The position numbers and the translations under genes were made by a program. Shown one piece after another: positions 1 through 64,000 of a DNA stretch of 64,000 nt. This DNA comes from a bacterium (GTDB taxonomy: Bacteria; Bacteroidota; Bacteroidia; Chitinophagales; JADIYW01). Positions within the stretch are counted from its first letter, which is position 1. Each line of letters opens with the position of its first letter. Below the pieces are notes generated by a model. It saw only the letters and a program-made list of their open reading frames with translations. It was not told the origin of the DNA and did no database searches. Where the stretch lies: contig JBBCIS010000003.1 in the NCBI GenBank assembly GCA_037189845.1, forward strand, positions 385,477 through 449,476. Direction: 5' to 3'.

Positions 1-549
1 CACACCTGAAGCAGGGATGCTTGCAGAAGCAGCTTCAACAGCAGCAGAACCGCTACCTTTCACTGCACCGAAAGAATTAGGAACAAGACCTACGATTTTA
101 ACAGCAGTTTCTACTTTCACGAAAGCAAAAGCTTTTCCGGAGAAAGCAGCTTTTTTCACTACGAAACCGTTAGAAGTATCAGGAAGCGCAACAGCACCGG
201 ATACTAAACCAGCCTGTAATTTTACAGATAATCTCGGAGCAACTGCTTTACCAGTTGAGCTTTGAGATAATACTACTACCTGAGCACCTGCAGACTGAGC
301 TACCTGTGCCAATACAGAAGCGTACACTCCTGAGTCGAATGCATCTAAAGAAGCGTCAGCAACATGCAAAACTTTTGCAGCGCCGTACTCTCCTAAAGCA
401 GCTAAATCACCAGCAGCTACTGAACCCAAAGCAACACCTACTGCTTCTGTACCTAACTGGCTTGCAACAGCAGCAGCATAAGAAGCTGCTTCGAAGCTAT
501 TTTTCTTAACGTGACCACCTACTGAGTCAACTAAAAATAATACTGACAT
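1..549 (-). CDS. etfA: electron transfer flavoprotein alpha subunit, N-terminal part (gene runs off window start)
   Basis: Minus-strand ATG at 549, 3 nt after the etfB stop. Translation MSVLFLVDSVGGHVKKNSFEAASYAAAVASQ... resembles an EtfA N-terminus and the frame stays open to position 1. The order matches the conserved etfB-etfA arrangement. Confidence 0.8.
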   Translation of the reverse strand, partial: MSVLFLVDSVGGHVKKNSFEAASYAAAVASQLGTEAVGVALGSVAAGDLAALGEYGAAKVLHVADASLDAFDSGVYASVLAQVAQSAGAQVVVLSQSSTGKAVAPRLSVKLQAGLVSGAVALPDTSNGFVVKKAAFSGKAFAFVKVETAVKIVGLVPNSFGAVKGSGSAAVEAASASIPASGV

Positions 550-552
550 GGA

Positions 553-1296
553 TTAGATTGCTTTTGCTTCGTTATGTAATAATGTTACAAGTTCTTCTAC
601 GTTATCAGGAGATATCAATTTCACTGCAGCTTTAGCCGGAGGTAATTCATATTTCACGATAGAAGTCAATGCAGGAGCAGCAACAGCAGGAACCACTTTC
701 AAAGGTTTGGTTTTTGCAGCCATGATACCTTTCATATTAGGGATTCTTTGCTCAGCCATACCTTTAGCAGCGCTCAATACAAACGGAGCAGCTACTTCTA
801 CTACTTCTTTACCACCTTCAATCTCACGTGTAACTGTAGCAGTACTACCGCTCACTTCTAATTTAGTAGCATAAGAAACAAAAGGACTATCCAATAACTC
901 AGCTAACATACCACCGATGTTAGAACCGTTATAGCTGATAGTTTCTTTACCTAAAAGGATTACATCATAACCACCATCTTTAGCAACAGCAGCGATGTTG
1001 GAAGCAACTCCGAAAGCGTCCAATTCATCAGCGCCATCTATACGGATAGCATCATCAGCACCGATAGCCAATGCTTTACGAATCACCTGATCATTAGCAG
1101 CAGGACCTACGTTTACAACTGTAACGGATCCACCATTTGCTTCTTTTAATTCCAAAGCACGCACCAAAGCGTACCACTCGTCGTAAGGATTCAGAATCCA
1201 CTGAACCTTATCGTTGTTAAATTTAGTGTCGTTATCTACAAACGAAATCTTTGTAGTTGTATCCGGCACTAAACTAATGCATACCAAGAATTTCAT
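553..1296 (-). CDS. etfB: electron transfer flavoprotein beta subunit
   Basis: 247 aa, starts MKFLVCISLVPDTTTKI. Contains RALELKE...VTVVNVGP...IRKALAIGADDAIRI, typical of EtfB. Confidence 0.9.
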   Translation of the reverse strand: MKFLVCISLVPDTTTKISFVDNDTKFNNDKVQWILNPYDEWYALVRALELKEANGGSVTVVNVGPAANDQVIRKALAIGADDAIRIDGADELDAFGVASNIAAVAKDGGYDVILLGKETISYNGSNIGGMLAELLDSPFVSYATKLEVSGSTATVTREIEGGKEVVEVAAPFVLSAAKGMAEQRIPNMKGIMAAKTKPLKVVPAVAAPALTSIVKYELPPAKAAVKLISPDNVEELVTLLHNEAKAI

Positions 1297-1357
1297 ATTT
1301 TTGAAAGAATTTTGTTTTAAGCTTTGCGAAAATATACATTTTTAAGGATTTTTTATA

Positions 1358-1684
1358 ATGATGGACAGGTTAGAAAGACTAAAGGTGCTGGCACAGGAAC
1401 GACCGGATGATGCATTCACGATTTTTGCGCTTGCAAAAGAGTATGAGAAAAATGGTGATACAGAAAATTCATTGAAGCACTACTATCAGATCACGGAACA
1501 AAATCCGGACTATGTCGGGACTTATTATCATTTAGGAAAGCTTTTAGAACTGGATAATCAGGAAAATGAAGCATTATCTGTGTATAAAAAAGGAATAGAA
1601 ATCGCTCAGAAAGTCAATGACCTCCACGCCTTGGCTGAGCTCAGAAATGCTTATCAGAATCTTCAGATCGAAATGGATCTTTAA
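1358..1684 (+). CDS. small TPR-like repeat protein
   Basis: 108 aa helical protein with TPR-like residue pattern (YYHLGKLLELDNQENEALSVYKKGIEIAQK). Confidence 0.5.
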   Translation: MMDRLERLKVLAQERPDDAFTIFALAKEYEKNGDTENSLKHYYQITEQNPDYVGTYYHLGKLLELDNQENEALSVYKKGIEIAQKVNDLHALAELRNAYQNLQIEMDL

Positions 1685-1717
1685 ACCTTAATTAGATTCA
1701 TTCTTAAAAATTATTTA

Positions 1718-3094
1718 ATGCTGGACAACGTAAAAAACGCCCTCATTTCTTCCAATTTATTCAATAAATCGACTTCTTTGTTGATTGCATGCAGCGGAGG
1801 AAGAGATTCCATGGCATTATTGCACGCTTTTGTTTCAGCCGAATTTTCAAAGATAGAGGTCGCTCACTGCAACTTCCAGTTGAGAAACGAGGAGTCTGAT
1901 GGTGATGAGATTTTTATCCGGGACTACTGCCAAAAACACAACATACCATTTCATACTGTACGTTTTGAAACTTCGGTTTTTGCCAAAGAAAATAGTGTAT
2001 CCACACAAATGGCAGCCCGTACTCTGAGATACGAATGGCTGGAAACAGTCCGGAAAGAAAGGCAATTGCATCTTATAGCTGTCGCACATCACCAGGATGA
2101 TCAGGTTGAAACAATTTTGCTTCAGCTGATACAAGGTACCGGCATACACGGACTCAAAGGCATGCTGGCTAAAAATGACAAAATCGTCCGCCCGTTTTTG
2201 AATATTTCCCGCCAGGAAATCAATCAGTATGTGGAAGAGAATAAAATTTCTTACAGAGAAGACAGCTCAAATAATTCAACATATTATAAAAGGAATTTTG
2301 TCCGTCACGAAATCAGTCCGTTGCTGAAAAAAATTAATTCCAACTATTTACAGGAGTTATCAGAGTTTTCCCAAAGAATGCAGGAATCAGAATTTCTCTT
2401 TAATGAACAGGTAGAAAAAATCAGAAAAAAAGTGCTGGTTCCATGGAAAGAGGGATATCAGCTATACCTGACTTATTTACTGAATCATCCGGCTTGTAAT
2501 ACGCTTTTTCATGAGATGCTGACTCCGTTTGGATTGGGCAAGGAGCAAATCAAAGAGCTGTTGCTGACAGCCAAAGGTCTGAAAAAAGAGAATGCATCCG
2601 GTCAGACTTTCTATTCCGGCACACACAGGATGATTATGGACAAAAAATCTCTTTTCATTTTACCATTAGAGAATGAATTGACCTCTCTCCTAACCTATGA
2701 TAAATGGCCGAATCAAATTATTTTCAATGATTATAAAATAGATGTGAGGTTGCAACCTGTTTCCAAAGTCAATATGCATCAATCTTCCCGCCATGCTTAT
2801 CTGGATGCAGATAAGATCAACTTTCCGATACAAATCAGATTTCCTGAAACGGGTGATTATTTTTATCCCTTTGGTTTGGGTAAAGCGAAAAACGCTGAAA
2901 AAGCCGGCAAGAAAAAATTGTCCAAATTCTTTAAAGACATTAAATTATCTGTTGCAGAACGGGAACGGATTCCAGTTATCAAAAGCGGAGAAAGAATTCT
3001 TTGGATAGTCAATCACAGAATAGATGACAGGTACAAAGTAACTGAAAGTACGAAAAATGTAGTCGTGCTGCTGATTACAAAAGGGTATGAGTGA
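1718..3094 (+). CDS. tilS: tRNA(Ile)-lysidine synthetase
   Basis: N-terminal PP-loop SGGRDSMALLH and the HHQDDQVET motif; ~458 aa, typical TilS size. Confidence 0.9.
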   Translation: MLDNVKNALISSNLFNKSTSLLIACSGGRDSMALLHAFVSAEFSKIEVAHCNFQLRNEESDGDEIFIRDYCQKHNIPFHTVRFETSVFAKENSVSTQMAARTLRYEWLETVRKERQLHLIAVAHHQDDQVETILLQLIQGTGIHGLKGMLAKNDKIVRPFLNISRQEINQYVEENKISYREDSSNNSTYYKRNFVRHEISPLLKKINSNYLQELSEFSQRMQESEFLFNEQVEKIRKKVLVPWKEGYQLYLTYLLNHPACNTLFHEMLTPFGLGKEQIKELLLTAKGLKKENASGQTFYSGTHRMIMDKKSLFILPLENELTSLLTYDKWPNQIIFNDYKIDVRLQPVSKVNMHQSSRHAYLDADKINFPIQIRFPETGDYFYPFGLGKAKNAEKAGKKKLSKFFKDIKLSVAERERIPVIKSGERILWIVNHRIDDRYKVTESTKNVVVLLITKGYE

Positions 3095-3616
3095 GCAATT
3101 ACGATTTTTGATTGACGATTGACGATTGACGATTTCGCTGACGCAGGGAGACTCGAAACCATAAACAGGGTTGCAGAATGAAATGGTTCTACCACGAATT
3201 TAGTAGAGATTTTGTCTTATTGTGGTTCGAAAGCGTTTCGACAACAATCTTAATTGCAATCATCAAACACCGTGATTTTCTTTTTTCTTTCATACTTTTT
3301 TAGAAAAAGTATGGCAAAAATCGCGCCCGACTTTTCGGCGACCCACTTCATGCTCAATGGCTAAATCTTCTAAACTCACCACCTTGTGGGCGGTTCAAAC
3401 AGTAGAAGATTTTACGCCATTTTCGTATTAGTGGGTATCCCGCCTGCAAAGCCAAGGGCGCAGAAAAGCACAGAGATTTGGGTGTAGATATATTTGTTTT
3501 ACTCTTTGGGGCTTATCGCAGAAAATTCTTTCTCCATTAAAATAGTGGTAGAACCAATGAAATAGACTAAAACTCCCAGCTATTTTTTAGAATACGGGAA
3601 AAATATCCATTTCAAT

Positions 3617-5014
3617 TCAAAAATGTTTATCGATAAATTTTCTGCAGTAAGTTGCTATCGTCACAACACCGGAACCGCAGAACATTTGACCACTGAAATA
3701 TAATCCGTTTTGCCCTTGCAGCTTTTTCATCGTGGCATACCATCCATTCCCGCTGGCCGGAAGCGACGCAGGATTGGAATACTCAAAATCTTCATAAGAG
3801 AGCATGTTGTTCATTTGGGTACCCATTTTAGGCAGGGTATGCTTCAATGCCGCCAGGTATTCATCTTCTGATTCTCCGGTATTTAAATAAACCGCTGCCA
3901 GAGCGACGGGTGCAGCATAAAATTTTTCTATACCATATACATCAGACCTTACCTTCATGTCCGGATGCCCCATTCTCAGACCATTACGCCCGTCACCCAC
4001 TAAGGCAGGAGCAGGGAATTTTTTGCTGTCCCATGATTTTAAGCTTATGGTCCAGACTCTGGTCTGCCTTTCGGGTTTTCCTTCCTGCATCAGCTGACTC
4101 AAATCCTTATCTCTTACAGATTGGGCTGCATGGTGAAGCGGACAACAAAAAATCAACGAATCAGCAGCAGCCGGATTTCCGTTGACATCAAAAAGCACAT
4201 TTCCGTTTTCAGACCGGATATTGCTGATAGTAGCATTCAGGCGAACATCCAGCTGATATTTTTCGACCAATCTTTGAAAAAACGGCTCATACCCTCCTTT
4301 GAAATACAGATAATTTCCTTTGGAAGGGCGGTTGATGAAATCTACCAGATCTTTATTCTTATTCCATTTCGGATGCCATCTGATAATAGTGGCAAATGGC
4401 TCTTTTGAAAGGAACTTGTGGAGGTAAGGTGTCAGGTAATACACTCTGGATGCCATGCTGTACGAAACCGGAAGAGTATGAGCAGGCCCCATGAAAAAGA
4501 GATCTACCACATAAGCAGCAAAAGTCGCGAATGCTTCCATCCCGGTTCTTTTTCCCCATTCTTCTATGTTTTCTCCCGGCAGACAAAGCCCCTTTTCGTG
4601 AATTTCTTCTACATCATAGCATTTTTCTATTTCACACAGAAAATCATATCCTTTTACAAAATCAGACAGCACTTTGAATATGCTGTACTTTTTCAAAGGC
4701 TCAGGAATTTTTATCCGCTTATTTTTCTCAAAATCATAAAAGACAGCATCAGGATAATTACCCATTAGAAATTCAGGAGAGCCTGCAATCTGCATAAAAT
4801 CCGTCTGTACATGATGTCCGTCGAGACTGATTGCAGGAATCAGCTTGGTAGAAAGATCATATGGTTTTCCCTCATAAAAAGCGGTACTGGTCGAACCGGC
4901 GATTTTTGCCCCTTTTTCATATAAAGTGACATCGTACCCTTTTTCTTTCAGATAAATAGTTTTTATGATGCCGGAAACTCCTGCACCAATGATGGCGATG
5001 TGTTTTTTATTCAT
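3617..5014 (-). CDS. FAD/NAD(P)-binding oxidoreductase (amine oxidase / phytoene desaturase-like)
   Basis: N-terminal dinucleotide-binding motif IAIIGAGVSGI...LYEKGAKIAGS; 465 aa. Confidence 0.65.
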   Translation of the reverse strand: MNKKHIAIIGAGVSGIIKTIYLKEKGYDVTLYEKGAKIAGSTSTAFYEGKPYDLSTKLIPAISLDGHHVQTDFMQIAGSPEFLMGNYPDAVFYDFEKNKRIKIPEPLKKYSIFKVLSDFVKGYDFLCEIEKCYDVEEIHEKGLCLPGENIEEWGKRTGMEAFATFAAYVVDLFFMGPAHTLPVSYSMASRVYYLTPYLHKFLSKEPFATIIRWHPKWNKNKDLVDFINRPSKGNYLYFKGGYEPFFQRLVEKYQLDVRLNATISNIRSENGNVLFDVNGNPAAADSLIFCCPLHHAAQSVRDKDLSQLMQEGKPERQTRVWTISLKSWDSKKFPAPALVGDGRNGLRMGHPDMKVRSDVYGIEKFYAAPVALAAVYLNTGESEDEYLAALKHTLPKMGTQMNNMLSYEDFEYSNPASLPASGNGWYATMKKLQGQNGLYFSGQMFCGSGVVTIATYCRKFIDKHF

Positions 5015-5040
5015 GAGTTGTTTACGTCAATTCTCTTCAA

Positions 5041-6537
5041 TTAATCTTTCACGCAACGGCAAGAATAACCGTCTCTAATTGTAGGAGCTGGTGATTGATA
5101 GCTGAAATTAGCAGAATTGTATGCCATAAAATACATATACGAAGTGCCGCCATACTGCGTATTATCATCAACCCACCAATAACCATACTCGTCCATTAAG
5201 AAAGATGATCCATCTCCACCCCAACGCATTCCGCCCGGCAAACCTGAAAAACCCAGATTGTTTGTAGCACCAGAGTTGGGCGATTTCCATAAACCCGTAC
5301 CATCTGTTTTATTGCCGGTAGCTTTCAATCCCCCATAGCTGCTGTTCTCATAATAGCTCAGAGAAACCAAATCCTGGATTGTAGGAATACGCCATCCCTG
5401 CGGACAGAGCTTTCCGGTATTCACCGCATACCAGTTGTATAACTTTCCATAAGGTACATTATACGAAACATCGTTATTATAATGACTCCAGGCTCCGGTA
5501 GTCAGATTCCCCCATGTAGCACCATCATTCACATTCGGTATAGGTGTACCGTCATTATATGTTGCTGTTCTGAGGTTTTCTGCCATCCACGTCTGTGTGC
5601 CTATCTGTATAGTAGCGTAATTATTACCTTCTATATCTGCTACGGCACCATAAGTCAGAACTGGATTCAGGTATGCTCCGTCAGCAAAATTTACTGTCAC
5701 GTCATCAGAGTTGATACCGCAGGCATTGCTGACAATCCAGCGCAGCACATAAGTCCTGCCCGGCACACCTGTAAAAGTGCTTGTTGCGCTTAACGGATTA
5801 CTAAAAATACCACCCTCACCATTTACGATTGTCCACAGACCTGTACCTGATGCTGCCAATGATGCCGGATTATAAAGATTCAGCTGGTCGGTACCGGCAT
5901 CAGCCTGTGAAGGAGGAGCACAAAACCTCACCAGCACGTCATGGAATGTACTGCCCGACTCATTGCTCACTGTCCAGCGCAGTATATATGTAGTTCCCGA
6001 TATACCTGTAAAAGCACTCACAGGGCTTGATGCATCGCTAAAACTGCCTCCTGCTCCGCTCACAATCTTCCACTGCCCTGTACCATCTAATGGCGACATG
6101 GCAGAAAGCCCCGTACTTGTTCCCGGTACATCCGTCTGGTCGCATCCTGCATGAGCTTGTGGTATGTAAACATTGGTTTTAACCATCGTGAATGTCCCTC
6201 CCCATACCCACTCCGAAGCATCTTCTGTAGTCCTTGCGGCAGTATTACACAGGGATTTTACCCGCCACTTATATATACCGGGAGGTACTGTCATGGTAGC
6301 AAAGCCTGCTCCGACAGAACTGTATCCTTTGGAGTTTTCACCCGTCTGCTCGTTTCTCAGCAATATGGCATGAATATCAGCACCTCCCGTACCTGTCCAC
6401 GAAAATGTCACTTGGTTTCCGGCAACAGATACTTGCAAGCCTACAGGCGTACCGCAACTGCCCTGCGCATAGGAGGATTCTGCCACGAACCCGAACACCG
6501 TGAGCAGGAGCAACGAAAGGATGTAATTTCTTATCAT
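5041..6537 (-). CDS. secreted protein with three N-terminal repeat modules and a C-terminal Fibrobacter succinogenes major paralogous (FISUMP) domain
   Basis: C-terminal QTWMAENL...GKLYNWYAV...CPQGWRIPT signature. Three SGTG(L/Q)W(K/T)IV...G..Y.LRW.VSN repeats. Signal peptide is reached from the internal Met at 6537; the ORF-track start at 6570 adds a non-signal extension. Confidence 0.75.
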   Translation of the reverse strand: MIRNYILSLLLLTVFGFVAESSYAQGSCGTPVGLQVSVAGNQVTFSWTGTGGADIHAILLRNEQTGENSKGYSSVGAGFATMTVPPGIYKWRVKSLCNTAARTTEDASEWVWGGTFTMVKTNVYIPQAHAGCDQTDVPGTSTGLSAMSPLDGTGQWKIVSGAGGSFSDASSPVSAFTGISGTTYILRWTVSNESGSTFHDVLVRFCAPPSQADAGTDQLNLYNPASLAASGTGLWTIVNGEGGIFSNPLSATSTFTGVPGRTYVLRWIVSNACGINSDDVTVNFADGAYLNPVLTYGAVADIEGNNYATIQIGTQTWMAENLRTATYNDGTPIPNVNDGATWGNLTTGAWSHYNNDVSYNVPYGKLYNWYAVNTGKLCPQGWRIPTIQDLVSLSYYENSSYGGLKATGNKTDGTGLWKSPNSGATNNLGFSGLPGGMRWGGDGSSFLMDEYGYWWVDDNTQYGGTSYMYFMAYNSANFSYQSPAPTIRDGYSCRCVKD

Positions 6538-6876
6538 AATAGTCAAAATATAAATACAGAAAATCTGCAAAAAGCGTTTTTAGACCAAACAGATTTAATA
6601 AATGTAGGAAAGCTATATATGAAAAAAAATAGCCAAATTGGCCATTTTTTTATACCGTTTAAGCGTTATTACTGTTTTTTGAAATGCTTCCGCCAACCAC
6701 CATACTTCGATAGATGGTTGTTGAATGAAACCGAAATACTCAGTGCCCATCCGCCACAGCGGATAAACTCGGATAAGCAAGCGGACAGGTACAGCATGAC
6801 AGAACTCACCTAAACCTTTACAAAAAATATTATTGGCTATGCCGAAATTCTGGTTTCTAAAAAGAACTCGTGGCAG

Positions 6877-7025
6877 CACGGCATTCGCATTTAACTTTTT
6901 AGCGATCGATCAAATGACAATCATCTAAAAATAGCCACGAATTCACTAATAAATGGATAAATATTCCTGTTTTTATCTTTCGTATATTAGTGGCAAACAG
7001 TAAATTTTTAAATGCGAATACCATG
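6877..7025 (+). repeat. MITE-like intergenic repeat, copy A (149 bp), imperfect TIR CACGGCATTCGCATTT / AAATGCGAATACCATG
   Basis: Near-identical internal blocks (AATCATCTAAAAATAGCCACGAATTCACTAAT...GTATATTAGTGGCAAACAG) recur at 36525-36740 and, reverse-complemented, at 15189-15380. Terminal inverted repeat match 14/16. TGGCAG occurs at both flanks. Confidence 0.7.
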
Positions 7026-7047
7026 TACTGGCAGTAAAAAATTCTTT

Positions 7048-10000
7048 TTATTCTTTCATCATCTCCAATTTTATCAGGCGTTTTTCGAGGTCTGAGTTGT
7101 GGGTTTTCTGAGTGCTCAGCTCGGCACCCAGGGTGTTGATGATTTGTTGCTGTTCCTGTATGGCTTTGGTGAGTACCCCTATTAGCTCCGTGGTGTTCAA
7201 TCCGAGATATTTTTCATCCAATTGGGAAACTAAGTTATAGCCTTCCATCTGGTGTGCCTGCAAATTGGATTGTACGTCCTGTGCTATAAATCCGATGGTT
7301 TTTCTTTCGGTATCCGAATTGTTATATACATATTCCACAGGCTGGAGCCGCATGACAAAATCCAATCCGGGTTTGAGGGGCTGTATATTATGCTTCAATC
7401 TTCTGTCGGAAGCATTTGTCCAGGAAGCAGCAAACATCCGGTACACGTTGTGTGCATTGTTTCCGATGGTCACTTCATTGCTCGCATTTATTGCAGAGGC
7501 CTGTGCATTATATCCTATCATGACATTATTGTCTCCCGTCACTAAAGCATCTCCGGCGGATGAACCCAGAGCCACATTGTTTGACCCTATGGTATTTCCA
7601 AGTAAGGCCTGATATCCTATAGCTGTATTCTGTCCCCCCAAAGTATTACTGACCAATGTATTTGTTCCCAATGTGACGTTCATCCCTCCTGAGCTGTTAT
7701 TTTGCAAAGAGCGAAAGCCTACGGCAGTGTTAGCATTTCCTGTGTTGATGGAAGGATTGTTTGAGCCTCTCAGCGCCCCTTTTCCTATTGCTACATTCTG
7801 ATTAATGAAAGCAGTAAGAGTATTATTTGCATAACACATAGCGCTATCCCCAATCGCAGTAGCCCCGGATCCGCGTATGTTCCTGAGTAGTGCATGCATA
7901 CCTACAGCAGTGTTCTGATTGCCGATGGTATTTTCAACAAGTGCTTCTACCCCGATAGCCGTGTTATTATTTCCCATTGTGTTTCGAAGAAGCGCACCTC
8001 TCCCGATGGCTGTATTTTGGTATCCCTCTGTGTTTTGCCAAAGTGTTCCCGACCCGATAGCAGTATTCCGGTAGCCTGTAGTATTTGCGTAAAGTGCACT
8101 TTCTCCCATTGCAGTATTAGCGTATCCGGTAGTAGTATTAAACATGGACTGATAACCCACAGCGATATTATTGTAGCCTGTATTATTTGCCGCATTGGCT
8201 GACCCCCTCAGTGCTTCATAGCCTATGGCAATGTTCTTGCTGTCAAATGAGGTAATTCTTGAATTGGCATAGTACATCGCTCTGTAGCCAATTGCAATAG
8301 TACGGGATACTGCCCTGTTGCTGTAAAGTGCTTCTACCCCGATGGCCGTATTATTATTTCCCACCGTGTTCTGATAAAGGGCCTGAAAACCGCATGCTAT
8401 ATTATTATATCCGCTTGTGTTCTGATAAAGGACCTGAGAACCGTATGCCATGTTATTATATCCGCTTGTATTCTGATAAAGGGCCTGATACCCATACACC
8501 GCATTATCATTTCCGCTTCTATTGGAAAAGAGCGACTGATACCCTGTCGCTGTATTATTATTTCCTATGTTGATTGCCGCATTGGTTGACCCTCTCAATG
8601 CTTCATAACCTACTGCAACATTATAATTTTCAAATGCAGTAACTCTGCTGCTGGTATAGTACATCGCCCTGCTACCGATAGCAGTGGCATGTGATCCGGC
8701 TACGTTGTTGTGAAGTGTCTCAAATCCTACCGCCGTATTCAGATTTCCGTCCATGTTCCGCATAAGTGCATCTCGTCCCACCACTGTATTTTCATATCCG
8801 GAATTATTATTCCAAAGAGCACCCTGCCCGAGTGCCGTATTTGAATATCCTGTTCGATTGGCCCAGAGCGTACGCTCACCGATTGCGGAGTTGGCATATC
8901 CTGTAGTATTCTCCCACATAGATTGATAGCCTACAACAGTATTATTGTAGCCCGTATTATTTACCGCATTGGTTGATCCTCTCAGTGCCTCATAACCAAT
9001 AGCGGTATTTCTGCTGTCAAACGAGGTAGCCGTTGAATTGGCATAATACATTGCCCCGCTACCGATAGCAACAGCTCTATAACCTGCCCTATTGCTGTAA
9101 AGGGACTCTGCACCGATGGCCGTATTATTATTTCCTGTAGTATTGTTGCGAAGTGCATTCATTCCAAAAGCAGAATTAGCAGTTCCTGTATTGGTCTCTA
9201 AACTTCTGTATCCCAAAGACGTATTCCTTCCTGTAGTGTCTATTCTCCCTGCTTTCTGGTTATTGACCCTGAAATTCAGCGGTACATTATCTGTCGTACC
9301 TATGAAATGTGTGCCGTCCATAGTGCCGGAATTTCCAGTGAGTGACCAATAGTTGGCCAGGGTTAAATTCTGCCAGCTTGCCACACCGTCTGCATCAGAA
9401 GTAAGGACTTTACCTGCGCCCGGTACACCACCGCGAATACGTATCTGTCCATTGATGTCCAAAGATTGGGTTGGAGTGCTGGTGCCTATCCCGACCCTGT
9501 TTCCTCCACCCTGCAATATCAAAGGTAAAAGTGTACTGCCGTCTGTGGCGATAGCATCAATAACCCCGACACCAAGAGAGCGACTGGGCATGATGCGAAC
9601 AACAGCACTGGTGGCATTAGGAGTGGTTACTGCATCCTGATCAGTTATCCAGAGTTGTTTGTTGTTGTTTCTGTTCACTCCGGCCATGATGGCAATACCG
9701 CTTGCAGCATTGCCGCTCGGGGTTACATATTCCTGTCCGCTGATGGTCAGGTTAGCCTGCCGCTGGGTGGTCTTGTTGATTTCTACGGCACCCGTATTGG
9801 CAGAAATCACTCTTCCGGCTCCTGCTCCTCCAAAATTATATGCTTCATTCAGTGTTCCTCCTCCGGTAATGGGTGTTTCCCATGTTGCTACTCCGCTTGC
9901 ATCGGAAGTGAGGACTTTTCCTCCCCCCGGTGCACCGCCCCGGATACGGACTTGTCCTACGATATCTAATTTTGCAGTAGGTGCACCAGTGCCTATTCCT

Positions 10001-10839
10001 ACATTTACATTGGTGGTATCACCGAGTACGAGACTATTGCTCATACTCACCTGGGCATTATAACCTATAGCCGTGGCATTTGTCAAATTACTAAATATAA
10101 CGCCTGCATTATAGCCAAGTGCTGTATTATTATTCCCGGAACCATTGGAGAAAAGTGAATACCTGCCAGTAGCAGTATTATTATTTCCCGTATTATTAGA
10201 ATAAAGCGCACCATCTCCATTGGCAGTATTATTTGTCCCTGTGGTATTATGCCTAAGTGCGGTATATCCATTAGCACTGTTATTGCTTCCTGTTGTATTG
10301 TTGAGGAGACTATACATTCCAAAAGCAGAGTTTCCTATTCCGGTATTAACATCCAGACTTCTGTACCCAATAGAGGTATTAGCCCTAATACTATCTATTC
10401 GCCCTGATTTTTGATTATTGACTCTGAAATTCAGCGGACTGCCGTCCGTAGTACCTATAAAATGTGTGCCGTCTACAGTGCCGGAGTTACCAGTAAGAGA
10501 CCAATCGTCACTAAGCTCTCCGGCTGTGATTAATTTTGTCCAGACAGGTGTAACAACACTGCCGGCATTATAATAAAAACCAGTTCCTCCCCCGATGGAG
10601 GAATTGATGTTCCAGACTAAGAGAGATGTAGCAGGATTGGGAATAGTAACAGCATCTGATGTACTGTTCAGAAAAACTCTGGGTATCAGCAGGCCTTTGT
10701 TGCTCGCACTGATGTCCAGCATGGCAGAGTTGTCAGGAGCAGCCCCGGTAGAATTGATACCGATATTTTGTGCCGGTGCCCCGGAATATTCGATAAATAA
10801 GAATACTATCAGTAAACTGATCTTTAATTTATCTTTCAT
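7048..10839 (-). CDS. secreted tail-fibre-like repeat protein with C-terminal intramolecular chaperone (peptidase S74-type) auto-processing domain
   Basis: Signal peptide MKDKLKISLLIVFLF. Dozens of ~14-17-aa N(T/N)xxGxxAL-type repeats, predicted beta-helix. Internal segmental duplications (WSLTGNSGT[VM]DGTHFIGTTD...NFRVNNQK and GIGT..P...LDI.GQ.RIRGG.PG.GKVLTSDA.GVA.W). C-terminus SDRRLKHNIQPL...IGFIAQDVQ resembles the endosialidase/tailspike chaperone domain with a DxRxK-type cleavage region. Confidence 0.8.
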   Translation of the reverse strand: MKDKLKISLLIVFLFIEYSGAPAQNIGINSTGAAPDNSAMLDISASNKGLLIPRVFLNSTSDAVTIPNPATSLLVWNINSSIGGGTGFYYNAGSVVTPVWTKLITAGELSDDWSLTGNSGTVDGTHFIGTTDGSPLNFRVNNQKSGRIDSIRANTSIGYRSLDVNTGIGNSAFGMYSLLNNTTGSNNSANGYTALRHNTTGTNNTANGDGALYSNNTGNNNTATGRYSLFSNGSGNNNTALGYNAGVIFSNLTNATAIGYNAQVSMSNSLVLGDTTNVNVGIGTGAPTAKLDIVGQVRIRGGAPGGGKVLTSDASGVATWETPITGGGTLNEAYNFGGAGAGRVISANTGAVEINKTTQRQANLTISGQEYVTPSGNAASGIAIMAGVNRNNNKQLWITDQDAVTTPNATSAVVRIMPSRSLGVGVIDAIATDGSTLLPLILQGGGNRVGIGTSTPTQSLDINGQIRIRGGVPGAGKVLTSDADGVASWQNLTLANYWSLTGNSGTMDGTHFIGTTDNVPLNFRVNNQKAGRIDTTGRNTSLGYRSLETNTGTANSAFGMNALRNNTTGNNNTAIGAESLYSNRAGYRAVAIGSGAMYYANSTATSFDSRNTAIGYEALRGSTNAVNNTGYNNTVVGYQSMWENTTGYANSAIGERTLWANRTGYSNTALGQGALWNNNSGYENTVVGRDALMRNMDGNLNTAVGFETLHNNVAGSHATAIGSRAMYYTSSRVTAFENYNVAVGYEALRGSTNAAINIGNNNTATGYQSLFSNRSGNDNAVYGYQALYQNTSGYNNMAYGSQVLYQNTSGYNNIACGFQALYQNTVGNNNTAIGVEALYSNRAVSRTIAIGYRAMYYANSRITSFDSKNIAIGYEALRGSANAANNTGYNNIAVGYQSMFNTTTGYANTAMGESALYANTTGYRNTAIGSGTLWQNTEGYQNTAIGRGALLRNTMGNNNTAIGVEALVENTIGNQNTAVGMHALLRNIRGSGATAIGDSAMCYANNTLTAFINQNVAIGKGALRGSNNPSINTGNANTAVGFRSLQNNSSGGMNVTLGTNTLVSNTLGGQNTAIGYQALLGNTIGSNNVALGSSAGDALVTGDNNVMIGYNAQASAINASNEVTIGNNAHNVYRMFAASWTNASDRRLKHNIQPLKPGLDFVMRLQPVEYVYNNSDTERKTIGFIAQDVQSNLQAHQMEGYNLVSQLDEKYLGLNTTELIGVLTKAIQEQQQIINTLGAELSTQKTHNSDLEKRLIKLEMMKE
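8366..8518 (-). repeat. 3 x 51-bp in-frame tandem repeat inside the tail-fibre-like gene (a further partial copy at ~8315-8365)
   Basis: Units GTGTTCTGATAAAGGGCCTGAAAACCGCATGCTATATTATTATATCCGCTT x3 at >85% identity, encoding 17-aa repeats. Confidence 0.85.
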
Positions 10840-10975
10840 CTCATGCTACTATAATGGTCAAACAAATACCGACAGACTTCCTGAAAAGAGCTGTCGCAGG
10901 GTAGTCGACAAATATATTGTTGAGATATATTTTAAAAAATAGCCATTTTAGCTATTTTTTAAAGATAAAGTGCGC

Positions 10976-11740
10976 TTAAATGCTCAACAAGTTACATACT
11001 TCCACTATAGCAGTATTGTTGCGTAATCCTAATCTGTTTCTGACAGCTTTCAGATGATTATTCACAGTATGTACACTGATAAATAATTTTGCTGCAATCT
11101 CGTTAACCTTCATACCTGCTGCCCAATGCCTGATACAGGACAACTCTATATCGGAAACAATTTCTTTGTTTCTTATTTTTTTCTGATCCGAAAACCAGGT
11201 ATATACATTTTCTCCGGTATTGATCCGGAACCAGTATACATCACCTTCCAGCAAATGAGTTACGTCTTTTTGATAAGACAAAAGTATCTTGGACTGTTTC
11301 TGTCCGTTTAATATCATAGGGACAACATGCCAGATCAATCTGATAGCATCTCCGCGTAAAGTTGTTGCCTTTGCCCCGCAAAAAGTGCTGCTGAAATACA
11401 TCTTTTCCTGATCGGAAAACTTTTCCATGAGTTCTTCATGCACCTTTATGCACTCACCAAGAGTTCGGATATCATCCAGGACTTTCGGATAAAACTCTTT
11501 AAAAGAATGAATACTTTCCGTTGTCTCTACTCCCCAAAACTGGTTGAAATTGGGAGTTACGTTTTCGTAATTGAGTGTGACTTTATTCAGAATCATCAAT
11601 ACGATATTATGACTCTCGGCATACTCATTTAAAAAAGCAAAATATTGCTTCAAATCGGATTCTTCTAATTTTTCAAAATCATCAATATTACTGATAGTAT
11701 TAAATATTGCTTCTGCCTTTGTAGTGATTAAAGAATTCAT
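10976..11740 (-). CDS. LuxR/GerE-family HTH transcriptional regulator with uncharacterised N-terminal domain
   Basis: C-terminal ELSCIRHWAAGMKVNEIAAKLFISVHTVNNHLKAVRNRLG is a GerE/LuxR HTH. No receiver or autoinducer-binding signature seen N-terminally. Confidence 0.75.
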   Translation of the reverse strand: MNSLITTKAEAIFNTISNIDDFEKLEESDLKQYFAFLNEYAESHNIVLMILNKVTLNYENVTPNFNQFWGVETTESIHSFKEFYPKVLDDIRTLGECIKVHEELMEKFSDQEKMYFSSTFCGAKATTLRGDAIRLIWHVVPMILNGQKQSKILLSYQKDVTHLLEGDVYWFRINTGENVYTWFSDQKKIRNKEIVSDIELSCIRHWAAGMKVNEIAAKLFISVHTVNNHLKAVRNRLGLRNNTAIVEVCNLLSI

Positions 11741-12266
11741 TGCTGTATTTCCCTGATATTATCAAAGATAAAATTTAATAACTCGTTAGCTGCTTTATCT
11801 TACAAGCAATTTTGAATCATTTCCTGCTGCCCTTTGACCACATTAATAAGCAACCAGTTTGCTTTTATCTATCAACCTGAAGGAATAGGATAACCGTTTC
11901 CTGATACGGCTCAGTGATGGTCTCTGGATGTTGAGATAGGAAGCGATGTGATAAAGTGGAAGCTGATTAAATATGTCGGGATGTCGTTTGATCAGGTTCA
12001 GATATCGCTGCTCCGTTTACCACAAAACCAAAATGTGTACAAACTGATTTCTATTGATTATAGAAATCTCCTTTATTGTACGTTCTGTATTGCCAGTATG
12101 ATAATGATTTCTCAAATTCCTCCGGAGCAAGCCCAGCGAAATGATGAAAAATCACGGATAATCTTTGATAGCCGGCATTCATGAACATTTAATTTATATT
12201 CATGAAATATATCATTATGAATAATTTATAAAAAATTACTCCTCTGAAAACAAAAGCAATTTTCCA

Positions 12267-13538
12267 TTATTTACTGATGACAAGCTTTGAAATGCTGCTC
12301 TGTCCGGCATCATCTGTCACAGTCACAAGATAAATTCCGTTTGGCGCATCCAGCTGAATTTCCTGTAGCATTTTTGTCAATCTGATTTCTTTCATCAGCT
12401 GACCGTTCATAGAGTGTATCTGTACAAGGGTCTTGGATTTTAATTCCGGAGTCTGTACTATAAAGCTTCCCTGGCTTGGATTCGGATATAGTCTGAGCGC
12501 TGTGATATTTCTGTTTTTCAACCCGGTAGTCACAGTAGTATCAGCATAATATTTGCATTGAGAATCGTATAAAAAATCTACTGCTTTTTCCAAAGCAAAT
12601 TCAGGCATCAGATCATCCACGGGATGTGCAGCACCATTTACGATGTGTTTTACAACCCGGGCACCGATGCTTTCTAATCTGGGAACATAATGCTGGGCTC
12701 CATAAAATTTACCAAGATGGCAGGCAGCAACATAGAAACATCCATGGTTATACGGTACTGACGGATCTGCATTGTGGTGTAACGCCATCACATCTACATC
12801 ATTCTTCTCTCCTATCCAGTCCACTTCAGCCAATGCGCCGCTGTCTACTATCAGATTTCTGACAGTATTGGTAGAACCGTATTGCAGATGTTCTGATGTA
12901 GTCCCTTCAAAATCACCTCCCAAAGTGGTCAGCGCCTGTCTCCATGACCCGCTCAATTCATCAGACTCATCCAGAAAAGCAGTATGAATCACTCCGATAG
13001 CTCCTGCTGACGAGCCGTATAAGGTAATGTTGTTCGTATCTATCCCAAAAGGGTTATCTGCTTCTGCAGCTGTGTACTTTAAATACCTGATAGCGCCTTT
13101 TATATCATGGACACTTCGGATAATGGCTCTGTACCAGTTGATCTTATTGGCAAAGTAAAGAATGGGAAGCCCGTCCGGATCTTCTGTTTGCTCCAGGCGA
13201 TACTGCACTGCTACTGCTACATAACCACGTTTGGAAAGCTCATTTCCCATCATTTTCATGGTACTGCCCGTTTTATCTCCGGCAACATATGCTCCGCCGT
13301 GCATCAATAAAACTACAGGTCTGACCCGCATCGTATCATCCAGTAGCTCAGGCATGTAAACATCCAGAAATAAATCCTGCTGCTTTCCTAAATTGTTGGT
13401 ATTAGATCCGTATTTCACATTGGAAATAACAGCATTTCTATCAAAAATCTTATCTCTGAATCTGGCATCGCTGCATTGTGCCTGAATAAAGTTCTGAAAA
13501 ATCAGAAAAGCTGTAACTGATAGTAACAGGTGTCTCAT
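12267..13538 (-). CDS. secreted alpha/beta-hydrolase (esterase/lipase) with T9SS C-terminal sorting domain
   Basis: Signal peptide present. LLMHGGAYVAGD (HGG oxyanion motif) and YGSSAGA (GxSxG). C-terminal ~75 aa LYPNPSQGSFIV...GIYLVTVTDDAGQ...KLVISK resembles a Por/T9SS CTD. Confidence 0.75.
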   Translation of the reverse strand: MRHLLLSVTAFLIFQNFIQAQCSDARFRDKIFDRNAVISNVKYGSNTNNLGKQQDLFLDVYMPELLDDTMRVRPVVLLMHGGAYVAGDKTGSTMKMMGNELSKRGYVAVAVQYRLEQTEDPDGLPILYFANKINWYRAIIRSVHDIKGAIRYLKYTAAEADNPFGIDTNNITLYGSSAGAIGVIHTAFLDESDELSGSWRQALTTLGGDFEGTTSEHLQYGSTNTVRNLIVDSGALAEVDWIGEKNDVDVMALHHNADPSVPYNHGCFYVAACHLGKFYGAQHYVPRLESIGARVVKHIVNGAAHPVDDLMPEFALEKAVDFLYDSQCKYYADTTVTTGLKNRNITALRLYPNPSQGSFIVQTPELKSKTLVQIHSMNGQLMKEIRLTKMLQEIQLDAPNGIYLVTVTDDAGQSSISKLVISK

Positions 13539-13669
13539 ATAGCGTGTTTAGTAGTAGTTTGAGCAACTAATATACTAAATAGTATAAACTATGATGATAC
13601 ATTTATATAGCACGCAAGCATATTATAATGCAATCTGTATAAATCAATAACAGGCAGGATATCTGTGTA

Positions 13670-13707
13670 TAACAAGAAAAGTGCTCCGGCAGACCTGAAG
13701 CACTTTT
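13670..13707 (-). terminator. putative intrinsic terminator downstream of the Nfu gene
   Basis: Hairpin AAAAGTGCT-N13-AGCACTTTT followed by a U-rich tract on the minus strand. Confidence 0.45.
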
Positions 13708-13728
13708 ATCTGTCAAAGTTTTATCTAC

Positions 13729-14319
13729 TTATTCTCCTTCTGCTACAACTTCCTGTACTTCCGGAACAAATCTTTTCATCAATCCGTCAATACCTTGTTT
13801 CAGGGTGACAGTAGATGATGGGCAACCACTGCAGGAGCCTTGTAATTGTAAAGTCAGCTTACCATTCTCAAAAGAGGAAAAAGAGATACTTCCGCCATCC
13901 ATTTCTACGGCAGGTTTTACGTATTTTTCCAAAACTCCTTTGATACGGATTTCAAGATCAGAATCTCCATCTGCAACGGTGTTGGATACTTGTGTAACTG
14001 GTTTTTCGAACCCTTCTTCAAATACCGGCTGACCTGAATCAAAGAAGGATTTGATAGCCTCTTTAGCATGAATCATCAGCTCTTGCCATGTGATGGATTC
14101 GTTTTTAGTAATCGTCACAAAATTATTGCTGATAAATACGCCTTCTACTCCTTCCATTCCAAACAGCATAGAAGCGAAGGGACTTTTTGCAGCATCTTCT
14201 ATTTTTTGTAAATCCACAAAGTCGTTGGGCATTAAAGGCCTGTTGATAACAAATTTCAAAGTCAGCGGATTCGGAGTAGCCTCCGTGTATATCATGACAG
14301 GTACGATTTTCTGTTCCAT
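13729..14319 (-). CDS. NifU/Nfu-type Fe-S cluster scaffold protein
   Basis: Nfu N-domain plus C-terminal NifU domain with CSGCPSS motif; 196 aa. Confidence 0.8.
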   Translation of the reverse strand: MEQKIVPVMIYTEATPNPLTLKFVINRPLMPNDFVDLQKIEDAAKSPFASMLFGMEGVEGVFISNNFVTITKNESITWQELMIHAKEAIKSFFDSGQPVFEEGFEKPVTQVSNTVADGDSDLEIRIKGVLEKYVKPAVEMDGGSISFSSFENGKLTLQLQGSCSGCPSSTVTLKQGIDGLMKRFVPEVQEVVAEGE

Positions 14320-14353
14320 AGTGCTTTTATATTGATAACCTTAAAAAAGGAAA

Positions 14354-15109
14354 TTAGTTTGAACGATGAAAAATAGTGGCAGATGCCTGAGCTGCAGGAA
14401 GAATGAAAATCTCTTCGATATTTACATGTTTAGGCTGGCTGGCCATAAAATAAACGCTTTCCGCCACATCTTCTCCTTTAAGTGGTTCAAATCCATCGTA
14501 AGTTTTATCTGCCAGTTCCTGATTTCCTTTATACCTTACTAATGAGAATTCCGTATCTGCTGCTCCCGGACTGACTACGGACACTTTGATCCCATGCTGT
14601 ACCAAATCTATTCTCATACTTCTGGTCAGCGCCCGTACTCCGTGCTTGGTAGCACAGTACACATTACCTCCGCCATAGGATTCAATGCCGGCAAGCGATG
14701 CAATATTGATGATATGACCTTTACCGTTTTTAATCAGTATCGGTGTCAGCTCCCGGGTTACATACAACAATCCTTTGAGATTGGTATCAATCATCCTTTC
14801 CCAGTCATCATAGATCCCTTCCTGGATAGGGCCTCTACCCACAGCCAGTCCTGCATTGTTCACCAATACATCTATCTGAGACCACTTTTCATCCAATGCT
14901 GCAATATTTTCTTTCACTGCAGGAAGATCTCTGACGTCATAATTTTGTATCAAAACATCTACCTGATATCTGGATAAAATCTGAGATTTTAATTCTTCCA
15001 ATCTTTCTCTCCGGCGACCGGTAATCACGATATCCCATCCCATTGAGGAGAATTTCCATGCACAAGCCTCGCCTATTCCGGATGTCGCTCCGGTGATGTA
15101 TGCTATCAT
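14354..15109 (-). CDS. short-chain dehydrogenase/reductase (SDR)
   Basis: ITGATSGIGEACA (TGxxxGxG), NNAG and a YxxxK-type catalytic region. Start set at the internal Met (MIAYITGATSGIG), because the ORF-track extension to 15202 overlaps repeat copy C and encodes no plausible sequence. Confidence 0.85.
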   Translation of the reverse strand: MIAYITGATSGIGEACAWKFSSMGWDIVITGRRRERLEELKSQILSRYQVDVLIQNYDVRDLPAVKENIAALDEKWSQIDVLVNNAGLAVGRGPIQEGIYDDWERMIDTNLKGLLYVTRELTPILIKNGKGHIINIASLAGIESYGGGNVYCATKHGVRALTRSMRIDLVQHGIKVSVVSPGAADTEFSLVRYKGNQELADKTYDGFEPLKGEDVAESVYFMASQPKHVNIEEIFILPAAQASATIFHRSN

Positions 15110-15188
15110 AATGAAAAACTCAGTTGAGTAAAGTAAGCTGCAAAAGTAAGGGAATACATGGAGAATAAGAAAACAACTGGAAATAAGA

Positions 15189-15380
15189 CACGGCGTTCGC
15201 ATATAAAAGTTTATTGTTTGCCACTAATACACAAATTGATTCTTTCAGCATGACAAAGAAGTTTTTATTATCATGATTTATAGTCAGACTGTCTGTTCAA
15301 GAAAGAAACAAGACTCTTTATCCATTGATTAGTGAATTCGTGGCTATCTATTTTGGATGATTACCTGGCGAACTTTCGCT
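15189..15380 (-). repeat. MITE-like intergenic repeat, copy C (reverse orientation, one end divergent)
   Basis: Reverse complement contains AATCATCCAAAATAGATAGCCACGAATTCACTAATCAATGGATAAA...TGTGTATTAGTGGCAAACAATAAACTTTTATATGCGAACGCCGTG, matching copies A and B. Confidence 0.65.
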
Positions 15381-15505
15381 AAGAGCATAAAATTCTGATA
15401 ATCAACTTCCATGTATACTACCCAGGAAGGTAGTCATCAAAACTACCTGATTTCTATCCCTGCTGAAATTCTTCAGAATAAAAAAAGTTTGGAATTTCAT
15501 CAGCT

Positions 15506-16498
15506 ATGAAAAAGCACATACACATTCAACTTTTCGCGGTTTTGATTTCTTTTCTTTTACTGTCTACGGCATGTGACAAAGATGGAACAGAAATCATTGA
15601 CATTAAACTTCCGGATGTAACTACAAACCCGGCAACTGGCATGACTGATAACTCAGTAGTGCTTCATGGCACGCTGAACAGCGATGGAAGTGCCAAGGTG
15701 ACTGAAAGAGGATTTGTATGGTCTGCAACAAATAAAATCCCATCTCTTGCTGACAATAAAATTATCTCAACGGGTACTACGGGAAACTTTGAGGCGACTC
15801 TCAGCGGGTTGAATGAATTTACAGTTTACTACGTCAGAGCTTATGCAACCAGCAAAGAAGGGACCGGATATGGTGTAAATACTGAATTTAAGACGTTACA
15901 AAAGGCTATTGATGTCACTTGTGAAGCAACTATAACAGATGTGGATGGCAATACTTATCAGGTGGTAAAAATAGGCAGCCAATGCTGGATGGAGTCCAAT
16001 CTGAAAACATCAAAGTATAACGATGGAACCACAATCAGCAATCTGACTGAGAATGATGCCTGGAACAATTCTACTTCCGGAGCATGGTGCTACTATAAAA
16101 ACAATTCTGACTCAGCAATGTATGGCAAACTCTATAACTGGTACACAGCCAATACCGGCAAACTGTGTCCTGCTGGCTGGAAAGTTCCTACAGATGATGA
16201 TGTAAAAAAGCTTCTGGACTTTGTCGGGAATCCGGGTGCAGCTGCAATAAAATCTGTTTCAGGATGGCCGGAAGGATTAAATGGTATCAACTCCAGCGGC
16301 TTTAATCTGTATCCTGCCGGTGACAGATTTGCAACCAGCGGATTCACAAATCTGGGCCAGGCTGCTTTCATGTGGATCTCTAATGAATACAGCACTGATA
16401 ACGGAATTATATACGGTATGGCAGGTACCGTCACGAATTTCACTCAGATGAATCAAAAGAAAAATACCGGAGCCTGTATCCGATGTATCAGAAAATAA
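15506..16498 (+). CDS. lipoprotein with C-terminal FISUMP domain (paralog of 5041-6537)
   Basis: Lipobox LLSTAC. C-terminal QCWMESNL...GKLYNWYTANTGKLCPAGWKVPT closely parallels the 5041-6537 C-terminus. Fn3-like N-terminal region. Confidence 0.75.
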   Translation: MKKHIHIQLFAVLISFLLLSTACDKDGTEIIDIKLPDVTTNPATGMTDNSVVLHGTLNSDGSAKVTERGFVWSATNKIPSLADNKIISTGTTGNFEATLSGLNEFTVYYVRAYATSKEGTGYGVNTEFKTLQKAIDVTCEATITDVDGNTYQVVKIGSQCWMESNLKTSKYNDGTTISNLTENDAWNNSTSGAWCYYKNNSDSAMYGKLYNWYTANTGKLCPAGWKVPTDDDVKKLLDFVGNPGAAAIKSVSGWPEGLNGINSSGFNLYPAGDRFATSGFTNLGQAAFMWISNEYSTDNGIIYGMAGTVTNFTQMNQKKNTGACIRCIRK

Positions 16499-16547
16499 AG
16501 GTCAATTATCTCTGGTTCTGAAGAAACTCAAATCAGAAAATCACACA

Positions 16548-16572
16548 TTGTTGAAAGGCTGCCCGAATGGGC
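16548..16572 (+). terminator. intrinsic terminator
   Basis: GGCTGCCC-GAAT-GGGCGGC stem followed by TTTTTT. Confidence 0.6.
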
Positions 16573-16861
16573 GGCTTTTTTAATGGAAAGAACCCTGGTT
16601 TCTGATGCAAAAACATTTCTGAGTTATCTGTAAAGATTTCGTTGCGTATGCTGCGATAGCGATAGAGCCGGTTCCGAACACATTCGGAACAAGGTGAAAG
16701 CGCGCCCGAAGGGATCGCCCCAAAATATTTTTAGAGTAAACGTTGTCTCTGCCAGAAAAATTGACTGTTTCTTAATACAGACAGAGTGATAAAAAGAAGC
16801 GGATTTTTTCGATAGTCGAATAGTAAATGTAATTTTGTTCAATCTTATAACATAAAAATAT

Positions 16862-18055
16862 ATGCTACCTACATCTGACCTGTTGAACAGATTAAGCGAG
16901 TCGGCAACTATCAAAATGGCTCAGTTGAGCCGTGAGCTCGCATCGAAAGGCGTGAACGTAATCAGTCTTAGCCTGGGAGAACCTGATTTCAGAGCCCCTC
17001 AACACATAAAGGATGCTGCCAAGAAGGCATTGGATGCAGGATTCGACGGATATTCTCCTGTAGCGGGATATCTGGATTTGAGACAGGCTATCTGTGAGAA
17101 ATTAAAAAGAGACAACAACTTAGAATACAAACCGGAACAAATCGTGGTTTCTACCGGTGCAAAACAATCTCTTGCCAACGTATTCCAAAGCTTCCTGAAC
17201 GAAGGTGATGAGGTCATCATCCCTGCGCCTTACTGGGTGAGCTATCCGGAGCAAATCAAAATGTGCAATGCTACTCCGGTATTTATCACTACCAATGTGG
17301 ACAGCAATTTCAAAATCACTCCTGAGCAATTAGAAGCTGCTATCACTCCTAAAACTAAATTCATCGTGTACTCTTCTCCATGTAACCCTACGGGTTCCGT
17401 ATACAGCAGAGAAGAACTGGCTGGTTTAGTGGCAGTTTTGGAAAAATATCCTGAAATCGTCGTGGTTTCTGACGAAATCTATGAGCACATCAACTATGTA
17501 GGCGAGCATGCAAGTATCGCTCAGTTCCCGTCTATGAAAGACAGAACGGTAGTGGTGAACGGGCAAGCAAAAGGTTATGCTATGCCGGGATGGAGAATCG
17601 GATATATCGCTGCTCCTCTTTACATCGCTAAAGCTTGTGATAAATTGCAGGGGCAAGTGACTTCCGGTACTAACTCTGTGGCTCAGAAAGCTACTGTAGA
17701 GGCACTTCTGGGCGACCAGACTCCTACTAAGGAAATGCGTGCAGCTTTCGAAAAAAGAAGAGAGCTGGTATTGAGCATTCTCAGCACTATCCCTAACGTA
17801 AAATGCAACGTTCCTGACGGAGCATTCTATGTTTTCCCGGATGTGAGCGCATACTTCGGTAAAACTTTTGAAGGTGAAGTACTAAAAGATGCTGATGATC
17901 TTTGCCTGTATTTATTGAATGTAGGTCACGTGGCAGCTGTTTCTGGCAGCGGATTTGGTGCTCCTGAGTGTATCAGATTCTCTTATGCTGCTTCTGAAGA
18001 AACTTTGAAAGAAGCTTTCACAAGGGTAAAGAATGCATTGGAAAAATTAGCTTAA
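16862..18055 (+). CDS. aspC: aspartate aminotransferase (class I PLP-dependent aminotransferase)
   Basis: LSESATIKMAQLSRELASKGVNVISLSLGEPDF N-terminus; NGQAKGYAMPGWRIGY lysine region; 397 aa. Confidence 0.85.
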   Translation: MLPTSDLLNRLSESATIKMAQLSRELASKGVNVISLSLGEPDFRAPQHIKDAAKKALDAGFDGYSPVAGYLDLRQAICEKLKRDNNLEYKPEQIVVSTGAKQSLANVFQSFLNEGDEVIIPAPYWVSYPEQIKMCNATPVFITTNVDSNFKITPEQLEAAITPKTKFIVYSSPCNPTGSVYSREELAGLVAVLEKYPEIVVVSDEIYEHINYVGEHASIAQFPSMKDRTVVVNGQAKGYAMPGWRIGYIAAPLYIAKACDKLQGQVTSGTNSVAQKATVEALLGDQTPTKEMRAAFEKRRELVLSILSTIPNVKCNVPDGAFYVFPDVSAYFGKTFEGEVLKDADDLCLYLLNVGHVAAVSGSGFGAPECIRFSYAASEETLKEAFTRVKNALEKLA

Positions 18056-18072
18056 CCCTAAGTTAGTTATCA

Positions 18073-18108
18073 ATATACAAACCCAGTGAGCCTTACGGCT
18101 CACTGGGT
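18073..18108 (+). terminator. intrinsic terminator
   Basis: CCCAGTGAGCC-TTAC-GGCTCACTGGG perfect 11-bp stem followed by TTTTTGTTTT. Confidence 0.85.
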
Positions 18109-18357
18109 TTTTGTTTTATGGAACTTCAGGAGGTATTATACCGATGGCCATTCAATATAGATCAATCCCGATTCACTTTGTTTTCGGGATTACGTTACTC
18201 TTCATTTCAACTCCGTTTAATTGGTATAGTTTGTTGTTCTCCCGACTTTTTAGATAAAATATGGATAAAATGCAGATATTTTATATTTTTATGTTTATCC
18301 TGAGCATCGCGAAGGGTAGCATTTTTGAAAAAAATATGAATAAAATATGAATAAAAT

Positions 18358-19431
18358 ATGGACAAGTTTATTCAGAAGCTCAATTTTGATTTTGTTACTA
18401 ACCAAAGAGTACTACAACTCATTGGCCACATTGATGGCTTCAAGGGCAAATGGAATATTGCCGAAAAACAGGAAAACCGTTATTTGAAAGAATTGCGGAA
18501 AATTGCCACCATTGAAAGTATTGGTTCATCTACAAGAATTGAGGGCGCAACACTTACCAACCAGGAAGTACGGGAACTTCTGAAAGACATCAAAATTACA
18601 AAGCTAAAAAGTCGTGATGAACAAGAGGTAATGGGATATTACAATGTTCTGGAACTCATTTATGATAATTATTCCGTTATACAACTTTCAGAAAGTTACA
18701 TTAAGCAACTCCACCAGATTCTTTTGAAATACAGTAGTAAAGACGAACGGCACAGGGGAGGCTACAAACACCTTTCCAACAAAGTAGTAGCGACTTATCC
18801 GACAGGTGAACAGAGAACAATTTTTTCAACTACTGAGCCTGCATTGGTTGCCGGAGAAATGCAGGAGTTAGTTGATTGGACAAAAGCACAATTAGAACAA
18901 AAAAGTATTCATCAACTAATTGTAATTGGTAGTTTTATTTACGATTTTTTAAGCATACATCCATTTCAGGATGGGAACGGCAGATTGTCCAGACTGCTTA
19001 CTACACTTTGCCTGTTACAAAATGATTATTCCTTTATTCAATACATCTCGTTTGAAAACCATATCGAGCAAAACAAAAAATCCTATTACGAAGCTCTGAT
19101 GAATGGTCAGAAAAATCGGGGAACAGATAACGAACGCATAGATCTTTGGCTAGTTTTCTTTCTGGAAAGCCTGAAAACACTTACTGAGAAATTAGAGCAG
19201 AAATATGACATATTCAAATCTAAAGGTGGTTATCTGAATGACCGGCAAAAGTTAATAAAAAATTTTATTGCAAATCGCCAACCTGTTAAGGTAAGTGATT
19301 TAGCAAAGCAATTTCCTGATATCGGGTTGAGTACTTTGAAGAAAGATTTGCAATACCTGCGAAATGAACAAGTGCTGACAATGATTGGACAGGGAAAAGG
19401 AAGCGTCTACATTTTGAAAAAACAAGACTAA
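18358..19431 (+). CDS. Fic-family protein (class II, N-terminal inhibitory motif) with C-terminal winged-helix domain
   Basis: Fic motif HPFQDGNGRLSRLL; N-terminal SxxxEG (STRIEG) inhibitory-helix motif; C-terminal wHTH-like segment KVSDLAKQFPDIGLSTLKKDLQYLRNEQVL. Confidence 0.85.
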   Translation: MDKFIQKLNFDFVTNQRVLQLIGHIDGFKGKWNIAEKQENRYLKELRKIATIESIGSSTRIEGATLTNQEVRELLKDIKITKLKSRDEQEVMGYYNVLELIYDNYSVIQLSESYIKQLHQILLKYSSKDERHRGGYKHLSNKVVATYPTGEQRTIFSTTEPALVAGEMQELVDWTKAQLEQKSIHQLIVIGSFIYDFLSIHPFQDGNGRLSRLLTTLCLLQNDYSFIQYISFENHIEQNKKSYYEALMNGQKNRGTDNERIDLWLVFFLESLKTLTEKLEQKYDIFKSKGGYLNDRQKLIKNFIANRQPVKVSDLAKQFPDIGLSTLKKDLQYLRNEQVLTMIGQGKGSVYILKKQD

Positions 19432-19518
19432 CATGAATACTGCTCAAAACCATGAATAAATGGATAGCTAAATAGCTTAAATATTGGTTGATTTCCATCA
19501 TAATAAAAACCAGTAGGT

Positions 19519-20322
19519 TTATACCGGACTATTCTTACCTTTCCTGTTGAAAGTATAGTAGACAGCCATTCCAGTGAAAAGCAGGCCTCCCACAATATTT
19601 CCGATAGTAACAATGGATTGGTTATACCACCAGTCTGCTATGGTGACATTGGCTCCGAAAAGGATGCCCGCCGGAATGACAAACATATTGACGACTGCAT
19701 GTTCAAAACCTAAAGCGAAAAAGATGAAAATAGGAATCCCTGCCGCTACTATTTTTCCTACAGTGGACTTTGATGTCATAGACATGACGACTCCCATGCA
19801 GACCATCCAGTTGCAAAGTATGGCTTTAATAAATGCTGAGACGGCTCCTGCGCTTCCATACTGCATATAGGCAATGGTTTTTTTTTCAGCAACTTTGACA
19901 ATCATTTGTTCTATCGGATCTCCGGTCTGAATTGCTCCCATCATCGATATAGCTGCCCAGTAAAATAATGCGTACAGCAAGCTACCGATGAGATTGCCCA
20001 GAAATACCCAGAACAGGTTGGAAAGCATGAGTCTGCCGGAAATCTGTTTCTCCATATATGCGATAGGAATTATTGCAAAGCTGCCAGTCACCAGCTCCAG
20101 CCCCAGCAGAACGATAATGACGAATCCTACAGGAAAAACAATGGCTCCTATCAGAGGCGTATTTGTCTGTGTAACTGCTGCGAACGCAAGTGTGACCGAT
20201 ATAGCAAGCAATGCTCCGGAAAGCATTCCCCTGATGATGAGGTCTTTGGTGGGTAATGCTGATTTTGTAAGGGCGGCACTGAGCATTGTGCCTGCAACTT
20301 CTTTGGGTGATACGTAATCCAT
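19519..20322 (-). CDS. formate/nitrite transporter family protein (likely nitrite transporter NirC-like)
   Basis: FNT-family membrane protein, 267 aa, last gene of a co-oriented nirB-nirD cluster. Confidence 0.8.
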   Translation of the reverse strand: MDYVSPKEVAGTMLSAALTKSALPTKDLIIRGMLSGALLAISVTLAFAAVTQTNTPLIGAIVFPVGFVIIVLLGLELVTGSFAIIPIAYMEKQISGRLMLSNLFWVFLGNLIGSLLYALFYWAAISMMGAIQTGDPIEQMIVKVAEKKTIAYMQYGSAGAVSAFIKAILCNWMVCMGVVMSMTSKSTVGKIVAAGIPIFIFFALGFEHAVVNMFVIPAGILFGANVTIADWWYNQSIVTIGNIVGGLLFTGMAVYYTFNRKGKNSPV

Positions 20323-20506
20323 AGTTTTTTTGTTTAAGGTTTAAGGTTTGATGTTTAAAGTTTTGCTGTCGCCCGGTGGCTGAGCAGTTCGACTACGTGG
20401 TTGTTGAGCCCAGTCGAAACACTTACTGACCACGGAGTTGGAGCCTGATTGAGTCCACGGTCCACAGACCGCCGTATTTGTCGTCTGTCATCCGTGGTCT
20501 GTTGAG

Positions 20507-20905
20507 TTAAAACTTGTAGCCTATACCTATTCCCGGATGCCACCGGCCACTGACAGCCGATGTTTTGGGATTATAGAATACAGGTAGTTGCAAAGCAAAA
20601 TGTTTATAAGAAAGCGTGAGTCCTGCTCCCAGAGACGGCATGACAAATGAATTGGATACTTCATTGTTGTCTTTTTTGAACCGCAGGGAAGGCAAGACTC
20701 CGGCTAAAAGTGTAAATGATTTCTTCTTCCACTTGATAGCGGGCCCGGTGAAATTGAGATAAGCGCCTTTATCTACATATCCGGCTATTATATATCCCTC
20801 CCAGATCGAGAATGAGATATTTTTTTCCTTTTTACTTTCTTCTTTGGTGGATTCAGCAACGACCAGCAAGGGGAGCAACATGAATAGAGTAATGATGATT
20901 TTCAT
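20507..20905 (-). CDS. small predicted outer-membrane beta-barrel protein of unknown function
   Basis: Signal peptide, alternating amphipathic strands, C-terminal GIGYKF (terminal aromatic). Embedded between nirD and the FNT gene. Confidence 0.5.
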   Translation of the reverse strand: MKIIITLFMLLPLLVVAESTKEESKKEKNISFSIWEGYIIAGYVDKGAYLNFTGPAIKWKKKSFTLLAGVLPSLRFKKDNNEVSNSFVMPSLGAGLTLSYKHFALQLPVFYNPKTSAVSGRWHPGIGIGYKF

Positions 20906-20929
20906 ACAGTTTGGTTTTGACTACAGTAA

Positions 20930-21289
20930 TTAAAAGATTCCGATATAGACGATTCCATCATCAATCTTTACGGGATAGGTTTTGATGGCACATTCATCTC
21001 CGTTCAGGCATTCTCCTGTCTGGAGTGAAAATGTTTTTTTGTGGAATGGACAAGCTACTTTGGGTACTTCTCCGTGACTACCCAGCATTCCCCTGCTGAG
21101 TGCCATTTGCTTTTTGTGGGGACATTCATTTTGAGTAGCATACCATTCATCTCTGCGGGTAAAATAGAACAGAGCTATCTGCTGATCTTCATATTTGACA
21201 CATGCGCCTCCATTTTCGATGACATCTTCTGTCCTGCAGGCTGCAAACCATGTGCTGACAGCTGTTTTCGTTTCTTTTTCTTGTATCAT
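20930..21289 (-). CDS. nirD: nitrite reductase [NAD(P)H] small subunit (Rieske-type)
   Basis: CPHKKQMALS...VACPFHKKTF Rieske CxH...CxxH; 119 aa. Confidence 0.85.
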   Translation of the reverse strand: MIQEKETKTAVSTWFAACRTEDVIENGGACVKYEDQQIALFYFTRRDEWYATQNECPHKKQMALSRGMLGSHGEVPKVACPFHKKTFSLQTGECLNGDECAIKTYPVKIDDGIVYIGIF

Positions 21290-21478
21290 GGTTGTAGTTT
21301 AAAGTTCAATGTTTTTTTAGTCCACGGTCAACAGTCCACAGATCACCGTTTTGATGATTAGTTCACAGACCGCGGTTCATCCGCCTCGACAGATCGTTTT
21401 TGCTGTTATCGTTTGCGTTGTCTGTTTTCAGTCGTCCGTTGTCTAAAGTCTTTCATCTTTTCTCTTATGTCTTGAGCA

Positions 21479-23968
21479 TTACCCCCAATTCGCAGCTCTC
21501 TTTTGCTCTCTCATCGGGTCAAATTTTACAGAAGGATCTTTCTCTTCCGTTGCGTTGACGAAGTGGCTGAATTTTTTTCTGATTTCAGGATTTTCGACTG
21601 CTGCTTTCCATTCGCATTGATAAGCACTGATGAGTGTCGCTATTTCGGCTTCTAATTCGCCTCCGATACCTAAGCTATCGTGCACAATCACATCTTTGAG
21701 ATAACTGATGCCGCCTTCGAGCTTGTTGAGCCATGGTGCAGTCCGGGTCAGCGGATCAGCTGTTTTAATGTAAAACATCAAAAATCTATCTATGTATCTG
21801 ATGCAGGTTTCACTGTCTATATCTGCTGCCAGAAGCTGTGCATGCTGGGGTTTGCTTCCTCCGTTACCGCATACATACAGGTTCCATCCTTTTTCAGTAG
21901 CAATAATTCCGAAATCTTTACCCTGTGCTTCCGCACACTCTCTGACACATCCCGAAACAGCAGATTTGAGCTTATGGGGTGCCCGGATACCTTTGTATCT
22001 GTCTTCTATCTGAATAGCAAAAGTGACGCTGTCGTGCAATCCGAATCTGCACCATGTAGAGCCTACGCAGCTTTTGACTGCACGGAGAGATTTACCGTAT
22101 GCGTGTCCGCTTTCAAACCCGGCAGCAATAAGTTCTTCCCATATATAGGGCAGGTCATTCAGATGCGCCCCGAACATATCTACCCGCTGAGCACCGGTAA
22201 TCTTGGTGTACAGATTGTATTTTTTCGCTACTTCACCTATTACAATGAGCTTCTCAGGAGTGATCTCTCCACCGGGAATTCTGGGCACTACGGAATATGT
22301 ACCGCCTTTCTGGATATTGGCTAAAAATCTGTCGTTGGTATCCTGAGAGGCATGATGCTGTTTCGCAACGACCAGGTCATTCCATGCGCTTGCCAGTATA
22401 GAACTGACTGCCGGACGGCATACTTCACAACCATCGCCGTGCCCTACACCATTTAAAACTTCGTCATATGTCCGGAAATTCTTTATTTTAACCAGGCTGA
22501 ATAACTCCTGCCTGGAAAACTGAAAATGCTCACAGATAATATTTCTGATAACTTTGCCCTGCTTTTTCAAAGTACTGTTGACAATATCTTTGACCATAGG
22601 CACACAGCCTCCGCAACCTGTGCCAGATCTGGTACATTTCTTCACTGCATCAAAATTTTCACAGCCCTGATTTACAGCATCGGCAATTTGCCCTTTGGTG
22701 ACACCTTCACAGCTACAAATCAACGCATCGTCCGGAAGCTCAAATCCATCATCAGCACCGGAGCTGTTAGATTTCACAATCAGGTTGAGCGGATTCCCTT
22801 TGATTTCTATCTTGTTTTTGTACATCTGCAAAAGCTTGTTGTATTCTTCTGCATCCCCGACCAGGCTTCCCCCAAGCAGGAATTTACCATCATTGGAGAT
22901 ATTTATTCTCTTATATATTCCGGAGAGAGTATCATTATATAAGATGCTTTCGGCCTCATTTCCGTCGATAAAGGGATCTCCGAAACTGGCAACATCTACT
23001 CCTATCAGCTTCAGCTTGGTGCTCATATCAAAGCCACTGAACTTTTTGCTCTGAGTTCTGGCCAGCTGCTGAGCTACAATTTCAGCCATTTCATACCCGG
23101 GAGCGACCAACCCGTATATAGTATTTTCATGGAGTGCACATTCTCCGATGGCAAATATTCTCGGATCGCTGGTCTGCATAGTATCATTGACAATAATACC
23201 TCCACGGGGGCCAATATCCAGCCCGCATTTTTTCGCCAGCTCATCTCTCGGTCGTATCCCTGCTGAGATGACTGCTATATCTGCTGTCAAAGTGGTTCCA
23301 TCAGAGAAAATAAGGCTATGTATGGAATCATTTCCCAGCACCGCCATAGTATTCTTATTATTGTGAGTAGTAATACCCAGTTCCTTCAGCTTTCTTTTCA
23401 GAGTATCTGAACCTTCACTGTCTATCTGTCTAGGCATCAGCCTCTGTGAAAACTCAACGATGCTGATATCTTTTATTCCTAAATCCAAGAGTGCTTTTGC
23501 TGCTTCAAGCCCTAACAGGCCTCCGCCAATGACAGCCCCGGTTTTACAGCTGCCTGCATAGCTTTTTATCATATTGAGATCTTCAATAGTCCGGTAAACA
23601 AAAACTCCCGACTTGTCTATGCCATACATATCAGGTACAAAAGGAGCGGATCCTGTGGCCATGATAAGGTAGTCATAAGAAACTTTGCATCCTTCAAAGG
23701 AGGTAATTCTCCTGTTTGCCCTGTCTATTTGCATAACAGGATCGCCCAGATGAAGGTCGATTTGATTTTCTCTGTACCACTTCATAGGTTTCATGCACAA
23801 ATCCTTTACAGTCTTTCCGGCAAAGTATTCACTCAGGTGCACTCTGTCATAAGCTGAGATCGGCTCTTCTCCAAAGACAGTCAACGCCAAATCGGGTATC
23901 TGCAATTCTGCCAGTTTCTCACAGAGCCGCTGCCCGACCATTCCATTTCCGATAATAGTAATTTTCAT
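21479..23968 (-). CDS. nirB: nitrite reductase [NAD(P)H] large subunit
   Basis: N-terminal FAD/NAD Rossmann fold (KITIIGNGMVGQRL); BFD-like [2Fe-2S] Cys cluster; C-terminal sirohaem/4Fe-4S nitrite-sulfite reductase domain (CVGSTWCRFG); 829 aa. Confidence 0.9.
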   Translation of the reverse strand: MKITIIGNGMVGQRLCEKLAELQIPDLALTVFGEEPISAYDRVHLSEYFAGKTVKDLCMKPMKWYRENQIDLHLGDPVMQIDRANRRITSFEGCKVSYDYLIMATGSAPFVPDMYGIDKSGVFVYRTIEDLNMIKSYAGSCKTGAVIGGGLLGLEAAKALLDLGIKDISIVEFSQRLMPRQIDSEGSDTLKRKLKELGITTHNNKNTMAVLGNDSIHSLIFSDGTTLTADIAVISAGIRPRDELAKKCGLDIGPRGGIIVNDTMQTSDPRIFAIGECALHENTIYGLVAPGYEMAEIVAQQLARTQSKKFSGFDMSTKLKLIGVDVASFGDPFIDGNEAESILYNDTLSGIYKRINISNDGKFLLGGSLVGDAEEYNKLLQMYKNKIEIKGNPLNLIVKSNSSGADDGFELPDDALICSCEGVTKGQIADAVNQGCENFDAVKKCTRSGTGCGGCVPMVKDIVNSTLKKQGKVIRNIICEHFQFSRQELFSLVKIKNFRTYDEVLNGVGHGDGCEVCRPAVSSILASAWNDLVVAKQHHASQDTNDRFLANIQKGGTYSVVPRIPGGEITPEKLIVIGEVAKKYNLYTKITGAQRVDMFGAHLNDLPYIWEELIAAGFESGHAYGKSLRAVKSCVGSTWCRFGLHDSVTFAIQIEDRYKGIRAPHKLKSAVSGCVRECAEAQGKDFGIIATEKGWNLYVCGNGGSKPQHAQLLAADIDSETCIRYIDRFLMFYIKTADPLTRTAPWLNKLEGGISYLKDVIVHDSLGIGGELEAEIATLISAYQCEWKAAVENPEIRKKFSHFVNATEEKDPSVKFDPMREQKRAANWG

Positions 23969-24136
23969 TCCTGTTTGTTTTATTCCGACAACTCGGTTTA
24001 TTAAAAAATATATGTGAATTATTTTCAGAAAAACAACAAATAAATATATTGATATCCTGAAATTATAAATGAAATTATTGTAAAATCAAGATAGTTTTTC
24101 ATTTTTAAGATTAATTTAGAGTAAATTATATTACAT

Positions 24137-24973
24137 ATGAAAAATCATAAAGTAAAAAGATTGACATTGCTGGGAGCAGGTCCAGGAGACCCGGAGCTCT
24201 TTACTTTAAAGGGGGTCCGGGCATTAGAGGAGGCTGATGTGGTATTGTATGACGCATTGGTCAATGTGGAATTATTGAAATATGCAAAAAATGCTAAAGA
24301 GAAGATTTTTGTGGGAAAAAGGTTTGGATGTCATGCGCTTTCTCAAAAAGAAATCAATGAGCTGATTCAGGAAAAGGGGACGCAGTATAAAGATGTCGTC
24401 CGGCTGAAAGGGGGCGATCCTTTTGTTTTTGGCAGAGCACAGGAAGAAATTATTGCAGCCACCGAAGCCGGGATGGAAGTCCGTGTTATCCCCGGCATTT
24501 CTAGTGCGCTGGCAGTGCCTGCATCTCAAATGATATCGCTGACTTCCAGAGGAGTAAGTGACAGCTTCTGGGTGGTCACGGGTACAACCTGCTCGGGAGA
24601 GGTATCTTCTGATATTCATCTGGCGGCTCAATCAAAATCTACAATTGTCATCCTGATGGCGATGAATAAGCTGGAACAAATCATGGAACTCTTTTCTGAA
24701 TACGGAAAAGGGGATACACCTGTTGCTATTATACAGAACGGAACTACAGATACTGCTAAAATTGTAAGAGGCAGAGTAAGGGACATTTATTATCGTTCGC
24801 TTTACGCTGAAATCGGAAATCCTGCTGTCATCGTTGTAGGGGAAGTGGTAGAGCTGAATGAAAATATTGTCCGGCAACTGAAATCAGAGCGCTTTTTGAC
24901 GGCAGAAAATTTGTTCCTTGAAGACAATACAATAAATATAGACCGGGAACGGACAGGCGGGCTGAGCAGATAA
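24137..24973 (+). CDS. cobA: uroporphyrinogen-III C-methyltransferase (sirohaem synthesis)
   Basis: LLGAGPGDPELFTLKG...VVRLKGGDPFVFG SUMT signature; divergent from nirB, consistent with sirohaem supply. Confidence 0.85.
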   Translation: MKNHKVKRLTLLGAGPGDPELFTLKGVRALEEADVVLYDALVNVELLKYAKNAKEKIFVGKRFGCHALSQKEINELIQEKGTQYKDVVRLKGGDPFVFGRAQEEIIAATEAGMEVRVIPGISSALAVPASQMISLTSRGVSDSFWVVTGTTCSGEVSSDIHLAAQSKSTIVILMAMNKLEQIMELFSEYGKGDTPVAIIQNGTTDTAKIVRGRVRDIYYRSLYAEIGNPAVIVVGEVVELNENIVRQLKSERFLTAENLFLEDNTINIDRERTGGLSR

Positions 24974-25069
24974 ACACAGAAGAAAATCATTATTCATCAT
25001 ATCAATCAGTGTTACCAGCGTGCTATCTTAATTTATCCTGCTTACCAAAATGTCGTACTTTTATGACAG

Positions 25070-25762
25070 ATGAAAAAGAGCATAGTGCTGTCGGCTGAGA
25101 ATTGTTTCTTATATGAAAAATGCCAGGAGGCCTGGTGGCCGGCACTGGATGCTCATACGAAGCAAATCCGTATCAGAAAAGGGCAACAGATATTTACTGA
25201 GGGAGAGAAGGTTTCCGGAATCTATTTCATGGTAGAAGGTGTTGTCAAAGTACACAAACGGTGGAGTAATGACAAGGAGTTGATTGTGAGATTTGCTCAA
25301 AAGAAAGACATCCTCGGACACAGAGGATTGACTACACACACAGATATTTACCCGATATCGGCAACTGCATTGACAGATGCTGTTGTTTGCTTTATAGATT
25401 TACCATTTTTTTTCGCCAGCCTGAAAGTGAACGCTGCTCTGGCTCATGATATGATGATGTTTTTTGCTGACGAACTGATGCTATCTGAACAAAATCTGCA
25501 GGTACTGGCCAATCTGCATGTGAAAGGAAGGCTTGCAAGATTGCTTGTTTCACTGGAGAAAAAATTCGGAGTTGATGAAAACGGAGCAATATCTTTCCCT
25601 GTTTCCCGTCAGGATATGGCTTCCTGTATAAGTACTGTATACGAAACTGTTTATAAGCTGCTACTGGAATTTACAGATGCTGGTTGGGTGGAGACAAACG
25701 GAAAGCATCTTATTCTGAAGAACAAAGCTGCACTAAAAGAATTGTTCCAAAGTCCGGAATAG
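25070..25762 (+). CDS. Crp/Fnr-family transcriptional regulator
   Basis: cNMP-binding-like beta-roll plus C-terminal HTH (SRQDMASCISTVYETVYKLL). Only two N-terminal Cys (C12, C18), so not a classical 4-Cys FNR. Confidence 0.8.
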   Translation: MKKSIVLSAENCFLYEKCQEAWWPALDAHTKQIRIRKGQQIFTEGEKVSGIYFMVEGVVKVHKRWSNDKELIVRFAQKKDILGHRGLTTHTDIYPISATALTDAVVCFIDLPFFFASLKVNAALAHDMMMFFADELMLSEQNLQVLANLHVKGRLARLLVSLEKKFGVDENGAISFPVSRQDMASCISTVYETVYKLLLEFTDAGWVETNGKHLILKNKAALKELFQSPE

Positions 25763-25989
25763 TCCTGCATCTCCCGTCATCAAAGCAAGCTCTCTCCATA
25801 GCAAGATCCTGGCAATCGGTTTGAAATATATCATCAACAAAATGGCACATTTACTATATTTTATTGTGTATAGTCAATAAAAATTACAATTTTACATTTT
25901 TTATAACTTATACTCAATAAAAATAGTCATCAGAATAATTCTCGCAGATAATTGAAACTTCAAGCTTCACATAGCGTAGTAAATAATCA

Positions 25990-28900
25990 TCAATTATCTC
26001 CACCTCTTTTTCCAAGCAGCTTCACCAGTTTCTGCATGTGCTCATTCAGCCCGGAGAATTGCATCAGTACCTGTGCAGTCTTGTCATCATCAGCGATACC
26101 GGAAAACTGGTTGTTTTTGCGGAAGGTTTCTGTGATGTGCAAATAGCGGGCCTGCTCTTCCGGAGTGGCGATATGCATCAGATGTTTCAGCTTTAAAAGA
26201 TTGGCTTCGGCATCGGAAGTGAGTGTCTGCGCATCTGCCTCATAAGATCCGATCACCAGCTGTATCAGCTCCTGCTCATTCATTAACGGGACGACTTTCG
26301 TGACCATTTTATTCATGTTGCGGTATGAACCCTGTAATTTGAACGCAGGTTCTGTACGGTAGGTGTCTTTCATTCCTGCGCTCTGAATGTATAGTTCGTT
26401 GACCTGAAGAATAATATTTCTGATGTACAGACAGTTTTTCAGAACAGCTATGCTGTCTTCGATTTCGGCAGCTGTATGGTTGGCTTCCAACTCCGGACTG
26501 TATTCTTCTTTGCGCTCGATATACTGTATGAGCTTGTACAGATCATTGATGTTTTTGTGGGCTATCGCCTGGAGATACCTGTTTTCGCTGATGGCATTTT
26601 CTATCAGGCTGAGGTCAAAATATTGCCTGCTCTCTCCTGCCACATCTCCCAGATTATATACATCCGAACGATTGGCCAGCATGTCCGGGATTTTGAAAAG
26701 ATTACCGCTTTCTGTATATGGATTACCCGCCATGACCACGCAGAATCTTTTGCCACGAAGGTCATAAGTTTTACTTTCTGATTCAAAGATGCCGTCTATC
26801 TTGCGCTGTCCGTCTGCCAGAGAGATAAACTGCTGTAAAAATTCAGGGCTGCAATGCTGGATATCATCTACATACAGCATGACATTGTCCGCCATCTCAA
26901 AGGAGAGGTTAATTTTTTCCAACTCTGCTTTTGCTCCTGAATTGGTAGCTTCTGACGGATCGATGCTGGTGATGCGGTGACCGATAGTAGGGCCGTTGAT
27001 TTTTACAAAATGTAGTCCCATCGTTGCTGCCAGATATTCCATCAGAGTGGTTTTACCATAACCCGGAGGAGAAATCAACAACAGCATACCCATTCTTGCT
27101 GTCCGCTTGTCATTGCCGATAGTACCCAGCTGCTTGGACAAATTGGCTCCAATCATAGGGAAATAGACTTCATTGATGAGCTTATTTCTCATGAATGAGC
27201 TGAGTACTTTGGGACGCATTTCCTGAATTTTTAACCGCTGCTCATATTTTTGGATGAGTCCGCGTTTGGTTTCCCTGAATGAGTCATACAACGGAACTGT
27301 TGTCTCATCGAAATGCTGTAAACGATTCAGAAAATCATGGTACTGAATATGATATCCCTGATCTGAGATCACCGGATGAGTACCCTTTAAGTCATGAATG
27401 GTCATGGCATCTGTACCGATGTGTTCCCGGTATGCATCAAATTCAAAAACCAGCAGACAGGCTGCTTCTTCTATATATTTGAGATTATAGGAATTTTCTT
27501 TTTGTGTAGTAACGAAGGCCTCTATCCAGTCCGAAATGGTATGGTAGCGTTCATAGAGGCTATACTGCTGATTGCGCGCATCTTCTTCAAAACGCTCCAT
27601 CTGATGGAGGTCATTCAGGTGCCTGATAAAATCATTTTTGATATGGATAGCCGGAATACTGGCGGTAAAAACCGGAGTATCCTCAAATTCAGCTATCAGA
27701 TATGATGCTATTGAATGAATGGTCCGCTGATGTAATTCGGGGTGAATTTTTTGTATCTCCTGTGTCAGTGCTTTGAAGGATTTCAATTCTTCAAATGGTG
27801 TCTGAAATAATTGATGAATCTTATGGGCTGATTGTATCCATTGGGATAATTTTTCCCTGGTTGCTTCTTCCAATTGTTTCCAGTACAATTGAGCCTGCAC
27901 CCTGATTTCTACAGAAAATCTCAGCACACCGAGTTCTTCATACATTTTCAGTAATGCTTCAAATATCATCAAGGCATCTGTATTGTGTACACCTTTTACA
28001 TATCCGCCTGCGTAATCTCTTTCTATTAAATTATCAATATAGGTCAATGCAGAAAATCCGTTATCCGTTTTGGTATAAGCTATAAAGGTGAGATAAGCCA
28101 GATATTCCGCCCGGTAAACGCCCGGATTTTCTGAACGGTAATCCTGATCCCAGACACTGATATATTGCTGAAAGATTTTCTGATCAATAGGCTGGTAAAA
28201 GTTGGTTCCCATCAGGTGATACATGAGCCTGTCCTGATGTTTGACGATGGTGAGCGATAATTCCTGCTTATTGACCGCAAACTTATATGTACCAAGTGCG
28301 ATAATATTTTGTCCGTCCACAAAAAGTTCGGCCTGATCATGCAAGACCCTCACTGCATTTTCCTGCGCCAGCTTGAGACTGTTAAGCAGGTTTTCAGCTT
28401 TCCCGACATCACCGAGCTGCTGAAGCTCCTGCGCAAGATTCCGGATTTTTTCTATCATGAGATCGCCGGCAAAAAAGCTGAAGATTTCTTCTGTTGAGCT
28501 AAAGCTACGGGCTTTGGTTTCCACACTTTTCAGGACACGAAGTCCTATTTGCTCAAGATTCCCGGTCCGTTTATTGATCTGTGCGATCAACATTTCTTTT
28601 TTACCATTGAAAGCTTTGACTACCTCATCCCGCTTATCAGCTATTTTCATTATAAACTCATCAAAGTCCGCAAACTTGCTTTCCAGCTCTTCGATGTGGA
28701 CACTGATTTTGGTGAAATAGTTGTCTGTTTTTTCGACAGTATCTGAAAGGTCCAGGAAATTGACAATGCTTTGTTCGAGCAAGGTCAGCTGTGCATGAAA
28801 CTCCCCGACTGCTTCACTGGACTTCAGGGTACTTATTTTCCTGTTCAATAAAGCTCTGACTTCATTCAATGTTGAAAAAAGCAAAGAGATATTCTCAATG

Positions 28901-30837
28901 ATTTTAGTCGTTTGAGTGGTATCTTCTATTTTAAGGCTGTTCAGTATGTCAATGAGCAATTCTAATTGTCCTGCTATGCTCAGACATTCCTTTTCAATGA
29001 CCTGTGCATCTATGACTTTACTGACAGCTTCGATAGCCTGACGTTGTGCTTCGATATTTTTCTCATAAGGCAGTAAAGCATTCTCCTGTAATAAAAAGTT
29101 GATGGTTTCCTGTGAAAGTTGTTCATTGAATGCTTTAACCTGCTCTGACAAAGCCTGAATTGCCTGCTCATCAATATATCTTACCTGTAATAATTCAATG
29201 ATACTGCCCTGCGCCAGGCGGACAGTATGTAGCTGTCTGACCAGCTCATCGACTGCGGTATAACGGGCATTCCTGATGGTTTGACTCAATTGTGCAATGC
29301 GTTCCTGCATGAGCTTTTCTTGTGCGGATGCGTACTGACGCTGTGCCTGTACTTTGGCAAATTCATCTATAGCTGTATTGGCTATCTCGCTGATGGCTTT
29401 CAGCGGTTCTGCAAGATTGAAAGTTTCTTCGTCAGCCAGCCAGAAATAGCTGTCTGTCATCGCACGGGACAATCTGGCTATATCTTCATACAATCCTTCA
29501 TAACTGTCTTCTTTCCTGAGCAGCTGTACTATCTCATATCCTTCAGACATGGCGTGTACGATATCTTTATTGCCGATTTTGTACAGGACATTGTTTCTCA
29601 TTTCCCGATTTTCCACCAGGATTGCGGTATATGGAGTCTGCCAGATTTGTACCTGATGATGCCTGATGGCTTCACGTTCTGATTTGAAATAAATCAGCTT
29701 TCCATCCTGAAAAATTGTAAATCCATTGCAGATGATGGGCGTATTGACCTGCTGCTGAATCACGTTGTAAGACATCAATACATAGGTATTGGAGGTCTTC
29801 TGATAATAAACATACAGATAGTCTTCTCCATTCGGAGCTATCATGGTACGCATGTATTCCAGCTCATCTATTCCGTTGTCGAAGAGCTTATATTCTCCGT
29901 TTTGCAGATAATAGCCGTTGGAAAAGATAATTCCCTGCTGATCCGGCAATAGAACTCCGCTGTACAACAGGCTCGGAATATTATGGACTTCTTTTGTCCT
30001 GATGTTATAAATATAGGCTCTGGACTCTTCCTGGTAGGGCTGTATTTTGATAGCAATCAGGTTGCCTAAATCCGCATAAAAATAGTTGGCATCATCCAGC
30101 TGCTGATCCTTGTTGCTGACTGGTTCTGAGTAAATTCCCAGTCCACTCTCCGTATTATCTTCAATTTTGAAGGTGATGTCTCCGTTGATCGCTTCGATAA
30201 ACACCTTGTCCAGGATAGATATATGCGGATGTACCCCCAATCGCCTGTCTTCCAGACTGGTCTTTTTGAAATCAAAGCTATACTGTGGTGCAGTTCTGAC
30301 CTCATGAATGCTTCTGTCATCTATGTATTGCAGGCGATTTCCATCTATATACCACTTAAAAGCTTTCCTGTCGGCTACATTTTTTGAGCTCTGGAAAATC
30401 ATGTACAGATAATTCTCCGTCTTGTAGAATTTGGAGAAAAAGGCTTCTCTGTAGTATTTATAGAGGTTTTTAAAATCTGCTTCAAACTGTGGATCTGCAA
30501 TCAAATCCAGTGTCGTAGGCTCAAATTGTATATCCTGAAAATGATAGATACTGAATACATCATCCAGTGAGATCTCTTCTCTCAATCCAAAGTGAACATT
30601 GTAAGCAAAAATGCAATGCTCGCCCAATGCTATTATACCTCTCGCTACTCCATTGTGCTCGGTAGTGATACGCTGATTGGCAATCAGTGCAAACTGTTCG
30701 GTATTGAAAATGGCTTTTCTTCCAACATTCAATGCTGCCAAGCGATCGCTCAGTATCTTGCTCTGCTCCTGTAAACGATTACGGATAATTTCGTAAGTAC
30801 CCGCTTCTAAAGACATCATTGGATTGGATTTTGGCAT
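25990..30837 (-). CDS. giant (1615 aa) multidomain protein with MoxR-type AAA+ ATPase core; function unknown
   Basis: Uninterrupted ORF. Walker A LLLISPPGYGKTT at ~27061-27090, Walker B MLYVDDIQ, and MoxR-like sensor-1/helix-2 region FCVVMAGNPYTESGNLFKIPDMLANRSDVY. ~450-aa beta-rich N-domain and ~600-aa Q/E/L-rich helical middle. Confidence 0.7.
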   Translation of the reverse strand: MPKSNPMMSLEAGTYEIIRNRLQEQSKILSDRLAALNVGRKAIFNTEQFALIANQRITTEHNGVARGIIALGEHCIFAYNVHFGLREEISLDDVFSIYHFQDIQFEPTTLDLIADPQFEADFKNLYKYYREAFFSKFYKTENYLYMIFQSSKNVADRKAFKWYIDGNRLQYIDDRSIHEVRTAPQYSFDFKKTSLEDRRLGVHPHISILDKVFIEAINGDITFKIEDNTESGLGIYSEPVSNKDQQLDDANYFYADLGNLIAIKIQPYQEESRAYIYNIRTKEVHNIPSLLYSGVLLPDQQGIIFSNGYYLQNGEYKLFDNGIDELEYMRTMIAPNGEDYLYVYYQKTSNTYVLMSYNVIQQQVNTPIICNGFTIFQDGKLIYFKSEREAIRHHQVQIWQTPYTAILVENREMRNNVLYKIGNKDIVHAMSEGYEIVQLLRKEDSYEGLYEDIARLSRAMTDSYFWLADEETFNLAEPLKAISEIANTAIDEFAKVQAQRQYASAQEKLMQERIAQLSQTIRNARYTAVDELVRQLHTVRLAQGSIIELLQVRYIDEQAIQALSEQVKAFNEQLSQETINFLLQENALLPYEKNIEAQRQAIEAVSKVIDAQVIEKECLSIAGQLELLIDILNSLKIEDTTQTTKIIENISLLFSTLNEVRALLNRKISTLKSSEAVGEFHAQLTLLEQSIVNFLDLSDTVEKTDNYFTKISVHIEELESKFADFDEFIMKIADKRDEVVKAFNGKKEMLIAQINKRTGNLEQIGLRVLKSVETKARSFSSTEEIFSFFAGDLMIEKIRNLAQELQQLGDVGKAENLLNSLKLAQENAVRVLHDQAELFVDGQNIIALGTYKFAVNKQELSLTIVKHQDRLMYHLMGTNFYQPIDQKIFQQYISVWDQDYRSENPGVYRAEYLAYLTFIAYTKTDNGFSALTYIDNLIERDYAGGYVKGVHNTDALMIFEALLKMYEELGVLRFSVEIRVQAQLYWKQLEEATREKLSQWIQSAHKIHQLFQTPFEELKSFKALTQEIQKIHPELHQRTIHSIASYLIAEFEDTPVFTASIPAIHIKNDFIRHLNDLHQMERFEEDARNQQYSLYERYHTISDWIEAFVTTQKENSYNLKYIEEAACLLVFEFDAYREHIGTDAMTIHDLKGTHPVISDQGYHIQYHDFLNRLQHFDETTVPLYDSFRETKRGLIQKYEQRLKIQEMRPKVLSSFMRNKLINEVYFPMIGANLSKQLGTIGNDKRTARMGMLLLISPPGYGKTTLMEYLAATMGLHFVKINGPTIGHRITSIDPSEATNSGAKAELEKINLSFEMADNVMLYVDDIQHCSPEFLQQFISLADGQRKIDGIFESESKTYDLRGKRFCVVMAGNPYTESGNLFKIPDMLANRSDVYNLGDVAGESRQYFDLSLIENAISENRYLQAIAHKNINDLYKLIQYIERKEEYSPELEANHTAAEIEDSIAVLKNCLYIRNIILQVNELYIQSAGMKDTYRTEPAFKLQGSYRNMNKMVTKVVPLMNEQELIQLVIGSYEADAQTLTSDAEANLLKLKHLMHIATPEEQARYLHITETFRKNNQFSGIADDDKTAQVLMQFSGLNEHMQKLVKLLGKRGGDN

Positions 30838-30890
30838 TGATTTGAGGTTAAAGACATGAGACGAGAGACAATAGACTTAAGAAGTTTAAG

Positions 30891-30950
30891 GTTTAAAGTC
30901 TAAGGTTTAAAGTTTGCTCACGCAACGATTGAAAACCTTAGACTTTAAAC
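30891..30950. promoter_or_regulatory. 18-bp perfect inverted repeat GTTTAAAGTCTAAGGTTT-N24-AAACCTTAGACTTTAAAC between the flotillin and giant-ATPase genes
   Basis: Arms at 30891-30908 and 30933-30950 are exact reverse complements. No U-tract follows on the coding (minus) strand. Adjacent direct repeats AAGGTTTAAAGT x2. Confidence 0.6.
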
Positions 30951-30962
30951 AACTTATCAGAT

Positions 30963-33038
30963 TTACGAAAGCTTTTTATTAGACAATCCGAGATTGCTGG
31001 CCATATTCAAAAGATTATTGATTAACGGCCGGTCAGAATCATCACTCTGCTGATGCATTTTGAGTAAGATGCTGGAAATCGTCAGATTCTTAATATCGTT
31101 GGTGCTGACATTGTATTTGTCAGCAAAATCTCTGATTTTATCCAGTAGATCTCCGTTGGAAGAGCCATCTCCAATCAATGCATTTTTGATATGCGTGGCA
31201 TTCTCACTTTCGTTGATTAATCTATCGAAACCTTTGGCGTTAGAAACCTGATCGACAATATTCCGGAAGAACATGGTCTCTCCACCTACGATATCTATGT
31301 TGGCTGATTTCAGTGCCTCGGAAAGGACATCTGCCTGAGCCACTGCAACATCTTTCTGGATATTGATCTGTGCAAGTGCAATATCTTTATCTTTCTGCAC
31401 AAGGATTTTGAACTCTTCGTGGTCTTTGCCAACGCCGTCCAGCTTCTTCATTGCCTCTGCTTTCTCTTCAATACCGGATGCTTCTGCCAACGCTTTCTCT
31501 TTTGTTCCTTCTGCTTCCGCAAATGCTTTTTGTTTCATCACTTCCGCTTCCATCAGACCTTCTTTGCGTTTCGCATCTGCCATTTTCTCTACTACATTCG
31601 CCTCGACGATACCCTGGCGCTCAGTTGCAGCTGCTTTTGCCATCATTACTTCTGCTTCAGATAAACCGATAGTCGCTTCCTCACGTGCCTGGGCTTCTGC
31701 AAGAATTTTCCTTGCTTCTGCTTGTTTTGTAGCTGCATCTTTACGAGCTTCTGCATCGATCAGCATTTCTTTGGCTTTTTCTTCCGCCGCCTTTTTGTCC
31801 GCTTCTGCCGCTTTCACGGTATAGATTAATTTTTCTTCTGCCTGACGGGAAGCTTCGGTGATACCGACTGTTTTCACTCTTTCCACCTCACGGAAAGCTT
31901 CAATATCTTTGATGTTCTGCTCTTCTTCGACTACGCCTTTTTCTAATTTGACGCGCTCTTTGATGACATCCTGGATGTTTTTGCGTTCGATCTCGACCGT
32001 TTTTTCTTTCTCTATCTGGGCGAGTGTGACAATTTTCTCTTTTTCTGTCTGCTCCAATAATTTGTCTTTCTCTACTCTTTCAGTCTCTACCGCATCTGTT
32101 CTCAGCTTATTTTTCTCTGCAATGATGATCTGACGGAGCTTATTTTCTTCCTGAATGGCTAATTGTTCTTCTGTACGGATTCTGACCGTTTCAGATTTTA
32201 GTCTTTCTTCTTCTCTGACTTTGAGAATTTCTGCTTCTTCCCTGGATTTAATATTGTCAATTTCTCTTTTTTGCTTCTCTTCTTTTTCAGCCATCTGACG
32301 TTCCAATTCCAGTATAGCTTCTCTGGCTTCTACATTTTGTTTTTTGATGACTTTCTCCTCTTCTCTGCGGATCAGATTGGATTTGATATTCTGAGCGGCA
32401 GTCAGTTCCGTGATCTTTTTGATACCTTCTGAATCAAGGATATTTTCTGCACTTAAAAATCTTAGTTCCGTCTGTTCTAAATAATCGATAGCACAATCAT
32501 CTAAAATATATCCATTGAGGTCAGTACCGATCACATCCAGAATCTCATCCCTGAACTCCCGACGTGCTTCATACAGCTCTATGAAATCGAATTTTTTACC
32601 CGCAGTTTTAAGTGCTTCAGAAAATTTGGCTTCAAAAACGTTATTCAGCGTATCTACATCACTGGCACGGTCGCAACCTATCACCTGCGCTACATTGATG
32701 ACGTCATCAACACTTTTGTTGACCCGTACAAAAAATGCAACTTTGATATCTGCCCGGATATTATCCTTACAAATCAAACCATCGTGTTCCATCCGGTCGA
32801 TTTGTAATTTTTTTACGGAAATATCCATTATTTCCATTTTATGCAAAATAGGAATCACGTACATACCACTGTTAAAAGCAACCTTGCTGCCTCCGACACC
32901 TGTCCTTACGATAGCCTTGCCTTGCGGAATTTTTTTGTAAAATGTCGCAAATGCAAATAGTACAACGACGATAATGAAGATCACTCCGCATATCAACAGG
33001 ATGAGTAATCCTCCCAAATTGTCAAATAATGTTCCCAT
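30963..33038 (-). CDS. flotillin-family SPFH (band 7) protein
   Basis: N-terminal TM segment; SPFH domain; ~350 aa of E/K/A/R-rich coiled coil; 691 aa. Architecture of YqiK/FloT-type flotillins. Confidence 0.85.
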   Translation of the reverse strand: MGTLFDNLGGLLILLICGVIFIIVVVLFAFATFYKKIPQGKAIVRTGVGGSKVAFNSGMYVIPILHKMEIMDISVKKLQIDRMEHDGLICKDNIRADIKVAFFVRVNKSVDDVINVAQVIGCDRASDVDTLNNVFEAKFSEALKTAGKKFDFIELYEARREFRDEILDVIGTDLNGYILDDCAIDYLEQTELRFLSAENILDSEGIKKITELTAAQNIKSNLIRREEEKVIKKQNVEAREAILELERQMAEKEEKQKREIDNIKSREEAEILKVREEERLKSETVRIRTEEQLAIQEENKLRQIIIAEKNKLRTDAVETERVEKDKLLEQTEKEKIVTLAQIEKEKTVEIERKNIQDVIKERVKLEKGVVEEEQNIKDIEAFREVERVKTVGITEASRQAEEKLIYTVKAAEADKKAAEEKAKEMLIDAEARKDAATKQAEARKILAEAQAREEATIGLSEAEVMMAKAAATERQGIVEANVVEKMADAKRKEGLMEAEVMKQKAFAEAEGTKEKALAEASGIEEKAEAMKKLDGVGKDHEEFKILVQKDKDIALAQINIQKDVAVAQADVLSEALKSANIDIVGGETMFFRNIVDQVSNAKGFDRLINESENATHIKNALIGDGSSNGDLLDKIRDFADKYNVSTNDIKNLTISSILLKMHQQSDDSDRPLINNLLNMASNLGLSNKKLS

Positions 33039-33188
33039 GAAAATTGATTTAGTTTTAAATGTTTAAGGTTTTTTTAGTTTAAAGCCGATGAGTTTCGACA
33101 GGTGGTTTCCGGATCATTTCGACTCCGCTCAATGACCTCTTCAACACTCTATAGTGTTAACAAATTCGGCAATCGTAAATTGTAATTT

Positions 33189-33848
33189 TTAGTCTTGTAA
33201 TACATTTTGAACAGTAATCTCCGGAATGACCCAGTAGTATTTTCCTCCGTCTCCTTCATCTACCAGCATAACCTCTGCATTATATGAAATACGTTGTTTT
33301 GATTTACTTTTTACCAAAACCCTGATAACATCTTTCATAATGATAACTTCAGCATATCCCAGCTTGTCTCCTTCGATAGTAGATTTCATAAATCCTGTCC
33401 GCCCGATCAGCTCATGTGCTTCTTCGCCATTATATCCCATTGTTTTATACACTTTGATGAGTGGTTTGGTGGCCCATCTGGTCAAAAAATATGCAATGAA
33501 AAAAACCGGTAACAATATCAAAGCAGACTTCCAGCCCCATGCACCGATGTTCCAGATCATAGAAGCAGCTAAAGTAAACAACCAGGAAATCAGCTTGAAT
33601 GTACTGAGGACGACCATTATCGGCACTTTACCTACGTTAATAAATTCCAGCGCTTTGGAAAAAAAAGATGGTTCTGCGCCGTCAAGATCTGTGTCTACAT
33701 CTAATCCTTCCGGTGCTCCTACATCCAGGTCTCCCAGAAAATCTCCTGAAACGAATGTGACTAACCAATATATAGCAGACAGTCCTACTAAAGCCGTCAT
33801 GATAGCATTCGGTAAAGGGTCAAACAGATAGCTGATAATTGTTACCAT
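33189..33848 (-). CDS. NfeD-like membrane protein (YuaF/YqiJ-type, C-terminal OB-fold)
   Basis: Multi-TM N-terminus; C-terminal ...GDKLGYAEVIIMKDVIRVLVKSKSKQRISYNAEVMLVDE beta-barrel pattern. Sits immediately upstream of the flotillin gene, as in yuaF-floT / yqiJK. Confidence 0.65.
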   Translation of the reverse strand: MVTIISYLFDPLPNAIMTALVGLSAIYWLVTFVSGDFLGDLDVGAPEGLDVDTDLDGAEPSFFSKALEFINVGKVPIMVVLSTFKLISWLFTLAASMIWNIGAWGWKSALILLPVFFIAYFLTRWATKPLIKVYKTMGYNGEEAHELIGRTGFMKSTIEGDKLGYAEVIIMKDVIRVLVKSKSKQRISYNAEVMLVDEGDGGKYYWVIPEITVQNVLQD

Positions 33849-33867
33849 TGATTTTTATTCTTTTTGT

Positions 33868-34566
33868 TTACATACCCAGCTTGCTTTTGATTTCCGCAAG
33901 CTCTTTTTGAATAGAAAACCGATCATCTTTACAGATCTCGTCTATTTCATCTTTCACGCTGTGCTGAGCCTGAGCAATTTCTCCATACGCTTTAGCGAGT
34001 GCTTCCTGATCTTCAACTTTATCTTTCATTCTCTCCAGCATAGAAATCGTACTGTTGCTTTCAATCTGAGCGATTTGCTTATTCACCTGTTGTGTAGCAG
34101 CACTCACTTTGACTCTTGCACGTAACGTTTTCAGCTCCTTTTCCCATTTCGCCAGATTTTCTTTCAAGATCTGGATATTCTTCAGCATCTCTACTCCGGT
34201 CTGCTCATGAGTTTCCGCTTGTTGACCCAGCATTTCCGCATCCTCCAGATATTTTCTTTTCAGCGAAAGTGCCTCTGTTGCCAATTGCTCGGCTTTTTCA
34301 ATTTCCAGTTCCTGATCCTGTGCTTTTTTCAAAATCAGGATCGCCTTGTCTCCATAACTGACAGATTCCTTTTCACAGTGTGTCTGCTCATTTCGGGCAC
34401 GGATGCCCAAAGCTTTTACTCTGGCATACGCCTCTGTCGCTTGTGTCAAATCTTCTCTCAATTCTCTCAAACCCTGCTCTGTCATCTTCACAGGATCTTC
34501 CATTTTTTCTACAGCGGCATGAATCTCTGCCTGACCGATTCGAAATAATCTCTTGAAAATATTCAT
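33868..34566 (-). CDS. pspA: PspA/IM30 (ESCRT-III superfamily) protein
   Basis: MNIFKRLFRIGQAEIHAAVEKMEDPVKMTEQGLRELREDL aligns with the PspA/Vipp1 N-terminus (E. coli [28 protein letters not shown]); all-helical; 232 aa. Confidence 0.85.
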   Translation of the reverse strand: MNIFKRLFRIGQAEIHAAVEKMEDPVKMTEQGLRELREDLTQATEAYARVKALGIRARNEQTHCEKESVSYGDKAILILKKAQDQELEIEKAEQLATEALSLKRKYLEDAEMLGQQAETHEQTGVEMLKNIQILKENLAKWEKELKTLRARVKVSAATQQVNKQIAQIESNSTISMLERMKDKVEDQEALAKAYGEIAQAQHSVKDEIDEICKDDRFSIQKELAEIKSKLGM

Positions 34567-34585
34567 AACTTATAAATTTTAAAAA

Positions 34586-34984
34586 TTATCGTTTAGAAAA
34601 ATATATTATCTGCTCTCTGTATTCATAGAGTAGTAACCCTAATGAGTTCAGTGCAGCTTCCAGCTCGTTGAAATCCATATTCTCAATCTGCATGGTATAC
34701 CTGTACAAAACTTTATCACCCTCTTCGTTGATCACAAAGGCCCCATGCAGCATATCCCTGTTTTTCTGCAGCAATGCCTTGAACATTTCAAGATTATCTT
34801 CCTTGAATGAAAAGAGATAATACTCCATGATCAACAAGGGTGGCACTACGCCAATAATCAGATTCCTGATTCCGTCCTGCTCATTCTCAATTTTCATGAT
34901 TCCGGACAACTCATCTGCATAAGTCACTTTGTACTCTGCCTGGTGAATCAACTCCCTGATTTTATCCATGTATGATACTCTCAT
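34586..34984 (-). CDS. YbjN/DUF2170-like (type III secretion chaperone-fold) small protein, PspA-adjacent
   Basis: ~133 aa from Met MRVSYMDKIREL. Size, alpha/beta pattern and position next to pspA resemble E. coli yjfI-yjfJ and YbjN-family proteins. The ORF-track N-extension to 35074 is rejected. Confidence 0.45.
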   Translation of the reverse strand: MRVSYMDKIRELIHQAEYKVTYADELSGIMKIENEQDGIRNLIIGVVPPLLIMEYYLFSFKEDNLEMFKALLQKNRDMLHGAFVINEEGDKVLYRYTMQIENMDFNELEAALNSLGLLLYEYREQIIYFSKR

Positions 34985-35051
34985 AGGCAATTTATTTTTA
35001 GATTGAAAATATTGCTTACCTTTAAGCATAATAAAATTAGCAAAAAATATT

Positions 35052-35078
35052 TTAATTGCAAATATTTTTTGCAATTAA
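35052..35078. promoter_or_regulatory. perfect palindromic operator TTAATTGCAAA-N5-TTTGCAATTAA in the divergent promoter between the XRE regulator and the PspA cluster
   Basis: 11-bp arms are exact reverse complements. Additional half-site-like AATTAGCAAAA (35033) and AATTAGCACAT (35087, overlapping the XRE start codon). Confidence 0.7.
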
Positions 35079-35097
35079 GGAAAAATAATTAGCACAT

Positions 35098-35775
35098 ATG
35101 ACAAAGTTCGGTGTAAATATTAAGAAAATCAGGAAGACAAAAGGGCTAAGCCAACAGTCTCTTGCCGATATTTTCAATATTACCAGGGGGAACATCTCTT
35201 CTTATGAAGATAACCGCGCTGAGCCCAGACTAGAAACTATTATATCAATTGCTAATTATTTTGGCATTACAATTGAAAAATTATTAACAAAAGACCTCAC
35301 TATTAATGAGATCCTGCAGTTCAATTCAGATAAAATCATAGAAGATGAACAGAGATTGAGCAATCTGAAGCTGAAAGATGTTTATTTTATTAGCGATGAT
35401 ATTTTAGCAAAAGGCCTGCATCAGGATATCAGCTTTGAGGATTTTGACCAGTTTCCGCTTATTAAAATTCCGGACACCAGCACTTCATCTATTATCGCAT
35501 TGAGCTTCAATTCTAATATCCCGCATCATCAATATTTTGAGCAGTTTCCTTTAAATGATTTGTTGTTTTTCAGAAATATAGACCCTGCAAATATTCATCT
35601 TCTGGATCAGAAAATGGGGATGTCACTGAGTTCTCATAGCATTGTTTTAGGTCAATTTATTCAAGAACCTGATCAGGAAATTACTTTTTTTCTGAATCAG
35701 CAGTATCAGGAAAAAGTGGACTTGCAACAGACCAAGAGATACTGGAAGTTATTTGCCAGCTACAAGCATTTATAG
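35098..35775 (+). CDS. XRE (Cro/cI-type) HTH transcriptional regulator with uncharacterised C-terminal domain
   Basis: N-terminal IKKIRKTKGLSQQSLADIFNITRGNISSYEDNRAEPRLETIISIANYFGITIEKLL is a canonical XRE HTH; 225 aa. Confidence 0.8.
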   Translation: MTKFGVNIKKIRKTKGLSQQSLADIFNITRGNISSYEDNRAEPRLETIISIANYFGITIEKLLTKDLTINEILQFNSDKIIEDEQRLSNLKLKDVYFISDDILAKGLHQDISFEDFDQFPLIKIPDTSTSSIIALSFNSNIPHHQYFEQFPLNDLLFFRNIDPANIHLLDQKMGMSLSSHSIVLGQFIQEPDQEITFFLNQQYQEKVDLQQTKRYWKLFASYKHL

Positions 35776-36085
35776 TTGAACCTTATTTTTCTGCCACTAA
35801 GGCACCAAGGTACAAAGATATTTAACTATAAAAATTAGACTAAAAATTTCGAGTCTTTGTGTCTTAGTGGCAAATATTACAATTCTGACACGAAGCCACA
35901 AAGGTGTTTAGCAATAAGAATCAGATGATAAGACATTTGTAACCAACTCCATTTACGGCTATATTTTTTCAAAAAAATCACTACGAAATGAGCTTCACGC
36001 ATGAGACAAGATGCATGAATTTTTCTTTGGAGAGCTATCTACAACTTTCACTTTTTAGATGGATATTTGATTAAAATCTACATAT

Positions 36086-36484
36086 ATGAAACACCTTGCT
36101 TTTTGTTTTTTAGCACTATTTACATATAAGGCAAATGCCCAACTAATTATCACAACATCTTTACGCCAAGATGCTGTCTGGGATGAAAATAAAGAAGAAT
36201 GGGAGGTACTTTCTTCTGAAGAAGGGAGTACACTTTTTGAGTTTGACCGCGAACTGACGCAATTCAAGCATACTACTCCAAGTATATCATCTGTTTATTA
36301 CATCGAAGATTGGGAGTACAATGAAGAAAATGTAAAATACACGATGGATGTTACGAGTGATGCAGGGAATGAGTATGAGTTAATCATTGACGGTATCAAC
36401 AATTGTGTGGCATTTTTTTACTGGAAGCAGGATAAATATATTCTCGTCAGACACACGATTGCTGAGACCAGGTTTGAAGAGTAG
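36086..36484 (+). CDS. hypothetical small secreted protein
   Basis: Signal peptide MKHLAFCFLALFTYKANAQ; no recognisable motif. Confidence 0.4.
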   Translation: MKHLAFCFLALFTYKANAQLIITTSLRQDAVWDENKEEWEVLSSEEGSTLFEFDRELTQFKHTTPSISSVYYIEDWEYNEENVKYTMDVTSDAGNEYELIIDGINNCVAFFYWKQDKYILVRHTIAETRFEE

Positions 36485-36524
36485 GTAAGTTCTTATTCTG
36501 AAAAATATCAACCGGTAGACAAAT

Positions 36525-36740
36525 CACGGCATTCGCATTTAACTTTTTAGAGAATAGTAGAAAAATAATCATTTAAAATTTAGCTACGAATTCACTTATT
36601 AGAGGATAAATATTCCTGTTCTTTTCATGAAACGAGTGGCATCATGATAATATAATGATATCAAAAGCTTCTTTTCCCTGTTGAAAAATTCAATTCGTGT
36701 ATTAGTGGCAAACAATCTGCTTTTAATTGCGAGCGCCGTG
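36525..36740 (+). repeat. MITE-like intergenic repeat, copy B (216 bp), imperfect TIR CACGGCATTCGCATTT / AATTGCGAGCGCCGTG
   Basis: Shares both end blocks with copy A and carries an extra internal ~70-bp segment. Confidence 0.7.
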
Positions 36741-36842
36741 CCGACAAATATTGTTTGCTGGTTGAATTCAGCGTTCATCGTTTTAAACTATTGTAAAAAT
36801 TTAAGATTTTATACATATTTTCATGCATACAAAGATATAGCT

Positions 36843-39503
36843 ATGAAAAAAATCTTTACGGGACTATTACTACTTACATTTCTGACTGGTGCAAAAGCAC
36901 AGTATGTAGAATTAGATAATTATTTCATCAGAAAAGCACTGATAAAACTTGCTCCGGAATGTTTTGATACGCAAGAAAGATTAGATACTACCTGTACAAA
37001 ACTACAAGAAATCAAAGATTTTTATGCGACAGACTACGAGTTAGTGGATGCCAGTGGAAATGTAAATGAAGACTTGTATAATGAGATATACGGAGAAGGA
37101 GACCCTTGGAGTATGATTTTTTCTGTAAATGGACTTCAATATCTAACCAATCTGGAAGGACTTGACTTAGCATTTGGAAACACAGGAGTGTCAGCTGAAA
37201 GAAGGCATTTACCGAATAAAATTACAAGTATCTATGCCGCAGGCGTAGCATATTTTATAGATAATTACAATGGATTTAGCATTGAAATTCCTGAATCCGT
37301 TAAACACCTAAGTTTAGTTGGATATGGATATCAAAATGGAGGGCCAGTTGGATGCAGTCTTCCCGTTGGATCTCAATTAGAAAGCATATCCATCAGGGGT
37401 ACTAATAACGTCAGTGGTATAATGAATACTCAGGTAAAAAAAATAATCGATGATGGTGCCAATATTTTTTCTGTCCCTAGTGGTCTTTTTAGACAAATCC
37501 CAAATACTGTCGAAGAAATTCATTTCTATGATTTGAACAATAATTTTAGTACTATATCTTTTGACTCTGAATTGCCCTCATCTTTACCTTCAATCAAAAA
37601 AATAAGTTTTAATGACGTTGAATTTGAAGAAAACATTTCACTCCTTTCTATTTCTAACTACAATACACTTGAAGAAATCTCATTTATATCTACTAGTAAT
37701 TGTCCTGCTTTAATTTACCCTCAAAGCTTAAAGAAAATAACCTATGACGGGTGTTTTATTTCGAGCGGAGGCACTGAATGTATACCCCCTCATATAAATT
37801 TAGAATTCCTCGAAGGTCTTGAGTCTCTTCATATTTCTAATTTCCCTGATTTAGAGTTCATTGAACCTGCCTATCCTCAGACCTTACAAAATCTAACACT
37901 GTCCAATATCAATATATCAGTTCTTACCGATATCCCTTCCACACTCAAAACCTTAGATATCTCTTCTAATAAATTAGAAATAATAGAAAGCATTCCTGCC
38001 CAATTAGAATCTCTCAATGTTTCTGGGAATGTCAGCTTGAAATGTCTTCCAACATTGCCCGCTTCATTAAACTCTCTATATGTTGTCGGCTCAAAGATTA
38101 CCTGTATACCTAACGAGACGAATAAGATCAAAGCAACAGCAGCTTTGCCACTTTGCCCTGGACCCTGCGGAGAGATTCCTGATTTACTTTCGGGAATAGT
38201 ATTCTTAGATCTTAACAAAAATGGAAGACTTGATGGTTCTGACAGGAAAATACAAGGTGCATTTATACATGCTGATGATAAAATTCTGACAACAAATTTT
38301 AATGGGGAATACAGATTTTATGCAAATCCTGATGAAGCAAGTAAAATTTCTGTCACGTATAAACACCCGCATTTAGATAAAATTTTACCCGCTGAACGTA
38401 TCTATTCGAATTCAGGAAATAACGATAAAATTGACACTATGCACTTTGCTATACAGCTGCGTGATGTCAAAGATGTAGAGGTAATTATTACACCTTTTGT
38501 TGCAAGGAATGGTTTCACACCTACCGCAAGGATAACCGTTACCAACAGGGGAACTCTTCCTGTAAATAATTTTAATCTTTCACTGCATGCTCCTTTACAT
38601 TGGACTTTTGTCAGCTCATCACCAGTAGCTCAAAACACTACAGACAGCATTCTTTGGAGCAATATTTCTCTCGCTGTTAATACCAGCAGAACCTTTCAGG
38701 TAAATCTGACAGTACCTGCAACTGATACTATTGGAACTCCTTTTGCGCTGACAGCTAAAGTACATAATGTAACTGAAGATGAAACACCTCAGAATAACAC
38801 TTCCCTTTACTCATCTGCCATCCGTGGTTCGTTTGACCCGAATGACAAATTAGTCTATCCTGAAACATTGCCACCGGGATATGCAGAAGGTACCGAGCTG
38901 ATATATACCGTCAGATTTCAGAATACAGGAAATGACACAGCTTTTACAGTAGTAGTCAAAGATACTATTCAGGCAAATCTCGACCCGCTGAGTTTCAGAT
39001 TTATCTCCGGCACTCATCCTCTGGTATGGTCGCTCAATGAGCAAGGAGTGATTACTTTAACTTTTGAAAATATTCTTTTACCTGACAGCAATGTCAATGA
39101 ACCGGCTTCCAATGGTCAGGTGACTTTTGCTATTCAGCCAAAAGCCGGATTGGGCTCAGGTGTATCGGTAGAAAATAAAGCGGCTATCTATTTCGATTTC
39201 AATGCGCCTATCATTACGAATACGGCAGTCTCCAGAGTCGGGGTAATTACTTCTGTAAACAAAAGAAATTCTATCAGCTTAGCTGTATATCCTAATCCTG
39301 CTAAAGATATCGTCCATCTGCAATGGTCAGAAGGAGGAAAAACAAATATATCTGTTGCTGATATTTCCGGGAAGGTGATACATCAGTCTGTTATCAGCGG
39401 CAACTATACTGAGATTCCTGTGCAAAATCTAAGCAAAGGAATGTATCTTATTCAGATTCAAAATGAGCAGGGAATCGGTGTTTTGAAAGTGATTATTCAA
39501 TAA
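36843..39503 (+). CDS. secreted leucine-rich-repeat / conserved-repeat (DUF11-like) protein with T9SS C-terminal sorting domain
   Basis: Start set at MKKIFTGLLLLTFLTGAKAQ (signal peptide); the ORF-track extension from 36681 overlaps repeat copy B. LRR-like LxxLxLSxN repeats; GSFDPNDK motif; C-terminal LAVYPNPAKDIVHLQW...GMYLIQIQNEQGIGVLKVIIQ T9SS CTD. Confidence 0.7.
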   Translation: MKKIFTGLLLLTFLTGAKAQYVELDNYFIRKALIKLAPECFDTQERLDTTCTKLQEIKDFYATDYELVDASGNVNEDLYNEIYGEGDPWSMIFSVNGLQYLTNLEGLDLAFGNTGVSAERRHLPNKITSIYAAGVAYFIDNYNGFSIEIPESVKHLSLVGYGYQNGGPVGCSLPVGSQLESISIRGTNNVSGIMNTQVKKIIDDGANIFSVPSGLFRQIPNTVEEIHFYDLNNNFSTISFDSELPSSLPSIKKISFNDVEFEENISLLSISNYNTLEEISFISTSNCPALIYPQSLKKITYDGCFISSGGTECIPPHINLEFLEGLESLHISNFPDLEFIEPAYPQTLQNLTLSNINISVLTDIPSTLKTLDISSNKLEIIESIPAQLESLNVSGNVSLKCLPTLPASLNSLYVVGSKITCIPNETNKIKATAALPLCPGPCGEIPDLLSGIVFLDLNKNGRLDGSDRKIQGAFIHADDKILTTNFNGEYRFYANPDEASKISVTYKHPHLDKILPAERIYSNSGNNDKIDTMHFAIQLRDVKDVEVIITPFVARNGFTPTARITVTNRGTLPVNNFNLSLHAPLHWTFVSSSPVAQNTTDSILWSNISLAVNTSRTFQVNLTVPATDTIGTPFALTAKVHNVTEDETPQNNTSLYSSAIRGSFDPNDKLVYPETLPPGYAEGTELIYTVRFQNTGNDTAFTVVVKDTIQANLDPLSFRFISGTHPLVWSLNEQGVITLTFENILLPDSNVNEPASNGQVTFAIQPKAGLGSGVSVENKAAIYFDFNAPIITNTAVSRVGVITSVNKRNSISLAVYPNPAKDIVHLQWSEGGKTNISVADISGKVIHQSVISGNYTEIPVQNLSKGMYLIQIQNEQGIGVLKVIIQ

Positions 39504-39523
39504 TATCTGATTTCTACCAATAC

Positions 39524-39560
39524 AAACCAATGGGTTGTCACAGACTCATTGGTTTTTTAT
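39524..39560 (+). terminator. intrinsic terminator
   Basis: AAACCAATG-N14-CATTGGTTT followed by TTTT. Confidence 0.6.
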
Positions 39561-39635
39561 TTAGTGCATTGCTACAGCTAATTCGGGTAACAATATTTCA
39601 CACATCATTTAATGTCAATCGTTTATATTTGATAC

Positions 39636-40232
39636 ATGAGTGATTTTTTAGAAAATTTCAGACAGGAAAAGAAAACGATTGATATCGTCAAAGCGAATGT
39701 TTATGGTTTATTTCTGATTATTCCCTGGGCAATTGCTTTTGCTGTTCCTTATTTCTTTATATGGAGAGAACAATTCTCTATGGATTATATAAAAAATTCA
39801 TTTTCGGCTTTGGGGGTCTGGGGTTCTATCGGGATCTCAACAATGATTTTATTAGTGATGATTGTTGGAATTGTTATTCATGAGCTGATTCACGGTGCAT
39901 TTTTTGGTTATTACGCACGAGGGGGTTACAAGACTATCAAATTTGGAATCATATGGAAATATCTTACACCGTACTGCCACTGTAATGAACCGTTAAAAGT
40001 CAAACATTACTTATTGGGAGCTGCTGCACCTGGCATTATTCTGGGAATCTTACCTTCTATTGCAGCACTTTTCATGGGAAATATCCTGATGCTGGCATTC
40101 GGAGGATTTTTTACGATTGCAGCTATTGGCGATCTGATGATTATACAACTGATCTGGAATGAGGACAGAAATGCTTATGTGCAGGATCATCCAAGTGAGG
40201 CGGGTTGTTATATTTACAGACCAGTAGAGTAA
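39636..40232 (+). CDS. DUF3267-like membrane protein, putative zincin metallopeptidase
   Basis: Four TM segments with HELIHG (HExxH) in a TM-proximal position; 198 aa. Confidence 0.6.
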   Translation: MSDFLENFRQEKKTIDIVKANVYGLFLIIPWAIAFAVPYFFIWREQFSMDYIKNSFSALGVWGSIGISTMILLVMIVGIVIHELIHGAFFGYYARGGYKTIKFGIIWKYLTPYCHCNEPLKVKHYLLGAAAPGIILGILPSIAALFMGNILMLAFGGFFTIAAIGDLMIIQLIWNEDRNAYVQDHPSEAGCYIYRPVE

Positions 40233-40343
40233 ATGGGTATCTTGTATTGAGTATTGAGACGGCTGACGCAACATAGTTGTTTACGGTAAATAGCTCGCTC
40301 TGCGTTAAATCCTTTGTTTCCAAAGGAACAAAAACTACCTGTA

Positions 40344-41711
40344 TTAAATAGATTTCAGGAAATACAATAGTTGCTCTCTTTCTTTTTTAGTCAGTCTGGT
40401 ATAATTCATCTTGATATTTTCGGCTTCGCCGCCATGCCATAAGATGGCTTCCTCTAAAGTTTTTGCTCTTCCATCATGCAAGAACCTTGCATTGGGATTG
40501 ACAATTTGAGCCAACCCGATTCCCCACAACGGCGGTGTACGCCATTCCATCCCGGTCGCCTTGAAATCCGGTCTGTTATCTGCCAGGCCTTCTCCCATGT
40601 CATGCAGCAATAAATCTGTATAAGGAAAAATTTTCTGATCGCTCAAAGCTGCTATAGGATGAGCTCCTGTGGTATATGACGGTTTGTGGCAACTTGCACA
40701 GCCAATTTTAGTAAATAGATTTTTTCCGGATAAATAATCAGCTTGTGTTGTATTTCTGGCTGCAGGTACAGCTATTGTCTGAAAATAAAATGCCATCATG
40801 TTGACAATTGTATCATGAATATCCAAATCAGCTTGTAAGCCAATATTACAATTTCCCTGTCCGTTGCATTGTTCTTCTCTGAAAAAAGAATTTGTCAGTC
40901 CCATATCCTGAAAAGCAGCATCTGCAGCTTGTTGGTGTGCAGTAGGATTATTGGCTTTCCATCCAAAACGTCCCAGTACGCTCCGTCCTTTGATAATATC
41001 CCAAACCAGATTTGCCTTGCCACTGATGCCATTTCCATCCGCATCAGAAATATCTTCCTGTGATAATATATCGCTTTCACTGATGGCTTCAAGAAGTCCC
41101 AAACCAAAGATGGCCGGAGCCTGTCTGGCGGATGTCAGTACCGGTACGGAAAGCGGTAAATAGGTATTAGCAATGGTATAGGTAGGTTTTGTTAAAGCAA
41201 CTATTGCTCCATCCAGAAACTTTATAATTTCCTGCACTTCATTATATGCCAGCTGTCCCTCCGGTATACCGCTATAGAGTGCTTTTGTTTGAAGCTGAGT
41301 GCCAAAATCCGGTACTGCCAAGGGACCTCCAAAACTATTCTCTCCATCTATGCTCAACCGAAGGAGTAATCCTGTGGAATTGTCTCCCAAAGCAGTCGGA
41401 ACAGAACCGCGTCCGTTTCTGGTATGACAGGAAACACAGCTATTTTGATTAAATAATGGCCCCAGACCACCAAATTTGGTAGCCGGAGCCGTTACAAATT
41501 GTTGGGAAAATAATTTATCTGCTATCAGATGTTCTGCGACACCTTTTGCATCCAGATTCGCCAAAGGATAGCTGTAAGCATCTGCGCCGGTGGAGAAGAT
41601 CGTGGTTTTTCCTCCCGAAAGACGTTCGTCGTCAGTTACAGGAGCGGGGCCGTCCTTTTTACATGAGTATAAACTCAATGCAATAAATCCAGCCAATAAC
41701 CAACTTCTCAT
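40344..41711 (-). CDS. di-haem cytochrome c peroxidase-like oxidoreductase (DUF1111 family)
   Basis: Two CxxCH haem motifs (CVSCH, CASCH); lipoprotein-type signal; typical partner of imelysin. Confidence 0.8.
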   Translation of the reverse strand: MRSWLLAGFIALSLYSCKKDGPAPVTDDERLSGGKTTIFSTGADAYSYPLANLDAKGVAEHLIADKLFSQQFVTAPATKFGGLGPLFNQNSCVSCHTRNGRGSVPTALGDNSTGLLLRLSIDGENSFGGPLAVPDFGTQLQTKALYSGIPEGQLAYNEVQEIIKFLDGAIVALTKPTYTIANTYLPLSVPVLTSARQAPAIFGLGLLEAISESDILSQEDISDADGNGISGKANLVWDIIKGRSVLGRFGWKANNPTAHQQAADAAFQDMGLTNSFFREEQCNGQGNCNIGLQADLDIHDTIVNMMAFYFQTIAVPAARNTTQADYLSGKNLFTKIGCASCHKPSYTTGAHPIAALSDQKIFPYTDLLLHDMGEGLADNRPDFKATGMEWRTPPLWGIGLAQIVNPNARFLHDGRAKTLEEAILWHGGEAENIKMNYTRLTKKEREQLLYFLKSI

Positions 41712-41736
41712 TCTCCTGTATTATCTCCTATAAAAA

Positions 41737-42789
41737 TTATAGATTGGATACTAATGGAACTAATTCGCTTTCTAAGGTTTCCTGAAGATCACGTACAGCA
41801 GCCTGAGCTGCAGCAATGGAAGGTCTGGAAGATGTAATCGCTTGTGTAAAAGTTCCATCAATCGCTAAAATGGCGTTGATAGCTGCATCAATCTGAGCTC
41901 TGATTTTTGTATCCAAAGCTTCATTTTTAGCTTTTACGATTGTTGTCAGAGAAATTCCATTTCCGGTTGTACCATAAGTTCCGGTATAGATATTTTTTAC
42001 ACTTCTGATATTATCTGAAAAGTCAGATTTTGAGTTGGCACTGAATCTTGATTCTTCCAGAGTCACATCTGATGCAGCGAACGGATCATTGATTTTACCA
42101 TTACCCACTTCATCTGCTATAACTACCAATGCATTTGCTACTTCTTCCAGAGCCGCTTTTTCGCTAACATATAAAATACTTCCAACCCCGGCTTTTGTCA
42201 GATTAGCAATAAAATTACCACTCGATGGACTCCATAAATCATATAACTTTTTAGTATCTCCTGCCAAAGCTCCGGCACAAGCAGTCAGGTATTCAAATTG
42301 TCTTACAGAAAGCTGATCAACTGTTTTATCTCCATTCTCACCCCAAAGCAAAAATTCTATTGTGTGGAATCCTTTTAATGTTCCTTCCTGACTATTGAGA
42401 TAAGTCACAGTCAATGCGTCAGAGCTCGCTAAAACAGCATTCAGATCGACCACATTCACCGGCCATGAATCTATAGACGGATCTATTCCTTCCTGATCAA
42501 CCGGACCAAATAAAAATCCCTCTGCCTGTTCCCAGAATACACGCATGTCTACCCATGCTTTACGGGCAGCAGTAAGATTTGCTGCAGATGGGTCGCTTTG
42601 TAATTTTTGTATTGCTGTTTGCAAAACAACTCCTGCATCCGCAAGATTTTTGTAAGTAGGAATAATAACATTGCTGCCGATGTTATTCAGCTCGTCTTTG
42701 TAATCTGCTGATTCAATGACTTCTTCTTTATCGCAGGCAGTCAAAAATAAGCCTGCTGACAAAAACATTAGATAAAATGATTTTTTCAT
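41737..42789 (-). CDS. imelysin-family (peptidase M75 / EfeO-like) lipoprotein
   Basis: Lipobox LFLTAC; conserved GFHTIEFLLWG (HxxE) imelysin motif. Confidence 0.8.
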   Translation of the reverse strand: MKKSFYLMFLSAGLFLTACDKEEVIESADYKDELNNIGSNVIIPTYKNLADAGVVLQTAIQKLQSDPSAANLTAARKAWVDMRVFWEQAEGFLFGPVDQEGIDPSIDSWPVNVVDLNAVLASSDALTVTYLNSQEGTLKGFHTIEFLLWGENGDKTVDQLSVRQFEYLTACAGALAGDTKKLYDLWSPSSGNFIANLTKAGVGSILYVSEKAALEEVANALVVIADEVGNGKINDPFAASDVTLEESRFSANSKSDFSDNIRSVKNIYTGTYGTTGNGISLTTIVKAKNEALDTKIRAQIDAAINAILAIDGTFTQAITSSRPSIAAAQAAVRDLQETLESELVPLVSNL

Positions 42790-42816
42790 TTTGATAGTGA
42801 TTAAAAATGATGAATA

Positions 42817-44073
42817 TTAAAAACTAAAACCTACACCCATGGCGAAAGTCTTTTCCTTTTGTTCTGTACCAAGTATCCTCCATGCATAGCTTGCCTTGAG
42901 GACGATCTGTTTGATAGGCAAATAATTTAATCCGACTGTATATACCTGGCGTTCGTATCTCGGATTATTAAAAATATTTCCCTGTGTTTTCAACATAGAG
43001 TCGTACCATTCCAACCTTGTAAACGGGTATAGCTCCTGTTTGATGTCTTTTTTTACAAATGACAACACGTCATATCCTGCTTCCACATACGCTCCGGCTG
43101 CCATCTTGCCGACAGGCGTACGTTTTACATCCAGATTATTGGAAAGATTTCTATTGGCATTACTAAGCGCTTCACTGTTCTGAATATGTCCGAACATAGC
43201 TAAAGCCGATACTCTCCACGGATGTTTGGAATAAGTAAAGTGCACATCTCCATAAATCAGCCAGGATTTCTGCTTAAAATCATTTTTAGGTCTGTTGGGA
43301 GAAGGATTATTGGCATACACATTGAATCCTACCTCACTACCTTTCCCAAACACATAATCCAACCGACCGGCATAAGCAAAACTGTTGGCGTTGATGGTTT
43401 CAAAACGAGTCTGATATCCCCGCTTTATCCAGTTCAGTGAGCTGAAACCTGTATTATCCAATCCACTCATCACATATACTTTGTATGACAGCTTAGGATA
43501 TTCTTCTTGTTTTCTCAATTCAAAATCTCCACTCAGCTCCACACCGGTTTCATACCAGCCCAGCGGCAGGATTGTATTTTCGAGCTCCGATCTGTAAGGG
43601 GTAAAATATTGTACAGGTCTGTCCTGTTTGGAAGCGTTGCCCAAATACACTCTCATTTTTCCCAGCCGGATATTGATGGCCTTATTGACTTTGAATAAGA
43701 TATTGATCTGTTCCAGCGTAACAGCTCCGCCATGCTCGATTTCTTCTTCAAATTCTCCAAACTCTTCCAACGGGTCAAAAGACATTGCTGCTCCGGTGCC
43801 ACCATGCTCAAACTCAATTTCTGCTTTAAATTCTATCTTGTCATTAAAGTTGTATTTCAGATACATATTCAAACGCTCAGGGTCTATAGCGTTTCTTTTG
43901 TCCGGCAATGTTTCCCATTTGTAATTGTAATAATTGACGACACCATAGCCGCTTAAAGTAAATTTTTCTAACCAGGCTGGCTTATTTCTTTTTGAGGATG
44001 TACTATCTTCTTCTGCTGATAATTGGGCGGTCATTAACCCAAAAACTATCAGCAACCATATTTTTTTCGACAT
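42817..44073 (-). CDS. predicted outer-membrane beta-barrel protein (porin-like), imelysin-cluster associated
   Basis: Signal peptide; C-terminal ...AMGVGFSF with terminal Phe; alternating strand pattern. Confidence 0.5.
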   Translation of the reverse strand: MSKKIWLLIVFGLMTAQLSAEEDSTSSKRNKPAWLEKFTLSGYGVVNYYNYKWETLPDKRNAIDPERLNMYLKYNFNDKIEFKAEIEFEHGGTGAAMSFDPLEEFGEFEEEIEHGGAVTLEQINILFKVNKAINIRLGKMRVYLGNASKQDRPVQYFTPYRSELENTILPLGWYETGVELSGDFELRKQEEYPKLSYKVYVMSGLDNTGFSSLNWIKRGYQTRFETINANSFAYAGRLDYVFGKGSEVGFNVYANNPSPNRPKNDFKQKSWLIYGDVHFTYSKHPWRVSALAMFGHIQNSEALSNANRNLSNNLDVKRTPVGKMAAGAYVEAGYDVLSFVKKDIKQELYPFTRLEWYDSMLKTQGNIFNNPRYERQVYTVGLNYLPIKQIVLKASYAWRILGTEQKEKTFAMGVGFSF

Positions 44074-44485
44074 AGGAAAATATGCGGTTCTTATTTTTAT
44101 TCAATATAAATAACGAAGCGAATTTAACGACATTATTGAAAGTAAATCTGTGACTTTTGACATAGTAATTCCGAATCAGATATTTTAACAGAAAATTACA
44201 AATTTACACCACAACACACTATTTTTCAGATATTTACATCATACTAAAATTTAGGTATTCAAATGTATTCAATTAGGTATTTTACACTAATAAAAAGATG
44301 CAATCTGAGCAAAAACAAACTGTAAAAACTGAGGAACAGGATAGACAATTCAACAAAGTCAAATTATAAAATAAATTCATTTCATTGAATATTCAAAGAG
44401 TTATAAAATACAATCAATCCGGGCAACTCTCCTGGAAATCATTTTGTACACTCATAAAATAATGAGAATTACTAACTTCACTTTT

Positions 44486-46126
44486 ATGAAAATAGCGATA
44501 GCGCAGCAGAATTATATTGCAGGAGATTTTGAAGGGAATTATCAGAAAATTGTTCAGGCTGTAGATACGGCTTTCGCACAGGGTGCTGATATCTTATTAC
44601 TGGCTGAACTGACTGTATGCGGCTATCCGGCCAGAGATTTTCTGGATTACAGAGATTTTACCCATCGGTCATTACAGGTCGTTCAAAGGGTAGCAGACTA
44701 CGCCAAAAATAAACTGGCGGTAGTGATTGGAACTCCTACTTTCAATCCGGTATTGGACGGAAAGGATTTGTATAATTCTGCGTGCTTTCTGGTGGATGGC
44801 AACATTGAATTTACTGCCAATAAAGCTCTGCTTCCTACTTATGATATCTTTGACGAGTACAGATATTTTGAGCCTGCAAAAGAATTCAATGTTCTCGAAT
44901 ACAAAGGATATAAAATAGCGCTGACTGTCTGTGAAGATATCTGGAATATCAAGAATGAAAATCCTTTGTACCCAATGAGCCCGATGGATGAGCTGGTCAG
45001 ACAATCACCTGACCTGATGCTGAATCTTTCTGCTTCTCCGTTTGCCAGAGGTCATGCCCGTAACAGAAAAGAGATTGTAAAAGCAAATGCCATCCAGTAC
45101 AATGTTCCTGTTTTTTATTGCAATCAATATGGTGCACAGACAGATATCATCTTTGACGGAGGTTCTATCGTGTGCAGTCCGTATGGAAAAATTTATGAGG
45201 AGCTGTCGTATTTTGAAGAATCGGTCATGACATTTGATCTCGAATCTGTCAAAAATTATCAGGGTGCAGATCAGGAACAACAAGAGGAAGATATCACACT
45301 AGTACATGACGCTTTGGTTTTGGGTATCCGGGATTATTTTGCCAAATCAGGTTTCAAAAAAGCTATCGCCGGACTTTCAGGGGGTGTAGATTCTGCTTTA
45401 GTAGTAGCGCTGGCTGCAAAAGCTTTAGGCCCTGAAAATATCTTTTCTGTATTGATGCCGTCTCAGTATTCCAGTGATCACTCCATTAATGATTCACTAA
45501 AATTGGTAGAAAATCTGGGGTCTCCTCATGCTATCATGCCTATCAAAGATGTTTTTGATGCTTTTGAACAAACACTTGTGCCGCATTTTGAAGGACTTCC
45601 ACCAAATGTCACAGAAGAAAATCTTCAGTCCAGAATCAGAGCTGTTTATCTGATGGCTTTTTCCAACAAATTCGGCTATATCCTGCTCAATACTTCCAAC
45701 AAAAGTGAAGCGGCTGTAGGTTACGGAACTTTGTACGGTGATATGTGCGGTGCCATAGGTGTGATAGGCGATTTGTATAAAACCCAGGTGTACGAATTGT
45801 GCCGCTATATCAACAGAGACGGGGAAATTATTCCTGAAAATATTCTGACAAAAGCTCCCTCAGCAGAATTGAGACCGGATCAGAAGGACAGTGACTCTTT
45901 GCCGGATTATGATATTCTGGATAAAATTTTATACCAATACATAGAAAGATGTCAAAGTCCTCAGGAAATCGCCGCTCAGGGATTTGACACGGCTTTGGTA
46001 CAAAGAGTTTTAAAACTTGTCAATAATGCAGAGTTTAAAAGATTTCAGACTCCGCCTTATCTGAGAGTTTCTCCAAGAGCTTTTGGTGTAGGAAGAAGAT
46101 TACCTATCGTTGCGAGATACCTTTGA
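44486..46126 (+). CDS. nadE: glutamine-dependent NAD+ synthetase
   Basis: N-terminal CN-hydrolase domain (MKIAIAQQNY..., catalytic Cys in TVCED) plus C-terminal NAD synthetase SGGVDSALV PP-loop. Start set at the internal MKIAIAQ rather than the ORF-track start at 44444. Confidence 0.9.
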   Translation: MKIAIAQQNYIAGDFEGNYQKIVQAVDTAFAQGADILLLAELTVCGYPARDFLDYRDFTHRSLQVVQRVADYAKNKLAVVIGTPTFNPVLDGKDLYNSACFLVDGNIEFTANKALLPTYDIFDEYRYFEPAKEFNVLEYKGYKIALTVCEDIWNIKNENPLYPMSPMDELVRQSPDLMLNLSASPFARGHARNRKEIVKANAIQYNVPVFYCNQYGAQTDIIFDGGSIVCSPYGKIYEELSYFEESVMTFDLESVKNYQGADQEQQEEDITLVHDALVLGIRDYFAKSGFKKAIAGLSGGVDSALVVALAAKALGPENIFSVLMPSQYSSDHSINDSLKLVENLGSPHAIMPIKDVFDAFEQTLVPHFEGLPPNVTEENLQSRIRAVYLMAFSNKFGYILLNTSNKSEAAVGYGTLYGDMCGAIGVIGDLYKTQVYELCRYINRDGEIIPENILTKAPSAELRPDQKDSDSLPDYDILDKILYQYIERCQSPQEIAAQGFDTALVQRVLKLVNNAEFKRFQTPPYLRVSPRAFGVGRRLPIVARYL

Positions 46127-46267
46127 GTAAAGACTGCAGACCTAAGACTACTAACTCCAATGTAAAACACAACTAACGAAGTATAAGTGCGAATTTGCAG
46201 ACGCCTACCGATAGTAAATTCACCGTCAAAAACGTTAGTCTGTGGTCAGAAGCTCAACTACCCCCTT

Positions 46268-48616
46268 TCAATTCTTAACTAAATGTAGCCGGGAAATCAA
46301 TTCCTGCAATTTGGTCTGATGGAGAGAGCCATCCGGATGCTGTGTCCATAATGCTTCCTGGATCTGAGCCTCGTCTTTCAGCTCATTTTCTCCCAGAATA
46401 TGTAACACACCTATCAGCTTGTGAAAGATTAAAGATATATTTTCCGGATTGCCACTTCCGGCCTGATTTTCCAACTGAGTGATATAAGTTTTGAGTTCTG
46501 TTCTGGCCTGATCGATAATGGGCTTGTGCTCAGGATTATTTTCGTCAAAAATCAACTCTTCCGTTTCTGTTCCGAAATCCTCATCAAATGCGAAATACTT
46601 GTGGATGACTTTCAGTAATTGTATCTCTGTAAATGGCTTTTCCAGAATATCACTGAATCCAAACTCATCCAGAACATCTTTCGTGTAATGAGCTGCTGTC
46701 ACCGCTATTACAGGCAGAGATCTCACATCTTCTTTTTCGTGATTTCTGATCGCCCGGCAGATTTGCTTTCCTGAAATTTCCTGAAGATTCATATCCAGCA
46801 ATACTAAATCGAAATGATTTTCTGCTAAAGCTGGTATTACCTGATGGCCATCTTCCAGCTGGGTGAGCTGTACATTGTATTTTTTTAGAATATACTCTAT
46901 CAATTGTAAGTTGACTTTCACATCGTCCACTACTAAAATTCTCGCCTGCTCAATATTCTTTCCTAAGTCAGCCTTCTGCTCATCAGAAATTACTTCCTCA
47001 ATATCACCTTCTCCGCTTTTATACGGGATGAAGAATCCGAAAACAGTTCCTTTCCCTACTTCACTTTTTACTTCTAGCTCCCCACCCTGCAATTCTATCA
47101 GTTCTTTGGTAATGCTCAATCCCAGCCCTGTCCCCTGCGAATTGACCTGGTCACGTGTGGAAGCCTGTTCGAATGCGTTAAAGATTTTTTTCAAATCCTC
47201 TTCAGTCATCCCCACACCTGTATCAGCAACTTTCACATGCAGATTACCTTGCCGGTCCGACAGTGGCTCATACTTTAAAGTGACATTGACAGATCCTTCT
47301 GACGTGTATTTTATGGCATTATCCACTATATTCAGGAGTACCTGTCTTAGTCTCAATGCATCACCTTCTAATTTTTCCGGTAATGTTCCTGTAATCTCAA
47401 AAGTGGATTTCAAACCTTTTTCTGATGCATTTTTTTCAACGATCAGCTCTAGCTCTCTTGCCATCTGACCCGGATCAAAAGTAATATTCTTCAGAGAAAA
47501 TTTGCCTGCATTCAATTTGCTGAAATCCAGAATATCGTTCAGAATGTGCTTTAAATGCCGTGCAGATTTGTAAATAATCTGAGAGATTTCTGCTCTTTTA
47601 TGATCGTCCCTTTCATTTTCCAGCTGCTCGGAAAATCCTATCACAGCATTCAATGGTGTTCTCAATTCATGACTGACATTGTAGAGGAATGTTTCTTTGG
47701 CTTTTGCAAAAGCTTCCACTTCATGATTGGCTTTTTGTAGTGCAGCAGTATAGCTTTTACTTTTCTTAATAAAGTTGATGATCACGACAATGGTCACCAA
47801 CATCAGCAAAGTTCCCAACAAACAAAAAATAGTAATGAACTTATAGGTTTTTGCAGTCAGCTCAGATGACTCCAGCGTATTTTTTACAATCTGCTGCTTT
47901 TCTATTTCCTGCAATTGGAATATCAGTGAGCGTATCCGGCCCATAATTTCCTCATCTTGCTTCAAAAGAGCAAATTCCTGATATTTAATGTCTTTCAATT
48001 GTGTCAGCTGATCGCTTTTTACTCCTGTAAGCTCATTCCCTATTTCGGTTTTCATTCTCGCAAGAACATTTTCCGGCTTAGCAGCTTCTTTTTCTTTTTT
48101 GATTCTGTTGCGTTCTTCTTTACCTACAAACAATTTTTTACTTTTTGTAATTTTCTTGTTCGCTTCATCAGCAATGCTGAGCTTGGAATCAATACGCTTG
48201 AGTTCTTCAGTGACCAATTCATTGTTCCTGAGCAGCAAAATTGCTTCCAGCACATCATTTTTATGCTGTACCAAACCCTTTAATGAATCTGCCAGTATCC
48301 TGCTTTTAGGGTCACCGGAAGCGTTATGGGAAATGGAGTCCATCAGACCATATACACCATCCAGAATTTTTGCATAAGGTTCCAGATATTGTTTATCTCT
48401 CGTGAGATTATAAGATTTTACACTACTTTCAGCATGAGACAGCTCCGAAGTAAGAGACTCCAGCAATAATAACTTAAGGTCGGGATTACTCGCCTTATTG
48501 ATATTATCTACAACCCGGTTCAGATTGACAAATGCTAAAATTCCTGTACCTGCAATGAAAATAAAAGCCATCGAAAGTACAATTATGCTAATCTTTTCCA
48601 GATTAATTTTCCTCAT
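46268..48616 (-). CDS. hybrid sensor histidine kinase (TM sensor - HisKA - HATPase - receiver - HPt)
   Basis: H-box NVSHELRTPLNAV; G-box GTGLGLSI; receiver ILVVDDVKVNLQL...LLDMNLQ; C-terminal HPt-like FHKLIGVLHILG. Confidence 0.85.
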   Translation of the reverse strand: MRKINLEKISIIVLSMAFIFIAGTGILAFVNLNRVVDNINKASNPDLKLLLLESLTSELSHAESSVKSYNLTRDKQYLEPYAKILDGVYGLMDSISHNASGDPKSRILADSLKGLVQHKNDVLEAILLLRNNELVTEELKRIDSKLSIADEANKKITKSKKLFVGKEERNRIKKEKEAAKPENVLARMKTEIGNELTGVKSDQLTQLKDIKYQEFALLKQDEEIMGRIRSLIFQLQEIEKQQIVKNTLESSELTAKTYKFITIFCLLGTLLMLVTIVVIINFIKKSKSYTAALQKANHEVEAFAKAKETFLYNVSHELRTPLNAVIGFSEQLENERDDHKRAEISQIIYKSARHLKHILNDILDFSKLNAGKFSLKNITFDPGQMARELELIVEKNASEKGLKSTFEITGTLPEKLEGDALRLRQVLLNIVDNAIKYTSEGSVNVTLKYEPLSDRQGNLHVKVADTGVGMTEEDLKKIFNAFEQASTRDQVNSQGTGLGLSITKELIELQGGELEVKSEVGKGTVFGFFIPYKSGEGDIEEVISDEQKADLGKNIEQARILVVDDVKVNLQLIEYILKKYNVQLTQLEDGHQVIPALAENHFDLVLLDMNLQEISGKQICRAIRNHEKEDVRSLPVIAVTAAHYTKDVLDEFGFSDILEKPFTEIQLLKVIHKYFAFDEDFGTETEELIFDENNPEHKPIIDQARTELKTYITQLENQAGSGNPENISLIFHKLIGVLHILGENELKDEAQIQEALWTQHPDGSLHQTKLQELISRLHLVKN

Positions 48617-48807
48617 ATAAATAATGAATTGTAAAGGATAAAATTAAAAATATCCACTTGATTTTTAATAAATAACAAAAAAACCTGTTGAAAATTATAA
48701 CAATTATAAAGCGTTTGTAAAGTTATATTATATAAAATGTTATTTTATATTTACATGTTAGTTGTATACAGGAATGACTTGTAACTTAATGCCACAATGT
48801 CCGCAAT

Positions 48808-49446
48808 ATGCTTTTAGTTCTTATCGATGATCAACAACTGATTACCGGTGCGTTGAAAATACTCCTCTCTGATATTTTTGAAGAAGCAGAAATATTGTCT
48901 TTTAATAATCCTCAAACCTTTCTGGATACTTTTGAAGAAGGCAAAAATCCTGATATTATTTTCATTGACATCATCATGCCGGATATCAACGGTATTAAAC
49001 TGATAGAAATTGCGAAGAAAAAATTCAAAGGCAAAACCAAGCTGATTGCACTCAGCTCTTTAAGGGATATTTCTACCATCAAAAACGCATTGAATATCGG
49101 GGTAAATGGATATCTCTCAAAAGATGTTTCACCGGAAGAGCTTAAAGCCGCGATAGAAGAAGTGATGGCAGACAATACTTATGTAGAGAAAAACCTCCGC
49201 AGCCGGGCCATGCATTGTTTTGTAACAGAAGAAGATGTGGTATTGCAGCTGACTGACAGGGAACAGGAAGTTCTCAATGGCATCTGTGATGGGTTCTCTA
49301 TCAAAGAGATTGCTGCTCAATTGTACTTAAGCCATCACACTGTACAGTTTTATCACAAAAACATCATGAATAAGTTCAAGATCAAAAAGAATACTGAACT
49401 AATCGTTTTTGCAATTAAGCATGGGTTGTATGTGCCTAAGGGTTGA
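48808..49446 (+). CDS. response regulator, NarL/FixJ (LuxR HTH) family
   Basis: Receiver (MLLVLIDDQQL...FIDIIMPDINGI) plus LuxR HTH (LTDREQEVLNGICDGFSIKEIAAQLYLSHHTV); divergent from the hybrid kinase. Confidence 0.85.
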   Translation: MLLVLIDDQQLITGALKILLSDIFEEAEILSFNNPQTFLDTFEEGKNPDIIFIDIIMPDINGIKLIEIAKKKFKGKTKLIALSSLRDISTIKNALNIGVNGYLSKDVSPEELKAAIEEVMADNTYVEKNLRSRAMHCFVTEEDVVLQLTDREQEVLNGICDGFSIKEIAAQLYLSHHTVQFYHKNIMNKFKIKKNTELIVFAIKHGLYVPKG

Positions 49447-49447
49447 T

Positions 49448-50335
49448 CTACAATTTATTTCTGTCAAAAATCAGACTTCCCTTATTAAACAATAAAAGTC
49501 CCAGCAGTATAATTATTGAGCTGACCAGGAAGTTTTTGTCAGGTATCTCATTCAGTATAAATACTCCGAATACTGTAGCCAGCAATGGTGTGACAAACAT
49601 ATAATTGCTCACCTGTGAAGTGTTTTCTGCCAGTGAAAACGCTTTTGCCCAGGACACATAGGCTATTGCGGAAGAAAAAACGCCCATTGTCAAAATTACC
49701 AGCCCGGTAACAAGATTCATGCTTATAATTTCGGGATAAGATGCCGGCAGAAAATATAAAAAAGGTACTGTTCCCAGAAAAATACTGTACACAGATACCT
49801 GGAGAGAAGTATATTTTTTAGTCAGCTGCTTTTGAAAAATATTATACACACTCAGACAAAATGAAGCAAGCAGCAGCCACAGAATTCCAGTGTTTGCATT
49901 CAGATTTTTAACGCCGCCTGCCAGGAGGTAAATTCCCCAGAACTGTAACGCAATAGCTCCCCATTGAAACCATCTCAGCTTTTCTTTGTAAAAAATACTC
50001 GCAATCAATGCCGTAATAATCGGCACTGTAGCCATAATAACACTACTTGTTGCGGCTGTAACAGTTTGTGCGCCCTTATTGAATGTCAGCATAAAAAGGA
50101 AAAATCCACAGGTCCCGGAAAGTATAAATCCTTTCAGATCTTTCTTGTCAAATAATTGAACCTTGATAAAAAACAACATTATTATCAACGCAATCGAAGC
50201 AATCCCGTTGCGCAGCAATCCTACTGTCGTATAATGAAGCTCCTGCAGGGCAAGCCTGGTAAATACAAATGCCAGTCCCCACCCTACGATCGTTATCATT
50301 GCGTAGAGATGATAACTACTTCTCCATCGACTCAT
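49448..50335 (-). CDS. DMT-superfamily (EamA-like) transporter
   Basis: 10-TM duplicated EamA pattern; 295 aa. Confidence 0.75.
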   Translation of the reverse strand: MSRWRSSYHLYAMITIVGWGLAFVFTRLALQELHYTTVGLLRNGIASIALIIMLFFIKVQLFDKKDLKGFILSGTCGFFLFMLTFNKGAQTVTAATSSVIMATVPIITALIASIFYKEKLRWFQWGAIALQFWGIYLLAGGVKNLNANTGILWLLLASFCLSVYNIFQKQLTKKYTSLQVSVYSIFLGTVPFLYFLPASYPEIISMNLVTGLVILTMGVFSSAIAYVSWAKAFSLAENTSQVSNYMFVTPLLATVFGVFILNEIPDKNFLVSSIIILLGLLLFNKGSLIFDRNKL

Positions 50336-50677
50336 TCCTTATAATTCTAAGGCGAATTTATACTTATTCAATCACTTTAATAGTCACCAAAATATTATTT
50401 AGTTGTCAAAACAAGTAGTATTGAGTATTCGAACTGCTGATGAAATTGATGTCTGGACGTAAGCCTTTTCCTGAATCGTCATGTTGAACTTGATTCAGCA
50501 GCTGTACCTGAATCAGTATCTCTTTCAATCTGACAAATTCCGTGTCAGGCACTGAATGACGAATCAAACGACAACTGGCGTAAGCAAACTTTAAATCCGT
50601 GACACACTTAGAATAATCTCAGTGCCCGACGGCAAGACTTCAAACTTTAAAATGGTGGACAGTGAACAGTTGAACAT

Positions 50678-53476
50678 TTAATTCATCACAAACTGATAAG
50701 GTGAAAATTTATAGGCATCCGGATTTGCATTCTGGACAAATGGGATATCCGGATTTAAAATTTCTTCCAATAGATTAGTGAGCTGTTCAATGAACATACT
50801 TTGTGTTTCTGCAGGAATTTGTAATCCATCATTGAGATATTGAATTCCTTTGGATAAATCTCTGATACTATAAAAACCAATGATGGCAGAAGATTCATTT
50901 AATAAAAACTGATAAAACAATCCCTGAAATGTCTGCGGTTTTGTAGTATGATTGAATCGTTCAAAAACTTTGGAAAGATCCCTCAGATCACCTGCGAGTT
51001 CTACTTTTCCCGTTTTGTAATCCAGTATCCTGACTCCGGAACTGATCTTATCTACACGGTCAATTTTCCCCTGAAAGGAAATTTCCTGACGATCTTTCAA
51101 TGTAACAGATCGTTGCCGCTCTCCTTCCAGCAACAAAATTTCAAATGGCTCTTCTTCCGCCATTCTGATATCCGTTTCAATGATTTTTTTCAACGATTGC
51201 AAAATGATATCATATGCCAAAAGATTTTGGCCTTTGAGCTGATTAAAAGACTGGTATTCTGTTTCAAAAGCTTCTTTCAAAGTAATTTCCAACAGAGGGA
51301 GCTTTGCTCTGATTTTGTCTGCGGTCACTTGCTGCTGTAAAAAATCCTGATACAGGATCTCTATTGTTTTATGTAAAACATTTCCAAAAGAGCCCGCATC
51401 CATGATTTCCTCCGTTTCCCTGGGTTCTTCTATTTCTGCTACGTATTTCAGGTAAAATTGTACAGGACATCTGAGGTACAGAACCAATGCACTCTGAGAA
51501 TAACTTCTGTTCCGGAGAATTTCTATATGTTCAGGTGTTTTCTTTATAATTATTCGCCCGGTACTTTCTTCAGAACTCTTCTCCTTGGTGTGATCTTTCA
51601 ACGGATATGACCAGCTGGTTCGGGTGATGATATTTTCCGGGGTGTTCAATTCCAGCATGATCTGTCCCAGAAATCTGCTTCTCTCAAAAGGCTGCTCACC
51701 CGGAACATTGTTATAAATCAGATGGCTTTCTTCCGATCTTTTGAGCAGTCTGTAAAAATGATAAGCATATATTCCATCAAAAGCTTTCAAAGTAGGTAAT
51801 CCGAAAGGCTTCCTAAGATTATAAGGAATATAGGAGTTACCTCTTCTCGATCTGGGTAAAATCTCTTCATTGGCACCCACTATAATCACTCTGTCAAAAT
51901 CCATCAATCTAGATTCAAGAAAGCCCATCACTTGAACAGGCATTTTCTGATCAGAGAGGAATGGAACTGCTATTGATTTAATATGTGAAAGCAACAGCTG
52001 ATATATTGCCTTAAAAGATACTTTTGATTCAAATGGCTCCAATATGACCTGCTTATCATAAATGGCCTGGATAAAATACGGGATAATGATTCCCAGCTGT
52101 TGGTTTTGCCCCTGGATATTTTCTTTTAGTTTTTCCAGTGACCGGATCCAGAATCTGCACAATTCTCTCAGGCTAGCAAAGCGCTCTCCCTCTCCGGAAA
52201 GTAACAGATCTATATGGCCGCTCAGATTTTTCTTGCTGAAGAAAAAAACAGATGAATCCAGAAATCTCTTTTTAAACTGTCTGACGTTGGCATCATCCAC
52301 CAGTATTCTGAAATAGGAATGCTTGAATAATCTGTTCAGCTCCGATTTATGTATCGTTTCACTGCTGTTGATCCGGTATAAGATCTCCAGCCAATCTGTC
52401 ACAGAAGACTCACCAACCGGAAAGCTCATAGTGATATTCGTCATATCCAGATCCTTCAGCTCATATAAAAATGATTCCAGTATATTTTCCTCACAAAGTA
52501 CAACTCCGGTTCTTTTCCCGTCATTGAGCGCAATATATTTTTTCAGAATGTCTGCAGCTACTTTGACCTGACCCTGATGAAGAGGAGCTCCGTGAAGGTG
52601 ATATTTCTTCCGGGTACTGAGTACGCTTCCATCTTTCCAGAAAGATTTGATTCCCGGGAAAAGAGTCTTATACACCCGTAAGAAATCTCCGGCCTCATGA
52701 TAATTATTGTCCATGAAGTAATCATCAGCATCCCAATACATCGCTACATCTGACAAATCAGCGAGCTTTTTAATCAGCAATACATCCAGATCCGCAAAAG
52801 CATTAAACCCTGCAAAATGAATGTGGCTATACGGGAAAACAACAGATTCTGCATTCTTTATTTCATGATAATAGGTACGGAATGCGAGTCCCTCATACGC
52901 CAGCATCTTATTTTTTAAAGCCAGCGCATATTCCTGGTAAATTTTCCCAACGACTTCCCATGTTTTAATAAATGATTGCTCATAAGGCTTATCGGCATGT
53001 ACTACTTTCCAGAAATGCCGCATGATTTCTTTCAGCTCTTCATCTATTTTGAAATGCTCATCAATTTCTTTGATGTCCTGAATAATGGTGAAAAGCTTCT
53101 TCGCATCTACATTGTATTTATCTATCTCATCAAAATCCGAGAGCATCATCCTGCCCCAGGGTAGAAATTCCTCAAAAGATATTTCGTCCGGCCAGTGCTT
53201 CTGATAAATTTCGTAAAGCTCCAGCAGCAGAATATCATTATCAGGAACAGCAAATCCACTCAGCCTGGTCCAGAATTCATTGATAGAAATGACCTCCGGC
53301 ATCAGAAAAGCCCGTTCAGGATATGATTCCATTAAATACTGCATCAATACGGTACATGCTCTGCGTGACGGCAAAACGACAACTGTAGAAATCATACTTT
53401 CCACATCAGTTTCACAGATCTTCTGAGCAGCCCATTCCAGGAACGGAACATCTTTTTCGTCTTGATTCAGCAACAT
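50678..53476 (-). CDS. PD-(D/E)XK nuclease superfamily protein (AddB/RecB-like, inactivated helicase-like N-region)
   Basis: C-terminal ...RIDRVDKISSGVRILDYKTGKVE matches the PD-(D/E)XK D...(D/E)xK core; 932 aa; no adjacent AddA/UvrD-like partner. Confidence 0.6.
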   Translation of the reverse strand: MLLNQDEKDVPFLEWAAQKICETDVESMISTVVVLPSRRACTVLMQYLMESYPERAFLMPEVISINEFWTRLSGFAVPDNDILLLELYEIYQKHWPDEISFEEFLPWGRMMLSDFDEIDKYNVDAKKLFTIIQDIKEIDEHFKIDEELKEIMRHFWKVVHADKPYEQSFIKTWEVVGKIYQEYALALKNKMLAYEGLAFRTYYHEIKNAESVVFPYSHIHFAGFNAFADLDVLLIKKLADLSDVAMYWDADDYFMDNNYHEAGDFLRVYKTLFPGIKSFWKDGSVLSTRKKYHLHGAPLHQGQVKVAADILKKYIALNDGKRTGVVLCEENILESFLYELKDLDMTNITMSFPVGESSVTDWLEILYRINSSETIHKSELNRLFKHSYFRILVDDANVRQFKKRFLDSSVFFFSKKNLSGHIDLLLSGEGERFASLRELCRFWIRSLEKLKENIQGQNQQLGIIIPYFIQAIYDKQVILEPFESKVSFKAIYQLLLSHIKSIAVPFLSDQKMPVQVMGFLESRLMDFDRVIIVGANEEILPRSRRGNSYIPYNLRKPFGLPTLKAFDGIYAYHFYRLLKRSEESHLIYNNVPGEQPFERSRFLGQIMLELNTPENIITRTSWSYPLKDHTKEKSSEESTGRIIIKKTPEHIEILRNRSYSQSALVLYLRCPVQFYLKYVAEIEEPRETEEIMDAGSFGNVLHKTIEILYQDFLQQQVTADKIRAKLPLLEITLKEAFETEYQSFNQLKGQNLLAYDIILQSLKKIIETDIRMAEEEPFEILLLEGERQRSVTLKDRQEISFQGKIDRVDKISSGVRILDYKTGKVELAGDLRDLSKVFERFNHTTKPQTFQGLFYQFLLNESSAIIGFYSIRDLSKGIQYLNDGLQIPAETQSMFIEQLTNLLEEILNPDIPFVQNANPDAYKFSPYQFVMN

Positions 53477-53650
53477 TTTCAGGACTCTTGTTAAAAATAC
53501 AGATTATCTGAAAAGATGGCTAACGAACGGCAGATTTTGTCCCTTTTGCATTTGAATAAGCGGTGATACAAAATTATTTTGTCCAATATTTACTCTTTTT
53601 ATATATTATAATACTGCAAAAATATTTATAAATTCAGCAAATCTTATTTT

Positions 53651-55198
53651 ATGAAATATATTGCATCAATAGTATTTACCTCATTCATAATTTCTCTTGT
53701 TAGTGCGCAAAATCCTACTGTTAAATGGAGTCCGTTTTTCGAATCAAAAACAGATAGATTTATTAGGATTCCTTATTTTGATGCAAACTGTGTTTATACA
53801 ATTCGAATAAATCCTCAAAACTCCCAAGATTATATATTAGAAAAATACAATAGTGACTTTAAATTGAATGAAACTTTTAAGTTAAACGATGTTGATCTAA
53901 ATTACAATTTAGATAATAATACTGCTGATAATAAAGTTATACATGGATTGTTTCGTCTATCAGAAAAGAAGCAATCAAAAATGGCATATACACTTAGATC
54001 TTACGATCTTAGCAATGGTTCATTAATTAAAAAAACAGAGTTAGAACCAATAGCTGTATCTTCTGACATATATGAGCAAAACTTTCTTAATACCTCTGAA
54101 AACAAGAAATTCTCAATACTGTTACTAACCAACTATACACATTCAAAAAAATACTCAACGCCTAAAACGCTTAATATCACATTGTTTGATGCTAACGGAG
54201 AAAAAATTTGGCAGAAGAAAATTGCAAGTCCTGGTTTTAATACTTATCAAAGTAAAACTATTGATGTAAAGACAAACAATCAAGGCGATGTAATCATTTT
54301 GGAAAAAAATTACAATACTGAAAGCAATTCAACAAATGATATTCAACTCAAAGGCAGAAAAATTGTAACTAATTATAAATATTTCTATACCCTGATTACA
54401 GAAAATGGTAAAAAACAAGAAAGATTTGAACTTAAACACAACGAGGGCAGTCTGTATAATATAAAAATTGTAACAAATAAAACGAATGATAATTTTCAAA
54501 TTTTTGGTCATTGCTTTATGCAAGAAAAAGGAAATGCTATATACTATGGCGAAATTAGTCCAAAGGGAGAAATAGTTAAATCAGATGATAAATTACTAGA
54601 GAAAGATTTATTTGTTGACATAAATAAAAACAATAATGCAATCGATTTGCTTGGTACAAGCTTCCCGTTAGACGTAAGATTAAAAATAAATGCATTTATA
54701 GGCAAACAAGATGGTGGTGCATTTGCTGTTTTAGAATTTTATGATGTAATGAATGGAATATTTAATTCAAGCGGCAGATATGTTCAATATGATCACTATT
54801 ATGGCAGTATGTTAATTGTATCAATCAATCAACAAGGAGAAATTGTTTGGATTAAGAAGATCCCAAAAAATCAAGTTCATAAATCAGAAGATCACTCATC
54901 AGTCTTCGCATTTGTAAATAATAACCAATTAGGTTTAGTGTATAATGATCATCCGGAAAATTTAGACAAAGGATTAGAAGACAAATTTTCTTATACTAAA
55001 AACTTTAAAAACTCCATATGTATCCTGAGAAACATAGATTCCGAAGGAAAAGTATCAACTAAGAAATTATTTGACAATAAAGATATAGAAGGTATATTTA
55101 GCCCTGGAAAATCGAAGTATAATATAATATCGAAGATACTTATTATCAGAACTAATGAAAATGACAATTTCAAGATAGGTTTTGTCAACTTGGACTAA
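53651..55198 (+). CDS. hypothetical secreted protein in markedly AT-rich gene
   Basis: Signal peptide MKYIASIVFTSFIISLVSAQ; N/K/I-rich composition; GC visibly lower than flanking genes. Confidence 0.5.
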   Translation: MKYIASIVFTSFIISLVSAQNPTVKWSPFFESKTDRFIRIPYFDANCVYTIRINPQNSQDYILEKYNSDFKLNETFKLNDVDLNYNLDNNTADNKVIHGLFRLSEKKQSKMAYTLRSYDLSNGSLIKKTELEPIAVSSDIYEQNFLNTSENKKFSILLLTNYTHSKKYSTPKTLNITLFDANGEKIWQKKIASPGFNTYQSKTIDVKTNNQGDVIILEKNYNTESNSTNDIQLKGRKIVTNYKYFYTLITENGKKQERFELKHNEGSLYNIKIVTNKTNDNFQIFGHCFMQEKGNAIYYGEISPKGEIVKSDDKLLEKDLFVDINKNNNAIDLLGTSFPLDVRLKINAFIGKQDGGAFAVLEFYDVMNGIFNSSGRYVQYDHYYGSMLIVSINQQGEIVWIKKIPKNQVHKSEDHSSVFAFVNNNQLGLVYNDHPENLDKGLEDKFSYTKNFKNSICILRNIDSEGKVSTKKLFDNKDIEGIFSPGKSKYNIISKILIIRTNENDNFKIGFVNLD

Positions 55199-55216
55199 TC
55201 ACTAAACAATATGTAA

Positions 55217-55250
55217 ATGAGGAGCTGCAGTTGTGGCTCCTCATTTTTTT
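55217..55250 (+). terminator. intrinsic terminator
   Basis: ATGAGGAGC-N10-GCTCCTCAT followed by TTTTTTT. Confidence 0.8.
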
Positions 55251-55487
55251 ATTAGTAAAAATTTCTTTTTAGACATCTAAACTCATAAGCAATTTCCACC
55301 AACATAAAACACAATTAATTGATTATCAAAAATAATTCAAAAAACAATCCTATAAGTTCACACAATCTACACTTTTGACATAAAGTATTCTCATAAAACC
55401 CTGACAAATCCTACACAAACTCCCTTGTCAATCCTCTTTGCGGTAAAATCCAACCAAACTTAGCGTCGTAATCTTGCAGTGTAATCA

Positions 55488-58334
55488 ATGCAACAATTAC
55501 ACATGTTCAATTTTATTAAAAACCAGCCAAAAAAATCCTGCAAAATCTTTACAGCCATATTGGTTTTGCTAGGTTGGAGCTCCATAGCCTTTGCGCAGAA
55601 CGGCTCTATCACAGGTAACATTTTCGACAAAAATTCTCAGGAACCACTTATCGGAGCTACTGCTGTTATTGAAAACACCACTCAGGGAGCTTCATCAGAT
55701 TTCGATGGAAATTACACGATCTATGAGGTAAAGCCAGGTAAATACAAAGTAAAAGTTTCTTATATCGGTTACGATTCCAGAATTATTGAAGATGTCACTG
55801 TAGAAGCAAATAAAGCAATCACTCTGAACGTCGCACTCAGTGAAACGATCGGAGAGCTTGAAGTCACAGAAGTAGTTGCCTTCAAAAGATCTAATACCGA
55901 ATCTGCTGTATTGATGGAGATCAAAAATACAGACCTGATAGCAAGCGGTATTTCTGCTCAGCAAATCGGAAAATCTCTGGACAGAGATGCAGCGCAGGTC
56001 GTCAGACGTGTTCCCGGCGTCACACTCATGGGCAATTTCATCAATATCCGTGGTCTGAATCCGAGATATAATAATGTATTGCTGCACAATTCGGTAGCAC
56101 CGAGCCTAGAAACCGATATCAAATCTTTCTCTTTTGATATGATTCCAAGTGGCCAGATCGACAGGATCCTTATCATGAAAAGCCCCTCTGCAGAGATCAC
56201 AGGAGATTTTGCCGGTGGTGTGGTAAAAGTTTTCACGAAGTCCATCCCAAATGAAAATTTTTATACCATCCAATATAGCACACAATACAGAACAGGTACT
56301 ACTCTGAAAGATTTCTATCAGGGCGACCAGGGATCTTTATTTCATCTGGGATTCGACAGTAAGCATGCCTTACCTTCCGGATTTCCGACAGATTTGAGAA
56401 AGTCTTCAGCTCAAACCCTTGTCAATGCAGGAAGGTCCATGAGCAACAATTGGGTAGCTAATAAGACTATGGCTATCCCCGATCAGAGGTTTGCTTTCAC
56501 AATGGGTCATAGAATCATTGGCAAAAAAGCGCTTATCGGCGAAATCACGGCTATCAATTACAGCAATACCAGAAGCACTTTCGATGTAAAAAGGTCTGAT
56601 TATAATATCTATAATACTGAACAAAAAACATCTTCTCCGATCTTTGATTTTCAGGATGTACAGTACAACACGAATGTAAGACTAGGTATTATTCACAACT
56701 GGTCTTTCAAATTCAAAAGGGGTTCTACAATTGATTTTAAAAATCTTGCCAACTTTAACTCTTCCAGCCAGTATATTCACAGAGGTGGTCAACACTATGA
56801 ATTTGGATATTTTCCTAATAACCACTCCTTTGATCAGGTATTCAAAGGACTCTATTCTGGTCAGCTGGTTGGTAAACATGAATTATCTGAAGGCGCAGCT
56901 AATCTGGACTGGGTAGCAGGAGCAGGAATTACCTACAGAAACCAGCCGGATTATAAAAGATATCGTTCGGATCTGGATACTGCATCCGGCAAATCTATTC
57001 TTTATGTACCGGTAGGGAATGCTCAACCTTTCTTTTTAGGAAGATTTTACTCAGAAATGAAAGAGTATGTCGGAAGTGTACAGGTCAATTATGCCTATAA
57101 AATCGGCTACAAAAAATCTAAATCTTTCATCCCAACGCTTTATGCAGGGTTGAATGTTGAATATAAAGACAGAAACTTTAAAGCCAGAAACATCGGTTTT
57201 ATCCGCTCTCCTCAGTTTGACATGAACAATCTGGAAAATAGCATTGACGAACTTTTCCAGCCTGAAAATATCAATACAACTACAGGTGTTATTCTCGATG
57301 AGCAAAGTAATCCGAGTGATTCATATTCTGCCAGCAGCCTGTTAGGTGCTGCCTATTCAAAAATTGAGCTACCTATCAATAAATTCAAAGTAGTAGCAGG
57401 TGTAAGATATGAGTATTTTTTACAAAAGCTCAACTCTGCCACATTGACAAATGATCCGGTGAATGTCAACAGACCCAATCACTTCGTTCTGCCGTCAGTG
57501 AATACCAGCTACTCATTCATGGACAATAAAATGGTAGCACGTATCGCTTACGGTATGAGCGTCAATAATCCTGAGTTCAGAGAAATTGCACCATTCGGAT
57601 TTTACGACTTCAATTACAATTATACATTCTCAGGAAATCCGAATCTGGTTTCCAGCAAAATCCACAATGCTGAGATCAAATGGGAATACTATCCAACTAC
57701 ATCGGATGTTATCAACTTTTCAGTATTCTATAAAAGATTTCTCAATCCGATAGAAGTCATCATTGTACAAGGTGCAGGTGGTTCGGGAGGTTCAAAATCC
57801 TTTACTTTCAGCAATGCAGAGCACGCAAATCTATACGGAGCAGAGCTCGAGCTGAAAAAATCTTTCACGAAAGCACCTGTTAAATTTCTACAGAATACAG
57901 GTATCATGTTAAATGCAACTTACTTAGTAAGCAATGTATTCCTGGGAGAAAAAGTAGCAGGTCAATCCAATAACAGACCGCTCCAGGGGCAATCTCCATA
58001 TGTGATTAACTCAGGAATTTTCTATCAGGATCAGGAAAAAAATTATCAGATCAATCTGATGTACAATGTTACCGGCAGGAAAATCATGTTTGTAGGATCT
58101 GATGACTATCCGGATATCTACGAAATGCCGAGACATACTTTAGACCTGAGCGCTTCCTATATGTTCCCTAAAAATGTAGAAATCAGCGCAGGTATCTCTG
58201 ACATTCTCAATGCTGAATTCCTTTGGCTGCAGGACGGAAACGGAGATGGCAAGTTCAGCAGGAAAAATGATCAGATCATTCAGCAGTACAAACCGGGCAG
58301 AGTGATCTCCCTCGGCGTAAAATATAACTTTTAA
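55488..58334 (+). CDS. TonB-dependent outer-membrane receptor with N-terminal carboxypeptidase-regulatory-like domain
   Basis: Signal peptide; GSITGNIFDKNSQEPLIGATAVIENT...DFDGNYTI (CarbopepD_reg); plug and barrel regions; C-terminal ...GVKYNF. Confidence 0.85.
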   Translation: MQQLHMFNFIKNQPKKSCKIFTAILVLLGWSSIAFAQNGSITGNIFDKNSQEPLIGATAVIENTTQGASSDFDGNYTIYEVKPGKYKVKVSYIGYDSRIIEDVTVEANKAITLNVALSETIGELEVTEVVAFKRSNTESAVLMEIKNTDLIASGISAQQIGKSLDRDAAQVVRRVPGVTLMGNFINIRGLNPRYNNVLLHNSVAPSLETDIKSFSFDMIPSGQIDRILIMKSPSAEITGDFAGGVVKVFTKSIPNENFYTIQYSTQYRTGTTLKDFYQGDQGSLFHLGFDSKHALPSGFPTDLRKSSAQTLVNAGRSMSNNWVANKTMAIPDQRFAFTMGHRIIGKKALIGEITAINYSNTRSTFDVKRSDYNIYNTEQKTSSPIFDFQDVQYNTNVRLGIIHNWSFKFKRGSTIDFKNLANFNSSSQYIHRGGQHYEFGYFPNNHSFDQVFKGLYSGQLVGKHELSEGAANLDWVAGAGITYRNQPDYKRYRSDLDTASGKSILYVPVGNAQPFFLGRFYSEMKEYVGSVQVNYAYKIGYKKSKSFIPTLYAGLNVEYKDRNFKARNIGFIRSPQFDMNNLENSIDELFQPENINTTTGVILDEQSNPSDSYSASSLLGAAYSKIELPINKFKVVAGVRYEYFLQKLNSATLTNDPVNVNRPNHFVLPSVNTSYSFMDNKMVARIAYGMSVNNPEFREIAPFGFYDFNYNYTFSGNPNLVSSKIHNAEIKWEYYPTTSDVINFSVFYKRFLNPIEVIIVQGAGGSGGSKSFTFSNAEHANLYGAELELKKSFTKAPVKFLQNTGIMLNATYLVSNVFLGEKVAGQSNNRPLQGQSPYVINSGIFYQDQEKNYQINLMYNVTGRKIMFVGSDDYPDIYEMPRHTLDLSASYMFPKNVEISAGISDILNAEFLWLQDGNGDGKFSRKNDQIIQQYKPGRVISLGVKYNF

Positions 58335-58395
58335 GGACTCAGGACAATTTACTTCACAAATCAAAAATTCATAATTCATAAATCCATATCTAAGC

Positions 58396-59886
58396 ATGAA
58401 AACTATGAGATTTCAAACACCATTTAAAAAAGCTTTCACGAAAGCTACTTTGGGACTATTGATGTCAGCAGCAGTAATTACCGGCTGTAAAAAAGACGAA
58501 GTAATCGACGACGATGACGACACTCCTATTGTCACAGAAAAACCCGTAAAAGAAATATCCGGTACTTTTTCAGGAGAGGTAAAATTCTCAGCAGATACTA
58601 TCTACTTATTGAAAGGATTCGTAAGAATCGGAGAAGATGATGGATCTACTATAAAATCTACCGGAAAATTAACCATCGATCCGGGAACATTGATCATGGG
58701 TGACAGAGAAACGAAAGGCACATTGATCATTCAAAGAGGTAGCCAGATCTTTGCTGAAGGTACTGCAGAAAAACCAATTGTATTTACCTCAGAAAGAGCT
58801 ATCGGATTAAGACAGCCAGGTGACTGGGGCGGCGTAGTGATCTGCGGAAAAGCTAAAAATAACATCCCGGGCGGAACTGCACAACTAGAAGGCGGTTACG
58901 GCGCATTTCACGGAGGAGACAATGACGATGACAACTCCGGTATCTTCAAATATATCAGAATTGAATACGCAGGTATTGCTATCAATCCTAATGAAGAGGT
59001 CAACAGTTTGACAATGGGTTCTGTAGGTCGTGGTACCCAAATCAGTTACGTACAGGCTTCTTACGGGCTGGATGATGCTTTCGAGTGGTTCGGTGGAACT
59101 GTAAATGCATCACATCTTGTTGCATATAGAGGTTTAGATGATGATCTGGACTTAGACCTAGGTTATTCAGGTAATATCCAGTTTGCATTATTGATCCGCG
59201 ACAATCAGCTTTCTGACCAGTCAGGTTCTAACGGTTTTGAAGTAGACAATGATGGTTCAGGAACGAACAATACTCCTTTCACTTCTGCTATCGTTTCTAA
59301 CGTAACAGTTATCGGTCCGAAAGGAAACAGAGAAACTCCTATCGGTCAAAACTTCCAACACGCTTTACACTTGAGAAGAAACAGCAGAATCCAGATCCAC
59401 AACTCTTTCTTCACAGGATATCCTAATGGATTCTATCTGCAAAGCTCAGGAACAACCACCAATACTGTATTAAAAAATAACGTACTTGCTGCTGTAGAAA
59501 ACTGGGGTGGCAATGGTTTCGGTGAAAAAGGTGACCTGTATGTAAACAGCATTGTCGGAACTGATACATCTAAAAATGCACATGGTGGTGCACAACCAAA
59601 AGGTGTTCCTTATAAAACGGATGTTGTTGGATTTGACTTAAAAGAAACTTTCCTTGCAACCAATTCATTCCTAGCTAAATGGCAGGATGCAGGTATTGAC
59701 GCTTCCATCTTTGATGTTGTAAATCCTAAGGTAACACCTAACTCTGGTTCTATCTTGTTGGCAGGTGCTGACTTCGCTGGATTGTCAGGGTTCCAGAATG
59801 TAGCATTCCGTGGTGCATTCGGCTCTGAAAACTGGACTCAGGGATGGGCGGAATTCAACCCTAACGCAAAAGATTATTCAAAATAG
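58396..59886 (+). CDS. lipoprotein of unknown function, likely surface partner of the TonB-dependent receptor
   Basis: Lipobox VITGCKKDE; 61 bp downstream of the receptor with no intervening terminator. Confidence 0.55.
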   Translation: MKTMRFQTPFKKAFTKATLGLLMSAAVITGCKKDEVIDDDDDTPIVTEKPVKEISGTFSGEVKFSADTIYLLKGFVRIGEDDGSTIKSTGKLTIDPGTLIMGDRETKGTLIIQRGSQIFAEGTAEKPIVFTSERAIGLRQPGDWGGVVICGKAKNNIPGGTAQLEGGYGAFHGGDNDDDNSGIFKYIRIEYAGIAINPNEEVNSLTMGSVGRGTQISYVQASYGLDDAFEWFGGTVNASHLVAYRGLDDDLDLDLGYSGNIQFALLIRDNQLSDQSGSNGFEVDNDGSGTNNTPFTSAIVSNVTVIGPKGNRETPIGQNFQHALHLRRNSRIQIHNSFFTGYPNGFYLQSSGTTTNTVLKNNVLAAVENWGGNGFGEKGDLYVNSIVGTDTSKNAHGGAQPKGVPYKTDVVGFDLKETFLATNSFLAKWQDAGIDASIFDVVNPKVTPNSGSILLAGADFAGLSGFQNVAFRGAFGSENWTQGWAEFNPNAKDYSK

Positions 59887-59910
59887 TTGCATACATCTTC
59901 AAAAGGTGTG

Positions 59911-59953
59911 ACCCCGATATGGCTGGCTGGCTGTATCGGGGGTTTGCTTTTTA
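59911..59953 (+). terminator. intrinsic terminator
   Basis: CCCCGATA-N14-TATCGGGG followed by GTTTGCTTTTT. Confidence 0.65.
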
Positions 59954-60152
59954 TAGTTCTCATCGGAATAATAAAAATGGCGTTAACGAGCCACCACATT
60001 ATCATATAATAAAATATAACTTATAGGCACATAAAATAACTTATAAATAAAACTTTCCTAAAAGAAGTTTTTAAGTTCTGAGTATACGCTTCTTTTATTA
60101 CAATGTTCATCTATTTAATTTTTTAAAGTATTTTTAGATAAAATCACTATTC

Positions 60153-61115
60153 ATGAAAAAGTTGTTCAAATTCTTAGTGCTTATCATAGCTATACTTGTT
60201 GCCGGAATCTTCTTTTTAATGAAAGACCCGATTCCTTTGGAAGCTCTGAAAGAAAAATATGTCAATGAAAATTCTAAGTGGATAGATATCGAAGGTCTGA
60301 ATGTACACTACAGAGATGAGGGTCAAGGACAACCTGTTGTACTGGTGCATGGAACCGGAGCCTCTTTACAGACTTTTGATCAATGGACAGATACTTTAAA
60401 GAAATATTACAGAGTCATCCGCATGGATATTCCTGCATTCGGGTTGACAGGACCTAATACTGCCAATGATTATTCTATTGCAGCTTATGTGAAGTTTATA
60501 GAGGATTTTACAAAAAAGCTGGGTGTTACTGATTTTATATTAGGGGGAAATTCTTTGGGAGGAGAAATTGCATGGAAATATGCATACTATCACCCTGAAA
60601 ATGTAAAAGGACTGATACTTCTTAATCCGGCAGGTTCACCGGTACAAAAATATGACATGCCGTTATTTTCAGCATTCAGACTGGCAAGAATACCTGTTAT
60701 CTCAGGTCTCTTTGGAAAACTGGATCCTAAATTTACCGTAGAGAAAACAGTCAAACAAGCCTATGAAAAAGACGAGCTTGTCACTCCTGAGAAAGTAGAG
60801 ATGTATTATGAAATGTCCATGAGAGAAGGAAACAGAGCTGCATTTGTACACAGATTGCAACAAGTAGACAAAGATCCTGTTCTTCAACCTGAGAAGGTAG
60901 AAAATCCAACTCTCATCATGTGGGGAGATAAAGATGCGATCTTATTGATTGAGCAGTTTGATGGTTTCAAAGACATGAAAAAGATGCAATCCATCATTTA
61001 TCCCGGAGTAGGTCATACACCGCAGGATGAAGTAGCTGTAGAAAGTGTCCACGATGCGATGAAATTTATTCAAAACCTTACTACTGTTGCCGACACTGCA
61101 AAAGTTTTGAACTAA
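60153..61115 (+). CDS. alpha/beta-fold hydrolase
   Basis: VLVHGTGAS...GNSLGG (GxSxG)...GHTPQDE catalytic triad layout; N-terminal TM anchor. Confidence 0.8.
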   Translation: MKKLFKFLVLIIAILVAGIFFLMKDPIPLEALKEKYVNENSKWIDIEGLNVHYRDEGQGQPVVLVHGTGASLQTFDQWTDTLKKYYRVIRMDIPAFGLTGPNTANDYSIAAYVKFIEDFTKKLGVTDFILGGNSLGGEIAWKYAYYHPENVKGLILLNPAGSPVQKYDMPLFSAFRLARIPVISGLFGKLDPKFTVEKTVKQAYEKDELVTPEKVEMYYEMSMREGNRAAFVHRLQQVDKDPVLQPEKVENPTLIMWGDKDAILLIEQFDGFKDMKKMQSIIYPGVGHTPQDEVAVESVHDAMKFIQNLTTVADTAKVLN

Positions 61116-61140
61116 GACTGGAATCAGTTGTTATCTGAGA

Positions 61141-61764
61141 ATGAGAATGTTTTTGAGTCTGGTCATCATGAGTCTGGTATCATGTACCAATGCGCAGCAT
61201 TCTACTGAGCAGAAATCTGAAAAAAATAAAATGAATCATACAATCACATTAGGCGGAGGGTGCTTCTGGTGCACAGAAGCTGTCTTTCAGAGACTGGAAG
61301 GTGTGGACACCGTCATCTCAGGATATATGGGAGGACACACCAAAAATCCTACATATAAAGAAGTTTGCACCGGGGAAACAGGTCATGCTGAAGTCATTCA
61401 GATCTCTTACAATCCTGAAAAAATTTCTTTGGGAGAAATCTTTGAAGTATTTTTTGCAACCCACGATCCTACTACACTGAATCGTCAGGGTGCAGATACA
61501 GGAACACAATATCGCTCTGTTATTTTTTATGAGAATGAAGAGCAAAGAGCTTTAGCTGCACAGACCATTGCCGGACTCACTCAGGAAAAGATTTTTGAAG
61601 ACCCGATTGTTACTGAAATCAGCCCGGCAGCAGTATTCTATCCGGCTGAAGATTATCATCAGAACTATTACAATCTTCACGGCACCCAGCCATTCTGTTC
61701 AATGGTCATTTCTCCGAAAGTCCAAAAGCTACACAAATACTTTCAGGATAAGCTGAAAAAGTGA
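61141..61764 (+). CDS. msrA: peptide methionine sulfoxide reductase MsrA (exported form)
   Basis: GGGCFWCTEAVFQ active-site motif; N-terminal signal/lipoprotein-like MRMFLSLVIMSLVSCTNA. Confidence 0.9.
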   Translation: MRMFLSLVIMSLVSCTNAQHSTEQKSEKNKMNHTITLGGGCFWCTEAVFQRLEGVDTVISGYMGGHTKNPTYKEVCTGETGHAEVIQISYNPEKISLGEIFEVFFATHDPTTLNRQGADTGTQYRSVIFYENEEQRALAAQTIAGLTQEKIFEDPIVTEISPAAVFYPAEDYHQNYYNLHGTQPFCSMVISPKVQKLHKYFQDKLKK

Positions 61765-61882
61765 TCTTATACTATTTAATGTCGTTTAGTTAACAAAAAA
61801 GATTGCCTTTAGATTCTTTCAGAATGACATAAATCAATCCTTTTTGTATAGGTAGGTCATGCTGTAAGCATCTCACTTATTA

Positions 61883-61923
61883 TAAAAAATGCCTCTGTTA
61901 TTATTAAACAGAGGCATTTTTAT
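61883..61923. terminator. bidirectional intrinsic terminator between msrA and sucB
   Basis: AATGCCTCTGTT-N7-AACAGAGGCATT 12-bp stem with A-tract upstream and T-tract downstream. Confidence 0.8.
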
Positions 61924-61939
61924 TCTTACTGTTTATTGA

Positions 61940-63184
61940 TTAAATACCGAACAGCATTCGCTCCGGATTTTCTAAATAATCTTTTACTGCGACGAGGAAT
62001 CCTACCGATTCTTTACCATCTACGATTCTATGATCATAAGAAAGTGCCAGGTACATCATAGGACGTGCCACAATCTGACCGTTGATGACCATCGGTCGAT
62101 CCTGAATTTTATGCATTCCCAGAATAGCTGATTGAGGCTGGTTGATAATCGGAGTACTCAATAATGAGCCAAATACGCCGCCATTAGTGATAGTGAATGT
62201 ACCGCCTTCCATATCTTCCATTGTCAGCTGACCATCTCTGCCTAATGTAGCTAATCTTTTTACATCTTTTTCGATATCTACAAAGCTCATAGCTTCAGTA
62301 TTCCTGATCACCGGAACAACCAGACCTTTTGGGGTAGAAACTGCAATAGACACATCACAGAAATCGTGGTAGATAATTGAATCTTCATTGATATAGGCAT
62401 TGATAGCCGGATATTTTTGCAATGCCAACGTACATGCTTTTACGAAAAAAGACATAAATCCGAGATTGATTCCGTGCTCATTTGCAAAATCATCTTTGTA
62501 CTGTTTGCGCAACTCCATGATACGGGTCATATCTACTTCATTGAAAGTAGTAAGCATCGCAGTGTTATTTTTTACCTCCACGAGTCTTCTGGAAATCGTT
62601 TTGCGCAGACGTGTCATTTTCTCTACACGTTCATTTCTGGAGCCCGGCACTACCGGAGCTGCTTTTGCCGGTGCCTCTGCTTTTTTCTCAGGAGCAGGTG
62701 ATGGTTTGGGAGCTGGTTCAGCTGGCTGTGCTTTAGATGCATCGTCTTTAGTGATACGGCCGTCTACTCCTGTACCTTTGACAGATGCCGGTTCTACACC
62801 TTTTTCATCCAGAATTTTCTTCGCCGCAGGTGATGGATGTGCAGTAGCATAAGTTGCTTCTTTAGCCGGCTCTTCTGCTTTCGGAGTTTCCTGAACAGGA
62901 GCTTCTTCTGTTTTCTCCTCTTTTTTCACAGGAGCTTTACCCGCCGCACCTTCTGTTTCTATATAGCAAACTAAATCGCCTATTTTCAAGTCATCACCTT
63001 CTCCTGCTACTCGTGTTACCACCCCTGCAACCTCAGCAGGCAATTCCAATGTAGCTTTATCTGATTCGAATTCACAAAGGGATTCATCCATGGCTACAGT
63101 TGCCCCATCTTCTACCAACCAGGAAGATAAGGTCACCTCTGTTACAGATTCACCTATGGACGGTACTCTGATTTCTACTTTCAT
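61940..63184 (-). CDS. sucB: 2-oxoglutarate dehydrogenase E2 component (dihydrolipoamide succinyltransferase)
   Basis: Lipoyl domain ...[11 protein letters not shown]; P/A-rich linker; catalytic ...SYDHRIVDG; immediately downstream of sucA. Confidence 0.9.
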
Positions 63185-63206
63185 ATATATCGTTTTTCTC
63201 TAAAAA

Positions 63207-64000
63207 TTAACCGTTAAACGTTTTATCGACCACCTCTTTCTGCTCTCTTTCATGAATTCTGGCAAATCCAGTGGCAGGGGATGCACTCGCAGATCTGGAA
63301 ACCAGATTCCAATTGACATCTTCACGGGCATTACGCATATACCACCATGCTCCCATATTGGACGGTTCTTCCTGTGTCCAGTACACTTTTGCTTTAGGAT
63401 ATTTTTTGAGGACAGCATTGAATTGTGTATGTGCCAACGGATACAATTGTTCTACACGAACCAATGCTACATCATCACGTTTATTCTCTCTTTTATATGC
63501 TAAAAGGTCATAGTAAATTTTACCGGTGCAAAAAACTACTCTTTTTACCTTCTCAGGCTTTTCTACCAGCTGATCGTCTATAATCTCTTTGAACTTGCCT
63601 TCGTACAATTCTCTTACATCAGATGTACAGTCAGGATGTCTGAGCAGAGATTTGGGAGACATATTGATCAAAGGTTTACGGAAATCCCAGGCCAGCTGTC
63701 TTCTGATCGCATGAAAAAGATTAGCCGGCGTTGTGATATTTGTTACCACCATGTTCAACTCGGCACAAGCCTGTAAAAATCTTTCTAATCTCGCGCTGGA
63801 ATGCTCAGGCCCTGCACCTTCATAACCGTGAGGCAATAAAAGAACCATACCGGTATTCCTGTTCCATTTTGTTTCACAGGAGGCAATAAACTGATCTAAA
63901 ATAATCTGAGCACCATTGATAAAATCTCCGAACTGCGCTTCCCAAAGAACTAAATGATCGGGATGTGTCAATGAATATCCGAATTCAAAACCCAAAACTC
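63207..64000 (-). CDS. sucA: 2-oxoglutarate dehydrogenase E1 component, C-terminal part (N-terminus beyond window end)
   Basis: ...LLLPHGYEGAGPEHSSARLERFLQ... matches the OGDH E1 C-terminal region; frame open to the window end. Confidence 0.85.
   Translation of the reverse strand, partial: VLGFEFGYSLTHPDHLVLWEAQFGDFINGAQIILDQFIASCETKWNRNTGMVLLLPHGYEGAGPEHSSARLERFLQACAELNMVVTNITTPANLFHAIRRQLAWDFRKPLINMSPKSLLRHPDCTSDVRELYEGKFKEIIDDQLVEKPEKVKRVVFCTGKIYYDLLAYKRENKRDDVALVRVEQLYPLAHTQFNAVLKKYPKAKVYWTQEEPSNMGAWWYMRNAREDVNWNLVSRSASASPATGFARIHEREQKEVVDKTFNG

Follow-up and report, generated by a model that had tools for sequence, protein, structure and literature searches.

Palindromic arrays of tandem 7-nt units in two intercistronic gaps of a Bacteroidota nir operon

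Introduction

Although heptanucleotide repeats have been on record since 1990, there is, to our knowledge, no agreement on what they do or how they arise. REP elements are classical 3' stem-loops that stabilise the upstream mRNA, as in malE-malF. Rickettsia palindromic elements (RPE) are said to have been described by Ogata et al. in 2000 as lying in frame inside genes, where they add residues. In cyanobacteria, the hupS-hupL spacer contains 7-bp STRR repeats that form hairpins; their function is not known, and roles in transcript stability or translational coupling were proposed (PMC2670836). Heptamer repeats with the unit TAACTGA occur in Beggiatoaceae, Cyanobacteria and five Bacteroidetes (MacGregor 2015, PMC4679880). 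They are intergenic, often lie close upstream of start codons and show 7-nt indels between strains (PMC4679880). Intergenic DNA contains an excess of heptamer repeats, which are also seen in inverted arrays and vary between close relatives; the GGGAATC / GGGGAYT repeats of Xanthomonas and Nostoc show strong variation in length and sequence, for which slippage was proposed as the cause (PMC4692102).

The elements described here lie in two gaps of a nir operon within a 64-kb stretch of DNA (the window). Like STRR, they are built of 7-nt tandem units, have the ability to form hairpins and are intra-operonic, between subunit genes of one enzyme. They differ from STRR in three respects. First, the host belongs to the Bacteroidota and is not a heterocystous cyanobacterium. 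Second, the dominant unit is GTCCACN/GTCGACN, whereas STRR units are CCCCAGT, TTGGTCA or CAACAGT. Third, the arrays are short (3-4 units) and occur as inverted pairs. With a Bacteroidota host and one CAACAGT unit only, at 21330-21336, which we take to equal the STRR3 unit of Mazel et al. 1990, they are not STRR in the strict cyanobacterial sense. The TAACTGA repeats share the heptamer register, the intergenic location and the occurrence in Bacteroidetes, and AAACCTT leaders in the window likewise lie right upstream of start codons. However, the unit is another one, the nir elements are palindromic pairs while TAACTGA sets are almost all direct repeats, and in gap 1 the element lies nearer to the upstream stop codon than to the start codon. 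As intergenic heptamer simple repeats with possible inverted stem-loops, the nir elements also resemble the GGGAATC / GGGGAYT repeats (PMC4692102), whose G-rich units can form quadruplexes; the nir units, in contrast, are not G-runs.

The earlier note had proposed an inserted REP/BIME-like repeat. An imperfect palindromic repeat is indeed present in each gap, and the nir elements share with REP, BIME and REPIN the palindromic intercistronic architecture, the inverted doublets as a larger hairpin and the clustering of copies. A strict REP/BIME assignment does not hold, since the arms are arrays of heptanucleotide units and not a single conserved 20-40-nt palindrome; the consensus also shows no GTAG head. 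The ~81 kb of this genome covered contain three elements. With regard to MITEs, which are defined by terminal inverted repeats and a target-site duplication, the elements have inverted arms. In-frame palindromes on two metagenome contigs (L152 and L138, see below) are similar to RPE, from which the window copies differ by their intergenic location, unit-based architecture and different phyla. The GTCCAC/GTGGACT unit was not found as a named repeat in the open-access literature searched. The nir elements appear to be a modest new example of a repeat class known from cyanobacteria and other bacteria.

Results

Organisation of the nir operon

The proteins encoded by the host are closest to those of Chitinophagaceae and other Bacteroidota. 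The nir operon comprises the following features:

19519..23968, minus strand: nir operon (ORFs, Pfam, homologue names, terminator scan)
21479-23968, minus strand: nirB (ORF and Pfam)
20930-21289, minus strand: nirD (ORF and Pfam)
20507-20905, minus strand: 132-aa ORF without Pfam match
19519-20322, minus strand: FNT formate/nitrite transporter gene (ORF and Pfam)

Homologues of the 132-aa ORF are named outer-membrane beta-barrel proteins by their sources; the next best database homologue is 59% identical, and the databases hold no close relative of the organism. The gap between the 132-aa ORF and FNT (gap 1) has 184 nt (20323-20506) and that between nirB and nirD (gap 2) 189 nt (21290-21478). 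The latter had been regarded as unusually long, which it is not in this lineage: nirB-nirD gaps measured 105-206 nt in about 12 Chitinophagaceae-type relatives and seem to be longer still in a few more, compared with 16-46 nt in Pedobacter and Sphingobacterium.

Both repeat copies are placed between called ORFs, and the gaps contain short, unconvincing small ORFs only. With a GC content of 0.49 and 0.42, the nir gaps exceed the other co-directional gaps (0.30-0.38); the nirB upstream region has a GC content of 0.19. An internal promoter or operator shared with nirB was rejected, because the nirB upstream region is without similarity to either gap. The sigma-70 promoter scan of the gaps is uninformative for Bacteroidota. 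A terminator-like hairpin with a T-run was found at 19527-19510, after FNT.

Shared block of the two gaps

The sequences quoted by the earlier note were all found where it had placed them. Pairwise alignment recovered the ordered blocks that it had reported as common to both gaps, and shuffle tests placed them above chance; the block had no other match in 64 kb. The 16-mer GTCCACAGACCGCCGT, with up to three mismatches, occurred three times in the window, always in the two gaps (0.11 in shuffles), and AGTCCACGGTC was found at exactly two places, one in each gap. On the mRNA strand, the best gapped alignment, CAAA-ACGGTGATCTGTGGAC[TGTTGAC]CGTGGACT versus CAAATACGGCGGTCTGTG[-------]GACCGTGGACT, scored 32, compared with 19.1 ± 2.9 for dinucleotide shuffles. 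In this alignment, the two copies differ by exactly a 7-nt indel, i.e., one whole unit. Four of the 11 occurrences of GTCCAC in the window and three of the six of CCACGG lie in the gaps, which amount to 373 nt in all.

That the two gaps are similar by chance or composition is hardly conceivable and already refuted by the tests run. The shared block is short, its ungapped alignment score was reached by 6 of 1000 dinucleotide shuffles, and both gaps are GC-richer than their surroundings. However, the gapped score was reached by only 8 of 2000 shuffles, the three 16-mer matches compare with 0.11 expected, an independent arm match was seen in none of 100 shuffled windows, and the heptamer register and the family evidence given below argue likewise.

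The shared block is one arm of an imperfect palindrome of tandem heptamers. The unit reads GTCCACN on the plus strand and NGTGGAC on the nir mRNA, and an inverse array lies a few to 70 nt from the first one. Of the proposed ~60-bp degenerate repeat, the similarity stood and the unit length did not: the repeat consists rather of 3-4 tandem heptamers (~21-28 nt).

Architecture and folding of the elements

The features of gap 1 are as follows (R1 is the covariance model described below):

20450..20502, no strand: element A, imperfect palindrome of heptamer units (R1, fold, arm match)
20452-20472: left arm, AGTCCAC GGTCCAC AGACCGC
20473-20479: loop, CGTATTT
20480-20502: right arm, GTCGTCT GTCATCC GTGGTCT GT
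20425..20436, plus strand: partial left-arm-type unit ACTGACCACGGA, 12-nt inverted repeat, 92% complementary to 20491-20502

Element A begins 4 nt past the stop codon of the 132-aa ORF and is flanked on both sides by TTGAG (20449-20453 and 20502-20506). Its RNA on the operon strand folded with -20.3 kcal/mol (z = -4.1), and 1 of 200 shuffles was as good. The right arm, which played no part in designing any search, equals (WCTGTSG)x4 with four mismatches, whereas none of 100 shuffled windows gave any such match. The local inverted repeats noted previously were confirmed in gap 1 as GACCACGGA / TCCGTGGTC (12 nt, 92% complementary). The minimum-free-energy structure of the entire gap uses ACTGACCACGGA at 20425..20436, and this unit may offer an alternative outer stem on the mRNA.

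The features of gap 2 are as follows:

21317..21453, no strand: element B, decayed palindrome (R1 matches)
21319-21346: left arm, AGTCCAC GGTCAAC AGTCCAC AGATCAC
21360..21403, plus strand: element interior with partial array, hairpin and ACAGATCGTTTTTG
21417-21446: degenerate right arm, GTTGTCT GTTTTCA GTCGTCC GTTGTCT AA

Element B starts 25 nt past the nirB stop codon, and 27 nt separate its end from the nirD ATG. Its interior of 70 nt contains a third partial array (AGTTCAC AGACCGC GG, with the 16-mer match at 21361-21376), a small GCGG/CCGC hairpin and ACAGATCGTTTTTG (21390-21403), which resembles the loop ACAGATCGTTTTTC of the L152 elements. In the pattern match, the right arm of element B fell short of the array consensus. 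Element B and the metagenome elements have palindromic flanks (TAGTC...GACTA), and a TA duplication is indistinguishable there from the palindrome itself.

The inverted arrays of element A are able to form a hairpin and those of element B weakly so (z = -1.8, no better than ~4% of shuffles). Whole-gap folds were not exceptional (z = -1.9 and -1.2). Element A is, by prediction, a significant hairpin and element B a decayed one.

The other suggestion of the earlier note, an RNA-level element of this operon serving as attenuator, processing site or small RNA, found little support, and a nir-specific attenuator, riboswitch or small RNA for nitrate/nitrite is very improbable and already largely refuted. 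The intra-operon position would suit an attenuator, as would the alternative pairings of gap 1, where the partner of GACCACGG may be either CCGUGGUC or, if one mismatch is allowed, CCGUGGAC. However, Rfam gave no match for the region even at E<=10, nor for the whole window at gathering score, and the terminator scan found no terminator-like site, i.e., no hairpin with a U-tract, on the operon strand of either gap. Moreover, the element is not conserved in 80 orthologous nir loci, in which exact motifs, blastn-short and nhmmer gave chance-level matches only, and a leu operon and other phyla carry the same element. The ordinary whole-gap folds and the absence of covariation in the family helix point in the same direction.

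Heptamer register in the window

At short periods, lag 7 gave the main autocorrelation signal of 0.6 or above in the 64 kb; among the other lags from 4 to 12, none reached this value save for one 11-nt repeat region. Nine lag-7 segments were found, four in the two gaps and at least three more in other intergenic regions, with various units. Tandem GTYMAMN dimers were observed five times, three of them in the gaps, compared with 0.62 in shuffles. The 7-nt indel between the two copies and the spacers of 0 or 7 nt in metagenomes (see below) conform to the same tandem unit. Two further arrays were delineated:

20332..20363, minus strand: A-rich leader array (CTTAAAC / AAACCTT)n (TRF period 7, 4.6 copies)
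30881..30956, no strand: third palindromic heptamer element, well preserved (R1, fold, TRF)

The A-rich leader array lies directly upstream of the FNT start codon and aligns to 30838-30962 and 33039-33188. According to motif counts, leaders of a related kind are also found upstream of nirD and of two further genes. The third element has AT-rich units (AGTTTAA / TTAAACY; TRF period 7 at 30882-30915) and ends about 44 nt ahead of a gene encoding a 1615-aa DUF3686/AAA protein (ATG at 30837). Its RNA (30879-30958, 80 nt) formed a hairpin of -28.7 kcal/mol (z = -6.6).

Related elements in metagenomes and other contigs

Metagenome loci were scanned with the pattern TCTGTGGAC-N(0-7)-CGTGGACT. Spacers of 7 nt (34 matches) and 0 nt (29 matches) were the most frequent, each other length giving 6-14. 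Among the arrays of at least three units, 31 of 44 (70%) were intergenic, and no orientation bias was seen. The arrays usually occur as inverted pairs with hairpins of 66-96 nt; fold z was -9.4 for L133 elements and -5.9 for L152 elements.

Covariance model R1 was built from nine metagenome elements. Because the arms are repetitive, RNAalifold chose a register-shifted helix on the family alignment, and the full 30-bp structure was therefore supplied by hand. Outside the training set, R1 matched metagenome loci with 25-62 bits. In the window, the two nir gaps ranked on top, followed by the element at 30881-30956, and the next match had 11 bits (E 0.6). Element A scored 29.7 bits (E 8e-7; 1.4e-6 with default filters), element B 23.1 and 22.2 bits (E 1e-4 and 2e-4; found with default filters as well) and 30881-30956 21.2 bits (E 4e-4, filters off), E-values that are partly circular since the training elements came from a pattern based on the window arm. 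As a control, 945 kb of orthologous loci and flanks gave no R1 match. The flanks L082 and L084 (~17.5 kb of the same genome) gave no element, so that R1 finds three elements in the ~81 kb covered, on a contig of 965 kb, beside further lag-7 segments of various units.

No covariation beyond shuffles was detected in the 30-bp consensus helix, and its pairing level of 84.7% comes from the unit sequence itself; the pairing may, therefore, not be under selection. The nir elements appear to be members of a family that is also present in unrelated bacteria.

In a Cytophagales contig (L096; LeuC ~90% identical to Ohtaekwangia and Chryseolinea), the 88 nt that separate leuD from leuB in this Bacteroidota leu operon contain an element. 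Related Cytophagales leu operons (LeuC 92-95% identical) carry heptamer arrays in every intercistronic spacer, TAACTGA-like arrays among them. From relative to relative and from gap to gap the unit sequence changes, which indicates a presumably fast turnover. In the metagenome contigs L152 and L138, palindromes of the family lie in frame within an SDR epimerase gene, valS and nadC, where they add ~25-40 residues at loops. Such in-frame arrays were seen within genes of an Omnitrophota-like contig.

Discussion

With some, though by no means great, confidence, we favour the explanation that each gap carries a palindromic element of tandem 7-nt units, transcribed as a probably passive intercistronic stem-loop and not serving as a nitrite- or nitrate-specific attenuator, riboswitch or operator. 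The two nir copies would have arisen by local duplication and then diverged via unit slippage and point decay. They would be co-transcribed with the operon as mRNA stem-loops immediately 3' of nirB and the 132-aa ORF. To judge from their position and predicted folding, they would most likely be passive, either blocking 3'->5' decay or uncoupling the cistrons by spacing them. Translation could still initiate at nirD and FNT, whose A-rich, unstructured leaders would stay free.

It is possible, though rather doubtful, that the elements are neutral or selfish by-products of replication slippage or of a mobilising activity in tolerant spacers and have no effect on nir expression. The family helix is without covariation, element B shows heavy decay, neither orientation to the neighbouring genes is favoured among the arrays, and the nir element is missing from the 80 orthologous loci. 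Unit turnover among closely related leu spacers agrees with a neutral origin, and the hypothesis published for the excess of heptamers invokes slippage of the polymerase (PMC4692102). However, the arrays persist in all leu spacers despite turnover, which suggests a constraint on keeping an array. In addition, the nir elements start 4-25 nt past the preceding stop codon and do not cover the A-rich leaders, and the GC content of the gaps is above that of other spacers.

A protein-binding platform, in which a cold-shock/S1-type single-strand binder on the mRNA or a DNA-binding regulator tunes translation or transcription of nirD and FNT, is improbable. The Crp family binds palindromes of another type, and a Crp-type regulator, encoded next to the nir operon (Pfam), is the only candidate binder adjoining it. 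A short unit in several copies would suit multimeric binding, and symmetry that stems from the unit sequence and not from compensatory pairing would fit a sequence-specific reader. For the TAACTGA repeats, binding of S1, Csp or Csr was proposed, and CspB binds heptamer repeats (PMC4679880). Internal regulatory sites do occur in nirB-nirD gaps, as indicated by a different motif, AACGATTGCTTGCCAT, which lies 35-47 nt upstream of the nirB ATG and of the nirD ATG in Chitinophagaceae relatives; it is absent from the nir cluster of the window. In contrast, the distance of the arrays to the ATG is inconsistent (~30 nt for nirD and ~130 nt for FNT), nothing similar lies upstream of nirB, and unrelated operons, even ORFs of other phyla, carry the same unit.

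Any effect on nir expression is probably generic, e.g., on the stability of mRNA segments. Both long GC-rich spacers, nirB-nirD and ORF-FNT, are best annotated as repeat elements; to label them riboswitch, attenuator or small RNA would be misplaced. The results bear on the family more than on the nir locus itself: the GTCCAC/GTCGAC arrays in Bacteroidota spacers and Omnitrophota-like ORFs, the unit turnover in leu operons and the one-unit difference between the nir copies make the function and origin of heptanucleotide repeats more tractable by comparative genomics.

A wider reading, which we consider unlikely and put forward tentatively, is that the nir elements are decayed members of cross-phylum mobile GTCCAC/GTCGAC palindromic arrays, seen in Bacteroidota and in an Omnitrophota-like contig, generated or mobilised enzymatically and colonising spacers as well as in-frame protein loops. 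The family would then be a REPIN- or RPE-like system, and the 7-nt register would reflect its machinery and not simple slippage. The sites covered by this wider reading include loops of essential proteins (valS, nadC, SDR epimerase).

Similarity of the Two Long Gaps in the nir Operon

The nitrite reductase genes and the spacers between them are listed in the order of transcription.

Genes and gaps of the nir operon
21479-23968, minus strand: nirB, with Pyr_redox_2, Fer2_BFD and NIR_SIR domains (ORF and Pfam)
21290-21478: nirB-nirD gap (gap 2), 189 nt
20930-21289, minus strand: nirD, Rieske_2 domain (Pfam)
nirD/132-aa ORF gap, 24 nt
20507-20905, minus strand: 132-aa ORF without Pfam match; homologues are named outer-membrane beta-barrel by the sources
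20323-20506: 132-aa ORF/FNT gap (gap 1), 184 nt
19519-20322, minus strand: FNT transporter gene

A terminator scan detected a terminator-like hairpin with a T-run 3' of FNT (19527-19510) and no operon-strand terminator inside gap 1 or gap 2. Since the sole terminator-like hairpin follows FNT, the four genes are probably co-transcribed as one transcript. The GC contents of the two gaps, 0.49 and 0.42, compare with 0.30-0.38 in the other co-directional spacers of this genome. No close relative of the host was present among 5.8 billion proteins searched; identity to anything else was at most 80% for NirD and at most 59% for the 132-aa ORF.

The segments that the earlier note had quoted as shared by gaps 1 and 2 were present where it had placed them, and their likeness exceeded chance. 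Allowing up to 3 mismatches, the 16-mer GTCCACAGACCGCCGT had three occurrences in 64 kb, always within the two gaps (0.11 expected), and the 11-mer AGTCCACGGTC had one exact copy per gap and was absent from the rest of the window. On the mRNA strand, the best gapped alignment scored 32, as compared to 19.1 ± 2.9 for dinucleotide shuffles, and only 8 of 2000 shuffles attained this score. A chance resemblance is thus hardly tenable. The aligned copies differ by an indel of exactly 7 bases (...CTGTGGAC[TGTTGAC]CGTGGACT versus ...CTGTG[-------]GACCGTGGACT).

Heptamer Register and Hairpins of Elements A and B

In a sliding autocorrelation of the window, lag 7 was the main short-period signal reaching 0.6; among the other lags between 4 and 12, this value was attained solely in one 11-nt repeat region. 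Four of the nine lag-7 segments fell within the two nir gaps and at least three more in other intergenic regions. Tandem GTYMAMN dimers numbered five, three of them within the gaps, versus 0.62 in shuffles. Both gaps contain imperfect palindromes in heptamer register, element A (20450-20502, gap 1) and element B (21317-21453, gap 2).

The left arm of element A (20452-20472; AGTCCAC GGTCCAC AGACCGC on the + strand) is followed by a 7-nt loop and a right arm (20480-20502; GTCGTCT GTCATCC GTGGTCT GT). This second arm reads as (WCTGTSG)x4 with 4 mismatches, and any such match was found in none of 100 shuffled windows. The 57-nt core of element A folded at -20.3 kcal/mol (z = -4.1) on the operon strand. 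In element B, the left arm (21319-21346; AGTCCAC GGTCAAC AGTCCAC AGATCAC on the + strand) and a degenerate right arm (21417-21446) lie 70 nt apart, with a third partial array in the interior (21360-21376), and the larger structure was weak (z = -1.8). The folds of the complete gaps were unremarkable.

A TTGAG direct repeat on both sides of element A (20449-20453 and 20502-20506) could be a target-site duplication or due to chance; the palindromic ends of element B and of metagenome elements (TAGTC...GACTA) do not settle this question. Gap 1 also holds a second module at 20387-20420, a hairpin GUUUCGACU...AGUCGAAC followed by GCUCAGCCACCGGGCGACAGC, with a loose counterpart CGGAGTCGAAATGATCCGGAAACCACCTGTCG upstream of the gene at 33038 (33039-33188).

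Related Elements in Metagenomes

Scanning metagenome contigs with the pattern TCTGTGGAC-N(0-7)-CGTGGACT yielded at least 120 loci. Spacer lengths of 7 nt (34 matches) and 0 nt (29 matches) stood out against 6-14 matches for each other length; therefore, the matches are largely in heptamer register. About one third lay within arrays of at least 3 units, which were intergenic in 70% of cases, as compared to 32% for isolated matches, and showed no orientation bias toward neighbouring genes. The typical layout is an inverted pair, (AGTCCAC)x4, loop and (TGTGGAC/TGTCGAC)x4, forming a hairpin of 66-96 nt; one element, in locus L133, folded at -48.7 kcal/mol (z = -9.4).

Nine elements, none from the window, aligned well, and their 30-bp helix was 84.7% paired, with no covariation beyond shuffles. 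Thus, the palindrome symmetry stems from the unit sequence and not from compensatory change. The covariance model R1 was built on this alignment, and the window was searched with filters off.

Matches of R1 in the window
20450-20502 (element A): 29.7 bits, E 8e-7
21317-21453 (element B): 23.1 bits, E 1e-4
30881-30956 (third element): 21.2 bits, E 4e-4
Fourth-best match: 11 bits, E 0.6

These E-values are partly circular, since an arm in the window itself supplied the pattern by which the training elements had been retrieved. Three lines of evidence do not depend on this pattern, namely the spacer-length distribution, the z-score of the element A hairpin and the match of its second arm. With default filters, both nir gaps were still recovered. 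Since R1 also recovered metagenome elements outside the training set at 25-62 bits, decayed copies like those of the window are common. Judged by sequence and architecture, the nir elements belong to this heptamer-array family.

Comparison with Orthologous nir Loci

The window's nir-gap motifs occurred in none of 80 loci encoding NirD relatives of 69-81% identity (Chitinophagaceae, Sphingobacteriaceae and other Bacteroidota), and R1 had no match at E<=1 in 945 kb of orthologous loci and flanks. The nirB-nirD gap, which had been regarded as unusually long, is not peculiar to this operon: it measures 105-206 nt in about 12 measurable Chitinophagaceae-type loci, with a few others implying larger values, and 16-46 nt in Pedobacter and Sphingobacterium. 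A long gap thus characterises the lineage. Gene order is nirD-barrel-FNT in the window and nirD-FNT-barrel in many relatives.

The earlier note had proposed either an RNA-level element such as an attenuator or small RNA, or a REP-like repeat. The REP-like half is supported, as the elements are imperfect palindromes of a family. A nir-specific attenuator or small RNA is very improbable, given that the gaps showed no terminator, no Rfam family and no orthologous conservation, and the family helix no covariation.

Chitinophagaceae-type relatives carry a 16-nt motif, AACGATTGCTTGCCAT, that begins 35-47 nt upstream of both the nirB and the nirD ATG (L001, L003, L004, L006, L007 at 3340-3355, L009 at 5864-5879, L018, L022, L030, L040, L043, L044, L046, L047, L066, L067, L070, L076, L078 and L080). 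Further copies are found 80-130 nt before nirD, and L076 has one 44 nt upstream of a 433-aa ORF. A PWM gave 63 matches in 1.93 Mb, nearly all at these sites and on the operon strand. The motif has the appearance of a promoter or operator for nitrogen assimilation that was duplicated into the operon interior; the window's nir cluster lacks it.

Possible Role and Origin of the nir Elements

In the transcript, the 132-aa ORF stop codon lies 4 nt ahead of element A and the nirB stop codon 25 nt ahead of element B, and the A-rich FNT and nirD leaders remain unpaired in the predicted folds. REP elements are known to serve as passive 3' stem-loops, delaying exonuclease digestion of the RNA segment before them and keeping cistrons apart. 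Since proximity to upstream stops and unpaired leaders are the arrangement expected for such a role, the nir stem-loops may likewise act passively, slowing decay of the upstream segment and separating the cistrons. This reading as a whole is modestly favoured: the heptamer-array identity is nearly certain, while the hairpin role is only plausible. The main rival, elements without any effect, is possible but doubtful, and a protein-binding platform is improbable.

The two nir copies are closer to one another than either is to the third element. Because they are most alike and differ by one whole unit, local duplication is the simplest history, which slippage and decay would have followed.

Similar repeats have been published. 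STRR 7-bp repeats form hupS-hupL intergenic hairpins in several cyanobacteria; they have no known function, and transcript stability or translational coupling was suggested (PMC2670836). Heptameric repeats are in excess in intergenic DNA of many bacteria, are found as inverted arrays and are variable among close relatives, with polymerase slippage as the proposed cause (PMC4692102). TAACTGA heptamers occur in Beggiatoaceae, Cyanobacteria and five Bacteroidetes, frequently immediately before start codons (PMC4679880). In the open-access literature searched, no paper gave the GTCCAC/GTGGAC unit a name. Given the resemblance and the unnamed unit, the nir elements are a fresh example of a known, mechanistically unexplained kind of repeat.

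Wider Occurrence of Heptamer Arrays

The wider family, though outside the window, is a more interesting lead than the nir locus; this lead comprises its cross-phylum occurrence, in-frame copies in essential genes and a lasting heptamer register with rapid turnover. In the Cytophagales contig L096 (LeuC about 90% identical to Ohtaekwangia and Chryseolinea), an element occupies the whole 88-nt leuD-leuB spacer of a leuC-leuD-leuB operon, the same kind of intercistronic position as that of the nir elements. Together with close relatives chosen via LeuC (92-95% identical), these leu operons (L096 4690-6612; L205 4417-6352; L206 1692-3595; L207 4411-6513) carry heptamer arrays in every intercistronic spacer, many with inverted arms. 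Units vary by relative and by gap (GTCCAC/GTCGAC, TAACTGA-like, CCATGGA, GTCAATG and others), so the sequence appears to turn over rapidly while the 7-nt register stays. Lag-7 segments per kb numbered 0.23 in the Cytophagales leu loci, 0.14 in the window and 0.024 in Chitinophagaceae and Sphingobacteriaceae loci.

L152, with closest homologues in Ca. Omnitrophota MAGs, has 4 or 5 palindromic GTCCAC/GTCGAC elements within 1.4 kb (11222-12633). Two element-bearing regions lie in frame in its SDR epimerase gene, where insertions coincide with the elements (378 aa versus 311-314 aa in insertion-free homologues). L138 has in-frame GTCCAC/GTCGAC elements in valS (peptide STVHSPQSTEKIKSVDRGLSSV) and nadC (9317-9392 and 12690-12931). 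These copies within coding genes of uncultivated bacteria resemble Rickettsia palindromic elements.

Within the window, the third element is AT-rich and well preserved (units AGTTTAA/TTAAACY), is separated by about 42 nt from the start codon of the downstream 1615-aa DUF3686/AAA gene and forms an RNA hairpin (30879-30958; -28.7 kcal/mol, z = -6.6). Intergenic arrays were also seen at 3110-3134, a perfect (GATTGAC)x3.6 array alternatively read as ACGATTG units, and at 50655-50675 (region 50654-50677), with three units, GTGGACA GTGAACA GTTGAAC. In addition, (AAACCTT/AAACTTT)n leaders lie immediately upstream of FNT (20332-20363), nirD and the gene starting at 33038 (33039-33188).

Follow-up and report, generated by a model that had tools for sequence, protein, structure and literature searches.

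Does a gene cluster that joins PspA, an NfeD-like protein, a flotillin and a giant AAA+ ATPase constitute an undescribed bacterial membrane system, and which of these proteins is the partner of the ATPase? These questions are raised by a locus found within the window, i.e. the whole 64,000-nucleotide stretch of a Bacteroidota genome analysed in this study. ORF analysis placed all six genes at the positions given in an earlier note on this DNA. Five of them lie on the minus strand and encode, in the order of the operon, a CesT/Tir-like protein, PspA/IM30, a short NfeD (YqiJ/YuaF type), a TM–Band-7 flotillin and the giant ATPase, and the sixth, divergent on the plus strand, codes for an XRE-HTH regulator. 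The family assignments of the five proteins other than the ATPase also stand, that of the NfeD as a probable one. The intergenic gaps are 19 nt (CesT-like/PspA), 19 nt (PspA/NfeD), 150 nt (NfeD/flotillin) and 125 nt (flotillin/ATPase). On the chromosome, the locus is surrounded by nitrite-assimilation, Crp and T9SS-cargo genes, and the operon ends at a convergent Crp-family gene located directly after the ATPase gene. Since neither the Crp gene nor a 132-aa ORF beside the XRE gene (36086-36484) has a counterpart in related loci, both were rejected as components and placed outside the system. A scan of the whole window against Rfam matched no family, and a scan for sigma-70 promoters and terminators, a method ill-suited to Bacteroidota, gave no excess over chance.

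The first gene of the operon (34586..34984, minus strand) encodes a CesT/Tir-like small chaperone or regulator of the YbjN superfamily (PF22550 CesT_Tir_1, E 3.9e-43; YbjN, E 9e-6), for which alternative starts are present at 35029 (the NCBI call, 147 aa) and 35074 (the longest ORF). This protein had no Pfam match to DUF2170 and no match among solved structures, including that of Pseudomonas aeruginosa BacA if it was among the structures searched. The second gene (33868..34566, minus strand) encodes a 232-aa PspA/IM30 protein of the ESCRT-III superfamily (PF04012, E 7e-37), which matches Vipp1/PspA structures over its full length (E 5e-16). The 219-aa product of the third gene (33189..33848, minus strand) was assigned as a probable short NfeD by a YqiJ_N match below the Pfam cutoff (E 3.7e-4; 21.1 bits vs a cutoff of 23), three hydrophobic segments (at about 15-33, 77-95 and 105-127, followed by a soluble C-terminal domain of ~90 aa) and the constant place of its gene upstream of the flotillin gene. 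The flotillin-like SPFH protein (691 aa; 30963..33038, minus strand) has one TM helix (residues 11-29), a Band-7 domain (Band_7, E 1.8e-13, residues 35-177) and a long Ala/Glu/Lys-rich coiled-coil region. Its Band_7 domain was found by scanning the N-terminal 223 aa separately; neither the full-length protein nor a 20-sequence profile of it gave a Pfam or PDB match, presumably a consequence of the biased composition of the coiled coil. Homologs of this protein are ~80% identical and are labelled flotillin, SPFH or YqiK in their sources.

The earlier note had presented this gene combination as a candidate undescribed system. However, an identical layout was reported for Dokdonia donghaensis (ANH61663.1) in a comparative-genomic study by Ravi et al. 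(mSystems 2024, 9:e00847-23; bioRxiv 2020; PMC11237479, section 19, Table S3), who described a divergent "cHTH+Protease" gene and a "Betapropeller+Coiled-coil+AAA-ATPase" and proposed ATP-dependent membrane remodelling akin to Snf7/Vps4 (PMC11237479). All six genes, their order and their orientation, including the divergent cHTH, are matched in the present locus. The shared features are the CesT/Tir gene placed upstream of PspA (with the 19-nt gap), the TM plus Band_7 architecture, the propeller/coiled-coil/AAA+ ATPase and the divergent cHTH, whose HTH is matched and whose S24-like C-terminal domain is supported weakly. The 3-TM YqiJ/YuaF protein probably corresponds to the NfeD with its three hydrophobic segments and sub-threshold YqiJ_N match. 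The PadR, PspC and Toastrack genes found upstream in Dokdonia are not adjacent to the present locus. We regard this locus as a Bacteroidota example of the CesT/Tir-PspA-YqiJ/YuaF(NfeD)-TM-Band-7-flotillin-beta-propeller/coiled-coil/AAA+ operon of Ravi et al. Their description comes without an operator, linkage statistics or an assignment of the AAA+ clade.

The giant ATPase (1615 aa; 25990..30837, minus strand) is predicted to be soluble, in contrast to the membrane-anchored flotillin and NfeD. It matches Pfam DUF3686 (E 5e-156), DUF7902 and AAA (E 2e-7). Its N-terminal part consists of a helix and a beta-propeller-like DUF3686 domain (about 64-384), which are followed by a spectrin-like helical rod (about 417-836, with DUF7902), a small beta domain, a helical domain (about 900-1200), one AAA+ module (about 1240-1400) and a C-terminal helical region. 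The conserved residues comprise Walker A (GYGKT, with K1262), Walker B (DD, D1324/D1325), N1372 and R1390, with Walker A and B, sensor-1 and the Arg being invariant. The invariant Walker B motif is DD and not DE, and robust unfoldase-type hydrolysis is thus not assured. The protein had previously been labelled MoxR-type, a name that did not survive the profile comparison: nearly all PDB matches of the AAA+ region are to classical-clade AAA proteins (Cdc48/VAT/Rix7), with one midasin match lower down, and Pfam AAA (PF00004) scores above AAA_5. The best classical-AAA matches (E 1e-6) are confined to a stretch of about 35-67 residues at the P-loop, and the core is of low confidence in AF2. As judged from these profiles, the AAA+ core appears to resemble the classical clade and not MoxR. 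A VWA gene, the usual partner of MoxR, was not found in the locus.

Two well-known classical-clade motors are FtsH, which works with the HflK/C SPFH cage, and Vps4, which works with ESCRT-III polymers, and it is the P-loop region of the present AAA+ module that is most similar to this clade. The remaining architecture differs from both: over its N-terminal 1200 residues the protein shows no relationship to FtsH or Vps4. Neither the M41 protease domain nor the TM anchor of FtsH was detected, and Pfam gave no match to the MIT or Vps4_C domains of Vps4, the N-terminus being occupied by DUF3686.

The question of which protein is the constant partner of the ATPase was addressed with 62 related loci having enough DNA upstream of the ATPase gene, in which 6-10 kb were examined. 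This analysis revealed that NfeD and flotillin genes lie directly upstream of the ATPase gene, in this order, in 59 of the 62 loci (95%), from at least five phyla. The taxa carrying this triad are Bacteroidota, Planctomycetota, Verrucomicrobiota, Desulfobacterota, Clostridia and Proteobacteria; it is also present in Proteus mirabilis and on the Pseudomonas megaplasmid pQBR103 (ATPase identity of 36-38%), where a PspA gene stands at the head of the same-strand array. The CesT-like and PspA genes, immediately adjacent to each other, accompany the triad in 29 of the 59 loci, which are exclusively from Bacteroidota, and the XRE gene is present and divergent in every one of them (29/29). The other 30 loci have no PspA within 6-10 kb upstream, and in one of these (L041) a homolog of PspA is encoded downstream, on the other strand. 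As half of the loci are devoid of a nearby PspA, the conserved partner of the ATPase appears to be the SPFH/NfeD pair. This distribution points to an ancient core composed of NfeD, flotillin and the giant ATPase, to which CesT, PspA and XRE were apparently joined in Bacteroidota as an all-or-none add-on module. Identity across the families (~80% for the flotillin, ~60% for the ATPase) suggests that the proteins of the locus are under strong purifying selection. Additional genes inserted between flotillin and ATPase in some loci were considered as a possible missed component and rejected, since they form a mixed set (DUF559-like, IS200-like transposase, small lipoproteins). Together with the operator described below, the synteny rules out chance adjacency and bears out the earlier view of a single conserved functional neighbourhood of membrane-associated proteins; the proposed survey of the neighbourhoods of ATPase homologs thus confirmed the SPFH/NfeD linkage and, within Bacteroidota, extended it to CesT-PspA and the divergent XRE gene.

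The regulator (225 aa; 35098..35775, plus strand) is an XRE/Cro-type protein with an HTH at residues 1-65 (HTH_3, E 8.6e-13) and a C-terminal domain that is weakly LexA/S24-like. LexA was the only PDB match of this domain (E 0.4-0.9), and no invariant Ser or Lys of a catalytic dyad was seen in it. The perfect operator-like palindrome noticed earlier in the shared promoter region, GCAAATATTTTTTGC (GCAAA-N5-TTTGC; 35058..35072, identified by inverted repeats and conservation), is real and its core is conserved across orthologous loci. It is located 26-40 nt before the XRE ATG, within overlapping longer dyads spanning 35040-35078 (perfect 13-nt arms at 35040-35052/35060-35072 and 11-nt arms at 35052-35062/35068-35078). 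The pattern GC[AT]AA-N5-TT[AT]GC occurs in 23 of the 30 orthologous XRE-CesT intergenic regions, and a looser version in 28 of the 30. Its density is 3.9 per kb in these regions vs 0.059 per kb in the whole loci, i.e. an enrichment of about 66-fold. The palindrome is therefore predicted to be a conserved operator.

A further motif, GTTTAAGGTTTAAAG, had been reported as common to the ATPase and flotillin leaders. Both of its copies (with 0 and 1 mismatch, at 30884-30912) turned out to lie in the ATPase leader, and none was found in the flotillin leader at up to 2 mismatches. Only the 8-mer core GTTTAAGG is common to both leaders (at 33061 in the flotillin leader); the leader of an unrelated transporter gene contains two further copies, and the count of the 8-mer does not exceed chance expectation. 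The 15-mer GTTTAAGGTTTAAAG is part of the 3' arm, plus flank, of an RNA hairpin, its 18-bp stem perfectly paired, in the intercistronic flotillin/ATPase spacer (30891..30950, minus strand), detected by folding against shuffled sequences (MFE of -29.6 kcal/mol, z -5.7; 0 of 200 shuffles equally stable). Orthologous flotillin-ATPase spacers fold at z <= -3.8 in 15 of 36 cases.

Among experimentally studied systems, bacABCDEF of P. aeruginosa (PA3732-PA3727) looks like the proteobacterial counterpart, by analogy of gene-type order: CesT-fold protein, PspA homolog, short NfeD, SPFH/flotillin and large annotated ATPase. By gene order, BacE (PA3728), which is annotated "ATPase", is the candidate counterpart of the giant ATPase. 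There are also differences, as BacA belongs to DUF2170/YjfI and the first protein of the present operon to PF22550, bacF is a sixth gene whereas a convergent Crp gene follows the ATPase gene here, and the Bac promoter is sigma-54-dependent whereas the promoter region of the present locus is filled by the XRE gene and operator. The bac genes form a single transcript, deletion of bacA raises BacB-F 6-13-fold, and the bac phenotypes concern virulence, biofilm and the production of rhamnolipids (PMC10948618). The short NfeD is PA14_16160 and the SPFH protein PA14_16180, and deletion of paFlo3 in P. aeruginosa gave only marginal phenotypes (PMC13086221). Phage infection was found to induce PA3728-PA3732 (PMC12041424).

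Parts of the operon occur as separate modules in model bacteria. NfeD-flotillin pairs are known as yuaF-floT in Bacillus subtilis and yqiJK in Escherichia coli, and E. coli yjfIJ combines the CesT-like YjfI with the PspA-like YjfJ. None of these, nor B. subtilis pspA-ydjGHI, includes an AAA+ ATPase, whereas in the present locus the three modules are joined with a giant ATPase in one operon. In B. subtilis, the SPFH protein YdjI reportedly recruits PspA to the membrane. In comparison with the canonical Psp system of E. coli (PspF-PspABC), only PspA is present, PspF, PspB and PspC being unmatched among the genes of the locus.

The best reading of the whole locus, which we consider probable (roughly 0.6), is a putatively XRE-repressed machine for envelope-stress response and membrane maintenance. 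Beyond the conserved operon and its operator, we infer the following course of events. An XRE dimer would bind GCAAA-N5-TTTGC and keep the operon of five genes, as well as the regulator's own gene, repressed until a signal of membrane stress is received; as the LexA-like C-terminal domain is devoid of the catalytic dyad, dimerisation or partner binding seems a likelier role for it than self-cleavage. The CesT-like protein may bind PspA in a complex that is either assembly-incompetent or regulatory. This role is suggested by BacA of P. aeruginosa and is transferred by analogy because the protein belongs to PF22550 and not DUF2170, and gave no structure match. The flotillin, with its one TM anchor, would build, together with the 3-TM NfeD, an SPFH cage or microdomain on the cytoplasmic side, and this scaffold could recruit PspA to the damaged membrane in a manner comparable to YdjI. 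The soluble ATPase would dock on the scaffold via its propeller and spectrin-like rod, and its single classical-type AAA+ ring may assemble, remodel or clear the scaffold, PspA polymers or trapped clients. Expression of the ATPase relative to the scaffold proteins is probably lowered by the structured flotillin-ATPase spacer. In its specific form, the proposal would make the ATPase the motor that SPFH/ESCRT-III scaffolds have so far been missing in bacteria, a hexameric classical-type AAA+ machine that docks by its propeller and rod on the cytoplasmic side of the flotillin-NfeD cage and spends ATP on remodelling or clearing PspA polymers, the cage or trapped clients, with PspA-CesT-XRE as a secondary addition in Bacteroidota; this is a tentative suggestion, possible at best.

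A closely related alternative, close to the main inference of the earlier note, makes the ATPase a counterpart of Vps4/CdvC that is dedicated to the disassembly of PspA polymers and reduces flotillin and NfeD to a mere platform. In 29 Bacteroidota loci, PspA and the ATPase do belong to the same operon, and on pQBR103 the ATPase gene is part of a PspA-headed array; the AAA+ region of the ATPase resembles the clade to which Vps4 itself belongs. The same analogy was drawn by Ravi et al. (PMC11237479), and a bacterial equivalent of Vps4 was still deemed missing in a 2025 review (PMC7619361). However, 30 of the 59 triad loci are without PspA within 6-10 kb upstream, which leaves SPFH and NfeD as the obligate partners, and the protein, in which no MIT or Vps4_C was detected, exceeds Vps4 fourfold in size and has a propeller-plus-rod architecture, all of which makes an exclusive dedication to PspA unlikely.

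Two other readings place the function elsewhere. The earlier note had offered as an alternative a membrane-associated anti-phage or abortive-infection module, here under XRE control. XRE regulators are common beside defence systems, the present one matches HTH/CapH/RmrA-type PADLOC models via its HTH, one copy of the triad resides on megaplasmid pQBR103, and the homologous cluster of P. aeruginosa is upregulated on phage infection (PMC12041424). The last observation is, however, classical Psp stress behaviour, and PADLOC-DB 2.0 gave nothing except generic HTH matches and noise at E > 1e-5. A toxin or nuclease effector is absent, the locus is flanked by genes for nitrite assimilation, Crp and T9SS cargo, and the high sequence conservation and stable gene order across phyla are unlike those of fast-evolving defence islands, so a defence role is very improbable. 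Still harder to credit is a function in DNA repair, unrelated to the neighbouring membrane proteins. It comes from the Pfam description of DUF3686 ("ATPase involved in DNA repair") and the NCBI name of the homologs ("DNA repair ATPase"), against which stand the 95% linkage to NfeD and flotillin, the lack of any detected DNA-binding, nuclease or helicase domain in the ATPase, and a full-text literature search for DUF3686 that found nothing.

For the membrane-maintenance machine, the wider context is the open question of how bacteria build and dismantle SPFH cages and polymers of the ESCRT-III type (PspA/Vipp1), a Vps4-like ATPase appearing to be absent in bacteria (PMC7619361). Since the idea of such an operon has already been published, the present locus adds an example and detail and not a new kind of system: the ATPase has NfeD and flotillin, not PspA, as its conserved partners, and the regulator and a predicted operator are defined. 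If the SPFH/ESCRT-III motor reading is true, the ATPase would be a functional counterpart of Vps4 or FtsH. The full six-gene version occurs in genetically tractable hosts, being found in Flavobacterium, Sphingobacterium, Chryseobacterium and Bacteroides. As this operon family ties a large AAA+ protein to flotillin and NfeD (and to PspA in Bacteroidota and some Proteobacteria), it offers an obvious experimental entry point to that question.

ORF calling confirmed exactly the positions given in the earlier note for the six genes of the locus, and the NCBI gene calls on contig JBBCKK010019223.1 (GCA_037189325.1) agree with them. Five genes lie on the minus strand, with gaps of 19, 19, 150 and 125 nt, and the XRE gene is divergent from this run. 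Pfam matches back most of the labels proposed previously: CesT-like protein (minus; CesT_Tir_1, E = 3.9e-43, plus YbjN), PspA (minus; PspA_IM30, E = 7e-37), the 1615-aa ATPase (25990-30837, minus; DUF3686, E = 5e-156, DUF7902, E = 3e-23, and one AAA module, E = 2e-7) and the XRE regulator (plus; HTH_3, E = 9e-13). Solved Vipp1/PspA structures align with the PspA of the window along its full length (E = 5e-16). The weakest family call is the NfeD-like protein, assigned from a sub-threshold YqiJ_N match (21.1 bits, Pfam cutoff 23), three hydrophobic segments ahead of a soluble tail, and the constant place of its gene upstream of the flotillin gene.

The full-length flotillin (30963-33038, minus; one N-terminal TM helix) gave no match in Pfam or PDB, and Band_7 was found (E = 1.8e-13) once residues 1-223 were scanned in isolation. 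The long Ala/Glu/Lys coiled coil probably hides the domain through composition bias, and a systematic under-annotation of this flotillin family is likely to follow. Homologs with about 80% identity carry the names flotillin, SPFH or YqiK at source, and the precomputed Pfam field is blank in all 120 listed.

The gene combination had not been recognised as a described system; however, the operon was already reported by Ravi, Anantharaman, Aravind, Gennaro and colleagues (PMC11237479), together with shortened versions without PspA and a proteobacterial one that includes a PLD-family gene, and ATP-dependent membrane remodelling analogous to Snf7/Vps4 was proposed. The Dokdonia donghaensis operon in Table S3 of that work has the gene order of the window locus and likewise a divergent regulator ('cHTH+Protease'). 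The same order of gene types is found in the bac operon of P. aeruginosa, encoding BacA (CesT fold, DUF2170), BacB (PspA), BacC (short NfeD), BacD (SPFH, PaFlo3), BacE (an ATPase by annotation only) and BacF; the identities of BacC and BacD are from PMC13086221. The bac operon is a single transcript, de-repressed 6-13-fold without BacA, and influences biofilm, rhamnolipids and virulence (PMC10948618); it is also induced on phage infection (PMC12041424).

Conservation was assessed in a survey of one genome per species, which returned at least 588 loci with ATPase homologs, of which 80 were analyzed by calling ORFs and searching them with iterated HMMs made from the proteins of the window. Linkage was counted in the 62 loci whose upstream sequence spans 6 kb or more. 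The NfeD and flotillin genes lie immediately upstream of the ATPase gene, on the same strand, in 59/62 loci, CesT and PspA are additionally present in 29 of the 62, and each of these 29 has the divergent XRE gene (29/29). The synteny of the ATPase with SPFH and PspA genes, on which the earlier reading depended, is therefore clear. The full six-gene form was found only in Bacteroidota (Flavobacteriia, Sphingobacteriia, Bacteroidia and Cytophagia), while the NfeD-flotillin-ATPase triad without the rest occurs in Planctomycetota, Verrucomicrobiota, Desulfobacterota, Clostridia and Saprospiraceae. Proteus mirabilis has the triad too, as does the P. fluorescens megaplasmid pQBR103, on which a PspA gene stands at the head of the array. 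This plasmid locus (L082; strain SBW25, NC_009444.1, 85112-97641) is a same-strand array of PspA, rhomboid protease, DUF2491, DUF350, DUF1190 and glutathionylspermidine synthase genes, a polyamine-type PspA context, directly joined to NfeD-SPFH-giant ATPase, so that two types of PspA neighbourhood are fused. In some loci (L010, L014-L016, L020, L030, L042, L043, L046, L047, L058, L066 and L079) inserts of 0.5-2.4 kb separate flotillin and ATPase genes; their genes are mutually unrelated (DUF559-like endonuclease, IS200-like transposase, small lipoproteins, TM proteins). The ATPase reading frame of L010 is broken into two ORFs.

The ATPase family is large: homologs at E < 1e-10 number at least 2935, and clustering at 50% leaves 1122 representatives. 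No TM segment was predicted in the protein of the window. AF2 models (pLDDT 70-73) begin with an N-terminal helix, which a beta-rich domain (about 64-384) and a long helical region (417-836) follow; next come a small beta domain, a helical domain modelled with confidence (about 950-1200) and then the AAA+ module, at low confidence; Foldseek gave weak yet consistent beta-propeller matches for the N-terminal domain. Across 34 family sequences, with identity down to 26%, the Walker A motif G1259-Y-G-K-T1263, D1324, D1325, N1372 and R1390 are invariant. Walker B is thus Asp-Asp (1324-1325) in place of Asp-Glu, which is unusual among classical-type AAA+ proteins and may point to slow, switch-like hydrolysis. 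The core had been labelled MoxR-type, which the searches did not bear out: the profile of the AAA+ region matched Rix7, VAT, p97/Cdc48, AFG2, NSF and proteasomal Rpt in the PDB, with a lone midasin match lower down, and PF00004 scored above AAA_5. A classical-AAA-like core is indicated, an assignment that is indicative only because the PDB matches are short (about 35-67 residues). In seven PspA-less loci (L027, L033, L036, L053, L056, L067 and L068; Planctomycetota, Verrucomicrobiota, Desulfobacterota) the ATPase ORFs reach 1750-2020 aa, versus about 1600-1650 aa in six-gene Bacteroidota loci, the extra 150-400 aa or so being apparently C-terminal. A full-text literature search for DUF3686 found no paper, and the database label "DNA repair ATPase" is without traceable support.

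Alignment of the XRE-CesT intergenic regions from 30 loci revealed a dyad, GC[AT]AA-N5-TT[AT]GC, located 19-65 nt upstream of the XRE start in 23/30 regions (28/30 in a relaxed form). Its density is 3.9 per kb in these regions versus 0.059 per kb across whole loci, and the copy in the window, GCAAATATTTTTTGC (35058-35072), lies within longer perfect palindromes. The operator-like palindrome noticed earlier in the shared promoter is supported by this phylogenetic footprinting, since the dyad is kept across orthologous regions at raised density. The C-terminal domain of the regulator (35308-35775, plus; residues about 70-225) is poorly conserved, with no invariant Ser or Lys in the alignment of XRE orthologs (A6). 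LexA proteins were its only PDB matches, with non-significant E-values; the position of the LexA GDSM is occupied by NLEM in most orthologs and by SFNSN in the window, and DNSM, with an R-K pair, survives in one ortholog. We infer a mostly inactivated LexA/S24-like domain, and its sequence suggests a pseudo-protease sensor or a dimerisation domain.

A second candidate regulatory element lies in the flotillin-ATPase spacer, where a stem-loop with a perfect 18-bp stem is predicted (30891-30950, minus; -29.6 kcal/mol, z = -5.7). Among orthologous spacers of 40-260 nt, 15/36, from several phyla, fold with z <= -3.8 (L004, L008, L013, L023-L026, L029, L032, L048, L050, L053, L061, L078 and L080). 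The element may set the scaffold-to-motor ratio, as an attenuator inside the operon or as a processing/stability element. Its 3' arm and flank contain the 15-mer GTTTAAGGTTTAAAG, said in the earlier note to be common to the ATPase and flotillin leaders. Both copies (0 and 1 mismatch) lie within the ATPase leader and none was found in the flotillin leader with up to 2 mismatches; the leaders share only the 8-mer core GTTTAAGG (CCTTAAAC in mRNA sense). Its four copies in the window (+ strand; 20332-20346, 30884-30891 and 33061-33068), a number not above chance (17/100 shuffles), are all in 5' leaders of minus-strand genes, namely an unrelated formate/nitrite transporter (two copies), the ATPase and the flotillin, which is a curious placement.

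The locus is real and conserved, and is a further member of a system known from the literature, to which this analysis adds linkage statistics, a candidate operator, a structured spacer that recurs ahead of the ATPase gene and a classical-AAA-like motor with a DD Walker B. The idea that the ATPase is a Vps4-like partner of PspA is possible but weakened, because PspA is missing from the upstream stretch examined in half of the loci, and Pfam gives no MIT or Vps4_C domain in the ATPase; a defence module has no positive support. The evidence best supports an XRE-controlled, PspA-type machine for envelope stress and membrane maintenance. An NfeD-flotillin scaffold with a soluble AAA+ motor would form its conserved core, which PspA, the CesT-like partner and the repressor would have joined as one block in Bacteroidota.

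What the first reader, a model, noticed from the sequence alone, without database searches (positions are those of the whole stretch)
25990..30837. 1615-aa protein: unusual architecture with a MoxR-type AAA+ module placed ~360 aa from the C-terminus
Single uninterrupted ORF. The AAA+ core lies at ~26640-27090 (Walker A SPPGYGKTT; Walker B YVDDIQ; sensor region FCVVMAGNPYTESGNLFKIPDMLANRSD). This parallels the MoxR/RavA pattern (ATQNP...LPEAQLDRF). There is no vWA partner gene nearby, which is atypical for MoxR ATPases. The N-terminal ~450 aa are beta-rich and aromatic-rich (possible propeller-like sensor). The central ~600 aa are Q/E/L-rich coiled coil. The C-terminal ~200 aa are helical. This domain combination is not one I can assign to a named family.
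Basis: partly seen in the sequence, partly recalled or inferred. Interest (0 to 1): 0.8.

Follow-up and report, generated by a model that had tools for sequence, protein, structure and literature searches.

The report
Flotillin/PspA-operon giant AAA+ ATPase (BacE family)
The 1615-residue ORF is real, but it is an ordinary member of a widespread, already catalogued and biochemically unstudied family (Pfam DUF3686/DUF7902, Pseudomonas aeruginosa BacE/PA3728) that is encoded next to a flotillin-type membrane scaffold and, here, a PspA membrane-repair protein; it is not a MoxR ATPase that lost its vWA partner.

Summary
There is one uninterrupted 1615-codon ORF, and the Walker A, Walker B and sensor motifs sit at the stated coordinates. 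The N-terminus is a β-propeller, the centre is helical, and no vWA gene lies nearby.

- **Not MoxR:** the MoxR profile AAA_3 scores below threshold. No MoxR structure is matched. The partner genes are never vWA.
- **Named family exists:** Pfam DUF3686 (E 5e-156) and DUF7902 both match. Full-length relatives of about 1600 aa occur in at least 566 species across at least eight phyla.
- **Already published:** Ravi et al. 2024 describe the same operon in Dokdonia: a divergent HTH regulator, then CesT-like chaperone, PspA, YqiJ/NfeD, flotillin, and "β-propeller + coiled-coil + AAA-ATPase".
- **Pseudomonas link:** I traced the family to P. aeruginosa BacE (PA3728) of the bacABCDEF operon. That operon is co-transcribed and is induced by phage infection.

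The conserved core is NfeD–flotillin–ATPase, found with both partners in 56 of 63 informative loci.

Most likely function (inferred): a cytoplasmic ATP-driven remodeller of flotillin/PspA membrane assemblies during envelope stress. The biochemistry is untested. Novelty is low and residual interest is moderate.

The parts
25990..30837 (-). Whole ORF of the BacE-family β-propeller / helical / AAA+ ATPase: 1615 codons, annotated from Met8 (nt 30816) as 1608 aa.
   Evidence: It is 36% identical over aa 11-1606 to the 1746-aa Pseudomonas BacE-locus protein.
29593..30702 (-). N-terminal β-propeller, aa ~46-415, lying within Pfam DUF3686 (aa 29-465). A helix at aa 12-43 precedes it.
   Evidence: Pfam E 5e-156. 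The AlphaFold2 model has about 29 strands at pLDDT about 80. Every Foldseek PDB hit is a β-propeller, E 1e-5 to 1e-3.
28318..29592 (-). Helical arm, aa 416-840. It consists of spectrin-repeat-like helical bundles and includes Pfam DUF7902 (aa 586-668).
28189..28305 (-). Small β unit, aa 845-883, joining the helical arm to the middle domain.
   Evidence: Strands at the C-terminal end of the N model and the N-terminal end of the C model.
27238..28125 (-). All-α middle domain, aa ~905-1200. Its fold is unassigned.
   Evidence: pLDDT is mostly above 90. Foldseek against the PDB returned AAA+ proteins only (top 50, E ≥ 8.7e-5), so no PDB match could be assigned to this domain.
26608..27120 (-). AAA+ core, aa ~1240-1410. 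It carries Walker A GYGKTT, Walker B hhhhDD (DDIQH), sensor-1 N1372 and candidate Arg finger R1390. About 22 residues are inserted before β4, at the pre-sensor-1 position.
   Evidence: The motifs are invariant, with essentially no insertions or deletions, across 74 full-length homologues from several phyla. The AlphaFold2 model is low-confidence here, pLDDT 45-70.
25993..26607 (-). C-terminal helical region, aa 1411-1615: the AAA+ lid plus a further helical bundle.
   Evidence: pLDDT 80-90 for aa ~1410-1570. R1494 and R1506 are invariant and R1473 is nearly invariant (≥90%).
30963..33038 (-). Partner gene: 691-aa flotillin-like SPFH protein with an N-terminal TM segment and a long E/K/A-rich helical region.
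   Evidence: TM at aa 1-38. Weak FloT hit over aa 19-175. Band_7 matches 5 of 37 close homologues, best E 3e-13. RefSeq names the pQBR103 homologue 'SPFH domain-containing protein'. It lies upstream on the same strand in 60 of 63 loci.
33189..33848 (-). Partner gene: 219-aa YqiJ/YuaF-type short NfeD, with 3 TM segments and a β-rich C-terminal domain.
   Evidence: YqiJ_N E 4e-4. Hydrophobic segments at aa 14-35, 75-98 and 104-127. Found together with the flotillin gene in 56 of 63 loci.
33868..34566 (-). Partner gene: PspA/IM30 (ESCRT-III superfamily), 232 aa.
   Evidence: PF04012 E 7e-37. Present in 32 of 62 loci, all Bacteroidota, and in the Pseudomonas bac locus.
34586..35074 (-). Partner gene: CesT/Tir-like (YbjN-like) chaperone. 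It is annotated as 147 aa, window 34586..35029.
   Evidence: CesT_Tir_1 E 4e-43. Gene call.
35098..35775 (+). Divergently transcribed XRE-type HTH regulator. It is conserved with the five-gene operon in Bacteroidota.
   Evidence: HTH_3 E 9e-13. The divergent homologue is present in 32 of 62 loci. Ravi et al. Table S3 lists it as '<-cHTH+Protease'.

Best explanation
The ORF encodes a BacE-family protein. This is a cytoplasmic ATPase of about 1600 aa with no TM segment. It is built from an N-terminal β-propeller, a spectrin-like helical arm, an all-α middle domain and a divergent AAA+ motor near the C-terminus.

It is the ATP-consuming component of a conserved three-gene membrane module: a YqiJ/NfeD membrane protein, a long flotillin-type SPFH scaffold, and this ATPase. 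In this genome, as in other Bacteroidota and in Pseudomonas, the module is extended by a CesT-like chaperone and a PspA (bacterial ESCRT-III) gene. Here it also has a divergent XRE regulator.

Proposed mechanism:
- The propeller and helical arm dock on the membrane-bound flotillin/NfeD assembly and, where present, on PspA polymers.
- The AAA+ domains oligomerise and use ATP to assemble, open, remodel or recycle those scaffolds during envelope stress. This role is analogous to Vps4 acting on ESCRT-III, or to AAA+ partners of other SPFH cages.

Shown here: family membership, domain anatomy, motif integrity and conserved gene linkage. Taken from the literature: co-transcription and stress or phage induction of the Pseudomonas operon. 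Inferred only: direct binding to flotillin or PspA, the oligomeric state, and what the ATPase actually does to them.
For: **Family.**
- DUF3686 (E 5e-156), DUF7902 and AAA match.
- 2935 clusters at 90% identity reach E<1e-5, the best 120 nearly all about 1610 aa.
- 328 clusters at 50% identity reach E<1e-30.
- At least 566 species loci were found, covering the full length at 40-59% identity. They come from Bacteroidota, Planctomycetota, Verrucomicrobiota, Kiritimatiellota, Omnitrophota, Desulfobacterota and Clostridia. Vibrio and Streptomyces also carry it, as do Deinococcus, Proteus and Halomonas.

**The motor is under strong constraint.** Walker A, the DDIQH Walker B, sensor-1 Asn and an Arg are invariant, with essentially no insertions or deletions across phyla.

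**Gene linkage.**
- The flotillin-like gene lies upstream on the same strand in 60 of 63 loci, and together with YqiJ/NfeD in 56 of 63.
- PspA is present in 32 of 62, CesT in 31 of 62 and the divergent HTH in 32 of 62, all in Bacteroidota.
- The flotillin partner is itself highly conserved, E 1e-160 to 0.
- On plasmid pQBR103 the triad follows DUF2491, DUF350, DUF1190 and glutathionylspermidine-synthase genes. Ravi et al. describe the same set as linked to PspA.

**Published description.** The identical operon is in PMC11237479 section 19 and Table S3.

**Pseudomonas link.**
- PA14 bacE/bacF RT-PCR primers map inside the 1746-aa DUF3686-AAA ORF and the following PLD ORF.
- That ORF aligns with the window protein at 36% identity over aa 11-1606.
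- bacA to bacF are co-transcribed, and BacB to BacF proteins rise 6- to 13-fold in a bacA mutant (PMC10948618).

**Localisation.** The ATPase has no TM segment, whereas both core partners do.

**Precedent for AAA+ working with an SPFH cage.** FtsH with HflK/C (abstract of PMC13220708).
Against: - No biochemical or interaction data exist for any family member. Searches for DUF3686 and for 'DNA repair ATPase' with flotillin found no papers.
- The loop where classical AAA translocases carry an aromatic pore-loop residue is G-H-x-(V/I)-T-S-x-D-P and has no aromatic. A Vps4-style threading mechanism is therefore not indicated.
- Walker B is DD rather than DE. This may mean slow hydrolysis or switch-like behaviour.
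- No MIT-like ESCRT-III-binding domain was identified.
- About half of the loci lack PspA in the operon, so PspA cannot be the universal substrate.
- Deleting the P. aeruginosa flotillin partner PaFlo3 gave only about a 20% drop in biofilm and no other phenotype (PMC13086221).
- The AlphaFold2 model of the AAA+ core is poor, pLDDT 45-70.
Confidence: 0.5

Rival explanations
1. Membrane-protein quality-control motor. The flotillin/NfeD assembly holds damaged or unfolded membrane clients. The AAA+ ATPase extracts, unfolds or releases those clients rather than remodelling the scaffold itself. This would be a protease-less analogue of FtsH with HflK/C.
For: The conserved core is NfeD, flotillin and ATPase, without PspA. 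S. aureus FloA-NfeD is reported to stabilise unfolded proteins without ATP, and FtsH works with HflK/C (summarised in PMC13086221 and PMC13220708). β-propellers commonly serve as substrate or adaptor platforms (established knowledge).
Against: The pore-loop position has no aromatic residue. No protease or client gene is conserved in the operon; the ORFs occasionally inserted between the flotillin and ATPase genes are heterogeneous. No experimental data exist.
Confidence: 0.2
2. Conflict or anti-phage module. The ATPase acts as a sensor or switch NTPase that, with the flotillin scaffold (and a PLD effector in Proteobacteria), alters or sacrifices the membrane on infection.
For: PA3728-PA3732 are induced by phage infection. 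A PLD/HKD gene ends the Pseudomonas operon. In Vibrio the triad sits in an island with an IS605-family OrfB/TnpB transposase gene, an RNA ligase, a kinase-like gene, HipBA, TelA and NUDIX/NAD-salvage genes. An AbiEii toxin gene and an IS200 transposase are inserted within the module in some loci. Weak STAND-type P-loop hits occur.
Against: PADLOC gave no hit for the flotillin, NfeD-like or CesT-like proteins, and only marginal ones for the others: mad8 at E 1.5e-4 on the ATPase P-loop and weak CARF-model hits on PspA. There is no copy in 50,697 phage records and only 13 in 72,556 plasmid records, mostly megaplasmids or chromids. Sequence and length are highly uniform and identity broadly follows taxonomy, unlike typical patchy defence genes. 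The STAND hits cover only the P-loop. Induction by phage is the defining behaviour of PspA stress systems and does not imply immunity.
Confidence: 0.12
3. One reading: a MoxR-type AAA+ chaperone that has lost or relocated its vWA/MIDAS partner.
For: The sensor-1 to Arg-finger stretch (NPYTESG...IPDMLANR) resembles the MoxR/AAA_5 pattern by eye. AAA_5 matches all 56 members tested, best E 1e-8, through profile position ~127 of 139. IMG labels some homologues 'MoxR-like ATPase'.
Against: AAA_3 is below threshold, matching 20 of 56 with best E 0.015. A profile of this stretch hits no AAA+ or MoxR structure in the PDB. No MoxR structure is among the top Foldseek hits or the top 60 profile hits. 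No helix-2 insert appears in the model. The conserved neighbours are NfeD and flotillin, and none of the homologues of the window's operon genes detected around the ATPase gene in 63 informative loci is a vWA protein. The protein is five times the size of a MoxR.
Confidence: 0.06
4. The database name taken literally: a DNA-repair ATPase.
For: Only the Pfam description of DUF3686 ('ATPase involved in DNA repair') and the NCBI product name derived from it. There are weak RuvB_N hits over the P-loop.
Against: No DNA-binding, nuclease or helicase domain was found. No repair gene is conserved nearby. The partners are membrane proteins. The RuvB similarity is limited to about 45 residues around Walker A. 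No paper supports the name.
Confidence: 0.02

Closest known systems
Pseudomonas aeruginosa BacE (PA14_16190 / PA3728) of the bacABCDEF 'biofilm-associated cluster'
   Same: It has the same Pfam architecture, DUF3686 + DUF7902 + AAA. It is 36% identical and colinear over aa 11-1606. The gene order is the same: chaperone, PspA, short NfeD, long SPFH protein, ATPase.
   Different: BacE is 1746 aa. Its operon starts with a DUF2170 (YjfI-type) chaperone rather than a CesT_Tir_1/YbjN type, and ends with a PLD (HKD) gene that is absent here. The published promoter is σ54-type, whereas here a divergent XRE regulator is conserved. Only operon-level data exist for BacE; the protein itself has not been studied.
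The 'β-propeller + coiled-coil + AAA-ATPase' gene of the CesT/Tir-PspA-YqiJ-flotillin operon (Ravi et al. 2024, PMC11237479; example Dokdonia donghaensis ANH61663.1 neighbourhood)
   Same: It has the same phylum, the same five genes in the same order, and the same divergent cHTH regulator.
   Different: None of substance; this window is another instance. That paper gives only a computational description and proposes a general chaperone or assembly role.
Vps4 / CdvC acting on ESCRT-III (functional analogue)
   Same: An AAA+ ATPase is genetically coupled to an ESCRT-III-superfamily protein (PspA). Both are cytoplasmic and act at the inner face of the membrane.
   Different: No MIT domain was found. 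There is no aromatic pore loop and no classical second region of homology. An insertion sits before β4. Walker B is DD. PspA is missing from about half of the operons. The resemblance is analogy, not membership.
FtsH with HflK/C, and other SPFH-NfeD cages (QmcA/YbbK-YbbJ, FloA-NfeD)
   Same: An SPFH scaffold and an NfeD-type partner are encoded together, and an AAA+ machine is functionally attached to an SPFH assembly.
   Different: This ATPase has no protease domain and no TM anchor. It is a distinct AAA+ lineage, and its flotillin partner is an unusually long protein of about 690 aa.
MoxR / RavA / CbbQ (AAA_3, COG0714)
   Same: It has an AAA+ P-loop core and a similar-looking NP..G..R stretch after sensor 1. 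A β-hairpin-type insertion before sensor 1 is likely.
   Different: It fails the AAA_3 profile. No helix-2 insert is seen, there is no vWA partner, and it is five times larger.
RuvB and classical AAA (p97/Cdc48, Rix7)
   Same: These give the best sequence matches to solved structures, but only over Walker A to β2 (E 1e-5 to 3e-4). The DDIQH motif resembles RuvB's DEIH, which I recall from memory rather than from a tool result.
   Different: There is no detectable similarity beyond about 45 residues. The domain context is unrelated.

Membership tests
DUF3686/DUF7902 AAA+ ATPases (BacE family) | N-terminal DUF3686 domain above the Pfam threshold | tested here: met
   520 bits against a cut-off of 25, aa 29-465, covering the whole 448-position profile.
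DUF3686/DUF7902 AAA+ ATPases (BacE family) | DUF7902 within the helical arm | tested here: met
   82 bits against a cut-off of 26, aa 586-668.
DUF3686/DUF7902 AAA+ ATPases (BacE family) | C-terminal AAA+ core with the family motifs GYGKTT, DDIQH, MAGNPYTESG and PDMLxNR | tested here: met
   All are present and invariant in 74 homologues.
DUF3686/DUF7902 AAA+ ATPases (BacE family) | Full-length colinearity with family members, including the Pseudomonas BacE-locus protein | tested here: met
   The listed loci cover essentially the full query (about residues 1-9 to 1600-1614) at 40-59% identity, apart from a few truncated by contig ends. Identity to the 1746-aa Pseudomonas protein is 36% over aa 11-1606.
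DUF3686/DUF7902 AAA+ ATPases (BacE family) | Encoded directly downstream of a YqiJ/NfeD gene and a long flotillin-like SPFH gene | tested here: met
   True in the window. The flotillin gene is present in 60 of 63 related loci and both partners in 56 of 63.
MoxR AAA+ (AAA_3 / COG0714) | Match to the MoxR-specific profile PF07726 above threshold | tested here: not met
   15.3 bits against a cut-off of 27 (E 0.019). Only 20 of 56 members match at E≤1.
MoxR AAA+ (AAA_3 / COG0714) | Helix-2 insert (a β-hairpin within α2) | tested here: inconclusive
   The AlphaFold2 model shows β2, an 18-residue loop and then a normal α2, with no hairpin. pLDDT there is only 45-70.
MoxR AAA+ (AAA_3 / COG0714) | Adjacent vWA/MIDAS partner gene | tested here: not met
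   None among the window's neighbours. The conserved neighbours in 63 loci are NfeD and flotillin. The rest of the genome could not be examined.
MoxR AAA+ (AAA_3 / COG0714) | Detectable similarity to solved MoxR-family structures (RavA, CbbQ, MoxR) | tested here: not met
   None in the top 60 profile hits. The Walker B-to-lid profile gave no AAA+ or MoxR hit. None in the top 50 Foldseek hits.
Classical AAA clade (PF00004: Vps4, p97, FtsH) | PF00004 match above threshold | tested here: met
   32-35 bits against a cut-off of 21.2, but only over profile positions 1-109 of 131.
Classical AAA clade (PF00004: Vps4, p97, FtsH) | Second region of homology with paired arginines, and no insertion before β4 | tested here: not met
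   About 22 residues (DGQRKIDGIFESESKTYDLRGKRF) lie between α3 and β4. The alignment to PF00004 ends at sensor 1. Only one conserved Arg (R1390) follows.
Classical AAA clade (PF00004: Vps4, p97, FtsH) | Aromatic-hydrophobic-Gly pore loop 1 | tested here: not met
   The conserved sequence at that position is NGPxIGHx(V/I)TSxDP, with no aromatic residue.
DNA repair ATPases (database product name) | A DNA-binding or DNA-processing domain, or conserved linkage to repair genes | tested here: not met
   No such Pfam or NCBIfam domain was found. The neighbours are membrane-stress genes.
Known anti-phage defence systems (PADLOC-DB 2.0) | Significant match of the ATPase or its partners to a defence-system model | tested here: not met
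   For the ATPase, only a P-loop-level hit to mad8, E 1.5e-4 and 19 bits. The flotillin, NfeD-like and CesT-like proteins gave nothing; PspA gave only weak CARF-model hits (E 7e-5 and 2e-3).
Vps4-type ESCRT-III disassemblase (functional class) | ATP-dependent disassembly of ESCRT-III/PspA polymers through a dedicated binding domain | not testable with these tools
   Only genetic linkage to PspA is shown, in 32 of 62 loci. No MIT-like domain was recognised.

The most novel reading that the evidence does not exclude
The BacE family is the missing ATP-driven machine of bacterial membrane-scaffold biology. It would be an AAA+ motor that evolved independently of Vps4. It would dock through its propeller and spectrin-like arm on closed flotillin/NfeD cages, and on PspA (ESCRT-III) polymers where these are co-encoded. 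It would then open or recycle them. This would explain how these very stable assemblies are turned over in bacteria of at least eight phyla.
Probability: 0.3. Interest if true: 0.7.

Novelty: new member of a known kind. Interest (0 to 1): 0.35.

Why it matters
How bacterial flotillin/SPFH cages and PspA/ESCRT-III polymers are assembled and taken apart is an open question. Ravi et al. note explicitly that it is unknown how PspA homologues without an associated AAA ATPase regulate assembly.

A strongly conserved ATPase of about 1600 aa, welded genetically to a specific flotillin/NfeD pair in hundreds of species, is the obvious candidate motor. No member has been purified or mutated individually.

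This window adds nothing new to that picture; it is one more instance. The analysis does do three useful things.
- It ties the Bacteroidota gene to P. aeruginosa BacE/PA3728 by sequence.
- It shows that 'MoxR-like' and 'DNA repair ATPase' are misleading labels.
- It records features any mechanism must explain: an invariant DD Walker B, no aromatic pore loop, and an insertion before sensor 1.

Tried and rejected
- **Promoter and terminator scan of 25-36 kb.** Counts were no higher than in shuffled sequence, and σ70 consensus is unsuitable for Bacteroidota. Uninformative.
- **Structure prediction with a diverse alignment built from loci.** This probably explains the poor model of the AAA+ core.
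- **PDB sequence searches for the flotillin partner.** A single-sequence search found nothing. A profile search found only a weak coiled-coil hit to QmcA. SPFH identity rests on Band_7 hits in 5 of 37 homologues, a weak FloT hit, the RefSeq name and the literature.
- **ORFs between the flotillin and ATPase genes in some loci.** These were tested as possible extra system members. They are heterogeneous: β-lactamase, esterase, AbiEii, IS200 transposase and DUF559. Rejected as insertions.
- **C-terminal extensions of PVC and Desulfobacterota homologues.** They are low-complexity or helical repeats, ankyrin-like repeats (judged by eye), or lysine-rich tails. Not part of the core.
- **Conserved PspA C-terminal 'ELxxLKxKLG' helix as a possible Vps4-MIM-like docking motif.** Rejected as evidence, because from memory the same motif occurs in PspA proteins with no such ATPase, for example E. 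coli PspA.
- **Primer search.** The first PA14 primer (the bacD/bacE reverse primer) had no exact match in metagenome contigs. The second primer succeeded.
- **Literature.** The search combining 'bacE' with other terms was swamped by BACE-1 papers.
Full report
**1. The observation**

Window 25990..30837 on the minus strand is one open reading frame of 1615 codons. An identical protein is already in public databases, called from Met8 as 1608 aa. It lies on a 964,838-bp contig of assembly GCA_037189325.1.

| Motif | Residues | Window nt |
|---|---|---|
| SPPGYGKTT | 1256-1264 | 27046-27072 |
| YVDDIQ | 1322-1327 | 26857-26874 |
| FCVVMAGNPYTESGNLFKIPDMLANRSD | 1365-1392 | 26662-26745 |

Walker A lies 359 residues from the C-terminus. 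The ORF is not a fusion artefact or a pseudogene. Relatives covering essentially the full query length at 40-59% identity were recovered from at least 566 species genomes.

**2. Domain anatomy**

Pfam finds three regions:
- DUF3686 at aa 29-465, E 5e-156.
- DUF7902 at aa 586-668, E 3e-23.
- A weak AAA / AAA_5 match at aa 1252-1377.

Two AlphaFold2 models were built from 61-sequence alignments. Together they give the following layout.

| Residues | Feature | Support |
|---|---|---|
| 12-43 | Single helix | |
| 50-400 | About 29 β-strands; every Foldseek PDB hit is a β-propeller (IFT-A WD40, acylaminoacyl peptidase, CyRPA, YncE, PON1, kelch, Fbw7), E 1e-5 to 1e-3 | |
| 845-883 | Small β unit | |
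| ~905-1200 | All-α domain, pLDDT above 90, no PDB match assignable to it | |
| ~1240-1410 | AAA+ core, poorly modelled (pLDDT 45-70) | |
| 1411-1615 | Helical lid plus bundle | |

The 'central 600-aa coiled coil' is in fact spectrin-like bundles followed by a separate α domain. The protein has no hydrophobic segment.

**3. What kind of AAA+**

The core is extraordinarily conserved. Across 74 full-length homologues from several phyla it has essentially no insertions or deletions. GYGKTT, DDIQH, MAGNPYTE-G, PDML-NR and YNLG are invariant or nearly so. This argues for a working enzyme.

Three features stand out in the same alignment:
- Walker B is hhhhDD, not DE.
- The pore-loop-1 position reads NGPxIGHx(V/I)TSxDP and has no aromatic residue.
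- About 22 residues lie between α3 and β4, the position of a pre-sensor-1 β-hairpin.

MoxR assignment was tested in several ways.
- In 56 diverse members, AAA (best E 1e-9), AAA_5 (1e-8) and RuvB_N (2e-6) match all 56. The MoxR model AAA_3 matches 20, with best E 0.015 and below its cut-off.
- A family profile against all PDB sequences matches only the Walker A-β2 stretch of p97/Cdc48, Rix7 and RuvB, at E 1e-5 to 3e-4.
- A profile restricted to Walker B through the lid contains the 'MoxR-like' stretch. It gives no AAA+ or MoxR hit, only an insignificant match (E 1.4) to a splicing factor.
- Foldseek's top 50 hits are Ycf2/FtsHi, ClpA, p97, spastin, FtsH, MCM and RuvB. No MoxR-family chain is among them.
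- The model has a normal α2 and no helix-2 insert (low confidence).

I conclude that this is an orphan AAA+ lineage. It probably belongs to the pre-sensor-1-hairpin group. It is not a member of the MoxR family, and it is not a classical AAA either.

**4. Family and distribution**

- 2935 clusters at 90% identity match at E<1e-5. The best 120 are nearly all about 1610 aa, at 58-74% identity, apart from four of 1697-1731 aa. They come mostly from Chitinophagaceae and Cytophagales and are named 'DNA repair ATPase' or 'MoxR-like ATPase'.
- At 50% clustering, 328 representatives reach E<1e-30. Full-length ones are 1590-1930 aa.
- Members occur in Bacteroidota, Planctomycetota, Verrucomicrobiota, Kiritimatiellota, Omnitrophota, Desulfobacterota and Clostridia.
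- They also occur in Vibrio and Streptomyces, and in Deinococcus, Proteus, Halomonas, Photobacterium and Pseudomonas.
- The gene is absent from 50,697 phage records. It is present in 13 of 72,556 plasmid records, mostly megaplasmids or chromids.

**5. Genomic context**

Upstream on the same strand in the window lie four genes:
- A CesT_Tir_1/YbjN-type chaperone (34586-35074).
- PspA/IM30 (33868-34566).
- A 3-TM YqiJ/YuaF-type short NfeD (33189-33848).
- A 691-aa protein with an N-terminal TM segment and a long charged helical region (30963-33038).

That last protein is flotillin-like on four grounds:
- A weak FloT hit.
- Band_7 hits in 5 of 37 close homologues, best E 3e-13.
- The RefSeq name 'SPFH domain-containing protein' for the pQBR103 homologue.
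- The description in the literature.

An XRE-type HTH gene is transcribed divergently (35098-35775).

I then searched 80 related loci with the window's own proteins.
- The flotillin-like gene lies upstream on the same strand in 60 of the 63 loci with enough flanking DNA.
- It lies there together with the NfeD-like gene in 56 of 63. This holds in all phyla sampled.
- PspA (32 of 62), CesT (31 of 62) and the divergent HTH (32 of 62) are added only in Bacteroidota.

The invariant core is therefore NfeD, flotillin and ATPase. ORFs occasionally found between the flotillin and ATPase genes are unrelated insertions.

On plasmid pQBR103 the triad follows DUF2491, DUF350, DUF1190 and glutathionylspermidine-synthase genes. 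Ravi et al. describe the same set as PspA-linked.

**6. What is already published**

Ravi et al. 2024 (PMC11237479) describe exactly this operon class. [quoted passage not shown] They note that the abbreviated flotillin-YqiJ-(ATPase) form is more widespread. Their Table S3 entry for Dokdonia donghaensis is the same arrangement as in this window, including the divergent cHTH gene.

The P. aeruginosa bac cluster (PMC10948618) is a six-gene operon, bacA to bacF. It is co-transcribed and has a σ54-type promoter. BacB to BacF proteins rise 6- to 13-fold in a bacA mutant.

I linked the family to that operon as follows.
- The published PA14_16190/16200 forward RT-PCR primer occurs exactly in several contigs of 66-67% G+C.
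- There it lies in the 3' end of a 1746-aa ORF, and the reverse primer lies in the next ORF.
- The six ORFs are DUF2170, PspA, a 213-aa protein, a 688-aa flotillin homologue, DUF3686+DUF7902+AAA, and PLDc_2.
- The 1746-aa protein aligns with the window protein at 36% identity over aa 11-1606.

So BacE (PA14_16190, PA3728) is a member of this family, and BacF is the PLD enzyme that Ravi et al. mention for Proteobacteria.

Other published facts about the Pseudomonas operon:
- PA3728 ('ATPase') is listed among genes recurrently mutated in cystic-fibrosis isolates (PMC8190622).
- Deleting the flotillin partner PaFlo3 gives only about a 20% loss of biofilm (PMC13086221).

No paper on the protein itself was found.

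**7. Mechanism**

*Shown.* The protein is a cytoplasmic, apparently active AAA+ enzyme. Its gene is tied to a specific NfeD/flotillin pair and, in two phyla, to PspA and a chaperone. At least in Pseudomonas it is expressed as one stress-induced unit with them.

*Inferred.* The propeller and spectrin-like arm bind the membrane scaffold. The oligomerised AAA+ domains use ATP to assemble, open or recycle flotillin and PspA assemblies. This is analogous to Vps4 on ESCRT-III, or to the FtsH-HflK/C pairing.

I give about 0.9 to membership of this membrane-stress module. I give about 0.35 to scaffold remodelling as the specific activity, and 0.5 to the explanation overall.

*Points against a Vps4-like threading mechanism.* There is no aromatic pore loop, Walker B is DD, no MIT domain was found, and PspA is absent from half the operons.

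*Rivals.*

| Rival | Confidence |
|---|---|
| Client-extraction or quality-control motor working with a flotillin holdase | 0.2 |
| Conflict or defence module | 0.12 |
| MoxR chaperone without a vWA partner | 0.06 |
| DNA-repair ATPase | 0.02 |

The defence reading has some support:
- Induction by phage.
- The PLD gene in Pseudomonas.
- A Vibrio island context with an IS605-family transposase (TnpB-type) gene, an RNA ligase, HipBA and TelA.

Against it:
- PADLOC gave no convincing match.
- The gene is absent from phages.
- Sequence and length are uniform across taxa.

**8. Verdict**

The finding is real and well described. It is not an unassignable or anomalous architecture. It is another member of a known, widespread and computationally described family whose biochemistry is still unknown.

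The 'MoxR-type' and 'DNA repair' labels are both unsupported.

Novelty is 'new member of a known kind'. Interest is 0.35: low for the finding as such, and kept above trivial because the family is a good, untested candidate for the ATP-driven partner of bacterial flotillin/PspA scaffolds.

Noticed in passing
L081:7294-14821 (Vibrio alginolyticus LJTH01000004.1): The abbreviated triad (213-aa, 615-aa and 1606-aa genes) sits in what looks like a variable island. Around it are an IS605-family OrfB/TnpB gene, an RNA ligase, an HD/KTI12/AAA_33 kinase-like gene, R2K ATP-grasp genes, HipBA, TelA, and NUDIX/NAD-salvage genes.
   Followed up: partly
L073:8715-9383, L020:5662-6186, L008:8515-9948, L044:9362-9919, L077:2478-3347: Unrelated genes are inserted between the flotillin and ATPase genes in some genomes: an AbiEii toxin, an IS200 transposase, a β-lactamase, a DUF559 endonuclease-like gene and an esterase. 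The flotillin-ATPase junction seems to tolerate insertions.
   Followed up: yes
L010:9977-14824 and L065:9944-15259: In Dysgonomonas capnocytophagoides and a Rubripirellula MAG the ATPase gene is split into two ORFs. This could be a frameshift, a pseudogene or an assembly error.
   Followed up: no
window 30103-30246 (aa 198-245 of the ATPase): A propeller segment with very low model confidence (pLDDT 38-51) is nevertheless among the most conserved stretches across phyla: G201, H205, T222, K224, N228, T229, G232, G234, E238 and Q245 are invariant. It may be a binding loop that needs a partner in order to fold.
   Followed up: no
L028, L033, L045, L059, L069, L070, L073 (3' ends of the ATPase genes): Planctomycetota, Verrucomicrobiota and Desulfobacterota homologues carry C-terminal extensions of 110-340 aa. 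These include repeats of a 'VVAQLxxFxxGLExI'-type helix, apparent ankyrin-like repeats (L059), TPR-like sequence (L069, L073) and lysine-rich tails (L033, L045).
   Followed up: partly
L096:56-11190 (P. fluorescens SBW25 plasmid pQBR103): A 425-kb plasmid carries the NfeD-SPFH-ATPase triad directly after DUF2491, DUF350, DUF1190 and glutathionylspermidine-synthase genes. This joins two of the PspA-associated gene sets of Ravi et al. into one cluster.
   Followed up: partly
L094:9545-9718 and L086:3943-4118: The published bacE/bacF RT-PCR primer pair lies 174 bp apart in these Pseudomonas-type contigs, whereas the paper's supplementary table lists a 501-bp product. The published bacD/bacE reverse primer was not found, either exactly in metagenome contigs or with up to 3 mismatches in the Pseudomonas-type contigs.
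   Followed up: no
window 19519-25762: Immediately downstream, convergent with the ATPase gene, lies a Crp/Fnr-type regulator. It is followed by a tetrapyrrole methylase, an NirB-type assimilatory nitrite reductase with a Rieske/NirD-like small subunit, and a formate/nitrite transporter. This is an unrelated nitrite-assimilation cluster.
   Followed up: no
window 36681-39503: A 940-aa protein carries DUF11/CLIPPER repeats, DUF7619 and a Por_Secre_tail (type IX secretion sorting domain). This fits a Bacteroidota origin for the window.
   Followed up: no
whole window (record JBBCKK010019223.1 of GCA_037189325.1): The contig is numbered above 19,000 in its assembly yet is 965 kb long and bacterial in content. 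This suggests a bacterial contig inside a very large, possibly host or mixed, assembly.
   Followed up: no

Follow-up and report, generated by a model that had tools for sequence, protein, structure and literature searches.

A predicted hairpin of opposed heptamer arrays between the flotillin and giant ATPase genes of a Bacteroidota PspA-flotillin operon

The flotillin-ATPase junction

In the window, by which we mean the whole 64-kb stretch of DNA that was analysed, a divergently encoded HTH_3 regulator gene is followed by genes for a CesT/Tir-like protein, PspA, a YqiJ-like protein, flotillin and a DUF3686/DUF7902/AAA ATPase. This cluster matches the operon class of Ravi et al. 2024 (PMC11237479), and the PspA-flotillin-ATPase operon is an envelope-stress operon (PMC11237479). 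The nearest genomes are those of Chitinophagaceae, with 80-83% identity over the ATPase N-terminus. The original prediction had placed an inverted repeat between a flotillin gene and a giant ATPase gene, in a 125-bp gap inside an apparently co-transcribed cluster, and this setting holds: 125 nt separate the minus-strand ORFs 30963..33038 and 25990..30837, and the repeat lies inside the conserved CesT-PspA-YqiJ-flotillin-ATPase cluster. The ATPase is identified by DUF3686, DUF7902 and AAA, and the flotillin by the source names of its close homologues, with Pfam-A giving no match at E<=0.001. The ATPase start codon at 30837 is backed by the conservation of MPKSNPMM in relatives; the gene caller chose 30816. 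The features considered in the following are these:

30963..33038, minus strand: upstream gene, a 691-aa flotillin/YqiK-type protein, whose own leader has YTTAAAC units at 33061-33083
30958..30986, minus strand: weak candidate promoter of the Bacteroidota type, TTG-N18-TAAATCTG, overlapping the flotillin stop codon (one mismatch, not significant)
30951..30955, minus strand: imperfect stem extension AAGUU, paired with AACUU (30882-30886) in the MFE structure
30933..30950, minus strand: GUUUAAAGUCUAAGGUUU, the arm that is 5' on the mRNA; a heptamer array of the G type, beginning 12 nt past the flotillin stop codon UAA
30909..30932, minus strand: loop of 24 nt (UCAAUCGUUGCGUGAGCAAACUU) in which UUGC/GCAA form a small inner stem; other members of the class described below do not share its sequence
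30891..30908, minus strand: AAACCUUAGACUUUAAAC, the arm that is 3' on the mRNA; it belongs to a G-poor heptamer array of the C type
30882..30915, minus strand: the full heptamer array found by TRF (period 7, 4.9 copies), which contains the 3' arm and runs on 3' as CUUAAAC UU
25990..30837, minus strand: downstream gene, a 1615-aa DUF3686/DUF7902/AAA ATPase
20332..20363, minus strand: lone heptamer array (…CTTAAACCTTAAAC AAAAAAACT ATG) directly upstream of gene 19519..20322(-), a leader-type use

A repeat search of the window found the 18-nt arms at 30891-30908 and 30933-30950 to be 100% complementary (18/18) with a spacer of 24 nt, so that the perfect 18-bp repeat is exact, in arms, spacing and sequences, as first described. 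The tandem 7-nt array 30882-30915 describes it better than the GTTTAAAG/TAAGGTTT units named earlier; that the arms are heptamer arrays of a widespread class, described below, was not recognised in the original prediction. This array ends about 46 nt upstream of the ATPase ATG. On the mRNA, the flotillin UAA is followed by 12 nt, the 5' arm, the loop, the 3' arm and CUUAAACUUCUUAAG…, and the ATPase AUG lies 53 nt after the stem. The stem is AT-rich, with 5/18 G/C pairs, and in the MFE structure it is extended to about 23 bp in total with a 4-nt bulge. The tail after the stem reads CUUAAACUUCUUAAGUC, and there is indeed no U-tract on the coding strand. The hairpin as a whole follows the formula (GUUUAAR/GUCUAAG)n, loop, (YUUAAAC/CUUAGAC)n. 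Each heptamer carries TAA on both strands, which together with the 7-nt period results in stop codons in all three frames. It is confirmed that the repeat is more than a chance occurrence: the arm is present four times in the window with up to 3 mismatches, where 0.07 occurrences are expected, and the coding-strand spacer folds at -29.6 kcal/mol (z = -5.68), with 0/200 shuffles as good. The opposite strand folds at -33.3 kcal/mol (z = -5.09).

The CesT-like gene (34586..35074) and the divergent HTH_3 gene (35098..35775) have a different palindrome, TTAATTGCAAA-TATTT-TTTGCAATTAA, between them, at 35045-35075. This divergent promoter region contains a 15-nt tandem repeat detected by TRF and no heptamers. 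The palindrome probably serves the XRE-type regulator of this operon as an operator and is unrelated to the heptamer hairpin.

Orthologous junctions in Bacteroidota

The spacers between flotillin and ATPase genes were taken from 80 Bacteroidota genomes and the closest metagenomic relatives, and none of these orthologous spacers shares the sequence of the window hairpin. The closest relatives sampled (L082/L083, 87% flotillin identity) possess an unstructured 57-nt spacer that lacks the hairpin, and L084 (86%) and L085 (85% flotillin identity) have strong hairpins of unrelated sequence that are located 21 and 9 nt after the stop codon, respectively. In six species the spacer measures 8-22 nt, which implies that both genes are co-transcribed.

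Structure at this junction was tested with dinucleotide shuffles, using 54 junction spacers of 40-300 nt and, from the same loci, 75 other same-strand spacers. The mean z of the junction spacers was -3.07, with 35/54 below -2 and 29/54 below -3, whereas the control spacers had a mean z of -0.56, with 14/75 below -2 and 4/75 below -3 (Mann-Whitney p = 1.7e-10). The junction hairpins start at a median of 10 nt after the stop codon and end at a median of 39 nt before the ATG, and a U-rich tail follows in 4/44. On this comparison of sequences, strong structure at the junction is recurrent and presumably selected, with a fast turnover of the sequence that forms it, and the heptamer hairpin is the version of this recurrent junction structure in the window genome. 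The hairpin part of 17 Cytophagales spacers could not be aligned by MAFFT and gave no consensus structure; one compensatory pair was found in a subset of seven Cytophagales spacers.

In many Chitinophagaceae and Cytophagales a motif TGGCA[CG]-N4-6-TTT(T)A[CG] is kept after the junction hairpin. It lies about 30-60 nt before the ATPase ATG in L005, L007, L009, L010 and L017, and 42-56 nt before the ATG in L029, L033, L034, L039, L047, L050 and L066. The motif is similar to the -24/-12 promoters of sigma-54, its -12 element being degenerate, and Cytophagales have a conserved leader block, TTCATCAGCGTTTATCTTTTT, behind it. This suggests that the ATPase gene has a promoter of its own, possibly under stress control, in the lineages that have the motif, which is absent from the window.

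Heptamer arrays elsewhere in the window

The unit of the junction array recurs in a second period-7 array detected by TRF, the one at 20332-20363. As seen on the coding strand, YTTAAAC units are located just upstream of five starts in the window, namely 1718(+), 20322(-), 21289(-), 30837(-) and 33038(-), and about 5/40 window genes have such an array. The lone arrays lie 7-25 nt upstream of ATGs, and in sum the 64-kb window holds one heptamer hairpin and four to five lone arrays. A comparison of the array-bearing leaders of the window revealed no homology beyond the heptamers. G-poor leaders made of A, C and T, often with tandem units of about 7 nt, are the norm upstream of flotillin orthologues across Bacteroidota. 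As such leaders are common, the 3' arm of the junction hairpin is leader-type low-complexity sequence, and what is unusual is the inverted copy with G residues that closely follows the flotillin stop codon.

A wider class of heptamer hairpins

The exact 18-mer arm gave at least 120 matches in metagenome contigs, a count that is not comparable with chance as the size of the collection is not given, so that the case rests on genomic context and on controls. After removal of telomere-like TTTAGGG arrays, 88 occurrences with enough context were available among the matches listed. An inverted partner was accepted with up to 5/18 mismatches within 130 nt downstream, and it was present in 51/88 (about 58%) among the matches listed, as compared to 2/88 and 5/88 for composition-matched controls. 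The polarity is strict, since all these 51/88 have the order G-array, loop, C-array, whereas the reverse order, which would pair equally well, was found in 3/88, again among the matches listed. The arms are separated by spacers of 5 to 110 nt whose sequences are unrelated, and the mismatches between the two arms have a median of 2-4 of 18. A single other hairpin among the matches listed has both arms exact together with the 24-nt spacing (L148 3039-3097), and it is located between same-strand genes that we take, from their N- and C-terminal sequences, to be rnc-like (RNase III) and gpsA-like.

The gene context could be classified for 42 of these hairpins among the matches listed, and in tallies that are approximate owing to crude ORF calling, the flanking genes are tandem in about 29 cases, convergent in about 11 and divergent in 2; gene calls show the arrangement to be tandem in the high-GC contigs L189 and L204. 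About 40/42 of the classifiable hairpins, among the matches listed, thereby adjoin the 3' end of a gene. The stop codon is mostly located 15 nt or less from the 5' arm or falls within the first heptamer (…GTT TAA), and a clear U-tract was present in 1/27 of the class hairpins between tandem genes. Lone arrays in the metagenomes are G-oriented right after stop codons (17 cases) or C-oriented 7-12 nt before starts (11 cases), and other orientations occur too.

The contigs that bear the class span 31 to 68% GC, and the class is present in Bacteroidota as well as in uncultured Burkholderiales of 67% GC. In the latter it is found at an intra-operon junction from PrpD to an acyl-CoA dehydrogenase, in the layout of the class, with the stop codon inside the first heptamer and the C-array ending 15-20 nt before the ATG. 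In a relative with a 92% identical PrpD this layout is kept and built from another stop-rich heptamer, as (TGAGTAA/TGGGTAA)n, loop, (TTACTCA)n; the spacer is 1 nt long in relatives at 88%, and those at 84-86% have ordinary 48-nt spacers. At this PrpD junction, the TTACTCA-type hairpin of L209 2902-2989, (TGAGTAA/TGGGTAA)n, loop, (TTACTCA/TCACTCA)n, with -38 kcal/mol, stands in place of the GTYTAAR hairpin of close relatives, and units of the TTACTCA type are also found as leader arrays in L030 and L144.

More than one copy in a single contig or metagenome was observed for L168 (two) and for JAESFG01 (three). In the JAESFG01 contigs the heptamer hairpin sits at the core of a larger palindromic element, about 200 nt long and present in several copies, which was located at L096 2380-2600, L119 4620-4850, L146 8260-8480 and L200 5490-5720. 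This element has outer arms …CCGGTTGCGTCGCACACTT… / …AAGTGTGCGACGCAACCGG… and a partly conserved loop, and it looks BIME/MITE-like and dispersed. The class is widespread but sparse, as a search of 1.07 Mb of Bacteroidota loci with a strict regex picked out no hairpin other than that of the window.

A search of plasmids gave one match, a lone (GTTTAAA)5 array that ends a chemoreceptor gene of Pseudoalteromonas. In this strain, Pseudoalteromonas sp. HL-AS2 (NZ_CP133572.1; L206 1495-1545), the methyl-accepting chemotaxis gene ends inside the array, which supplies the C-terminal residues (…K K F K V *) and the stop codon and has no inverted partner. Carriage by phages was considered and rejected, since the two viral matches were both due to chance and contained no arrays. 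Rfam had no match at gathering score, neither for the window, which gave sub-threshold matches to generic hairpins (miRNA precursors) only, nor for 16 class loci, and no description of opposed heptamer arrays that form hairpins was found in the literature. The class is apparently undescribed.

Comparison with known elements

REP/BIME elements and intercistronic stabiliser hairpins, such as the REP between malE and malF of E. coli, protect the upstream mRNA and bring about differential expression within an operon. The heptamer hairpins are like them in being stable palindromes without a U-tract that lie just past a stop codon, between co-transcribed or convergent genes, and in being scattered over numerous loci, with gains and losses between relatives; as with REP/BIME, the palindromes are extragenic, located at gene 3' ends and rare between divergent genes. 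They differ in that their arms are low-complexity arrays of stop-rich heptamers with a variable number of units, whereas REP has a fixed consensus of 20-40 nt with a 5' GTAG. The arm in the window begins with GTTT instead, no RAYT transposase is encoded among the neighbouring genes, and the heptamers of the hairpin class recur across phyla.

Intergenic direct repeats of heptamers are known in cyanobacteria as STRR. An origin of the window arrays from cyanobacteria (HIP1/STRR) was rejected, as GCGATCGC occurs once in the window and is not enriched, and as the relatives are Chitinophagaceae. Direct repeats of the heptamer TAACTGA occur in Beggiatoaceae, Cyanobacteria and some Bacteroidetes, and in BOGUAY 169 direct sets contrast with one indirect repeat (PMC4679880). 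The arrays described here share with these the stop-containing tandem 7-nt units, the mostly intergenic location, often few nucleotides upstream of starts, and the sporadic occurrence in distant phyla including Bacteroidetes. What distinguishes them from TAACTGA-type direct arrays is the unit sequence, the opposition of two arrays to form a hairpin and the strict polarity by the stop codon. The inverted pairing is therefore additional to what defines heptamer direct repeats, that is, tandem intergenic 7-nt units near starts, which are found here as well.

Intrinsic terminators likewise place a stem-loop directly downstream of a stop codon, but they are recognized by about 5 or more U in the 8 nt 3' of the stem and by a G+C-rich stem with a loop of 3-8 nt at the end of a transcription unit. 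The junction hairpin has neither, as no U-tract follows and an AT-rich stem (5/18 G/C pairs) with a 24-nt loop lies inside an operon, and a terminator scan of the window did not call the junction site. The operon ends of the window do have textbook terminators of hairpin and U-tract, for example after 11740(-), 16498(+), 18055(+), 39503(+), 55198(+) and 63184(-). With canonical terminators present in the window, the junction hairpin is an element of a different kind, which bears out the original prediction that it is unlikely to be a simple intrinsic terminator.

Other known elements agree less well. The flanks extend the palindrome imperfectly and without direct repeats, and the loops of the class are unrelated in sequence and length, unlike in a MITE. 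The fixed spacing of half-sites in or beside a promoter that characterizes an operator was not found, and there is neither a complete promoter in the 24-nt segment nor a neighbouring recombinase gene, as would be expected for an inverton.

Possible functions of the junction hairpin

We tentatively favour, at somewhat under an even chance, the view that the repeat is a REP-like intercistronic RNA hairpin, which as a 3'-end barrier or a leaky attenuator would uncouple the level of the ATPase from that of flotillin. The hairpin would form in the CesT-PspA-YqiJ-flotillin-ATPase transcript, 12 nt after the flotillin stop codon and 53 nt before the ATPase start, and as it lacks a U-tract, transcription is probably not terminated efficiently. 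It might then block 3'-to-5' exonucleases, or it might cause pausing, leaky termination or processing by RNase III, for which about 23 bp are available. The segment from pspA to flotillin would in consequence be more abundant or longer-lived than the segment of the giant ATPase. We infer that RNA rather than DNA is the active form, and likewise which enzyme or step is affected. An element that acts through RNA at the 3' end or at the level of elongation is favoured by the stop-proximal site (10-12 nt), the distance of about 40-50 nt to the next start, the missing U-tract and the fact that divergent regions have almost no members of the class. A stability or processing hairpin that uncouples the ATPase from flotillin was one of the roles initially put forward, and it is the one that the comparative data favour, given the recurrent stop-proximal hairpins at the junction and the location of the class at gene 3' ends. 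It is further supported by the perfect, stable stem, by the 8-22 nt spacers in six relatives, by the different look of the canonical terminators in the window and by the like architecture of the analogous PrpD junction inside an operon of the Burkholderiales. Against this reading stand the lack of strand asymmetry detailed below, the single compensatory pair in the Cytophagales spacers, the absence of the hairpin from the closest relatives sampled (L082/L083) and the strict polarity of the class (51/88 versus 3/88, among the matches listed), which pure stem stability does not explain. The local role of the heptamer hairpin is probably an ordinary one, the tuning of expression within an operon, as far as its sequence and context can tell.

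It is conceivable, albeit doubtful, that the palindrome is a neutral or selfish by-product without a locus-specific function, in which slippage-grown arrays were turned into a palindrome by inverted duplication or template switch, or which is a dispersed element of the REP/MITE type. Several gene boundaries, in the window as well as in metagenomes, do carry lone arrays. Close relatives gain, lose and replace the hairpin, at this junction as at that of the Burkholderiales, where a different heptamer builds the same structure, and in JAESFG01 it forms the core of the multi-copy element. Moreover, the arm mismatches of the class (median 2-4 of 18) are about those of independent draws from a pool of heptamers. 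This explanation also accords with the lack of strand asymmetry. Selection on the sense RNA should result in G.U pairs that favour the sense over the antisense fold, and for the 27 class hairpins between tandem genes there was no such preference (ddG -0.96, p = 0.53; G.U 62 vs 63). At the orthologous junctions an unbiased test gave p = 0.055, and after collapsing to 36 clusters ddG was -0.02 (p = 0.78); an apparent asymmetry at these junctions (p = 0.0004) was discarded, as the hairpins had been chosen on the sense strand and the test was thereby biased. What speaks against a by-product is that an inverted partner accompanies about 58% of the arrays, among the matches listed, as opposed to 2-6% of the controls, which is far too many for independent arrays, as only about 5/40 window genes have an array. 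The orthologous junction is also enriched for structure whatever its sequence, which points to selection for a hairpin there, and neither a target-site duplication nor a conserved internal sequence was seen.

A role in translational coupling or insulation is unlikely, though it would account for the all-frame stop codons and the polarity. Bacteroidota lack Shine-Dalgarno-led initiation. The terminating ribosome would melt the stem and free the G-poor 3' array as a standby site or leader for the Shine-Dalgarno-independent initiation of the ATPase, so that translation of the ATPase would depend on that of flotillin, and the 5' arm would provide stop codons in all frames beside the flotillin stop codon. 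Consistent with this, TAA is present in all three frames of both strands, the stem follows the stop codon by 12 nt here, many class members have the stop codon within their first heptamer, and the strict polarity always puts the G-poor array 3', towards the next start. Heptamer-like G-poor leaders are the norm in Bacteroidota. The 3' array comes to within about 15-20 nt of the ATG in the Burkholderiales, and a translational function has been proposed for heptamer repeats that closely precede start codons (PMC4679880). The junction hairpin, however, ends 53 nt before the ATG (median 39 nt in orthologues) and thus outside the footprint of initiation, and coupling is impossible for the quarter or so of the class members whose neighbouring genes are convergent.

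Still less probable, in our opinion, is an efficient or factor-assisted terminator of the flotillin transcript, with the ATPase expressed from a promoter of its own; as a variant, the hairpin could be a 5'-terminal stabilising stem-loop of the second transcript. The position after the stop codon would fit, as would the promoter-like block that follows the junction hairpin in many relatives (the TGGCA[CG]-N5-TTTAC type in 9/80 loci, and the Cytophagales leader block) and the weak TTG-N18 candidate listed above, which would start transcription about 3 nt before the stem. The stem is AT-rich and has no U-tract, the window is devoid of the TGGCA motif, and its sole promoter candidate is not significant, so that internal promoter control, also among the roles first suggested, finds little to build on. 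In addition, the 8-22 nt spacers of some relatives show that the gene pair can be co-transcribed.

A site that acts at the DNA level, be it one of recombination or inversion or an operator to which the divergent XRE/HTH_3 regulator or some other factor binds, is very improbable: the perfect dyad and the HTH_3 regulator encoded in the cluster would suit it, but the class spacers vary from 5 to 110 nt, unrelated genes flank the class in at least two phyla, divergent, promoter-bearing regions are nearly devoid of it, the regulator's own promoter region has the different palindrome TTAATTGCAAA-N5-TTTGCAATTAA without heptamers, the 24-nt segment is too short for a promoter, and no recombinase gene is among the neighbours. 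The operator proposed at the outset is therefore disfavoured.

A broader idea, which we regard as speculative and doubtful, is that arrays of stop-rich heptamers, with (GTTTAAR)n behind stop codons and (YTTAAAC)n ahead of starts, together with families such as TGAGTAA/TTACTCA, constitute an undescribed cross-phylum class of polar gene-boundary elements. Where such arrays face each other they form hairpins of fixed polarity, they might be read in 7-nt steps by a conserved single-strand-binding factor (S1/Csp-type OB fold) or be spread by a dedicated enzyme, and they might act between the genes of an operon as modules that stop translation in any frame and insulate or couple.

Significance

If the REP-like RNA hairpin is the correct reading, the hairpin would fix the stoichiometry of a very large AAA+ ATPase relative to a membrane-scaffold module (PspA, flotillin). 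To our knowledge, little is known about how expression is set within Bacteroidota operons, and a recognisable class of polar hairpins at operon junctions and gene 3' ends would be a concrete handle for Term-seq and reporter work. In high-GC Betaproteobacteria the class is compositionally foreign, and a heptamer hairpin with stop codons in all frames would make a compact natural insulator part. What merits follow-up is the class itself, with its polarity, its spread across phyla and the different heptamers that build one structure.

Further repeats near the arrays

A second copy of TTTAAAGTTTGCTYACGC (50578-50595) is best regarded as what is left of a heptamer array behind another stop codon. 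The region 50560-50660(-) contains a degenerate G-type heptamer array, TTTTAAAGTTTGAAGTC, 27 nt past the stop codon of gene 50678..53476(-), and then a long imperfect inverted repeat, GTCGGGCACTGA … TCAGTGCCTGAC, within which the arm/loop boundary of the junction hairpin recurs almost unchanged (TTTAAAGTTTGCTTACGC, 1 mismatch). The window also has a second repeat family, GTCCACGGTCCACAGACCGCCGT-like with 65-88% identity, at 20453-20478, 20538-20563, 21327-21352 and 21361-21376; these repeats are intergenic and adjoin the lone heptamer arrays at 20332 and 21297. Sequences of the TCGAAATGA / GTCGAAAC type, similar to this family, are found upstream of the flotillin gene (about 33084-33150). Finally, the long flotillin-ATPase junctions of L001 and L002 are filled by REP-like GTCATTTCGA…CGGAG elements.
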